From Rhodobacter capsulatus SB 1003 (GTDB taxonomy: Bacteria > Pseudomonadota > Alphaproteobacteria > Rhodobacterales > Rhodobacteraceae): a stretch of 32,000 nucleotides of DNA. The translations under genes were made by a program, and so were the position numbers. Location of the stretch: positions 3,090,001 through 3,122,000 of the forward strand of contig NC_014034.1 in the NCBI RefSeq assembly GCF_000021865.1, written 5' to 3'. Each line of letters opens with the position of its first letter. Within the stretch, counting starts at the first letter, position 1. The notes beneath the pieces were generated by a model, which was not told the origin of the DNA, ran no database searches, and saw only the letters and a program-made list of their open reading frames with translations. Shown piece by piece: positions 1 through 32,000 of the stretch.

Positions 1-41
1 ACCGGCACCGCAGTATTCGGGCGCTGAAAACGAACCTGGCG

Positions 42-63
42 GCGCGGGATTTCCGGCCCGCGC
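42..63 (-). terminator. Possible hairpin terminator downstream of the DUF982-like gene
   Basis: GCGCGGG (42-48) pairs with CCCGCGC (57-63), giving a 7-bp stem and 8-nt loop just 3' of the minus-strand stop at 74-76. It is followed on that strand by GTTCGTTTTC. The T-tract is weak. Confidence 0.3.
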
Positions 64-73
64 GGCGCAGCGG

Positions 74-370
74 TTACGCGCAGCCGACGGGCTGTTCGAC
101 CGCGCGCCGGGCGGTGTAGCCGACCAGGTCTTCCGGGACGAAACCGGCCGACCTTGCCGCGGCGGTAAAGGCACGCCGCGCCACCCCCACGGGAACCAGA
201 CAATCCATGGCGGCTTCGACCTGCTTGAGGGCCGTCAACCGCGCCTCATCGGCAATCGGCCATCTTTTCAGCAACCAGTATTTCACTTGTTCGATCGTGC
301 TGAACTGCTGCACGTCCCCTTCCGGAGACATGACGAAGGACAGGGGTTTCCCCCAGATAATTTCAATCAA
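74..370 (-). CDS. DUF982-like small protein (start uncertain)
   Basis: The C-terminal part of ORF 74..559 reads WGKPLSFVMSPEGDVQQFSTIEQVKYWLLKRWP...ARRAFTAAARSAGF, which fits the DUF982 pattern as I recall it. The upstream part of the ORF overlaps cspA and its terminator hairpin, so the true start must lie 3' of 430. TTG at 368-370 is the only start-type codon that still includes the conserved WGKP segment. ATG at 331 is the alternative. Confidence 0.6.
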   Translation of the reverse strand: MIEIIWGKPLSFVMSPEGDVQQFSTIEQVKYWLLKRWPIADEARLTALKQVEAAMDCLVPVGVARRAFTAAARSAGFVPEDLVGYTARRAVEQPVGCA

Positions 371-429
371 CCGTAAGTCTTTCTTGAACGGGAAACGGGA
401 AAAGCGGATCGCCTCTCCGACGTTGCCGG

Positions 430-464
430 GAAAGCGGGTCCGGCCTCCGGCCGATCCCGCTTTC
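430..464 (-). terminator. Strong GC-rich hairpin 3' of cspA
   Basis: GAAAGCGGG (430-438) pairs perfectly with CCCGCTTTC (456-464). An inner CGGCC/GGCCG stem adds to it. The hairpin sits 16 nt downstream of the cspA stop on the minus strand. There is no long U-tract, only the CTTTC end. Confidence 0.55.
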
Positions 465-479
465 GATCTTGCCTGAATC

Positions 480-686
480 TCAGGCGAGGACGAGATTCGT
501 GGCCGACTCGCGGCCATTGCGATCCCGCTCGAGATCGAACGAAACCGCCTGGCCATCATTCAGCCCGCGGAGGCCCGCACGTTCCAGCGCGGTCACATGG
601 ACGAAAACGTCCTTCGTGCCGCTTTCCGGGGCGATAAAGCCGAAACCTTTGATTGCATTGAACCATTTCACGGTGCCATTGGCCAT
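480..686 (-). CDS. cspA: Cold-shock protein, CspA family (68 aa)
   Basis: The translation MANGTVKWFNAIKGFGFIAPESGTKDVFVHVTALERAGL... carries the RNP1-like KGFGFI and RNP2-like VFVH motifs. AAGGAG lies 8 nt upstream of the ATG at 686. The GTG at 695 lies inside that SD, so it is not used. Confidence 0.95.
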   Translation of the reverse strand: MANGTVKWFNAIKGFGFIAPESGTKDVFVHVTALERAGLRGLNDGQAVSFDLERDRNGRESATNLVLA

Positions 687-1039
687 CGTGTTCACTCCTT
701 CAGGGGAATGCTGCCCGCAGAATGCGACAGCCCGGCTTGGTCAGACGAGAGAGCAGACTGAAGCCGATGAAGGAGACAGGGTGCGGTCGGGAAAAACTTC
801 GCTGAAACCTGTATAGCTGAATTTGCAGATTTTGCAACGAGTCTTTCGGGGTTTTCAAAACAATCCCTTTGCGAAGGGTCCGGGCGGGTTGCAGCCGCAA
901 GCTGCATCCCGATGGGGCCTGTCGGCGGGGCTTGCGAGGCGAGGAAGACGCGGCCTCCACCAAATCTCCACAAACCCTGCGCAAATCATCGACGCGGGGC
1001 TGTCATGGGCCTGGCCGAACCGATCTGGGACCGATTGCC

Positions 1040-2161
1040 ATGACCTGCCCGCCCGTCTTGCCCCTTCTTCTTCTCTGCGCCCTGATCGCAACGCCGGTTT
1101 TCCGCCTGACGGCCGGGGTGCCGGAGGAGGAGAGCCCGCCGCCGCTGCGCCTTGGCATTGCCACCGTGACCGCCGAGCCGGTCGTGCTGTCGGACACCGT
1201 TCCGGGGCGGGTGGCGGCGTCGCGGCGGGTCGAGATCCGGCCGCAGGTCGGCGGGCTGATCCTTGAACGCCCTGCGGAGGGGGGCCGGGTCGCGGCGGGC
1301 GACGTGCTTTTCCGCCTCGATCCCGCGCCGCTCAGCGCCGAGCTGGCCAGTGCCGAGGCGGTTCTGGCCCGGGCCCTTGCCGCAAGGGATCAGGCCCGCC
1401 GTGCGCTGGGTCGGTCCGAAACCCTGCTGGCGCGCGATGTCACCAGCGCCGAAAAGACCGAGGCCGCCCGCAGCGATCTGGCCTTGGCCGAGGCCAGCCT
1501 GGCCGAGGCGCAGGCCAGTGTCGAACGCCGCAGGCTTGATCTGCAACAGGCCACGTTGAAGGCCCCGATCACGGGCCATGTCGCGGCAGGGGTGGCCGAG
1601 ATCGGCACGCTGGCCGTGCCGGGGGCCGACCGGCCGCTGGCGGTGGTTCAGGATCTCGACCGGGTTCACATCGATCTGCGGCTGCCCGCGACGCAGCTTG
1701 CGGCGATTCGGGCCGCCGCAGCGGCGGGGCTGGGCGATGTCGAGATTCTGGGCGATGACGCGCAGCCCCATCCGGCGCGGGGGCGGCTCGATTTTGCCGA
1801 TACCGTCATCGATCCCGGCACCGGCACCGTCACGCTGCGCGTCACGGTCGCAAACCCCGGCCTTGCGCTTTTGCCGGGCCAATATGTCCGGGCACGGCTG
1901 CCGCGCGGGGTGTTGCCCGCGGCGGTTCTGGTGCCCGAGGAAGCGGTCTTGCGCGACAGCGCGGGCGGCGCGCAGATCGTCGTCGTCTCGGACGGCAACC
2001 GCGCCGAACGCCGCCCCGTCACCCTGGGCGAGCGCCTTGGCGGGCGGGTGATCGTCGCCGCCGGGCTGCGTCCGGGCGAGACCGTCGCCGTTCTGGGCCA
2101 GGACCGCGTCGCCGAAGGCCCCGCCGTTGCCGTCACCACCACGCCCGCCCCAATCAGGTAA
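1040..2161 (+). CDS. RND efflux periplasmic adaptor (membrane fusion protein, AcrA/MexA family)
   Basis: From ATG 1040 the protein starts MTCPPVLPLLLLCALIATPVF, a signal/anchor. A coiled-coil hairpin region follows (LSAELASAEAVLARALAARDQARRAL...LAEAQASVERRRLDLQQATLKAPITGHV), then beta-barrel/MP domains. It lies directly upstream of the RND pump. Confidence 0.9.
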   Translation: MTCPPVLPLLLLCALIATPVFRLTAGVPEEESPPPLRLGIATVTAEPVVLSDTVPGRVAASRRVEIRPQVGGLILERPAEGGRVAAGDVLFRLDPAPLSAELASAEAVLARALAARDQARRALGRSETLLARDVTSAEKTEAARSDLALAEASLAEAQASVERRRLDLQQATLKAPITGHVAAGVAEIGTLAVPGADRPLAVVQDLDRVHIDLRLPATQLAAIRAAAAAGLGDVEILGDDAQPHPARGRLDFADTVIDPGTGTVTLRVTVANPGLALLPGQYVRARLPRGVLPAAVLVPEEAVLRDSAGGAQIVVVSDGNRAERRPVTLGERLGGRVIVAAGLRPGETVAVLGQDRVAEGPAVAVTTTPAPIR

Positions 2162-2170
2162 GCCGAACCG

Positions 2171-5100
2171 ATGCCGCGTTTCTTCATCGACCGCCCGATC
2201 TTCGCCATCGTCATCGCGATTTTCATTGCGCTGGCGGGGCTTGTGGCGATTCCGCAGCTGCCCGTCGCGCGCTTCCCCGAGGTGGCGCCGCCTTCGATCA
2301 GCATCTTTGCCACTTATGCCGGGGCCGATGCGCAGACGGTGAATGACAGTGTCGTGCGCCCGATCGAGCGGGAACTGGCCAGCGTCAAGAACGTGATTTC
2401 GGTCGACTCGAGCGTCGATGCCACCGGCGGGGCGACGCTCTTCCTGACCTTCAAGCCGGGCACCAACCCCGAGATGGCGCAGGTCGATGTGCAGAACCGG
2501 CTGAAAAACGCCGAGGCGCTGCTGCCCGAAGAGGTGCGCCGGGCCGGGATCGGGGTCGAGGCGGCCGAGCAGGGGTTCCTGATGGTGCTGACGCTGAAAT
2601 CGCGCAGCGGTGCCATGGACGAGCTGAGCCTTGGCGATTACCTCAGCCGCACCCTGTCGGAGGAGTTGAAACGCCTGCCCGGGGTCGGGCGGGTGCAGCC
2701 TTTCGGCTCGGAACGGGCGCTGCGGATCTGGGTCGATCCGGCGAGGCTGGCGGCTTACGGGCTGGGCCTGTCCGACGTGACCGAGGCGATCGCGCGCGAA
2801 AACATCCGCGCGACGCCGGGCCGGGTGGGCGATGCGCCGACGGTGCCGGGCACCCGCGTTTCGACGCCGCTGATCCTGCAAGGCCAGCTGACCACGCCCG
2901 AGGCCTTTGCCGCCATTCCCCTGCGCGCGGGCCTGGACGGATCGCGGCTTACGCTCGGCGATGTCGCGCGGGTGGAGATCGGCGCGCAGACGCTCGCCTT
3001 CAGCGTCAGCGCGAATGGCAAGCCCGCCGCGGCGGCCGCCGTGCAGATGGCGCCCGGCGCCAATGCCCTGCGCACCGCCGCCGCGATCGAGGCGCGGCTG
3101 GACGAATTGCGCCCAAGCCTGCCCGGTGACATGGAGGTGACGATCTCCTACAACACCGCGCCCTTCGTGAAGGTCTCGATCGCCAAGGTGATCAGCACGC
3201 TCTTCGAGGCGATGGCGCTGGTGTTCCTTGTGATGCTGCTCTTCCTGCAAAACCTGCGCTACACGCTGATCCCGACCATCGTGGCGCCGATCGCGCTTTT
3301 GGGCACCTTTGCCGTGATGGCCCTGGCGGGCTATTCCATCAACGTGCTGAGCATGTTCGGCATGGTGCTGGCGATCGGCATCATCGTCGATGACGCCATC
3401 GTCGTGGTCGAGAATGTCGAGCGGATCATGGCCCGGCAGGGGCTGTCGCCCAAGGCCGCCACCCGGCAGGCGATGGACGAGATTTCCGGCGCCATCATCG
3501 GCATCACCCTGGTGCTGGCCGCGGTCTTCATTCCGATGGGGCTGGCGGGCGGATCGGTGGGGGCGATCTACCGGCAGTTCACCCTGTCGATGGCGGTCTC
3601 GATCCTCATCTCGGCCTTCCTTGCGCTGACGCTGACGCCCGCGCTTTGCGCCACGCTGCTCAAACCCGCCACCGCCCATGCAAGCACCGGATTTTTCGGC
3701 GCCTTCAACCGCGGCTTTGCGGCGCTTTCTGTGCGCTATACCGGCTGGGTCGGCCTGGTGCTGCGGCGCGGCGGGCGGATGGCGGGGCTGTATCTCGCCC
3801 TGCTTGCCGTGCTGGCCATCGGCTACACGCGCCTGCCCACCGCCTTCGTCCCCGAGGAGGATCAGGGCAATTTCATCACCACGGTCGAGCTGCCCGCCGG
3901 GGCCACGGCCGAACGCACCCGCGCCGTCGTCGCCGCCTTCGAGGCCCATGCCGCGACCCGCCCCGCCATCGACGAGACGACGGTGATCCTGGGCTTCGGC
4001 TTCACCGGATCGGGCCCGAATGCCGCGCAGGCCTTTGCCAGCCTCAAGGACTGGTCGGATCGCGAGGTCAGCGTCGATGACGAGATCGCCGCGGCCGAGG
4101 CGGCGATGGCCGAGGTGCCCGAGGGCACGGTGAGCGTGATGAAACCGCCTGCCATTGAATCGCTTGGCACCACCTCGGGCTTTTCGCTGCGGCTCGAAGA
4201 CCGCGCCAATGCGGGGCCGGTCGCGCTGAAAGCTGCCGTCGATCAGCTGGTTGCGATGGCCGCCGAAAGCCCGTTGCTGCGCGACGTGATGTCCGAGGGG
4301 CTGCCAGACGGCCCGAGCATTGCCTTGCAGATCGACCGGCCCAAGGCGCAGGCGCTGGGGCTGTCCTTTGCCGCGATCAATGACACGATCTCGACCGCCA
4401 TCGGCTCGGGCCATGTCAGCGATTTCCCGAACCAGGGAAGGATGCAGCAGGTGATCGTGCAGGCCGATGCCCCGGCGCGGATGCATGTCGAAGACGTGCT
4501 GCGCCTTGAGACCCGCAATGCCGAAGGGGGCATGGTGCCGCTCTCTGAAGTGGTGCGGCCGGTCTGGACCTTTGCGCCCTTGGCGCTGAGCCGCTTCAAC
4601 GGCTATCCCGCCACCGGGATCTCGGGCGCCGCCGCGCCGGGGGTGTCGAGCGGCGCCGCCATGGCCGAGATGGAGCGGCTGGCGCAGACCCTGCCCAAAG
4701 GCTTCGCACTCGACTGGGTCGGGCAATCGGCGCAGGAAAAGCAGGCCGCGGGGCAAGCGCCCCTGCTGCTCGCCGCTTCGATGCTGGTGGTGTTTCTGGT
4801 GCTGGCGGCACTTTACGAAAGCTGGTCGATCCCGGTCGCGGTGCTGCTGGTGGTGCCCCTCGGCGTCCTTGGCGCGGTCACGGCGGTGCTGATCCGCGGC
4901 GGCGAGAATGACGTCTTCTTCAAGGTCGGTCTGATCACGATCATCGGGCTGTCGGCGAAGAACGCGATCCTGATGATCGAATTCGCCCGCCATCTGCGCG
5001 ACCAGGGGTTCGGCCCCTGCCGCGCGATCCTGCAAGCCGCGCGGCTGCGGCTGCGGCCGATCCTGATGACCTCGCTTGCCTTTATCCTTGGGGTGGTGCC

Positions 5101-5263
5101 CTTGATGCTGGCCCATGGCGCGGGGTCCGAGATCCAGAACGCCATCGGCACCGGGGTGTTCGGCGGCATGATCTCGGCCACGGTGCTGGCGGTTTTCTTC
5201 ATTCCCGTGCTCTATATCCTTGTCAGCCTGCGCGCTGCCCCTTTCCGACGGACCAAGCCATGA
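2171..5263 (+). CDS. RND multidrug efflux permease (AcrB/MexB-type HAE1 family, 1030 aa)
   Basis: It opens with the canonical MPRFFIDRPIFAIVIAIFIALAGLVAIPQLPVARFPEVAPPSISI. It has the 12-TM, two-large-loop architecture and GMVLAIGIIVDDAIVVVENVERI in TM4. Its stop overlaps the next gene start (ATGA at 5260-5263). Confidence 0.95.
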   Translation: MPRFFIDRPIFAIVIAIFIALAGLVAIPQLPVARFPEVAPPSISIFATYAGADAQTVNDSVVRPIERELASVKNVISVDSSVDATGGATLFLTFKPGTNPEMAQVDVQNRLKNAEALLPEEVRRAGIGVEAAEQGFLMVLTLKSRSGAMDELSLGDYLSRTLSEELKRLPGVGRVQPFGSERALRIWVDPARLAAYGLGLSDVTEAIARENIRATPGRVGDAPTVPGTRVSTPLILQGQLTTPEAFAAIPLRAGLDGSRLTLGDVARVEIGAQTLAFSVSANGKPAAAAAVQMAPGANALRTAAAIEARLDELRPSLPGDMEVTISYNTAPFVKVSIAKVISTLFEAMALVFLVMLLFLQNLRYTLIPTIVAPIALLGTFAVMALAGYSINVLSMFGMVLAIGIIVDDAIVVVENVERIMARQGLSPKAATRQAMDEISGAIIGITLVLAAVFIPMGLAGGSVGAIYRQFTLSMAVSILISAFLALTLTPALCATLLKPATAHASTGFFGAFNRGFAALSVRYTGWVGLVLRRGGRMAGLYLALLAVLAIGYTRLPTAFVPEEDQGNFITTVELPAGATAERTRAVVAAFEAHAATRPAIDETTVILGFGFTGSGPNAAQAFASLKDWSDREVSVDDEIAAAEAAMAEVPEGTVSVMKPPAIESLGTTSGFSLRLEDRANAGPVALKAAVDQLVAMAAESPLLRDVMSEGLPDGPSIALQIDRPKAQALGLSFAAINDTISTAIGSGHVSDFPNQGRMQQVIVQADAPARMHVEDVLRLETRNAEGGMVPLSEVVRPVWTFAPLALSRFNGYPATGISGAAAPGVSSGAAMAEMERLAQTLPKGFALDWVGQSAQEKQAAGQAPLLLAASMLVVFLVLAALYESWSIPVAVLLVVPLGVLGAVTAVLIRGGENDVFFKVGLITIIGLSAKNAILMIEFARHLRDQGFGPCRAILQAARLRLRPILMTSLAFILGVVPLMLAHGAGSEIQNAIGTGVFGGMISATVLAVFFIPVLYILVSLRAAPFRRTKP

Positions 5264-5958
5264 CGAACGCGCTGATCCTGATCATCGAAGACGAACCCGA
5301 GATTGCCGAGATTCTGGAAAGCTATTTCGCCCGCGAAGGATTCCGGGTGATCTGCGCGGGCGACGGGCCTTTGGGTCTGGCGCATCACCAGCGGCTGCGC
5401 CCCGATCTTGTCGTGCTCGACATCAAATTGCCCGGGCTGGACGGCTACGAGGTGCTGGCCACGATCCGGCGCCGGGGCGAGACGCCGGTGATCATGGTCA
5501 CGGCGCTGGCCGAGGATCTGGACAAGCTGCAGGCCCTGCGCATCGGCGCCGATGATTACGTGGTCAAGCCCTTCAACCCGCTTGAGATCGTGGCCCGCGC
5601 CCGCGCCGTGCTGCGCCGCACCTTGGGGCGCGCGCCCGAAACCCTGCTGCGGCTGGGTCCGCTCAGCGTCGATCCGCAGGCGATCCGCGCCGTGGTCGAG
5701 ACCGCCGCGGGGCCGGTGCCGCTCGATCTGACACCCACGGAATTTCGCATCCTTGCGCATATGGCCGCCGCGCCGGGCCGGGCTTTCGCCCGCGCCGATC
5801 TGGTCGATGCCTGCCTGCCCGAGGGCGAGGCGCTCGATCGCACCGTCGACAGCCATGTCAGCAACCTGCGCCGCAAGCTTTCCGCCGCCGGGGCCGAGGG
5901 GCTTTTGACCGGGGTGCGCGGTATCGGCTACCGGCTGGAGGCGCCGCATGGCCGGTAA
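5260..5958 (+). CDS. OmpR/PhoB-family response regulator (BaeR/CpxR-like)
   Basis: The REC domain reads ILIIEDEPEIAEIL...DLVVLDIKLPGLDGYEVL...ADDYVVKPF. The C-terminal winged helix reads LTPTEFRILAHMA...VDSHVSNLRRKL...GIGYRL. Confidence 0.95.
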   Translation: MTNALILIIEDEPEIAEILESYFAREGFRVICAGDGPLGLAHHQRLRPDLVVLDIKLPGLDGYEVLATIRRRGETPVIMVTALAEDLDKLQALRIGADDYVVKPFNPLEIVARARAVLRRTLGRAPETLLRLGPLSVDPQAIRAVVETAAGPVPLDLTPTEFRILAHMAAAPGRAFARADLVDACLPEGEALDRTVDSHVSNLRRKLSAAGAEGLLTGVRGIGYRLEAPHGR

Positions 5959-7042
5959 GGGCGCCAATCTCCGCTCGCAGATCACCCGCGCGATGATCGG
6001 GCTGACGCTGACGGCCTTTGCGGTCGTCTATTTCGGCATGATGGCCTATTTTTTCGTGATTTACGAATGGCTTTACCCCGATGCCACGGCGGATGAAAGC
6101 TGGCGGCTGGGCGATACGGTGATGGTCGGGCTGGTGCTGGGCTTTGGTCTTCTCAGCGCCGCGCTGATCGGCTGGCGGCTGGGGCGGCGGATCCTCGCGC
6201 CGCTGGAAACGGTGGCCGTCGCGGCCCGCCAGATCGCCAGCGGCGATTTTTCCGCCCGTGCCGGTCTGCCGCGGGGCAGCTTCGGCGAGGCGGGCGATCT
6301 GGTGGCCGATTTCAACCGCATGGCCGAGCGGCTGCAACAGGCCGAGGCGGAACTGGCCTATTCGAATTCCGCTATCGCGCATGAATTGCGCACCCCCCTG
6401 ACGATCCTGCGCGGGCGCTTGCAGGGGCTGCTCGATGGCGTCTTCGCGCCCGGCCCGCAGCTTTACGCCCGGCTGATCGCCCATGTCGATGATCTTTCCG
6501 CCATCGTCGAGGAGCTGCGCACGCTGGCCCTTGGCACCGCCGGGCAGCTCGATCTGATCTGCGCCCCGGTCGATCTGGCCGCGGAGGCCGAGGCGGCGCT
6601 CGACGCGCTCGACGCAGAGCTGGCCGGGGCCGGGCTGGTCGTGACCCGCCGCCTTGCCCCCGCCGTGACCCGGGCCGACCGGGCGCGGCTGCGCCAGGCC
6701 TTTGTCGCGGTGCTGGAAAACGCCTGCCGCTATGCGCCGCAGGCCGGGCTTTTGGTCGAAACCGGCGTCGCCGGGGAGACGGTCTATTTCCGCTGCACCG
6801 ACAGCGGCCCGGGCCTCTCGCCCGAGGGCCGCGCCCGCGCCTTCGAGCGGTTCTGGCGCGCAGAGGCCTCGCGCGGGCGCAGCCTTGGCGGCTCGGGGCT
6901 GGGCCTGCCGATCGTGCGCGCCATCGCCCGCGCCCATGGCGGCGAGGCGCTGATCCTGCCCGACAGCCCCGGGCTGACGGTGGAAATCCGTCTGCCCTGC
7001 CGCAAAGTTTCCCTTTCGGAGCAAGACTTTGATGACCAATGA
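5948..7042 (+). CDS. Sensor histidine kinase (2 TM, HAMP, HisKA, HATPase_c)
   Basis: It has two hydrophobic segments and a HAMP-like region (PLETVAVAARQIASGDF). The H-box is AIAHELRTPLTIL, the N-box is LENACRYA, and the G-boxes are DSGPGL and GSGLGLPIVRAIARAHGG. The start overlaps the regulator's stop. Confidence 0.9.
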   Translation: MAGKGANLRSQITRAMIGLTLTAFAVVYFGMMAYFFVIYEWLYPDATADESWRLGDTVMVGLVLGFGLLSAALIGWRLGRRILAPLETVAVAARQIASGDFSARAGLPRGSFGEAGDLVADFNRMAERLQQAEAELAYSNSAIAHELRTPLTILRGRLQGLLDGVFAPGPQLYARLIAHVDDLSAIVEELRTLALGTAGQLDLICAPVDLAAEAEAALDALDAELAGAGLVVTRRLAPAVTRADRARLRQAFVAVLENACRYAPQAGLLVETGVAGETVYFRCTDSGPGLSPEGRARAFERFWRAEASRGRSLGGSGLGLPIVRAIARAHGGEALILPDSPGLTVEIRLPCRKVSLSEQDFDDQ

Positions 7043-8813
7043 TCCCGACACCGCCGAGACCTACGACACTCTCGCCGCCCGGCATGTCTCGCTCGCCCGG
7101 GTGCTTGCCCTTTTCGCCCCCTATCGGCGCCGCATCGCCGGGGTGGTCGCGCTGATGCTGCTTGCCGCCGCGATCGGTCTGGCCGGGCCGTTCCTGTTGC
7201 GCGCCGTGATCGATGTGGCGCTGCCCGGGCAGGATCTGGGGCTGCTCCTGCTTCTGGTCGGCGGCATGGTCACGGTGGCGCTGGCCGCCGCGGCGGTGGG
7301 CGCCTGGCAGGTGGTGCTGACCGCGCGCATCGGCCAGGCGATCCTGCACGATCTGCGGGTCCGGCTTTACGCGCATCTGCAAAGCCTGTCGCTGCGCTTC
7401 TTCACCGGCACCCGGACGGGCGAGGTGCAATCGCGCATCGCGGGCGACATTTCGGGCCTGCAGGCGATGCTGACCGAGACCGCCTCGGAACTCGGCCGGG
7501 CGCTGTCCGCGGTGGTGATGACCGCCATCGCCATCGTGATCCTGGATTGGCGGCTGGCGCTTTTCGTTCTGGTCATCGTGCCGGGCACGGTGCTGATCAG
7601 CCACCGCGTCGCCAGGCTGCGCGAGGCGCTGATGTGGCAGCGTCAGGCCCGGGCCGCCGATCTTTCCGCCGCGGTGCAGGAGACGCTCTCGGTGCCGGGG
7701 ATCATTCTGGCCCGCACGATGGGGCGCGGCCCGCATCTGACGCGCCGCTTTGCGCGGCTCTCGGACGATCTGGCGCGGCTTGACGCGCGGGCGCAGACGG
7801 CGGGCGAAGGGCAGTGGATGCTGATCGGCTTTGCGCTCGCCGTTCTGCCCGCGCTGACGCTGCTCGCAGGCGGGCTGTTGATGCGCAGCGACGATCCGGC
7901 CAGCATCGGCACGCTGGTGGCGATGATCGCGCTGCAGGAACAGCTTCTGTGGCCCTTTGAACAGCTTCTGGAAATCGGCCGCGACCTGCGCAAGACTCGC
8001 GCGCTCTTCGCCCGGATCTTCGAATATCTCGACACGCCGGTCGAAATTACGGAGCGCCCGGCGCCGGTCACGCTGGAGCGTGCCCGGATGCGCGGCGCCA
8101 TCGAGCTGGACCATGTCAGCTTTTCCTATGCCGGCGCCGCCCGCCCGGCGGTGGACGATATCAGCCTGAACATCCCGGCGGGCAGCCATGTCGCCATCGT
8201 CGGGCCGACCGGCTCGGGCAAGACGACGCTCGGCTATCTCTTGGCGCGGCTTTACGATGTCGATCACGGCGCGATCCGTTTCGACGGGATCGACCTGCGC
8301 GATCTGAGCTTCGGGACGCTGTCGCAGATGCTGGGCGTGGTCTCGCAGGAACCCTATCTGCTGCATGCCTCGGTGGCGGAAAACCTGCGCTTTGCCCGCC
8401 CCGAGGCGAGTGACGCCGAGCTGATCGCCGCGGCGAAAGTGGCGCAGATCCACGATCATATCGCCGCCCTGCCCGAGGGCTACGAGACCCGGGTTGGCGA
8501 AGGCGGGTTCCGCTTTTCGGGCGGCGAGAAACAGCGTCTGGCGCTGGCCCGCACGATCCTGCGCGACCCGCCGATCCTGCTTCTGGACGAGGCGACGAGC
8601 GCGCTCGATACCCGCACCGAAAGGGCGATGTCGGAAGCGCTCGACGGGCTGGCAAGGGGGCGCACCACCATCACTATCGCGCATCGGCTCTCGACGGTGC
8701 GGCATGCCGACCGGATCGTGGTGATGCAGGCCGGGCGGGTGGTCGAAGAGGGCCCGCATGAGACCTTGCGCGCGCAAGGCGGTCTTTACGCCAAACTGCT
8801 GCGCGGCACCTGA
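7032..8813 (+). CDS. ABC exporter, fused permease/ATPase (MsbA-like, type I exporter)
   Basis: The N-terminal half is a 6-TM ABC_membrane domain. Walker A is GPTGSGKTT, the signature is FSGGEKQRLALAR, and Walker B is ILLLDEATSALD. The ORF track starts at TTG 7029; the adjacent ATG at 7032 is preferred. The start overlaps the kinase stop (7040-7042). Confidence 0.9.
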   Translation: MTNDPDTAETYDTLAARHVSLARVLALFAPYRRRIAGVVALMLLAAAIGLAGPFLLRAVIDVALPGQDLGLLLLLVGGMVTVALAAAAVGAWQVVLTARIGQAILHDLRVRLYAHLQSLSLRFFTGTRTGEVQSRIAGDISGLQAMLTETASELGRALSAVVMTAIAIVILDWRLALFVLVIVPGTVLISHRVARLREALMWQRQARAADLSAAVQETLSVPGIILARTMGRGPHLTRRFARLSDDLARLDARAQTAGEGQWMLIGFALAVLPALTLLAGGLLMRSDDPASIGTLVAMIALQEQLLWPFEQLLEIGRDLRKTRALFARIFEYLDTPVEITERPAPVTLERARMRGAIELDHVSFSYAGAARPAVDDISLNIPAGSHVAIVGPTGSGKTTLGYLLARLYDVDHGAIRFDGIDLRDLSFGTLSQMLGVVSQEPYLLHASVAENLRFARPEASDAELIAAAKVAQIHDHIAALPEGYETRVGEGGFRFSGGEKQRLALARTILRDPPILLLDEATSALDTRTERAMSEALDGLARGRTTITIAHRLSTVRHADRIVVMQAGRVVEEGPHETLRAQGGLYAKLLRGT

Positions 8814-8979
8814 GCGCGGGATGCGGGCCTGTGTTCAGTCCCTGCATCTGGTGGGCCATGTTGCGCGCGATCAGCTTCCGGACGGACGTTGAACAGCTTT
8901 CGGACGAAAATTTTTACCAGCACGCAAATCCTGACGCGCTCCGACCGCCTCTGCCTTGGCAACGCCCCGGTCGATCCGG

Positions 8980-9609
8980 TCAGAGCGCCCCGGCCGGATA
9001 AAGGCTGAGCAGGAAGAGGCTTCCGGCGCCGATCGTCAGCGCCCCGCCCGGATGCGCGCCCCCCTTTGGTGACGGTCGTTCCCGCGGCCTCGGTCGGAAT
9101 GACCGAACTGACGGCGGCGCCGGTCTCCAGCTGCGCCCCCCACAGGCAAAGCTCCGAGGCGCCATCCCCCGGGTAAGAGGTCGCGCCATTCGCACTGGCA
9201 ATGCTCGGGTAAAAGTTGAAATTGCCGCTTGCCGCCTGCGTCTGCGTCACGCTGCAGCGATACCAGCCATTCCCCGCCGCCACGATCTGCGCCACATGCC
9301 CCGCCGCGCCCTGCGACACCACCCCGAGCGTCCCCGTCTGCAGGTCGAAATAGGTGGTGCGGAAGGCATTCGCGCTGTCGGCGGTCACCAGGGCAAACCA
9401 CCGACGCTCGGCCGCCTTGACGAAGATCGAGGCGGTCACGGAGGTCCCCGCCGCGATCTGCGTCCCGGTGCGGGCGACGAAATGGCTGTTGTTGCTGGTA
9501 TCTTCGACAAGCTTGTCGGCCGTCATCGTGCCATTCGGGGCCAGCGCGGCATTTGCTAGCACGCTGGCCCGGGTTTTCCCCCAGGAGGCGGCCTCGAACT
9601 GCGCGCTGC
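8980..9609 (-). pseudogene. Decayed second copy of the spike/tail-fibre gene (paralog of 10567..11388)
   Basis: It aligns by eye to copy 2 from SAQF(E/D)AASW onward. Relative to copy 2 it lacks the N-terminus, replaced at about 9609/9610 by an IS end. It lacks 78 nt (26 codons, AVTRAADLASVAVAAGSYDIRRVDAA) at a CGCGGC direct repeat (junction about 9088). It also has one extra C in the C-run at 9059-9064, which throws the last ~26 codons (..LLSLYPAGAL, stop 8980-8982) into another frame. Confidence 0.75.
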
Positions 9610-9658
9610 TGTATTGACCCAGTGAAATCCTGCTCATTCTACACAGGAGAACGTGGCC

Positions 9659-10015
9659 ATGAGTATGACGATGGACGACAGCATCAAACGTTGGACGGCG
9701 AAGCGGAAGACCGCCTTGGTGACCGAGATCATTCAGGGCAAGACGACGGTGGCCGAGGCGAGCCGGTCGTTTGACCTGACACCTTCCGAGATCGAGGGCC
9801 GGGTCGAGGACGCGAAGCGGGGCATGGAGAATTCCTTGCGCGCCAACCCTCTCGACATTCGCGAGCACTACGAAAAGCAGCTCCAGGATCTGCAAGAAGC
9901 CTATGGCGAGGCGATGCTGGAATTGCGTGCCCGAAAAAAGCTGGCGGCCCTCATGGAGCGGGATGGAGTGAGGGGCGAGCGTGCCACCGGTTCAAGCGCC
10001 GCCCCGAACCAATGA
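9659..10015 (+). CDS. IS3-family transposase OrfA (HTH)
   Basis: The translation is MSMTMDDSIKRWTAKRKTALVTEIIQGKTTVAEASRSFDLTPSEIEGRVEDAKRGMENSLRANP...LQEAYGEAMLELRARKKLAAL. It shows an HTH followed by a leucine-zipper-like helix, typical of IS3 OrfA. AGGAG lies at 9642-9646. Confidence 0.8.
   Translation: MSMTMDDSIKRWTAKRKTALVTEIIQGKTTVAEASRSFDLTPSEIEGRVEDAKRGMENSLRANPLDIREHYEKQLQDLQEAYGEAMLELRARKKLAALMERDGVRGERATGSSAAPNQ
9934..9940 (+). promoter_or_regulatory. IS3-type -1 programmed frameshift heptamer A AAA AAG
   Basis: In the orfA zero frame the codons are CGA AAA AAG (R K K), giving the X XXY YYZ motif A AAA AAG. The -1 frame is the frame of the orfB fragments (10012.. and 10318..). 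Confidence 0.6.
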
Positions 10016-10437
10016 TCCGGACGCTCCATGAGGGCCTGCTGGCCGATGGTATTGCGGTGTTGATCGCCAAGCTTTGCACCTGGTTCGGCGTGCCGCGGCG
10101 CACGGTCTATGATAGGCCGACCAAAGCAGCGCCCAAAGTTGATGACCGGTTCGCGGTCCCGATCAAGGCGATGATCGAGGATGGAGGAGGATCAGAAAAG
10201 GCCCCAGTGGGGCGTTTTCCCGACGACACCCTCGTTCGGCTACCGCACCGTGGCGTGGTTGCTCGGGTGCAACAGTGAGGCCCCGAACGCCATTGGTCCG
10301 AGTGAGCGGGCCGAACGACGGTGCAGCGGATCTTTCAGATCAAGGGCTGGCAGGTGCGCAAGCGCGCCATCGGCATGCGGCCGCGGATCGAGGCGGTGCC
10401 CTCGGTCGCCACGGCGCCGAACGAGCGCTGGTTGTAG
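10012..10437 (+). pseudogene. IS3-family transposase OrfB, N-terminal fragment with frameshifts
   Basis: Frame 1 reads IRTLHEGLLADGIAVLIAKLCTWFGVPRRTVYDRP...IKAMIE. Frame 2 reads PSFGYRTVAWLLG. Frame 1 resumes with TVQRIFQIKGWQVRKRAIGMRPRIEAVPSVATAPNERW and then stops. The order matches the HTH_21/pre-DDE region of IS3 OrfB. The DDE domain is absent. Confidence 0.7.
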
Positions 10438-10522
10438 CGCGCCACGAATTTTTGCAGTGCGTGCCACAGATATTTGCAGCAGACGCGTTTTCGTTAAACG
10501 GCCCTTTATGACCCATTGAAAC

Positions 10523-10548
10523 GCCACCGTGGCCACCTTGGCCGTGGC
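10523..10548 (-). terminator. Possible hairpin at the 3' end of the phage late/tail operon
   Basis: GCCAC-cgt-GGCC-acctt-GGCC-GTGGC forms a bulged 9-bp stem 19 nt downstream of the fibre stop (10567-10569). On the minus strand it is followed by GTTTCAAT. The U-tract is weak. The hairpin is absent from the equivalent position after copy 1. Confidence 0.3.
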
Positions 10549-10566
10549 AAAGCCCCGGTCGATCGG

Positions 10567-11388
10567 TCACAGCGCCCCGGCCGGATAAAGGCTCAGCAGG
10601 TGAATGGCCCCGGCGCCGATCGCCATCGCCCCGCCCGGATGCGCAACCCCTTTGGTGACGGTCGTTCCCGCGGCATCGACCCGGCGAATATCATAGCTTC
10701 CCGCCGCCACCGCCACGCTGGCCAGATCCGCCGCCCGGGTCACCGCCGCGGCCTCGGTCGGAATGAGCGAACTGACCGCGGCGCCGACCTCCAGCTGCGC
10801 GCCCCAAAGATAAAGCCCCGAGGCGCCATCCCCCAAGTAAGAGGTCGTGCCATTCGCGCTGGAAACGCTCGGGTAAAAGTTGAAATTGCCGCCCGCCGCC
10901 GCCTGCGTCTGCGTCACGCTGCAGCGATACCAGCCATTCTCCGCCGCCACGATCTGCGCCGTTTGCCCCGCTGCGCCCTGGGACACCACCCCGAGCATCC
11001 CCGTCTGCAGGTCGAAATAGGTGGTGCGGAACAGGTTGGCACTGTCCGCGGTCACCAAGGCAAACCACCGACGCTCAGCGGCCTTGGCGAAGATCGACGC
11101 CACCATAGCCGTTCCCCCGGCGATCTGCGTCCCTGTGCGGGCCGCGAAGTGGCTGTTGTTGCTGGTGTCCTCGACAAGCTTGTCGGCCGTCATGGTGCCA
11201 TCCGGGGCCAGCGCGGCATTTGCCAGCACGCTGGCCCGGGTCTTCGCCCAGGACGCGGCATCGAACTGCGCGCTGTTGGGCAGCAGGTTGGTCGAGGATG
11301 CCTCAAGCAGAAGCGCCCGCTTGCCCGCACTGTAATCATAGCGGGGCTGATCGACCGGGGCAGACATGATCAGCCCGTCAGCACCCAC
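10567..11388 (-). CDS. Spike/tail-fibre protein with lectin-like jelly-roll pattern (RcGTA GhsB/Rcc01080-like). The true 5' end is probably at 11543 via a frameshift.
   Basis: The translation ...PRYDYSAGKRALLLEASSTNLLPNSAQFDAASWAKTRASVLANAALAPDGTMTADKLVEDTSNNSHF...NGWYRCSVT...LYLWGAQLEVG matches a pattern I recall from alphaproteobacterial phage fibre / head-spike fibre proteins. The ORF-track start is GTG 11388, but the frame stays open and homologous-looking up to 11451. An ATGA-coupled start exists at 11543 in another frame (see findings). Confidence 0.8.
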   Translation of the reverse strand: MGADGLIMSAPVDQPRYDYSAGKRALLLEASSTNLLPNSAQFDAASWAKTRASVLANAALAPDGTMTADKLVEDTSNNSHFAARTGTQIAGGTAMVASIFAKAAERRWFALVTADSANLFRTTYFDLQTGMLGVVSQGAAGQTAQIVAAENGWYRCSVTQTQAAAGGNFNFYPSVSSANGTTSYLGDGASGLYLWGAQLEVGAAVSSLIPTEAAAVTRAADLASVAVAAGSYDIRRVDAAGTTVTKGVAHPGGAMAIGAGAIHLLSLYPAGAL

Positions 11389-11542
11389 ATAGGTCGCCGG
11401 GCTGGCCCGCGTCAGGGACCAGGGCGACCCGAGGGCAGACCCGTCACAAAATCATGCAGCATCACCGGCATGACCCCGCCCACTGCATAGCCTGCGAGCG
11501 GTTGCACGCCGCCGCCCATCCCGCACCCCGGAAGCCCCATCA

Positions 11543-11806
11543 TCAAACCCACCCCGTCATCCCCTCGGCCGTGGTGCCGGTCGCCCAAATGCGGCTGGCC
11601 CAGATCGGATGCTGCCCGATCGGAAGATAGCCGGTGGTGCAAACGGCCCCCCCGCGCGCGGCGGTATATTTGACGACGCCGCCCCGCTCTCCGATCGTCA
11701 CCGCCCGCACGGGCGCGGGCAGGTCCGCCGCATCATTGGGGGTGACCGCAAAGGACGACAGGGCCGGGCCGGTCAGATCGGGAATATCGTAAATCAGATC
11801 GCTCAT
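11543..11806 (-). CDS. Small beta-rich virion protein resembling the spike base protein family (RcGTA Rcc01079/GhsA-like)
   Basis: The 87-aa product is MSDLIYDIP...FAVTPNDAADLPAPVRAVTIGERGGVVKYT...LPIGQHPIWASRIWATGTTAEGMTGWV. The TP(N/S)D(A/T)ADLP ... ATGTTA pattern matches my recollection of that family. It sits between the tail fibre and the fibre-like gene. Confidence 0.7.
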   Translation of the reverse strand: MSDLIYDIPDLTGPALSSFAVTPNDAADLPAPVRAVTIGERGGVVKYTAARGGAVCTTGYLPIGQHPIWASRIWATGTTAEGMTGWV

Positions 11807-11815
11807 CTTACACCT

Positions 11816-13162
11816 TTACAGTTTGAGCCAGATCGCGGGGGCGGACGCAGCATTGATCTCGGCCGCGTTGAAGCCCCATGTGGTGGCGGCCGCCGTGCCG
11901 AATGTCCTCGTGCGCCGCAGGATCTTGCGGGCTGCAGTGGACGGCGCGCCGCCGTTGATGCAGGGCGTGGCCGTCACGGGCCATCTGGAGATCGACGCCG
12001 TGGACGAGTGCCGGAACCCGACCCAATAGGTCGCCCCGGCGCGCATGTTGAGGCCGGTCATCACCGCCTCCTTGACGCCGGTGCTCGACAGATCGACGGT
12101 CCCGCTCTCGACCGCCAAGGCCGCCGGTTGCCCGTTTGCGTCGGACCAATACACGACGAACTTGCCCTGCGCCCCCGCCACGGCCGTCACGCAATTGACC
12201 GCGAGCGCGGCCACCGCCAGATCGGCGCGCGGGACATAGGGATAAAGGTCGATCGAATTGGCGATCCCGGCCGCGACCTCCAGCGCGGTGCCGCCAGCGC
12301 CCAGCGTCGTCATCACATATTGACCGGCAGGAGGCACCAGCATCGGGATGTCCGCCTGCCCGTCCAGTACCCGCACCGCCCCGCTGATGTAGGCCTTGAG
12401 GTGCGTCCCGTCCTGCCAGATCTGCCCCGACTCGGGTGACGCAGGATCGGCCGCGCGGGGCTGCAGAACGAACGCGCCGCTGGCCGAAAACCGCTTGGTG
12501 CCAGCGATGGTCTGGGTCGCATCCATCAGCACCAGATTGTCAGCAGTCCAAGTGCCGTCAGAGCGCAGGAACGCCCCCGCGACCCCACCCGTGGCGGGAG
12601 CCAGCCCCGCGCCAAGCGCGGTGACGACCGGCAGCATCGCCAGCACATCCGCGGCGGTCAGCTCCTTGGCCTCGCCCCCCGCCGCGGCGTTGTTGCCCAG
12701 GATCGTTTTCGCGGCGAGCGTCTGAGGCAGGAAGCGCAGAATCCGCCACCCGGTGCCGGTGCAGATCACGATGACCGCGCGCTGCGCGGTGATGTCATAG
12801 GCCGCCAGCCCGGCGATCAGGTCCGACCCGGCGGGCGTCAGGGTAATACTGGCCCCCCCGGAAGCCGCGACGACGATGCACCAGCCCGCACCGGCGGCCG
12901 CGGCGCTCGGCAATGTCAGCGCCCAGATCCCGGTGCAGCTGAAGAACGTGCCGCGATCGGTGACGGCGACCGTCGTGGCGGCCGCTTCGGTGCGATAGCG
13001 CGCCAGCACCGCGCCCAGCGTTGCAAGCGCCGTCGCCGTCTCGCCATCGGCGCCCAGCAGCCCGGCCAGATACGACCGCAGATTGGCCAGGTTGGTCCGC
13101 ATCGCCGCGTGGCTGGACGGCGGGGTGGTCAGGGTTGCGGTGCTCGGCAGCGGGGTTGCCAT
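11816..13162 (-). CDS. Tail fibre protein
   Basis: ATG 13162 (MATPLPSTATL...) lies 1 nt past the stop of the J-like gene. The internal motif GLAPATGGVAGAFLRSDGTWTA is typical of phage fibre proteins. The product is Ala/Gly/Thr-rich and lies distal to the host-specificity protein. Confidence 0.8.
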   Translation of the reverse strand: MATPLPSTATLTTPPSSHAAMRTNLANLRSYLAGLLGADGETATALATLGAVLARYRTEAAATTVAVTDRGTFFSCTGIWALTLPSAAAAGAGWCIVVAASGGASITLTPAGSDLIAGLAAYDITAQRAVIVICTGTGWRILRFLPQTLAAKTILGNNAAAGGEAKELTAADVLAMLPVVTALGAGLAPATGGVAGAFLRSDGTWTADNLVLMDATQTIAGTKRFSASGAFVLQPRAADPASPESGQIWQDGTHLKAYISGAVRVLDGQADIPMLVPPAGQYVMTTLGAGGTALEVAAGIANSIDLYPYVPRADLAVAALAVNCVTAVAGAQGKFVVYWSDANGQPAALAVESGTVDLSSTGVKEAVMTGLNMRAGATYWVGFRHSSTASISRWPVTATPCINGGAPSTAARKILRRTRTFGTAAATTWGFNAAEINAASAPAIWLKL

Positions 13163-13163
13163 G

Positions 13164-16100
13164 TCAGGTGCTCCAGAATGCGGTGGCGTCGCCGAGCCAG
13201 AACGGCGCGGCATCGGCCAGCCAGAAATCAGGGATCAGGGCGCCCAGAGTGGTGGTCACCCAAGGCCCCGCGGTCAGACCGATCGCGCGGACGCGGATCA
13301 TCGTGCGGTTGGGATAAAGGATATCGCAGGCATAGGCGGTCGAGGTGGTGTCGCCGACGCGCGTCCAGGTGACATCATCGGCAGCCGGATCGTCGCCCTC
13401 GGCCATCTCGATCTGGTAACTTTCGGCGCCTGCCGCGGGTTGCCAGGCGAAGACCGCCTTGGTCAGGCTGTCGGTCGATCGGCGCCCGATCAGGCCGCGC
13501 ACGACCGGCCGGGTCGCCCGCGACGGCAGCTGCGACCGGACCACCGGCGGGGCGACTGTGCCGTCTTCGGCGGTGTGCACGGACGGGTCTTCAACGACCG
13601 CTTGAAGGCTGTATTCAGTGAGCGATTTGGCCTTGATGTCGGCGACCTTGGCCAGCACCGCCCAGGTGGTGCCGACGCCGAAGGAAATCTTCGTGCGCTC
13701 CATCCCGGGGCCGGTCGCGATCTCGAAATCCGGCGCCTCGGCCAGGACGATCTGCTCGGGCAACGACCCGGCCGTGACGACGATCGGACCGCAAAGCGAT
13801 CCGTCGGGGCACCGCAACCCGAGATGATGGGTGCCGCCCGGGGCAAAGGTCATCGGCTCCGACACTGTCAGCAGCCGCGCGGCCGGATCCCAGTCCAGCG
13901 CCTCGGCCTGCGCGCCCCAGGCGGGCATGGAATGCTGCACCGAGATCAGCTCGCCGATCATCGGCATGCGGCCTTCCAGCTCGACATCGAAGCGCACGAT
14001 ACGGCGGCGGCGTTGGTTGGCGGCGGCCAGATAGGTGCCGTCGCGCACGGCCTGATCGCGGCCGGTGACGCCGAACAGCTGCACCTTGGCCGCCTTTGGG
14101 GCGCGGCTGCCCGGGATCCGGCAGCGCACCGTCTGCTCGGACCAGGATGTCGCGTCGAAATAGCTCGCGAGGATCGTGTCCGCCGTGTCCGCGGTGGGCA
14201 TCAGATAGTCCACCGCGAACGACCCGCGGGTGATGTTGCGCTCGGAAAAATGCAGCGTCGGCACCGAGGCCGGGCCGTCGCGCACCGTGCGCAACACGCC
14301 GCCCTGGACGAAACAGGCGGCCCGGCCCGCCCGGGCGATTTTCTGGATCTGGTCCCACCAGGTCCCGGGCTGGTCGAAGCGCGCATCGAAACGATCCTCG
14401 CGGGCCTCCCAGAGCGCATCCAGATCCAGCAGCGCATCCAGATCGATCTCGGCATCGGCCATGCCGGGGCCGTAATCGGCGTTGCGGGCGGCGTCCGCGA
14501 TTGCCCAGGCGATCGAACGCGTGGCGACGGGGGCGGTCCAGCCGGTGCCGGTCCAGACCGGCAGACGGCGCGTGGCCAAGACCGCGATTTGCCGTGACGC
14601 CTGCATCGACAGGTTGTTGGTGGCCCGCATCCGCACGGCGATCAGCGTCACCGGCCCGAAATTCTGCGGCTGGCGCAGATAGGCCCGCAGCCCGGCCCAG
14701 AGCACGACATGCCCGTCCGAGGTGCTGGTCGATTTGGCGTCGTCGCGCACAGCGCGCACGGCATAGCGGCCGGGGGCCACCGCGAACCGGTAGGACCGCC
14801 GGATTGGCGTGTTGGTGCGGTCGGTGATCGTGCGCGTGCCAAGCACCTGCCACTCCCCGACCGGCTGGCCCTGATCATCGATCGGCCGCGCCTCGAAGGT
14901 GACCGTCAGGCTCTTGGTTTCGAGCGACCCGCTCGCCCCCGCGAACAGGCCGTAGGGCAACACGAGATCGACGCCGATATGGCGCGTGATCGTGTCGGCC
15001 GGGGCACTGACAAATCCGACCGCCCCGCCCAGCATGTCGCGGATGATGACGCTGCCAGAGGTCCCGATCGACAGGGACGAGGTGACGGTCCAGCTGTTGT
15101 CATCGGGCATCGCGGCGATCTGCAGCACCTCGCTCGGCCCGGTCAGGCTGACGAAGGTCAGATCGACGTCCGTGGCTATCGGCGGCACGAAGCTGCCAGC
15201 CGAGAGAAAGGGGTGTCCGATGGACGTTTCCGGGGCGGCCGGTCCGGTAATGGTGATCGTGGTGCCGGACCAGACCCAGGTGCCACTGAACGTCCTGTAG
15301 ACGTCACCTTCGCCGCGGGTGTCCGTCCAGCTGCCGGTAACGGTGCCGGACCCGGACCCGTCGGGCGCCGTCACGGTGATCGTGCCCGGCCCGGTCGGCG
15401 TCACCGCCCGCACCCCCGCGGCGGGCGCCGGATAGGGGAACATCAGCATCACCATCTGCCCGGTGGCCCGGCCATGAGCGGCCTCTGCCACGGTGATCGT
15501 GGTGCCGGACCGGACATAGGTCCCGGCCCTGGACCCTGCGAGCTCCTGGCCCGAGACCTCCTCCGACATCACCACGGCGGTCGGAAACAGCGTGACAGTG
15601 CCGCCCGGCGGGATGATCTCGGTCTCGATCTCGGCGAAGGCGTCGATCGCGGTGTCCTTGATCCGGATCTCCTCGATGTCGTAGTCTCCCGCGCCGAGGC
15701 ACAGCAGCTGATACAGATACTGCTCATTGCCCGCGAACTCGGTATAGGGCTGGGCCGCCAGATCCGGATAGGCGAGCAGCCGCCCGTATTGCACCGGGAT
15801 CGGCGCGCCCAGGCGGGCATAGTTGCCCTGGGCATCGAGCTGATAGGTCGGCGACGGGCTCGGCAATTGCGACGGCCGCGGGATCGGGAACAGCGCGTTG
15901 ATCGCCATCGAGCCCAGCATCAAGATCCCCGCAGCCCCAATCTGGGTTGCAGAGAGGCCAAGCACCGACCATGTCGAATTGGCAAACAGCATCCCGCTGA
16001 GCGGGGTGGCGAACGCCGCGAGCGCAATCATCAGCAGCGTGCGCAGCGGGTTCGAGCCGCCGCCCCCGCCTGCGGGCAGGACGGCAAAGACCAGCTGATC

Positions 16101-16280
16101 GCCTTCCGCCAGCTTGCGCCGCCACTCGGCGCGCAGCACCGGGCGCCCGTTGAGGATCGCAACGACCGGCACGTCCCGCGGCGCCAGCGCCCGGATTCGC
16201 ACCCGGCGGCGCAGGACCGCGACCTCGCGCGAGCGCAGCGGATCGAGCGGATTGCGGACGATGACACAGACGGCCCTCAT
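13164..16280 (-). CDS. Host-specificity / central tail tip protein (lambda gpJ-like) with an N-terminal gpI-like segment
   Basis: The start is at ATG 16280 (MRAVCVIVRNPLDP...), ATGA-coupled to the upstream peptidase gene. The N-terminus has a ubiquitin-like segment plus a GGGGGSNPLRTLLMIALAAFA membrane-like segment, as in lambda gpI. PTYQLDAQGNYARLGAPIPVQYGRLL, typical of gpJ N-termini, follows. The C-terminus has an FN3-like YQIEMAEGDD...WTRVGDTTSTAY. Confidence 0.9.
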   Translation of the reverse strand: MRAVCVIVRNPLDPLRSREVAVLRRRVRIRALAPRDVPVVAILNGRPVLRAEWRRKLAEGDQLVFAVLPAGGGGGSNPLRTLLMIALAAFATPLSGMLFANSTWSVLGLSATQIGAAGILMLGSMAINALFPIPRPSQLPSPSPTYQLDAQGNYARLGAPIPVQYGRLLAYPDLAAQPYTEFAGNEQYLYQLLCLGAGDYDIEEIRIKDTAIDAFAEIETEIIPPGGTVTLFPTAVVMSEEVSGQELAGSRAGTYVRSGTTITVAEAAHGRATGQMVMLMFPYPAPAAGVRAVTPTGPGTITVTAPDGSGSGTVTGSWTDTRGEGDVYRTFSGTWVWSGTTITITGPAAPETSIGHPFLSAGSFVPPIATDVDLTFVSLTGPSEVLQIAAMPDDNSWTVTSSLSIGTSGSVIIRDMLGGAVGFVSAPADTITRHIGVDLVLPYGLFAGASGSLETKSLTVTFEARPIDDQGQPVGEWQVLGTRTITDRTNTPIRRSYRFAVAPGRYAVRAVRDDAKSTSTSDGHVVLWAGLRAYLRQPQNFGPVTLIAVRMRATNNLSMQASRQIAVLATRRLPVWTGTGWTAPVATRSIAWAIADAARNADYGPGMADAEIDLDALLDLDALWEAREDRFDARFDQPGTWWDQIQKIARAGRAACFVQGGVLRTVRDGPASVPTLHFSERNITRGSFAVDYLMPTADTADTILASYFDATSWSEQTVRCRIPGSRAPKAAKVQLFGVTGRDQAVRDGTYLAAANQRRRRIVRFDVELEGRMPMIGELISVQHSMPAWGAQAEALDWDPAARLLTVSEPMTFAPGGTHHLGLRCPDGSLCGPIVVTAGSLPEQIVLAEAPDFEIATGPGMERTKISFGVGTTWAVLAKVADIKAKSLTEYSLQAVVEDPSVHTAEDGTVAPPVVRSQLPSRATRPVVRGLIGRRSTDSLTKAVFAWQPAAGAESYQIEMAEGDDPAADDVTWTRVGDTTSTAYACDILYPNRTMIRVRAIGLTAGPWVTTTLGALIPDFWLADAAPFWLGDATAFWST

Positions 16281-16663
16281 GCGCGGCCTCCCAGCGCCGG
16301 ATGACGCCAGTATCCGCAGACCCCATAGCCCAGATCGCGCAGCATGGCCCGGGTGGTAAAAACCACGCCGGTCCTCTCGACCCAATGCAGGCAACCGCGG
16401 CTCTCGGCCTCGATCCAGATGCCGATGTGGCAGGGCCGGATGCCTTTGGTCATCAGCACCGCATCGCCTTCGCGCGGCGCCTCGACCCGCTCCCAGCCAT
16501 GCTGCGGCGCCTCGCCGAAGGCCCGCCGCACCAGCCGCGGATCGTTCGGATCATAGGGCATCGACGGCACTTGCAACCCGAACCGCTCCGCCCAGACCTG
16601 GCGGGCAAAGGCCCAGCAGTCAGACGCCTCGGCCCCGACGTAATTTGCTGCCCAGTGTTTCAT
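16277..16663 (-). CDS. NlpC/P60-family tail peptidase (lambda gpK position)
   Basis: The 128-aa product has DCWAFARQVW (catalytic Cys context) and GDAVLM...CHIGIWI (His). It is ATGA-coupled on both sides. Confidence 0.85.
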   Translation of the reverse strand: MKHWAANYVGAEASDCWAFARQVWAERFGLQVPSMPYDPNDPRLVRRAFGEAPQHGWERVEAPREGDAVLMTKGIRPCHIGIWIEAESRGCLHWVERTGVVFTTRAMLRDLGYGVCGYWRHPALGGRA

Positions 16664-17187
16664 GGCACGAGCCCCGGGAAGGTTTCGGCCTCGTATTCAA
16701 GGGCCGGAAAAGCAGCGTTCAAAAGGTCCCTGAAGCCGATCGTGGCTGTGACCCGCAGCGGCCCCTGGGTCACGGTCTTGAGTTCCATCTGCACCGGCGG
16801 CAGATGCTCGGGGCCGTCGAGCTGGTGGCCCGACAGATAGGTGCGCCAGATCACCAGCGTCACATCGCCCGCCATGATCGCCGCATCGAGCTCCCGTCCG
16901 ATCTCGCGCGAGACGTTGTCGATCTCCAGCCGGGCTTGCGGCGGCGCCGCGCGCGACAGGTCGGGGGCGACGAAGTCGAACGCCCACGGAACGAAGGTGA
17001 CGACCTCGCCCGGGTTGCGCGCGGCCGTGGCCTCGATCCGGGCATCAAGCGCCACCCGATCCCGCACGACGCGGATCGGCACGGTCCAGCTCGGATGCCA
17101 GATCTCCAGGGTCTCCCAGATCACCTGACCGACAGGGGCCGAGGCATAGGCCTCGCGAATCGCGGCGCTCATGGCGGGATCAGGCAT
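16660..17187 (-). CDS. Minor tail protein, DUF1833-like (lambda gpL position)
   Basis: From ATG 17187 (GGAGAG upstream) the protein reads MPDPAMSAAIREAYASAPVGQVIWETLEIWHPSW..., matching my recollection of the DUF1833 N-terminus. The upstream part of ORF 16660..17376 overlaps the preceding gene and is discounted. Confidence 0.75.
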   Translation of the reverse strand: MPDPAMSAAIREAYASAPVGQVIWETLEIWHPSWTVPIRVVRDRVALDARIEATAARNPGEVVTFVPWAFDFVAPDLSRAAPPQARLEIDNVSREIGRELDAAIMAGDVTLVIWRTYLSGHQLDGPEHLPPVQMELKTVTQGPLRVTATIGFRDLLNAAFPALEYEAETFPGLVP

Positions 17188-18079
17188 TGCGGCTCTCCAC
17201 GGTGGCGGTGACCGACCATTCGAGCCCCGCGCCGCCCTGGGCGCTCCAGGGACCGACGAAGCGGGTCTCGACGAATGAAAAGCCGCCGCCAGTGGCGATC
17301 GGCATCTCGGCCCAGGCGGATCCGCCCGCAGCCCCCAAAGCGCGCCCGTCGGCGCCGGAGCGCACGAACAGGTCAAAGCCGGTCCGCTCGCGCACCATCA
17401 CCTCGCAGACATCGATGCTGCGCCCGGCCCCGCCGAACTCTTCGGTGGCCGCGCTCGCCATCACGATCAGGGCCAGCCGCGGATCAGCCGCGCCGATGCC
17501 GGTGGACAGGTCGAGCCGCAGTCGCCAGAAGCCCGCGCCCCGCGCGGTGACGGCACTGACGACGGCGGCCGCGTCCGTGACCGCGCCGCTGGCCAGATCG
17601 AGGGTGACGTCGATCGACAGACCCGCGCGATCCGTCCATCTGATCCTGGCATGGCCGGTGGCGGCCGAGGCAATCGAGAGCCAGACCACGACGCCGACGG
17701 AGTCGCGGGCCAGCGCCGGAAAGCCCTTGCTGGCGCCATGCGATGCCACGGCGCTTGTCTGGGTGATCCGGGTCGCGAGGCAACCGTCCGGGCCGGTCAG
17801 CGGGGCGATTGTCAGCGTCGCGGCCGACGCATCCCAGCCGCGCAGATCGTCACTGTCGCCCGCGACCGACACCGGCAGATCGTCGAACCAGGCGCGGAAC
17901 GCCGCCATTTCGGCATCCGAGAAAATCCAGGCGCAGCTGATCTTGTCGGCCCGCGCCAGGGTCGTGCGCCGCACGCGGGCCGCGCCGACATCGAAGTCGG
18001 TGCGCAGCACGGCGTCATAAGGCGTCAGGCCGAAGCCGGGAAATGACGGGGTGGGCAGCACATCGGGCCAGCGGCGCAT
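17180..18079 (-). CDS. Minor/distal tail protein (lambda gpM position) with an inserted central domain
   Basis: It lies immediately after the tape measure. ATG 18079 has GGAGG 5 nt upstream; GTG 18085 (a GTGA overlap with the TMP stop) is the alternative. Conserved-looking N- and C-terminal flanks surround a ~150-aa insert (see findings). Confidence 0.7.
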   Translation of the reverse strand: MRRWPDVLPTPSFPGFGLTPYDAVLRTDFDVGAARVRRTTLARADKISCAWIFSDAEMAAFRAWFDDLPVSVAGDSDDLRGWDASAATLTIAPLTGPDGCLATRITQTSAVASHGASKGFPALARDSVGVVVWLSIASAATGHARIRWTDRAGLSIDVTLDLASGAVTDAAAVVSAVTARGAGFWRLRLDLSTGIGAADPRLALIVMASAATEEFGGAGRSIDVCEVMVRERTGFDLFVRSGADGRALGAAGGSAWAEMPIATGGGFSFVETRFVGPWSAQGGAGLEWSVTATVESRNA

Positions 18080-18081
18080 CG

Positions 18082-20400
18082 TCACCTCCCCACCCGGCCC
18101 AGACCATAGGTCCCGGCCATGACGGCAGGCAGCGGCCCGCGCCCGGTGGCGATGTCCTCGGCGATCACGCCGCGGATCTGATCGATCATCACGTCGATGA
18201 TCCGGTCCCCGCCCTCCTGCCGCTCGACCGTCTCGGCCTTGGTGCCGGGGGCATTGTTGTAGACGTTGACCGTCACCGGAGCGCCCGCGCCGCCGGAGGC
18301 CCGCACCCCGAGCTTGCCCGTCGAATCGCGATCGAGCGGCAAGATCGCCTCGGGACCGGCCTCGCCCATCAACCCCGTGCCCTTGGCAAAGGCAAAGAGC
18401 GTCGGCCGATCGACGATCGTGCCGCTGTAGGCAGAGATGCCCGCCCCGGAATAGACGCCGCCCTTGGCGTTTGCCGCCACGGCCGTCGGACCGAAGACCG
18501 CGCCGACCAGGCTGTCGATGATCGGGTTGAAGACGGCATCGGCGATGCGCTGCGACGCGATGCGGGCAAAGGTGTCCAGCACATGCTGCCCGAAATCCGA
18601 GATCGCGTCCTTGCCGCCCTTGGCGCTGCGGATCCAGTCGTAAAGGCTCGACTGCGCGGCCTTTTTGGCCGACTCGGAGATCTTGTCATTGACGTCGTCA
18701 TAGTCGTCGGCCAGGCCGCGCACCTCTAGCCGCCACTTTTCGACGGCCTTGGCCGCCTGATCGCCCGAGACGTCATTGGCGGCCTGCATCTTCGGGATCA
18801 GCTCGGCGATCGAGGCCGCGGCGCGGTCCTTGGCGCGCGAAATCGCCTCCTCGCCCTCGGCCGTGGACATCAGCCCCAGCGCGACCTTTTCGTGGATCGC
18901 GGCAATGGCCAGGTCCATCGCCGCCAGCGCCTCTTCGGCCGCCTTGGTCACGGCGTCGAAGCTGTCGCGATCAACCGACCTGGCGCCGCCACCGCCTCCC
19001 GCCGCCCCGCGGCGGGCTTCAGCCCTCAGCCGGTCCCGGGTGTACCCGGTGCCGCTGTGGACCTGCGGGCGCTGCGATCCGCGCTCGTCATCCATCGCCG
19101 TCAAGCCGGTCGGATCCGTCGTCGCCGTTGCGGCCGCCCGGGCCTTGGCCGCATCCCAAAGCTGCGAGGCCAGCCGCGAGGCACCAGAGATCGCCCCGTC
19201 CAGCCACCCGGCACCGGGCACGCTGGCCCCCAGCATCGACGCGGCCCCCGCCGCCGAGTCGAGCGCCGTCATCAGCGCATCGCCCATGGTTTGCGCCACG
19301 GTCAGGCTGTCCGAGGCCTCGGACGCGCGCCGCTGCATGTCGGCCAGCGCTTCTGCGGCTTGGCGCAACGGCTTCGTCATGGCCTGCGAGTCAGGATAGA
19401 TCTGCTGGATGATGGCCAAGGCTTCACCGGCTGATGCTGCGATGTCGACGAAAGACGTCGAGGCCCCGACGTCATCCATGGCATCCGCAAGTTGGCGCGC
19501 CTCTTCGGCGGACATCCCGAGTTTGGCGGCCGCCGCATCGGCTTCTTCTTGGAGCATCCGGACGTTGTCCGCGTAAAGCAGCACCTGCTCCGAGCTCGCC
19601 ATGGGGTTGCTTTGCGCATTTTCGAGCGCCGCTTGCGCCTTGGTCAGCTCAGCGAACGTCTGTTGGATGCCGAGCAGCTGCCCCTTCAGCGGATCAATGG
19701 ACGCGCTCAATCCATCCAGAGCTTCGCTTGTTTCGACGCCCTTCATGTACTCCGAAAACCCCTGCACCTCGGAAGCGAAGCCGTGGAACTTCTGCTGCAC
19801 TTCAAGGGTCTGCATCGCCGCGATCTCGGCATATCTGGCGTAAGCGTCGAAGGCCTCATTGGTTTCGGAGACGGTTTTCTCCAGCTCCTTGCCGCTGGTC
19901 GATGTCCCGGTGAACATGTTGACCAGCAGCGGCAGCGACACACCGGCGATCCCGCCGATGATCGTGCCCAGAAAGCCGAAACTGGACGCGATGTCCGGGA
20001 TCTGAACGGCGATGGCCTGCACGTAATTGCCGGTCACCGACCCCATCTGCATCATCTGATTGAACTGGAATGCCAGCTGCCGGGCCATGTAGCTGACATT
20101 CGTTCCGGCCGTTCCGGCGGCCGTGCCAAGGTTGCTGAACTCTTGCTGCAGCGGCAGCACCTTCGGCGGCAGATTGTCGAGCTCTTCGCCGATCTGCCGG
20201 ATCCCCGGCGCCACGGGCGCCAGCGCCGGGCTGAGGTTGCGCAGCGGCTCGACCAGCGCCGGTCCGAGCTGCTTGCCCTTGGTGCTTGCCTGCTCGGCAG
20301 CGGCCCCGGTCTTTTCGATTTCGCCCCGCACTTGCGACATCTCGGCCTTGGCCTGATCGGCCTTGGCACGGATTTCGAAGGCTGCAACCATGTCGGTCAT
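18082..20400 (-). CDS. Tail tape measure protein (772 aa)
   Basis: It is long, Ala/Gln/Glu-rich and alpha-helical, with a hydrophobic Gly-rich segment (FGFLGTIIGGIAGVSLPLLVNMF). It lies between the chaperone pair and the distal tail genes, which is the canonical siphovirus order. Confidence 0.9.
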   Translation of the reverse strand: MTDMVAAFEIRAKADQAKAEMSQVRGEIEKTGAAAEQASTKGKQLGPALVEPLRNLSPALAPVAPGIRQIGEELDNLPPKVLPLQQEFSNLGTAAGTAGTNVSYMARQLAFQFNQMMQMGSVTGNYVQAIAVQIPDIASSFGFLGTIIGGIAGVSLPLLVNMFTGTSTSGKELEKTVSETNEAFDAYARYAEIAAMQTLEVQQKFHGFASEVQGFSEYMKGVETSEALDGLSASIDPLKGQLLGIQQTFAELTKAQAALENAQSNPMASSEQVLLYADNVRMLQEEADAAAAKLGMSAEEARQLADAMDDVGASTSFVDIAASAGEALAIIQQIYPDSQAMTKPLRQAAEALADMQRRASEASDSLTVAQTMGDALMTALDSAAGAASMLGASVPGAGWLDGAISGASRLASQLWDAAKARAAATATTDPTGLTAMDDERGSQRPQVHSGTGYTRDRLRAEARRGAAGGGGGARSVDRDSFDAVTKAAEEALAAMDLAIAAIHEKVALGLMSTAEGEEAISRAKDRAAASIAELIPKMQAANDVSGDQAAKAVEKWRLEVRGLADDYDDVNDKISESAKKAAQSSLYDWIRSAKGGKDAISDFGQHVLDTFARIASQRIADAVFNPIIDSLVGAVFGPTAVAANAKGGVYSGAGISAYSGTIVDRPTLFAFAKGTGLMGEAGPEAILPLDRDSTGKLGVRASGGAGAPVTVNVYNNAPGTKAETVERQEGGDRIIDVMIDQIRGVIAEDIATGRGPLPAVMAGTYGLGRVGR

Positions 20401-20409
20401 TTGGGGTCC

Positions 20410-21011
20410 TCAGAGGAAGCGGATATCGCCGTCGATGGGGGCGCCGGGCCGGGGTGCGGCCGCACGCGGCTGGGTGTCGGCAAAGGCGGCATGGATTGCG
20501 GCCACCAGATTGCGATGCTCGATCTCGTCCACCGCGCGATGGCCGCGCATCAGGACCTCGACCTGATCGACCGTCAGCTCTCCGACGGCGGCAAGGTCGT
20601 GTCCCCAGCGGACGAGGCGGGCGACGGCGGTTGCCCAATCGAGGCTTTCGTGATCGCCTGCATCCGCTCGCGCAGCTGGTCCCGCACCGGCAGCAGGCGC
20701 TCGGCGAAAAAACGCAGGTTGATCTCCATCACCTCGGCCAGGACCTGCATCACCTGGTCAGAGGTCATGTCCTCGAACACCGCCGCGGGCTGGCCGGTGG
20801 CGATCTCCAGCGCGGCGATGACGGCGGCGGGGTGCTGCACCACGGCCGCCAGATAATCGCCGGCGATGACGAAACCCGCAAAGGGCTCTGCCGCCTTGGA
20901 AAAAGCCCCGAACTGGCGCACCTTGAGCGGGCCAAGCGCAACTGCGACGCCCGCGATGGTGATGTGCCGCTGCCCGGGGAAGAGCGCTTCGAGGTCCTCG
21001 GAATTGGACAT
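20410..21011 (-). CDS. Predicted -1 frameshift product of the tail chaperone (gpGT analogue)
   Basis: The -1 frame opens after the TGA at 20758-20760 and runs to the TGA at 20410-20412, 10 nt before the TMP start. It encodes ...DWATAVARLVRWGHDLAAVGELTVDQVEVLMRGHRAVDEIEHRNLVAAIHAAFADTQPRAAAPRPGAPIDGDIRFL with high third-position G+C. It has no start codon of its own that gives a long ORF. Confidence 0.5.
20574..21011 (-). CDS. Tail assembly chaperone (gpG analogue)
   Basis: The 145-aa acidic protein sits between the tail tube and tape measure genes. It contains a T TTT TTC slip site, and a -1 frame stays open for ~100 further codons. Confidence 0.75.
   Translation of the reverse strand: MSNSEDLEALFPGQRHITIAGVAVALGPLKVRQFGAFSKAAEPFAGFVIAGDYLAAVVQHPAAVIAALEIATGQPAAVFEDMTSDQVMQVLAEVMEINLRFFAERLLPVRDQLRERMQAITKASIGQPPSPASSAGDTTLPPSES
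20706..20712 (-). promoter_or_regulatory. Slippery heptamer T TTT TTC in the chaperone gene
   Basis: The minus-strand zero-frame codons are CGT TTT TTC (R F F). This is the only X XXY YYZ motif in the window where both frames are open (20574-20757). Confidence 0.5.
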
Positions 21012-21015
21012 GGGA

Positions 21016-21981
21016 TTACCTCGCGATGATGGTGATTTCGGGGGCGCCGGTCTGGCCGGGCAGGAAACGCAGATCGCTTTGGATCAGCACGGACCCGTCA
21101 TCGTCGATCGCTTGCGGATTGGTCCGCTGCACCCGGCCGCCGAAGAGCGCAATCCGTTTGCCCGCGGCCGTGCCGTGCTGGAACGCGACCGAGGTCAGCG
21201 CCACCGCATTGATGTCGCTGCGCCAGGTGATCTCGTCCTCGGCCGTCAGATCGACTGCCATCTGTCCGGACACGCTCCGGTCGCCGATCCGGATCTGCTC
21301 GCCGCTCAAAATCTTGCGATGCGAGACCTTGTTGCCGATGTCGATCGTGAGGCCCTTGGAGGCCAGCACCTGGCCACCGCTGATCGTCCCGGTGGCCAGC
21401 GTCGCGCCCAGTCGGATGTCGCCCGAGGCGGCATCGGTCACCACTTCGGGGGCGATGAAGGCGGACAGATCGATCGCGGGCACCCCGGCGGGCACCGCCA
21501 AGGTGTCGAAAGCCTGGAACTCGAACGAGGCGGTGGGCACCGCATAGGCGGCCAGATTGAGCTTGACGGTGCCCCGCCCGCCGCGCGCCACATACCGCAC
21601 GCCGTCGCGGAAAAACCGAAAGGTCAGCCCCTCGAAGCCCGTGTTGACCGGCGTGTACTCGACCCGGTTGCCCGCCACGATCGTCTCGGCAAAGCCGCAG
21701 CCGCGCAAGAACTTGCCCCAGGCGGGCGGAGTGCCGGGCGTGCCCGAGCCCACCAGTTCGACGTCGAACTTGAGACGGGCGCGGCGGGTGGCGGGCAGCT
21801 CCTCCGAATTGCCGAGCCAGGGCAGCGCCAGATTGCGCGGCACGTTGTCCGGCTCGATCGCAAAGGACGGCGGATTGACCAGCAGCACCGCATCGGTGGC
21901 CGCAAAGGTCGTTTCGGCCGTGCCGTAGACGGCTTCGACTTTCGCCATGACGGCGGCGCGGCGGGTCAGACGGTCGGACAT
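21016..21981 (-). CDS. Major tail tube protein
   Basis: The ~321-aa beta-rich protein lies directly upstream of the chaperone pair. Gene order and size fit a siphovirus tube protein. ATG 21981 and GTG 21984 are alternative starts. Confidence 0.75.
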   Translation of the reverse strand: MSDRLTRRAAVMAKVEAVYGTAETTFAATDAVLLVNPPSFAIEPDNVPRNLALPWLGNSEELPATRRARLKFDVELVGSGTPGTPPAWGKFLRGCGFAETIVAGNRVEYTPVNTGFEGLTFRFFRDGVRYVARGGRGTVKLNLAAYAVPTASFEFQAFDTLAVPAGVPAIDLSAFIAPEVVTDAASGDIRLGATLATGTISGGQVLASKGLTIDIGNKVSHRKILSGEQIRIGDRSVSGQMAVDLTAEDEITWRSDINAVALTSVAFQHGTAAGKRIALFGGRVQRTNPQAIDDDGSVLIQSDLRFLPGQTGAPEITIIAR

Positions 21982-22184
21982 CACTGCGGCTCCTGCTCGG
22001 GGGTGGGCTCGGGCCCGGTTTCAACGTCGGTTTCAACGGGGCCTTGAACGGGGGTGTCATCCGCCGTCTCGCCGGGTTTGGGCACGGGCGTCAGGGTCAT
22101 GCTCCCCTCATCGAGGACGAACGACCCGCCCCGATCGGGGTAGGGTTGGACGGACGGCGCGGGCGTGGTTTTGCTCTTGCTCAT
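21981..22184 (-). CDS. Small Pro/Glu/Thr-rich phage protein (67 aa), function unknown
   Basis: It is ATGA-coupled to the upstream gene (22181-22184) and overlaps the tube gene start. The sequence is low complexity, so coding status rests mainly on the coupling and the operon fit. Confidence 0.55.
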   Translation of the reverse strand: MSKSKTTPAPSVQPYPDRGGSFVLDEGSMTLTPVPKPGETADDTPVQGPVETDVETGPEPTPEQEPQ

Positions 22185-22618
22185 GTGGGCGTGAACCTCA
22201 GCTGATCGGTGATCGAAAACGAGATGTCGTAGACGAAGCCTGCGACGGCGCGGCTCAGGGTGCAGCCGCGGAAGACCATCACGCCGACGCGGCCGCCCCA
22301 GTCCCAGCCCGCCAAAGCGGCGATGATGGCGGCGATCAGTTCGCCGATCACCGGCAGCGCCCGGGCGCCCGAGACATCCCCCGCCTTGACCGTCAGGACG
22401 ACCGAATAAAGCCGCTCGATCGACTGGACATAGGCGCCGGTGCGGGACGCCTGCGGTCCGCCCTTGATCCCGGTCGGGATGACATGGGCGGCGGGCGTCA
22501 CCTGCGGCAGCTGGCCCGTGGCGGTCAGCGCACCAAACTCGGCCGCCCCCCAGGCACGCCCGCCCAGACCGGGCACGCGCTCCTTGAGCCGGGCGGTGAT
22601 GTCATCGACCTCGGCCAT
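22181..22618 (-). CDS. Head-tail joining / tail completion protein (Mu gp37/DUF1834-like position)
   Basis: From ATG 22618 (ATGA overlap with the DUF1320 stop) it reads MAEVDDITARLKERVPGLGGRAWGAAEF...LYSVVLTVKAGD.... The assignment is positional. The upstream 170 codons of ORF 22181..23131 overlap the DUF1320 gene and are discounted. Confidence 0.6.
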   Translation of the reverse strand: MAEVDDITARLKERVPGLGGRAWGAAEFGALTATGQLPQVTPAAHVIPTGIKGGPQASRTGAYVQSIERLYSVVLTVKAGDVSGARALPVIGELIAAIIAALAGWDWGGRVGVMVFRGCTLSRAVAGFVYDISFSITDQLRFTPT

Positions 22619-23046
22619 CAGATGAAGCCCGTCATCGTGCTGGCCGAGAGCGGCCGAGGCCGGTCGGTCATCCGCACGCCGCTTGCCGCCGTGGTCTGCG
22701 GCTCGGCCCCCGCCACGGCCAGCTTGACGCGGCCATCGGCGATATCCCTGAGCATCCGCTGGGCGGTGTCGTAATCGGCCTTGGTCTTGGCGTCGGGCTC
22801 GGTCAGGTGCAGCGACCAAAAGGCCAGCACCTGCGCGATCGGCGGCAGCTGCGGCGGCACGGTGGCCAGCGGCAGCGCATAGTGGCGGGCCAGATAGCCG
22901 TCGATCGTCGCATCGGCATCGGCCAGCGCGCGGGTGATCATCGCCGCATCGATCGCGCCGGTGGCGATCTCGGCGCGGTCGGTCAGCATCACCAGCGCCG
23001 AGGCGCCGTAACGGTCGATCATCTGCTGTTGCGTCGCATAGGTCAT
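22618..23046 (-). CDS. DUF1320 (Mu gp36-like) head-tail connector protein
   Basis: From ATG 23046 the protein reads MTYATQQQMIDRYGASALVMLTDR...IDAAMITRALADADATIDGYLARHYALPL.... This matches the DUF1320 pattern as I recall it. Confidence 0.8.
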   Translation of the reverse strand: MTYATQQQMIDRYGASALVMLTDRAEIATGAIDAAMITRALADADATIDGYLARHYALPLATVPPQLPPIAQVLAFWSLHLTEPDAKTKADYDTAQRMLRDIADGRVKLAVAGAEPQTTAASGVRMTDRPRPLSASTMTGFI

Positions 23047-23165
23047 GGGGCCGATCCTGAAGGGTGGTGCCGGTGCTCTCCCGGCTGTCACGCCCGCGTT
23101 TTTGCGCTGTTGCCTGGCCTTGCGGCCTCACGCTGAGGGAGGACGTTTGCTCGCTGCCTCAAATC

Positions 23166-23408
23166 TCAGGTGGCCTCGGCGGGCGGCGCGGGGTCCGTCG
23201 CGCCGTCTTCCTCGGCGGGCGCCTCGGGGACCGTCGCCGCCGCGTCGAAAGTCACGACGCCAAGCCCGCGCAACTTGAGCGCTTCGGGCCGCGGCAGATC
23301 GACGGTGTCGCCGGGGCCATAGACCGTGCGGTCATGGTCGAGGGCGTCGATCACCTGGGCGGTGACCGTATCGGGTTCGGGGGTGGGTTCGGGCTTCTTC
23401 GCCATCAT
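23166..23408 (-). CDS. Small phage protein (80 aa), unknown function
   Basis: AAGGAGA lies 2 nt upstream of ATGATG (23403-23408). The product is MMAKKPEPTPEPDTVTAQVIDALDHDRTVYGPGDTVDLPRPEALKLRGLGVV.... It lies just downstream of the capsid gene. Confidence 0.6.
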   Translation of the reverse strand: MMAKKPEPTPEPDTVTAQVIDALDHDRTVYGPGDTVDLPRPEALKLRGLGVVTFDAAATVPEAPAEEDGATDPAPPAEAT

Positions 23409-23467
23409 CTTCTCCTTTGGGTGGGAGCACGGCGCCAGGGCGCCATGCCGCGGTCGCATCAGGCCAA

Positions 23468-24442
23468 TCAGGCGATAACGTTCTGGATGAAGTAGCCGAC
23501 GTCCTGCGCCGAGATCAGCTCGCGCACCCGCTCGCCGACGCGGATACGGAAACCGCCCTCCAGCCCGATGTCCGGATCCTCGATCCGCCCGGCCAGCCGG
23601 TCGCCGAACTGCGCCGTAAAGCCGAAGGTGATGCCGCCCTGCTCGACCGAGGCCAGCGGGTTGAGGTGCAAAAGCGCCAGGTGATTGCCCCAGGTGCGCG
23701 CCAGCGCCGGGTTCTGCCCCGGCTTGGCCGTGTTCGCCCAAGCATCGCCCACCAAGACCTCGGTGATCCCGTCGCCCGCCAGCAGCTCCTTGAACTGCTC
23801 GATCGAGATCCGGCCCTGGTTCGACACGTTGCCCTTGACCGCGTTGACGATTTTCGGGTGCGACGACAGCTTGGACCAGACCGCGCGGCCCATCACGACG
23901 GTGTTCGGGCGATAGACCAGGGTCGCATCCATCCCGGCCGCGATCACGCCGATCGGGTCCGAGTTCGCATAGTCGGAAAACTGCGACGTGCCCGACAGCG
24001 TGATCCGGCGGCTCGCCGCATAGGAGGCCGCGTTGAAGACCATGTTCGCGACCCGCAGTTCGCGGATGTTCTCGATGGTCTCGGTCAGCATCTCGGCCGC
24101 GTGGGCCTCGGGGTCATAGATCGTGCGGCCCTCGGCCTTGGCGGCATTCGCCGCGTTGATGTCCGATTGCGGGATCGGGCTGTCGAGACCGTAATCAGCC
24201 ACGTCCGAGGTCGTTTCGGTGCCGCTGAATTCGAGCTGCTTCACGGCACCCTTGCGACCGACGCGGGCGTCGGGCGTGTTGAAGGCTTCCGAGATCGGAT
24301 AGACCGTGTACTTGAACTTTTCGGCCGAGACCGGCAGGCGCGGCAGGACCTTGTCGGCAATCCGCATCGCGGAGCCATTTTTGAAGCCGATCGCCACGGC
24401 GGTAAGCGTGGCATCGACGATGAACGGGCGGCTGGTGGCCAT
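23468..24442 (-). CDS. Major capsid protein (lambda gpE / Mu-like siphophage type, 324 aa)
   Basis: The size, its position after the protease/scaffold and decoration genes, and the AAGAGG RBS all fit. The sequence is MATSRPFIVDATLTAVAIGFKN...NTPDARVGRKG...PIPQSDI...IENIRELRVANMVFNAASY, which I recognise as the capsid E-like family. Confidence 0.85.
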   Translation of the reverse strand: MATSRPFIVDATLTAVAIGFKNGSAMRIADKVLPRLPVSAEKFKYTVYPISEAFNTPDARVGRKGAVKQLEFSGTETTSDVADYGLDSPIPQSDINAANAAKAEGRTIYDPEAHAAEMLTETIENIRELRVANMVFNAASYAASRRITLSGTSQFSDYANSDPIGVIAAGMDATLVYRPNTVVMGRAVWSKLSSHPKIVNAVKGNVSNQGRISIEQFKELLAGDGITEVLVGDAWANTAKPGQNPALARTWGNHLALLHLNPLASVEQGGITFGFTAQFGDRLAGRIEDPDIGLEGGFRIRVGERVRELISAQDVGYFIQNVIA

Positions 24443-24465
24443 TGGGACCTCTTGCTGTTGGGGGA

Positions 24466-24849
24466 TCAGGCGCCGCGGTAGAACGCGCGCGGACCGACCA
24501 GGATTTCGATGACGTCGCCCGCGACACCGGGGGCCTGCGCCTTGCCGACGACGGACATGAAGACACCGGCGGTGGGGACGGCCGCGATGGCGTTGCCGTT
24601 GGCATCCGCGGTCAGCTCGGCACCCGCGGTGACGGTGCCGCCCAGCGTGACCTGACCGATGCCGGACTGCGTGACATCGACCATGTCGCCCGCCGCACCG
24701 CCGAACTGGCCGGTCACGCCCAGCACCGGATCGGTGTTGGCGGCGGCCGGGCCGATCTTGGTGCTGGCCGCCGCGTCCGAGAATTTGGCGATCTTGTAGG
24801 GGCCGATCGCGGCGCTGGCCTCATAGGCCCGGATCAGGGTGGGGATCAC
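24466..24849 (-). CDS. DUF2190-family head decoration/cement-like protein
   Basis: The 127-aa Gly/Ala/Val-rich beta protein reads ...YKIAKFSDAAASTKIGPAAANTDPVLGVTGQFGGAAGDMVDVTQSGIGQVTLGGTVTAGAELTADANGNAI.... Its GTG start forms a GTGA overlap with the protease stop. Confidence 0.75.
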   Translation of the reverse strand: MIPTLIRAYEASAAIGPYKIAKFSDAAASTKIGPAAANTDPVLGVTGQFGGAAGDMVDVTQSGIGQVTLGGTVTAGAELTADANGNAIAAVPTAGVFMSVVGKAQAPGVAGDVIEILVGPRAFYRGA

Positions 24850-25946
24850 AGCCGCATCTCCTTTTTCACATGCTGGATGGCGTCGATCATGCTGATCGAA
24901 AGGCCTTTCCCGGCCTGCTCGGTCTGGAAGGCCTTCGCCTTGTCATGCAGGACGCGCCCCTGCCGTTCGGCGTTCAGCGACAAAAACTCGCCGCCGGTCT
25001 TGATCGCGCTCGGCAGCTGCGCGGTGTGGGTCTCGCCCGCAATCGGCATGCCTTCGATCAGCTTGCGCGCCGTCTCGGGCTGCGACATGTGCAGCGAGAC
25101 GAATTCGTCCCGGTTCGCGGCGTTCAGCCCGACCCGCTTGCGGGCGATCTCGCCATCCACGAAGGCCTCGGCCGTGGCGCGGGTCGCGGCGTCGCGGATG
25201 CCTTTCAGCTCGGCCGCCTGCGCCGTCACCTGCGCCTGCAGTGCGATCAGCGTGTCCTTGCCAGAGACCGCCAGGCGCGTGGCGGCGATCAGCGCCTCGC
25301 GGTTGCCATCGACACCCAGGATCGTGCCCAGCTCGGACTGCAGGGCCACATCCTCTTCCGCTTTGCCCTTTGCTCCGGTCAGGGCTTCGACCGCGGCGAT
25401 GATTTCTTCGAGCGTCGCGGTTTCGGCCAGGCCGAGCGCGCGCGCCAGTTTCGTCAGATCCATGTCGGACTCCGAGTTGAGCGCGACGAGGCCGCGCAGG
25501 TTGGGGTAATTGACAAGAGAGGCCCGGGCGATCCGGCGCACCGTGCCATCGGCGGCGTAGATGATGACGGGCGAGATCCCGCGATACGCACGCTCTGCCA
25601 GCAGCGCGACACCCGCCGGGCTCCATTCGACCTGCCCCCAAACCCCGTCGGGGCGGGCTTCCATCGCGACGATCCGCCCGCGCGCGGGCGACGGGAGCCC
25701 GAGAGGGGCAGCCAGATCTGCCGCATGGTTTTCGTCGATGATCAGCCCGCCAGCGTCGCGGGCATCGGCTTGCAGAGACGCCGCGATGATCGCGACCGGG
25801 TCGGTGACCCGATACGGGCCGCGGCCATCATGGGTGCCGATCGTGCCCCCGGCCGAGGGCAACAGATGCACCCACTCGGGCGCATCCCCTTCGGGGAGCG
25901 GCTGGGCAGCGCAGAGCGCGAGGGAGGTGGAGGGTTTGTGCGTCAT
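24846..25946 (-). CDS. Mu gpI-like prohead protease with C-terminal scaffold (gpZ-like) region
   Basis: EWVHLLPSAGGTIGTHDGRGPYRV...IIDENHAADL...GRIVAMEARPDGVWGQVEWSPAGVALLAERAYRGISPVI matches the Mu-like prophage I protein pattern. The C-terminal half is coiled-coil and Ala/Glu-rich. ATG 25946 is preferred over GTG 25991. Confidence 0.85.
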   Translation of the reverse strand: MTHKPSTSLALCAAQPLPEGDAPEWVHLLPSAGGTIGTHDGRGPYRVTDPVAIIAASLQADARDAGGLIIDENHAADLAAPLGLPSPARGRIVAMEARPDGVWGQVEWSPAGVALLAERAYRGISPVIIYAADGTVRRIARASLVNYPNLRGLVALNSESDMDLTKLARALGLAETATLEEIIAAVEALTGAKGKAEEDVALQSELGTILGVDGNREALIAATRLAVSGKDTLIALQAQVTAQAAELKGIRDAATRATAEAFVDGEIARKRVGLNAANRDEFVSLHMSQPETARKLIEGMPIAGETHTAQLPSAIKTGGEFLSLNAERQGRVLHDKAKAFQTEQAGKGLSISMIDAIQHVKKEMRL

Positions 25947-25982
25947 GCCGACACAATGGCGGCAAAGACGGGGCGGAATAAT

Positions 25983-26037
25983 CCGCAACACCTTGCGGGG
26001 TGGTCAGATCAAGCCTGTCCCGCGCAGCCTGCGCGGG
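25983..26037 (-). promoter_or_regulatory. Two hairpins in the G-I intergenic gap
   Basis: CCGCAA-cacc-TTGCGG lies at 25983-25998. A 19-nt perfect palindrome, CCCGCGCAG-c-CTGCGCGGG, lies at 26019-26037. They sit in one of the few gaps over 100 nt in an otherwise overlapping operon. Confidence 0.3.
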
Positions 26038-26051
26038 CAATGGGGGGGCTG

Positions 26052-26507
26052 TCAATCGCCGGTAAACGCGCCCGATAGCCAATCGCGGGTTTCGGCGAGG
26101 ATGTTTTCCTTGTCCTCGTCCGAGAGGCCGAGATAGGGCCGCGCCGGGATGTCTCCCCAAAGGTGCGGCCACTGCTCCTTCGTCCCGCCGAACTGCATCA
26201 TCGCGGCATAGACGCGATCCGAGCCGATTTGGACATAATCCGCACCGGCCGCGGAGAAGATCTGGCTGTTGAGGCTGCCGGAGGTGCCAAAGAGCGGCCG
26301 ACTGTCCGTCTTGCGGGCGAGCGTGACCGGTGAGTTCGGCGCCCAGGCCGTGCCATCCGGCGCCGTACCCGCCGGAAATCGCGCCTTGGTCGAGGCCACC
26401 AGCAGCTCGCCAAGATCGCTCATGAACGTGGTCATGTCGCCCAGCTGATCCTGCAGCCGGTCGATGCCCGCCAGGATCTCGCCGTCGCGGAATTCGATGG
26501 TGATCAC
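26052..26507 (-). CDS. Phage virion morphogenesis protein (Mu gpG-like)
   Basis: From GTG 26507 (GTGA overlap with the upstream stop) it reads VITIEFRDGEILAGIDRLQDQLGDMTTFMSDLGELLVASTKARFPAGTAPDGTAWAPNSPVTLARK...YAAMMQFGG.... This matches the virion-morphogenesis/tail-completion S family. Confidence 0.85.
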   Translation of the reverse strand: MITIEFRDGEILAGIDRLQDQLGDMTTFMSDLGELLVASTKARFPAGTAPDGTAWAPNSPVTLARKTDSRPLFGTSGSLNSQIFSAAGADYVQIGSDRVYAAMMQFGGTKEQWPHLWGDIPARPYLGLSDEDKENILAETRDWLSGAFTGD

Positions 26508-26836
26508 GACAGCGCGCCGTCGGGCAGAGGATCGGCTTCGGGGGGCGGGTACTTCGCCAGCTCGCCTTCCAGCGTCCAGCCGATCGCCATCAGTTGCCAC
26601 GCCATGGACTTGGGCACATGCATTGGATCGGGTGCGGGGTAGCTTTGCTGCCAAGCAAAATGCGCGGGCTCATCCGGATGGGCAGACAGGTCCGTCAAGA
26701 TTGACCGGACGTAGGCCTCGTGGGCCGGATCGACGACCAACCCCTCGATTTTCCCCGTTGCGAAGTCGATGTCAAACTCGATCCGCCCCGCGCCGCGCGG
26801 GTGATCATGAACAGCGATGACGCGGGTTTTTGGCAT
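26504..26836 (-). CDS. Hypothetical phage protein (110 aa)
   Basis: It starts at ATG 26836 (MPKTRVIAVHDHPRGAGRIEFDIDF...), 8 nt after the upstream stop, and is GTGA-coupled downstream. No family is recognised. Confidence 0.6.
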   Translation of the reverse strand: MPKTRVIAVHDHPRGAGRIEFDIDFATGKIEGLVVDPAHEAYVRSILTDLSAHPDEPAHFAWQQSYPAPDPMHVPKSMAWQLMAIGWTLEGELAKYPPPEADPLPDGALS

Positions 26837-26843
26837 CTGGACC

Positions 26844-27140
26844 TCACACCTTCCAATAGAAAAGCACGCCAAGCGCCATTTCAAGCATCTCGGGATCGAC
26901 TTTCATTAAATCTCGCAGCATCCGGATCGATTTGATATCGGCCCCCAGAACCGGCTGCAGCGCCATCGTCAGCATTTCCAGCGCCGGGTTTGGTTTGGCG
27001 AAAGCATATTCGCGGCCTTGATAGGCGTTGTAATAATGGTCTTTTCGCGCCCACTCGCCCCTGCGGATCTGGACCAGCGGCTCGCCTTTGGTGCGTTGCC
27101 GGTGCAGATCCTGGAACAGCAGATCAAGGTCAGGACACAC
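26844..27140 (-). CDS. Hypothetical phage protein, or the 3' part of a disrupted gene
   Basis: The frame is open from the TAA at 27198-27200, and the ORF-track start is GTG 27140. The natural-looking sequence is ...LLFQDLHRQRTKGEPLVQIRRGEWARKDHYYNAYQGREYAFAKPNPALEMLTMALQPVLG.... It overlaps the 3' part of ORF 26969..27376 by ~170 nt. Confidence 0.5.
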   Translation of the reverse strand: MCPDLDLLFQDLHRQRTKGEPLVQIRRGEWARKDHYYNAYQGREYAFAKPNPALEMLTMALQPVLGADIKSIRMLRDLMKVDPEMLEMALGVLFYWKV

Positions 27141-27376
27141 CGCCTGCAGGTGGTGAGGTAATCCTTCTCGGGTTGACCGCGCCCACGGCCTGAATACTTA
27201 GCCACCGTGGCTAAGTATTCCCCGAACCGGCGCAACGCCGCGTCATTGCGCTCGATCAGGCGCATCATCGTCTGCCGCCGGGCGATTCCCAGCCGGTCTG
27301 CCAGCAGCGCCGCCGACATGCGCGGCTCGTCTCCCGCAGAAACCACAAGCTCGGTCGCTTCAAACAGTCCGTCCAT
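26969..27376 (-). CDS. Phage regulatory-protein-like ORF; only the N-terminal ~70 codons look credible
   Basis: GGAGG lies 6 nt upstream of ATG 27376. MDGLFEATELVVSAGDEPRMSAALLADRLGIARRQTMMRLIERNDAALRRFGEYLATVAKYSGRGRGQPEKDYL resembles HTH-type phage regulators (Rha/antirepressor-like). This is weak recall. The distal part (CRRCVLTLICCSRICTGN...) looks non-native and overlaps the 26844..27140 ORF. Confidence 0.45.
   Translation of the reverse strand: MDGLFEATELVVSAGDEPRMSAALLADRLGIARRQTMMRLIERNDAALRRFGEYLATVAKYSGRGRGQPEKDYLTTCRRCVLTLICCSRICTGNAPKASRWSRSAGASGREKTIITTPIKAANMLSPNQTRRWKC
27192..27220. repeat. Perfect 29-nt palindrome GAATACTTAGCCAC-c-GTGGCTAAGTATTC
   Basis: I read it directly and checked the 14-bp arms base by base. 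It lies inside ORF 26969..27376, just upstream of the point where the two overlapping ORFs diverge. Confidence 0.9.
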
Positions 27377-27695
27377 CGGTCGCCTCCATGGAAAAGACCG
27401 GCATGGCCGCCGACTGCCCGAAAGCGGATGGCCGGATGATGTTGGATTGATCGGTGCCGTTCATGGCACGCACTTCCTGCGCCCAGACCTCAACCTCGGC
27501 TTCCAGCTGATCCTCGACGCAGCGGCACAGCCCTCCGGCCTTGTCCGCCACTCCCATCGTCGCGCAGGCGATGGCATAGCCAAGGAACGAGGTGAGATCG
27601 GTCATCATCTGATTGAGGGCGCCAATGTCGCCCGCAGCCCGTGCCGCTTCAAATTCGCCGCAAAGATGGGCTTTGATCAGCGCTTCAAGGCCCAT
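27360..27695 (-). CDS. Hypothetical early-region phage protein (111 aa)
   Basis: ATG 27695 forms an ATGA overlap with the Ner-like gene stop. The product is MGLEALIKAHLCGEFEAARAAGDIGALNQMMTDLTSFLGYAIACATMG.... The upstream 54 codons of the tracked ORF overlap the Ner-like gene. Confidence 0.6.
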   Translation of the reverse strand: MGLEALIKAHLCGEFEAARAAGDIGALNQMMTDLTSFLGYAIACATMGVADKAGGLCRCVEDQLEAEVEVWAQEVRAMNGTDQSNIIRPSAFGQSAAMPVFSMEATDGRTV

Positions 27696-27952
27696 CACGC
27701 GGCCTCGCGGCGCAGGCGTTCGGTGTAAAGGCGCAGGAAGGTTTCTTCCCCCACCTCGTCGATCATCTTTTGCCGCAGCGCCCGCGCCTTGGTGCCGTTC
27801 CAACCGCCCGTGGCCGCGCTTTTGGCATTGGTCGCCGTCACCCCATGCGGGGCGCACCAGTCCTTCAGATTGGTCCCGATCACCCGCAGGTAGACTAGGA
27901 ACACATCGTAGAAGATCGGCCCCGGCTGGATGGATTTCACTTTATCTGCCAT
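27695..27952 (-). CDS. Ner/Cro-like small DNA-binding protein (85 aa)
   Basis: It starts at ATG 27952 with AGGGA upstream and is divergent from the CI-like repressor. LKDWCAPHGVTATNAKSAATGGWNGTKARALRQKMIDEVG loosely resembles the Mu Ner helix-turn-helix region. The call rests on position plus weak sequence recall. Confidence 0.55.
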   Translation of the reverse strand: MADKVKSIQPGPIFYDVFLVYLRVIGTNLKDWCAPHGVTATNAKSAATGGWNGTKARALRQKMIDEVGEETFLRLYTERLRREAA

Positions 27953-28047
27953 ATGCTTTTTCCCTGATCGGTCACACAAAGACCGTAATTCCCGTTCAAT
28001 CGCAGATTTGACGGCTATTTACGGTCATGTCAACAGGTTTTATCGCT
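27953..28047. promoter_or_regulatory. Divergent immunity-switch intergenic region with candidate operators
   Basis: It lies between the Ner-like and CI-like genes. GACCGTAA (27981-27988) and TTACGGTC (28019-28026) are inverted 8-mers. CGGTC-N7-GACCG lies at 27969-27985. TTGACG lies at 28008-28013. No clean sigma70 -10/-35 pair could be assigned. Confidence 0.4.
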
Positions 28048-28797
28048 ATGAACGCTGAGTACGGTCTTAGACTGTCGTCATGGAGAAAAGAGCAGAAGCT
28101 CTCGCAGCGGGCGCTTGGCTCTGTTCTTGGTGTAAGCCAAGGATATATAAGCGATATTGAGTCTGGCCGAAGCGAGCCGTCGCGCAACTTCCTGCAGGCT
28201 CTCACAGAGCGGTTCGGGGTCAGCGCCGACTGGATTCTCTATGGTGTCGGCCTGCCACAGACCGAGCGATCCGGCGGTTTCGAGGCTCGAAAGCCCGGAA
28301 AACGCATCGAACCTCCCGACCTCGGGCGGCCTCTTTCGGGTGATTTCCGATTCGCCGACGAAGATTTCTTCTTGATCGAGCGGATGGATCTCGACGTTTC
28401 TGCGGGCCATGGCATCGTACCCATACCTGGCGCCGAAACCGAGAGGATCGCCCTGCCGCGCTCGATGTTCCTGCGCAGTCGCCTGACGCCCGATTTCACG
28501 GTGCTGGTGCGGGTCAAGGGCGACAGCATGGCCCCGACCATTCCGGATGGAGCGCTGATCCTGCTCGACTGCAGTGTCAGGCGGGTTGACCGCGCCGGGA
28601 TCTTTGCCTTTTCGCTGGACGGTCAGTCCTATGTGAAGCGCCTGGTGCCATCGGGGACGATGGCGGACGGCAGGCCGCAGATGTTGATGCTGGTGTCCGA
28701 CAACCCGGCATTTCCGCCGGTAGCCTTGGCGGGACCAGAAATGGACCGGTTGCTGATCGCGGGGCGGGTTCGGGCGTCGATTGGCCAGTTCGATTGA
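28027..28797 (+). CDS. CI/LexA-like phage repressor (XRE HTH + S24 peptidase)
   Basis: The N-terminal HTH reads LSQRALGSVLGVSQGYISDIESGRSEPS. The C-terminal S24 domain reads VKGDSMAPTIPDGALILLD...YVKRL, giving a Ser/Lys dyad context. The start may be ATG 28027 or the internal ATG 28048 (MNAEYGLRL). Confidence 0.9.
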   Translation: MSTGFIAMNAEYGLRLSSWRKEQKLSQRALGSVLGVSQGYISDIESGRSEPSRNFLQALTERFGVSADWILYGVGLPQTERSGGFEARKPGKRIEPPDLGRPLSGDFRFADEDFFLIERMDLDVSAGHGIVPIPGAETERIALPRSMFLRSRLTPDFTVLVRVKGDSMAPTIPDGALILLDCSVRRVDRAGIFAFSLDGQSYVKRLVPSGTMADGRPQMLMLVSDNPAFPPVALAGPEMDRLLIAGRVRASIGQFD

Positions 28798-28884
28798 CGC
28801 GCGGGCCTGCGACGACGCCAACGGGTTGCAGATTATCGGTCAGGTTGTATGGTCGAGGCATTCTTGGGGATAGCGAGGTTCGTG

Positions 28885-29346
28885 ATGAAAAGCCTGACTT
28901 CGTTCACCAGCTGCGCCGGGCGAAACCTTTCGGCCTTCGCCTTGGTCGCAGTTCTGGCTGGATGCACATCGCAAGCCGCCCTCGACGCTCGTTCTCCCGA
29001 TCTGACATTTGATTTGCCTGACAACTATCAGGCCGTCTACGCGCGGACATTGACTTCGATACGCCGTTGCTGGCCAGTCGAGAACTTCGCGAGCTCGTCT
29101 GAGTTCATCCAAAGCGACCTATTCAATGAGCTTGGGTACGCGGAGATCAATCGGGGACGGGCCGATCTGATGAGCACCAGCGCTGTCGCGAAGATAAAGA
29201 TTTCGCGGGCCGGGCGCGGGTCGCGCGTCGAAGTTACGGCCCCATTCCTGGAAGCGCATCCGGCCCAAAAGGACTGGCTCGTCTACTGGATGAAGGGTGG
29301 CCAGAAGTGCCGGAAGATCGGTGAAGGCGCACCGCCGCCGCTCTGA
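28885..29346 (+). CDS. Lipoprotein of unknown function (moron next to the repressor)
   Basis: From ATG 28885 it reads MKSLTSFTSCAGRNLSAFALVAVLAGCTSQA, a signal peptide with the lipobox LAGC. No family is recognised for the mature part. Confidence 0.7.
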   Translation: MKSLTSFTSCAGRNLSAFALVAVLAGCTSQAALDARSPDLTFDLPDNYQAVYARTLTSIRRCWPVENFASSSEFIQSDLFNELGYAEINRGRADLMSTSAVAKIKISRAGRGSRVEVTAPFLEAHPAQKDWLVYWMKGGQKCRKIGEGAPPPL

Positions 29347-29369
29347 TATAGGCAGGCTGACGATGCAAA

Positions 29370-29409
29370 ATCACTTGCATGTTCGGCGCGCAGTCATGCA
29401 CCAAGTGAT
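29370..29409 (+). terminator. Imperfect hairpin 3' of the lipoprotein gene
   Basis: ATCACTTGCATG (29370-29381) pairs with CATGCA-cca-AGTGAT (29395-29409). This gives 12 bp with a 3-nt bulge and a 13-nt loop. It is followed by CTTGATAAATC, so there is no clear U-tract. Confidence 0.3.
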
Positions 29410-29490
29410 CTTGATAAATCGCATTAAGATTAGATACTTAGCTTAACATGCAACGGTTTTACGAACTCGCGGCCCGATTTGCATGTTCCG
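29375..29490. repeat. Three copies of the 9-mer TTGCATGTT (two direct, one inverted)
   Basis: TTGCATGTTCGG lies at 29375-29386. AACATGCAA, the reverse complement, lies at 29445-29453. TTGCATGTTCCG lies at 29479-29490. I read these directly from the sequence. Confidence 0.6.
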
Positions 29491-30393
29491 ATGCTGCGGC
29501 AAGCCTGCAATCCACCCTTCAAAGACCGTTTTAACACCTGTTTTTATTGGCGTTATCGGCGCTCTGCACCTGCGCCTCGGCGTATCCTCGATAGACGCCA
29601 GATCGCGCCAGAACGGCCGTTTTCCGCATCACTGCATGACATGGCGCCTGGGGCGCTTCGGCGGCGCTCGATGGCTGTAAGCCCTTTGTTTTATTGACCC
29701 ATCCAAGGTCTTCCGCCTTCAGACGGCTTCTTCCGGCTTCCTGCAGATTGTCGTGTCAAACAACACAGAAAACGTGACTTCGGCCGAGCACCTGAACAAG
29801 CGCGAAGCAGATGTTGGGAATGTTGTTGGTATAAGCCCGCATTGCACGATGAACGGCAATGATATCAATGGCTTACTGAATGGGCTGGCGGACGGGATGA
29901 GCCCAAGGCGGTTTCGGAGCACTAATTTATTCATTATAAATCAGATACTTGCAAGACCTCTGAGGTGTGAGTGATAACTGGGTGGCGGATTTGTGTAACC
30001 TCTGTGCGGCGTCATTAAGGTAAGATCAGGCGATCTATATTTGGTTATCCAGCTTGACCACTCCGCAAGATATACGAATGCGCCCACACTTCACAGCGCA
30101 AGACGGGACAGCACGTTGTCGCAAGTGAGGCGGTATTGCCATTTATTGAATGCACGTGACGAACTCCGATGAGGGAGAGCACAACGGCAATGTTGCCGCT
30201 TGCAGAAATGAACCGCAACAAGTTGGCTACGACGAAGTGCGTGCCCAAGCTAGGAGATCTAGTTCGAACCGAAAACGAGCGAGTAGAACCGCTAAAGGAC
30301 TAAGGCGGCATCAATCCGGAACAACCTCCACTACTGGCATCAGGCAGACAAGTCGCTCTACGGTATGTCATAACATCGAATTTATTTTCGAAA

Positions 30394-32000
30394 CTAGCGA
30401 GATTGCGCATCAAAGAAGGTTACGATCATTTTCATGGCAACGTCACATGCATTGAGCGCTGCGACATCTTGCCAATTATCTGTTTTTCCCATGCCCCAGT
30501 CGCATATCCCCTTTATCATCACCCACTCTTTACCATTAAATTGACCAGACGCCGAAACTGCATTGCCCTCCATTTCCCCACCTATTGCGCCAGGAAACTC
30601 TGTCCTCAAATTTTCAACAAATTCCTTGCTGTCGACCAACTTCTGCCCAGAGATAATTTGACCGAAGTATATTTTAAAATCAGCCTCAGCAAAATTTGGC
30701 CTAACCAGACGCGCGGCCTGAAGTAGGCCAGTTCCCGCAGGAAGCTTTTCGCCTCTATTAATTGTTTTCTCTGTCCCAATGCGGGCTGTCTCATAGTCCT
30801 GGATCTCCGTTGAGACAAGTACATCTCCGCATTTTTGATAAGGCTCGCCGTTCTTCTCCGGCAAGAGCCCAAAGCAGATCCCAACGCTTATTAGATGTGT
30901 AGCCCCAAGTTCCTTAAGTGCTGCAGGAAGGATCAAACCAGCGCTGTTAACTCCCAGTGATCCTGCACTAGTTCTCAGATGATATACGTGCTGACTTGTT
31001 CCTCGTGTGTACTCCGTTGCGAACCCATTGCCCACTCGCACAGGTCGACTGGAAGTAAATCCACTTTCTTTTAATTTTTGGATTAGAGCATCATCCTCAC
31101 TGTCGGTTGCCGTTGTAACTGCAATTACGTCGTTATTTTGGTGACTCACCTGACTACTCCATGTTGAGTTAAAGATCGGGTCCAATTGAGAAATTCTCGC
31201 AGCGCACTGAATTAATCGCTCGATTCCAAATCTATAGAATTCTTCAGGGTTTCCAAATTTTTTCACATAATCAATATCAAGATACTGAATAAAAACCCTA
31301 TCAATGTGCAATCGAATTGAACTCATGTCGCTGCTGTCGTTAACCTTATTTCGAGCAGAGATCGCCAAGGCATCAAGAAAAATCTGAAGATGATAGGAGA
31401 AATGCCTGTGGGGCAAACTCCCATAATGTTCGATAATATCATCAATTGACCACAAAGAAACCTGCCGCAATGCGCCTAGCGCTTGGAGCGCACGTTTCAA
31501 AAGGGGAAAGTCAAATGCAGGAAAATTTTCAACGACATCCCGGTACGAGAATTGAGGTATGCCTGTGCAAGTGGCAAGCGAACGGCGATCAGCGTAGTTC
31601 TTCATATATAAAGCAGAAATTGCCCGAGTCGCCGCCTCAATTTGCCTGGCGCTCATCTCGCCACCAGCTATGTTGGAGACCAGGAGATCTCTAGTGATTG
31701 CAAGGTCTTCTCTTTTGAAAACTTTGGACTGAATGACATTCAATCCGGATTCGAACACCGCCCTATCTGACGGACTTAGACGAACAAGATCAAAATCGAA
31801 TTTGCTCTGATCGTAAGCTAAAATTAGCCTGGATAGATCGCCAGTCATACTGAATGGGTTTCTGGTACCCAGCTGTAAATCCACTAGCCCTCCTTGGTCT
31901 GAAAAGTAAAATGGGTACCTCTCAGGCACATGGGAATATCTTGCTCGGCGGTCCTCAATAAATTCCGAAAGCGTTGCATTCGAACTGGTTGCATCTATTA
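30394..32000 (-). CDS. Large protein with a C-terminal PNP/MTAN-type nucleosidase domain and an unrecognised N-terminal region (5' end probably beyond the window)
   Basis: The ORF-track start is GTG 31929, but the same frame stays open to base 32000 (..IDATSSNATLSEFIEDRRARYSH-V-PERYPFYF). The C-terminal ~245 aa (30397-31131) reads DVIAVTTATDSE...HLISVGICFGL...GDVLVSTEIQDYE...FGQIISGQKLV...FPGAIGGEMEGNAVSASG...WVMIKGICDWG. This shows the PNP_UDP_1 fold pattern, including the EME and (S/C)D catalytic motifs. The gene is markedly AT-richer than the rest of the window. Confidence 0.85.
   Translation of the reverse strand, partial: IDATSSNATLSEFIEDRRARYSHVPERYPFYFSDQGGLVDLQLGTRNPFSMTGDLSRLILAYDQSKFDFDLVRLSPSDRAVFESGLNVIQSKVFKREDLAITRDLLVSNIAGGEMSARQIEAATRAISALYMKNYADRRSLATCTGIPQFSYRDVVENFPAFDFPLLKRALQALGALRQVSLWSIDDIIEHYGSLPHRHFSYHLQIFLDALAISARNKVNDSSDMSSIRLHIDRVFIQYLDIDYVKKFGNPEEFYRFGIERLIQCAARISQLDPIFNSTWSSQVSHQNNDVIAVTTATDSEDDALIQKLKESGFTSSRPVRVGNGFATEYTRGTSQHVYHLRTSAGSLGVNSAGLILPAALKELGATHLISVGICFGLLPEKNGEPYQKCGDVLVSTEIQDYETARIGTEKTINRGEKLPAGTGLLQAARLVRPNFAEADFKIYFGQIISGQKLVDSKEFVENLRTEFPGAIGGEMEGNAVSASGQFNGKEWVMIKGICDWGMGKTDNWQDVAALNACDVAMKMIVTFFDAQSR

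What the first reader, a model, noticed from the sequence alone, without database searches (positions are those of the whole stretch)
30394..32000. PNP/MTAN-type nucleosidase domain fused to an unknown N-terminal region in an AT-rich island: candidate novel anti-phage effector
Seen in the sequence:
- A minus-strand ORF of at least 535 codons has a C-terminal ~245 aa (30397-31131) with the layout of purine-nucleoside-phosphorylase/MTA-nucleosidase enzymes.
- That layout is a beta-alpha start (VIAVTTATDSE), ISVGICFG, GDVLV, a GGEMEG motif (E-M-E codons at 30568-30576) and ICDWG near the end.
- The preceding ~290 aa or more look helical (e.g. ARQIEAATRAISALYMKNYADRRSL, FPLLKRALQALGALRQV, HLQIFLDALAISARNKV). 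I see no Walker motifs and recognise no domain.
- The frame is still open at base 32000, so the N-terminus and any partner genes lie off-window.
- The gene lies in a block with clearly lower G+C than the ~65% host/prophage DNA, next to the immunity end of a prophage.
Established knowledge: PNP-fold domains act as immune effectors that cleave ATP to adenine plus ribose-5'-triphosphate in Detocs (DtcC) and some CBASS operons (Cap17). They also occur as effector domains on NLR-type proteins.
Inference: a C-terminal PNP domain on a large non-REC, non-SAVED N-terminal module does not match the architectures I know. It may be a single-protein sensor-effector, or part of an operon extending past 32000.
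Basis: partly seen in the sequence, partly recalled or inferred. Interest (0 to 1): 0.85.

Follow-up and report, generated by a model that had tools for sequence, protein, structure and literature searches.

The report
Island-borne ATP-nucleosidase-type defence gene pair
The gene is real and encodes an immune-type nucleosidase fused to a large domain with no known relative; with a DNA-binding Nudix-like partner just off the window it forms a mobile two-gene cassette that is most likely an uncharacterised anti-phage system.

Summary
Window 30394-32000 (minus strand) holds the last 534 codons of a 608-aa Rhodobacter capsulatus protein (WP_013068629.1).

- **C-terminal domain:** residues 361-608 are a PNP_UDP_1 domain of the immune "Cap17 clade". 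All catalytic motifs are invariant across the family.
- **N-terminal domain:** residues 1-360 fold confidently (pLDDT 91). They have no relative in Pfam, PDB or BFVD.
- **Effector swapping:** about 479 clusters carry this domain. Nearly all fuse it to PNP; a few fuse it to TIR, EAD1 or a conflict-type glycosyltransferase.
- **Partner genes:** 56 of 60 informative loci carry one of two partner types, nearly always immediately upstream. One is a HARE-HTH plus Nudix-fold protein, as here, off-window and start/stop-overlapped. The other is an FAD-dependent protein plus DUF7768.
- **Mobile context:** in R. capsulatus the pair (45% GC) lies on an 8.0-kb integrase island at tRNA-Ser. Its attR repeat is at window 29886-29899. 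Relatives ride other integrase islands and a Tn7-like transposon.

Best reading: an undescribed two-gene abortive-infection module with a nucleotide-depleting PNP effector. The trigger and the partner's role are inferred only. It is not Detocs, CBASS or an NLR. Rousset et al. 2023 appear to list the PNP cluster without assigning a context. I rate it a new variant of a known kind, of moderately high interest.

The parts
30394..32000 (-). 3' 1607 nt (534 codons plus stop) of the 608-aa effector gene (R. capsulatus WP_013068629.1). The first 74 codons and the GTG start lie about 220 nt beyond the window end.
   Evidence: Open frame. The fragment is 100% identical to P0001. P0319 (the NCBI record) has the same sequence apart from the start residue. 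The window is 99.97% identical to L168, which supplies the rest of the gene.
30397..31140 (-). PNP_UDP_1 nucleosidase domain of the immune (Cap17) clade, residues 361-608.
   Evidence: Pfam PF01048 at 37.1 bits, above the 25.1 cut-off. Family HMM scores: immune-fused PNP domains 185-226 bits, E. coli Mtn 63 bits. Rousset Table S4 cluster 2730108097.
31096..31098 (-). Glu375 of the TATDSE motif. By its position after strand beta-1 it corresponds to MTAN Glu12.
   Evidence: Invariant in 31 family members. Codon checked. The equivalence to Glu12 is inferred from motif position and from the span of the NCBIfam PRK05584 alignment.
30568..30576 (-). Glu549-Met550-Glu551 of GGEMEG, aligned with MTAN E172-M173-E174 (ribose-binding Glu).
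   Evidence: PDB alignments to MTANs. M550 and E551 are invariant and E549 is at least 90% conserved. Codons checked.
30499..30501 (-). Asp574 of KGICDW, aligned with MTAN Asp197 (the general acid). It appears to correspond to the PNP catalytic-site Asp mutated in DtcC (D353A).
   Evidence: The DtcC D353A mutation is described in bioRxiv 10.1101/2023.01.24.525353. The residue-to-residue equivalence with DtcC is inferred and was not aligned here.
31141..31998 (-). Residues 75-360 of the N-terminal alpha-helical domain with no known relative. This domain is the conserved core of the family.
   Evidence: AF2 model pLDDT 91.3, pTM 0.90. Foldseek best E-values 0.6 against PDB and 0.67 against BFVD. 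No Pfam or PDB sequence hit. 479 cluster representatives in 1.84 billion proteins. Conserved polar set R15, E16, E54, R91, Y95, R101, Y102, T126, T176, R199, S202, Y209, D237.
29886..29899 (-). attR core of the 8.03-kb genomic island: a 14-nt direct repeat (CATCCCGTCCGCCA) of the 3' end of tRNA-Ser(GGA).
   Evidence: Repeat pair at L169 4292-4305 and 12322-12335. tRNA-Ser at L169 4216-4305. A single exact match in the window, with 0.08 expected by chance. Alignment of the junctions.
29900..30393 (-). Non-coding tail of the island between the effector stop codon and attR. It contains two weak terminator-like hairpins (30278-30293 and 30212-30233).
   Evidence: no more hairpins than expected by chance. 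No ORF here has a family hit. GC 0.49.
29886..32000 (.). The part of the tRNA-Ser island that lies in the window. Off-window order, read in the effector's direction: integrase (463 aa), 449-aa ORF, resolvase, 86-aa ORF, partner gene (312 aa, HARE-HTH plus Nudix fold), effector.
   Evidence: Gene list of the syntenic loci L168-L171. GC of the partner and effector genes is 0.45, against 0.59-0.66 for the island backbone and 0.67 for the flanks.

Best explanation
The ORF is the effector subunit of a mobile two-gene conflict (anti-phage, abortive-infection type) module.

**Shown:**
- The C-terminal domain is an intact nucleosidase of the immune Cap17/DtcC clade.
- It is fused to a conserved 360-residue helical domain that has no known relative.
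- The gene is translationally coupled (GTGA overlap) to an upstream gene. That gene encodes a HARE-type winged helix joined to a divergent Nudix-fold domain.
- The pair is low-GC cargo on an integrase island at tRNA-Ser.

**Inferred mechanism:**
- In uninfected cells the N-terminal domain keeps the PNP domain inactive.
- Infection produces a signal that is delivered through, or gated by, the partner protein. The signal is most likely a nucleotide-derived ligand or a nucleic-acid feature.
- The N-terminal domain receives this signal through its conserved polar pocket.
- The PNP domain is then released. It cleaves the N-glycosidic bond of ATP/dATP (adenine plus ribose-5'-triphosphate), collapses the nucleotide pool and stops phage replication.

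In other phyla the partner role is taken by an FAD-dependent protein plus DUF7768, and the effector role is occasionally taken by TIR, EAD1 or GT4 domains. The N-terminal domain is therefore the constant hub of the system.
For: **PNP identity and integrity.**

**Immune-clade placement.**
- Outside the family, the nearest PNP relatives are fused to REC (P0058), reverse transcriptase (P0095), NACHT/TPR (P0070, P0076, P0080, P0088) or TIR plus metallophosphatase (P0066, P0082).
- PADLOC matches the CBASS 'PN-superfamily' effector model and PDC-M60C.
- Rousset et al. 2023 show that this clade cleaves ATP/dATP. Their Table S4 lists a cluster of R. capsulatus strains plus Bacteroidetes GWF2_33_16 with no context assigned.

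**Hub domain.** The fold is confident but orphan. There are 479 representatives, nearly all about 600 aa.

**Effector swapping.** Variants carry TIR, EAD1 or GT4-conflict domains instead of PNP. An EAD1-trypsin gene lies next to the EAD1 variant.

**Obligate partners.** 56 of 60 informative non-redundant loci have a partner gene. Several lines indicate that partner and effector work together:
- the two genes overlap start to stop;
- a partC-Nterm-PNP fusion exists in L028;
- partner and effector diverge in step, both 50% identical between R. capsulatus and Phaeobacter.

**Partner fold.** HARE-HTH plus a Nudix fold, with 45 PDB hits at probability 1.0.

**Mobility.**
- tRNA-Ser island with att repeats.
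- Other integrase islands.
- Tn7-like transposon cargo.
- GC 0.45 against 0.67 for the flanks.

**Neighbourhoods.** Flanking genes include restriction-modification, Hma, PbeA and LeoBC genes, with no recurrent salvage genes.
Against: - There are no experimental data for any member. No paper in the searchable library describes the system.
- PADLOC 2.0 does not recognise the system.
- The substrate is inferred from clade membership only.
- The canonical Nudix box (GX5EX7REUXEEXGU) is not conserved in the partner. A different acidic cluster (D187, E188, D190, D192, D197) is conserved instead. The partner may therefore be a ligand-binding regulator, as NrtR is, and not a hydrolase.
- The arrangement of an upstream HTH gene and a downstream toxic enzyme also fits a toxin-antitoxin or addiction module.
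- Association with defence islands was seen in only some loci, and no statistical test was done.
- The partner gene was read from syntenic genomes that are 99.97% identical to the window, not from the window itself.
Confidence: 0.62

Rival explanations
1. Toxin-antitoxin or addiction module that stabilises the island. The PNP protein would be a nucleotide-degrading toxin. The upstream HARE-HTH/Nudix protein would be its antitoxin and autorepressor, acting by direct binding or by hydrolysing a toxic product or activator. There would be no dedicated phage sensing. Many TA modules also abort phage infection, so this overlaps with the main explanation.
For: - The gene order is antitoxin-like DNA-binding gene first, then the enzyme, with a 4-nt overlap.
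- The cassette is cargo of integrative islands and a transposon.
- PNP domains of this clade are toxic when expressed alone (Rousset 2023).
Against: - The 'toxin' carries a conserved 360-residue domain with its own conserved polar pocket, which is atypical of simple type II toxins.
- The partner is replaced wholesale by FAD-dependent plus DUF7768 enzymes in most phyla.
- The effector is swapped with TIR, EAD1 or GT4. This is the pattern of sensor-effector immune systems.
Confidence: 0.2
2. A small nucleotide- or nucleoside-modifying metabolic pathway, for example detoxification or salvage of an unusual nucleoside, or synthesis of a nucleoside-derived metabolite. The PNP domain would be a catabolic nucleosidase. 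Nudix, FAD-oxidoreductase and N-ribosyltransferase-like proteins would be further pathway enzymes.
For: - All partners have enzyme-like folds that act on nucleotides: Nudix, FAD-dependent protein and DUF7768, and an HD protein in L174.
- Databases annotate the protein as an MTA/SAH nucleosidase family member.
Against: - Scores are far below the MTAN equivalog cut-offs (34.7 bits against 169).
- The PNP domain groups with immune effectors, not with housekeeping clades.
- The N-terminal domain is alternatively fused to TIR, EAD1 and the conflict-system GT4.
- No transporter, kinase or salvage gene recurs nearby, and contexts are mobile and variable.
- The canonical Nudix catalytic box is lost.
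Confidence: 0.08
3. A single-protein sensor-effector, in which the N-terminal domain directly recognises a phage protein or nucleic acid. The upstream HARE-HTH/Nudix gene would be only a transcriptional regulator of the cassette, or an unrelated neighbour.
For: - The N-terminal domain begins with a helix-strand-helix-helix-strand pattern resembling a winged helix, with a weak MarR hit at E = 0.11.
- Four loci have no detectable partner.
- HARE-HTH is a DNA-binding module.
Against: - 56 of 60 informative loci keep a partner.
- Partner and effector co-diverge.
- DUF7768 is fused to the effector in L028.
- Two structurally unrelated partner types (hhalign probability 0.1) occupy the same slot, which argues that the slot has a functional role beyond transcriptional control.
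Confidence: 0.1

Closest known systems
Detocs DtcC (REC-PNP response regulator; Rousset et al. 2023)
   Same: - The C-terminal PNP domain belongs to the same immune clade. A DtcC-like REC-PNP protein (P0058) is among the nearest outgroups (34% identity, E = 4e-25).
- The layout is the same: a regulatory N-terminal domain followed by a C-terminal PNP effector.
- The expected output is the same: ATP/dATP cleaved to adenine, giving abortive infection.
   Different: - There is no receiver domain.
- No DtcA histidine kinase or DtcB gene is present in the locus.
- The N-terminal domain is a 360-residue orphan fold.
- The partner is a HARE-HTH/Nudix protein.
CBASS effector Cap17 (cyclic-oligonucleotide sensor plus PNP)
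   Same: - The PNP clade is the same. The PADLOC CBASS 'PN-superfamily' effector model matches (E = 1e-6 here, 8e-14 for the L010 homologue).
- The logic of a ligand-sensing domain joined to PNP is plausibly shared.
   Different: - There is no PF18178/SAVED-type sensor domain.
- No CD-NTase, Cap2/3 or HORMA genes are nearby.
- The signalling molecule, if there is one, is unknown.
PNP-bearing STAND/NLR-like proteins (Avs, bNACHT) and the Aravind-type EAD/effector-swapping conflict systems
   Same: - The PNP domain is interchangeable with TIR, EAD1 and GT4-conflict domains on one conserved core.
- An EAD1-trypsin partner lies beside the EAD1 variant.
   Different: - The core is not an NTPase. 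There are no Walker motifs and no NACHT or NB-ARC hit.
- It is much smaller and depends on a separate enzyme-like partner gene.
NrtR-type regulators (Nudix-like ligand-binding domain plus winged helix)
   Same: - The partner combines a winged-helix DNA-binding module with a Nudix-fold domain whose canonical catalytic box has decayed.
- NrtR (3gz8) is among the Foldseek hits.
   Different: - The domain order is reversed: the HTH is N-terminal and of the HARE type.
- A distinct conserved acidic cluster is present.
- The partner is paired with an immune-type effector, not with NAD metabolism genes.
Housekeeping MTA/SAH nucleosidase MtnN (the current database annotation)
   Same: The fold and the catalytic Glu/Asp residues are shared.
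   Different: - Scores fall far below the equivalog cut-offs.
- The family HMM gives E. coli Mtn 63 bits, against 185-350 bits for immune PNP domains and family members.
- The protein is 608 aa against 232 aa.
- It lies in a mobile, low-GC context with no salvage neighbours.

Membership tests
PNP_UDP_1 superfamily (PF01048) | Profile match above the Pfam gathering score | tested here: met
   37.1 bits against a cut-off of 25.1, covering profile positions 2-221 of 233.
PNP_UDP_1 superfamily (PF01048) | MTAN-type catalytic residues (Glu after beta-1, the E-M-E ribose-binding Glu, and the S/C-D general acid) | tested here: met
   - EME and CD align with MTAN EME and SD in the PDB alignments.
- E375, M550, E551 and D574 are invariant in 31 sequences.
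- The Glu12 equivalence rests on motif position only.
Immune 'Cap17 clade' of PNP domains (Rousset et al. 2023) | The PNP domain groups with effector domains of defence systems and not with DeoD, XapA, Udp or MtnN | tested here: met
   - The family HMM scores REC-, RT-, NACHT- and TIR-fused PNP domains at 185-226 bits and E. coli Mtn at 63 bits.
- Table S4 cluster 2730108097 holds R. capsulatus strains and the L010 genome.
- No formal phylogenetic tree was built here.
Immune 'Cap17 clade' of PNP domains (Rousset et al. 2023) | ATP/dATP N-glycosidase activity, and toxicity of the isolated domain | not testable with these tools
   Requires biochemistry or expression assays.
Detocs | Receiver (REC, PF00072) domain N-terminal to the PNP domain | tested here: not met
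   There is no REC hit. The N-terminal fold has no PDB relative.
Detocs | Operon with the DtcA sensor histidine kinase and DtcB | tested here: not met
   The gene list of the syntenic R. capsulatus locus has no kinase or second receiver gene. The same holds.
CBASS (Cap17 effector) | CD-NTase in the operon and a cyclic-oligonucleotide-binding N-terminal domain | tested here: not met
   PADLOC matches only the C-terminal 80-100 residues of the effector model.
STAND/NLR-like (Avs, bNACHT) PNP proteins | Central P-loop NTPase (NACHT or NB-ARC) module | tested here: not met
   No such Pfam hit was found. The model is all-helical apart from a small winged-helix-like part.
Housekeeping MtnN (MTA/SAH nucleosidase) | Reaches the NCBIfam/TIGRFAM equivalog cut-off, and is a single-domain protein of about 230 aa | tested here: not met
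   34.7 bits against 169 for NF004079, and 21.2 against 73.8 for TIGR01704. The protein is 608 aa.
Nudix hydrolases (partner protein) | Nudix fold | tested here: met
   Foldseek gave 45 PDB hits with E < 1e-3 at probability 1.0 and target-normalised TM-scores up to 0.72. The model has pLDDT 82.
Nudix hydrolases (partner protein) | Canonical Nudix box GX5EX7REUXEEXGU | tested here: not met
   - The conserved residues are G176, R183, D187, E188, D190, D192, D197, G200 and R207. Their spacing does not fit the box, and the helix lacks the EE pair.
- This was judged from sequence and predicted secondary structure, not from a structural superposition.
Type II toxin-antitoxin modules | Adjacent, overlapping genes with the DNA-binding protein upstream of the toxic enzyme | tested here: met
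   GTGA overlap. HARE-HTH domain.
Type II toxin-antitoxin modules | Toxicity is neutralised by direct binding of a labile antitoxin | not testable with these tools
   Requires genetics or biochemistry.

The most novel reading that the evidence does not exclude
The 360-residue N-terminal domain is a new protein fold. It would define a previously unnamed, phylum-spanning family of modular immune systems. In these, a variable nucleotide-processing partner (Nudix-HTH, FAD-oxidoreductase plus DUF7768 or HD, YqcI/YcgG, B3_4) converts an infection-specific nucleotide or nucleic-acid cue into a ligand. The hub domain reads that ligand and switches on interchangeable effectors (PNP, TIR, GT4, EAD1-recruited protease). 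That would amount to a new small-molecule or nucleotide-surveillance signalling pathway in bacterial immunity. It is present in the genetically tractable model organism Rhodobacter capsulatus SB1003.
Probability: 0.3. Interest if true: 0.85.

Novelty: new variant of a known kind. Interest (0 to 1): 0.64.

Why it matters
ATP-nucleosidase (PNP) effectors are a recently recognised arm of immunity shared by bacteria, fungi and animals. How they are switched on is known for only a few architectures: CBASS, Detocs and NLRs.

This locus offers a fourth control module that is structurally unrelated to those:
- an orphan-fold hub domain;
- exchangeable enzyme-like partners;
- exchangeable effectors.

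It is compact (two genes, 2.8 kb) and sits on a defined 8-kb island in R. capsulatus SB1003, a model organism with established genetics, known phages and a gene transfer agent. The question 'what activates immune PNP domains outside known systems' therefore becomes directly testable. The result would also correct a widespread misannotation of these proteins as MTA/SAH nucleosidase.

Tried and rejected
**Recovering the window's own upstream DNA**
- Exact look-up of P0001 found nothing on record.
- A 47-nt exact pattern found nothing in the viral contigs.
- The problem was solved through the cluster member P0319 and its contigs.

**Homology of the N-terminal domain (all negative)**
- Pfam on 18 members.
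- Profile search of PDB sequences: best hit MarR, E = 0.11.
- Foldseek against PDB and BFVD.

**Other hypotheses tested and dropped**
- The Nudix partner and DUF7768 are related: rejected (hhalign probability 0.1).
- The 449-aa island ORF belongs to the system: rejected. It has no similarity to the 444-aa ORF at the equivalent position in L164, and it is absent from the Tn7-borne and Phaeobacter cassettes.
- Any RNA family in the window: none found.
- A terminator after the gene: only chance-level hairpins.

**Literature**
Searches for HARE-HTH plus phosphorylase, DUF7768, Nudix plus ATP nucleosidase, PDC-M60, the protein accessions, and PNP_UDP_1 plus phage found no description of the system.

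**Partner annotation**
PADLOC and NCBIfam gave nothing useful for the partner proteins.

**Not done**
- A formal PNP phylogeny.
- A statistical test of defence-island enrichment.
Full report
**1.

- The minus-strand frame that ends with the stop codon at 30394-30396 stays open to base 31998, giving 534 codons.
- The motif coordinates are right. GGEMEG lies at 30565-30582, with E-M-E at 30568-30576. ICDWG lies at 30493-30507. TTATDSE lies at 31096-31116.
- Pfam places PNP_UDP_1 on fragment residues 292-517 at 37.1 bits, above the 25.1 cut-off. It finds nothing upstream of that.
- GC drops from 0.66-0.70 to 0.38-0.50 over the gene.
- A CI/LexA-like repressor (28027-28797, plus strand) and Mu-like virion genes lie beside it. 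These include a G-like protein, protease, scaffold, major head and tape measure. The tail-fibre genes are 91% identical to those of RcapMu and RcWaterboi.

**2. Source organism and the missing part of the gene**

- The fragment is 100% identical to a 608-aa protein, P0001. Its 90% cluster contains Rhodobacter capsulatus WP_013068629.1 / ADE86656.1, which differs only in how the GTG start residue is written.
- Window 20398-32000 is 99.97% identical to R. capsulatus CP198954.1 (L168). That locus therefore shows what lies beyond base 32000.
- Read in the effector's direction, the order is: a tyrosine integrase (DUF6538 plus Phage_integrase, 463 aa), a 449-aa ORF, a resolvase, an 86-aa ORF, a 312-aa gene, then the 608-aa gene.
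- The TGA stop of the 312-aa gene overlaps the GTG start of the 608-aa gene, as GTGA.

**3. The genomic island**

- In L169 a tRNA-Ser(GGA) gene lies immediately before the integrase.
- Its last 14 nt (CATCCCGTCCGCCA) recur 8030 bp away. That copy is window 29886-29899, the only match in the window, with 0.08 expected by chance. Alignment of the junctions confirms it.
- The gene therefore sits on an 8.0-kb island integrated at tRNA-Ser. It is not part of the Mu-like prophage remnant.
- Within the island the two cassette genes have GC 0.45. The island backbone has 0.59-0.66 and the flanks 0.67. The island is thus a mosaic with a recently acquired cargo.

**4. The C-terminal domain is an immune-type PNP**

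- Sequence searches of the PDB find only MTA/SAH nucleosidases, and only weakly (E ≥ 1.7e-6). They align EME with MTAN E172-M173-E174 and the Asp of ICDW with MTAN Asp197. NCBIfam MTAN equivalogs are missed by a wide margin (34.7 bits against 169).
- In a 31-member alignment, T372, E375, the GICFG glycines, D466, R489, the SGxKLVD motif, G548, M550, E551, K570, I572 and D574 are invariant. The enzyme is therefore under purifying selection.
- Outside the family, the nearest PNP domains are fused to REC (DtcC-like), reverse transcriptase (DRT8-like), NACHT/TPR, TIR plus metallophosphatase, patatin and others.
- An HMM built from the family's PNP domain scores these at 185-226 bits and E. coli Mtn at 63 bits. 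The shared motifs are TATxxE, GIxFG, GDVLVS, YE/YD, RG, SGxKLVD, AIGGEMEG and KGICDW.
- Rousset et al. 2023 showed that this 'Cap17 clade' cleaves ATP and dATP into adenine and the sugar triphosphate in CBASS and Detocs. They also showed that the isolated domains are toxic.
- Their Table S4 contains a cluster (representative 2730108097) with no defensive context assigned. It holds R. capsulatus DE442, Y262 and R121, Devosia, Mesorhizobium, Rhizobium phaseoli and Bacteroidetes GWF2_33_16. The last of these is the genome of my locus L010.
- I infer that this cluster is the same family. I could not check the IMG gene identifiers.

**5. The N-terminal domain is an orphan fold and the constant part of the family**

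- An 18-sequence alignment of residues 1-360 gave an AlphaFold2 model with pLDDT 91.3 and pTM 0.90. It is mostly helical, with a winged-helix-like start.
- Foldseek found nothing in the PDB (best E = 0.6, TM ≤ 0.17) or in BFVD. Profile searches of Pfam and of PDB sequences were also negative.
- A profile search of 1.84 billion cluster representatives found 479 proteins, almost all about 600 aa long.
- The exceptions carry other effector modules:
  - TIR, either before or after the domain.
  - EAD1.
  - The conflict-system glycosyltransferase GT4.
- Across 135 diverse members a set of polar residues in the first 240 residues is at least 80-99% conserved: R15, E16, E54, R91, Y95, R101, Y102, T126, T176, R199, S202, Y209 and D237. 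This suggests a ligand-binding or catalytic pocket, but that is inference.

**6. Partner genes**

Of 63 non-redundant loci from the genome and metagenome scans:
- 19 carry 'partner A', about 300 aa. It lies immediately upstream in 17 of them and downstream in 2. This group includes every alphaproteobacterial close relative.
- 37 carry 'partner B/C', an FAD-dependent protein of about 430 aa plus a DUF7768 domain of about 155 aa. The two are fused or split, and once DUF7768 is fused to the effector itself.
- 4 have no detectable partner.
- 3 have no room upstream on the contig.

Partner A has a HARE-HTH domain (PF05066). Its AlphaFold2 model (pLDDT 82) matches 45 Nudix structures at probability 1.0, including Tm1382, NadM, NudI and NrtR. 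The canonical Nudix box is not kept, and a different acidic cluster is conserved in its place.

Partners A and C are unrelated. The best solved relative of partner B is the uncharacterised FAD protein VP0956.

The R. capsulatus partner is 50% identical to the Phaeobacter one. That is the same divergence as between the two effectors.

The effector-swapped variants have further partner types:
- A B3_4 protein after the TIR variant.
- A partner-B-like FAD protein (confirmed) plus an HD protein after the GT4 variant.
- A YqcI/YcgG protein before the EAD1 variant, with an EAD1-trypsin gene nearby.

**7. Genomic context**

The cassette is cargo of:
- Integrase islands in Phaeobacter and in a second Rhodobacterales-type genome.
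- A Tn7-like transposon in Rhodovulum kholense.
- The tRNA-Ser island described here.

I scanned 94 flanking ORFs from 24 loci. They hit type I, IIG and IV restriction-modification components, and Hma, PbeA and LeoBC. No salvage gene recurs. I did not test this enrichment statistically.

**8. Interpretation**

*Shown:*
- An intact nucleosidase domain of the immune clade.
- An orphan-fold hub domain.
- Obligatory but exchangeable partners, and exchangeable effectors.
- Translational coupling, mobility and foreign base composition.

*Inferred:*
- The pair is an abortive-infection defence module.
- The hub domain holds the PNP domain off until a cue arrives. That cue is relayed or gated by the nucleotide-processing, DNA-binding partner.
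- Nucleotide depletion, most probably of ATP and dATP, then blocks the phage.

I put about 0.6 on this explanation. The rivals are a toxin-antitoxin reading (0.2, partly overlapping), a single-protein sensor with a merely regulatory neighbour (0.1), and a metabolic pathway (under 0.1).

**9. Comparison with known systems**

- It works like Detocs DtcC or CBASS Cap17: a regulatory domain followed by an immune PNP domain.
- It fails the defining features of each known family. It has no REC domain or kinase, no CD-NTase or cyclic-oligonucleotide sensor, and no STAND NTPase.
- It is not a housekeeping MtnN, despite the database annotation.
- No paper in the searchable library describes the architecture.
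- I therefore file it as a new variant of a known kind, namely PNP-effector immunity. There is a real chance (about 0.3) that the hub domain and its partners represent a new signalling logic.

Noticed in passing
window 10500-28800: This is a Mu-like prophage related to RcapMu. Its tail-fibre end is 91% identical to RcapMu and RcWaterboi. Between the repressor and the G-like, protease and head genes there are only small ORFs. No transposase, terminase or portal gene is seen there, so it looks like a deleted remnant.
   Followed up: partly
window 18326-18421: ARAGORN calls a 96-nt tRNA-Gly(GCC) inside the tape-measure ORF (18085-20400). Rfam finds no tRNA at gathering score anywhere in the window, so the call is probably spurious.
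   Followed up: partly
window 28849-29346: A 165-aa ORF with a lipobox-like N-terminus lies between the prophage repressor and the island attR. It gives a weak, below-cut-off match to the BPTD_2524 lipoprotein family. Whether it belongs to the host or to the prophage is unclear.
   Followed up: partly
L168 1-4390 versus L169 1-4390: Two R. capsulatus genomes differ immediately upstream of the island integrase. L169 has tRNA-Ser next to housekeeping genes. L168 has a second att core, preceded by a different element carrying an HsdR_N protein, DUF4411 plus an M78 peptidase/HTH pair, and SRAP. This suggests a tandem island array at the same tRNA.
   Followed up: partly
L001 11868-12341, L004 3260-3733, L007 11830-12312: A 157-160-aa dCTP deaminase/dUTPase-like gene sits 45-63 nt downstream of the cassette in three alphaproteobacterial loci. 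It may be a co-travelling nucleotide-depleting defence gene, or simply the insertion-site neighbour.
   Followed up: no
L033 9953-10459 (R. capsulatus SP36): A truncated 168-aa PNP fragment, about 50% identical to the window protein, lies about 500 nt from a tRNA-Asn gene. It looks like a decayed second copy of a related cassette at another tRNA site.
   Followed up: no
L165 (Rhodovulum kholense): Two nearly identical Tn7-like backbones (rve, TniB, TniQ, AAA_28) lie about 12 kb apart. Only the first carries the partner-plus-PNP cassette; the second carries different cargo.
   Followed up: no
L172, L174, L175: Variants of the hub domain with other effectors have other neighbours:
- Nterm-TIR is followed by a B3_4 (tRNA-binding-type) protein.
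- Nterm-GT4 is followed by an FAD protein, an HD protein and an N6/N4 methyltransferase.
- A YqcI/YcgG protein precedes Nterm-EAD1, with an EAD1-trypsin gene nearby.

   Followed up: partly
window 869-8813: Five consecutive plus-strand ORFs (430, 1030, 232, 364 and 594 aa) with host-like GC3 lie to the left of the prophage. They were not annotated.
   Followed up: no
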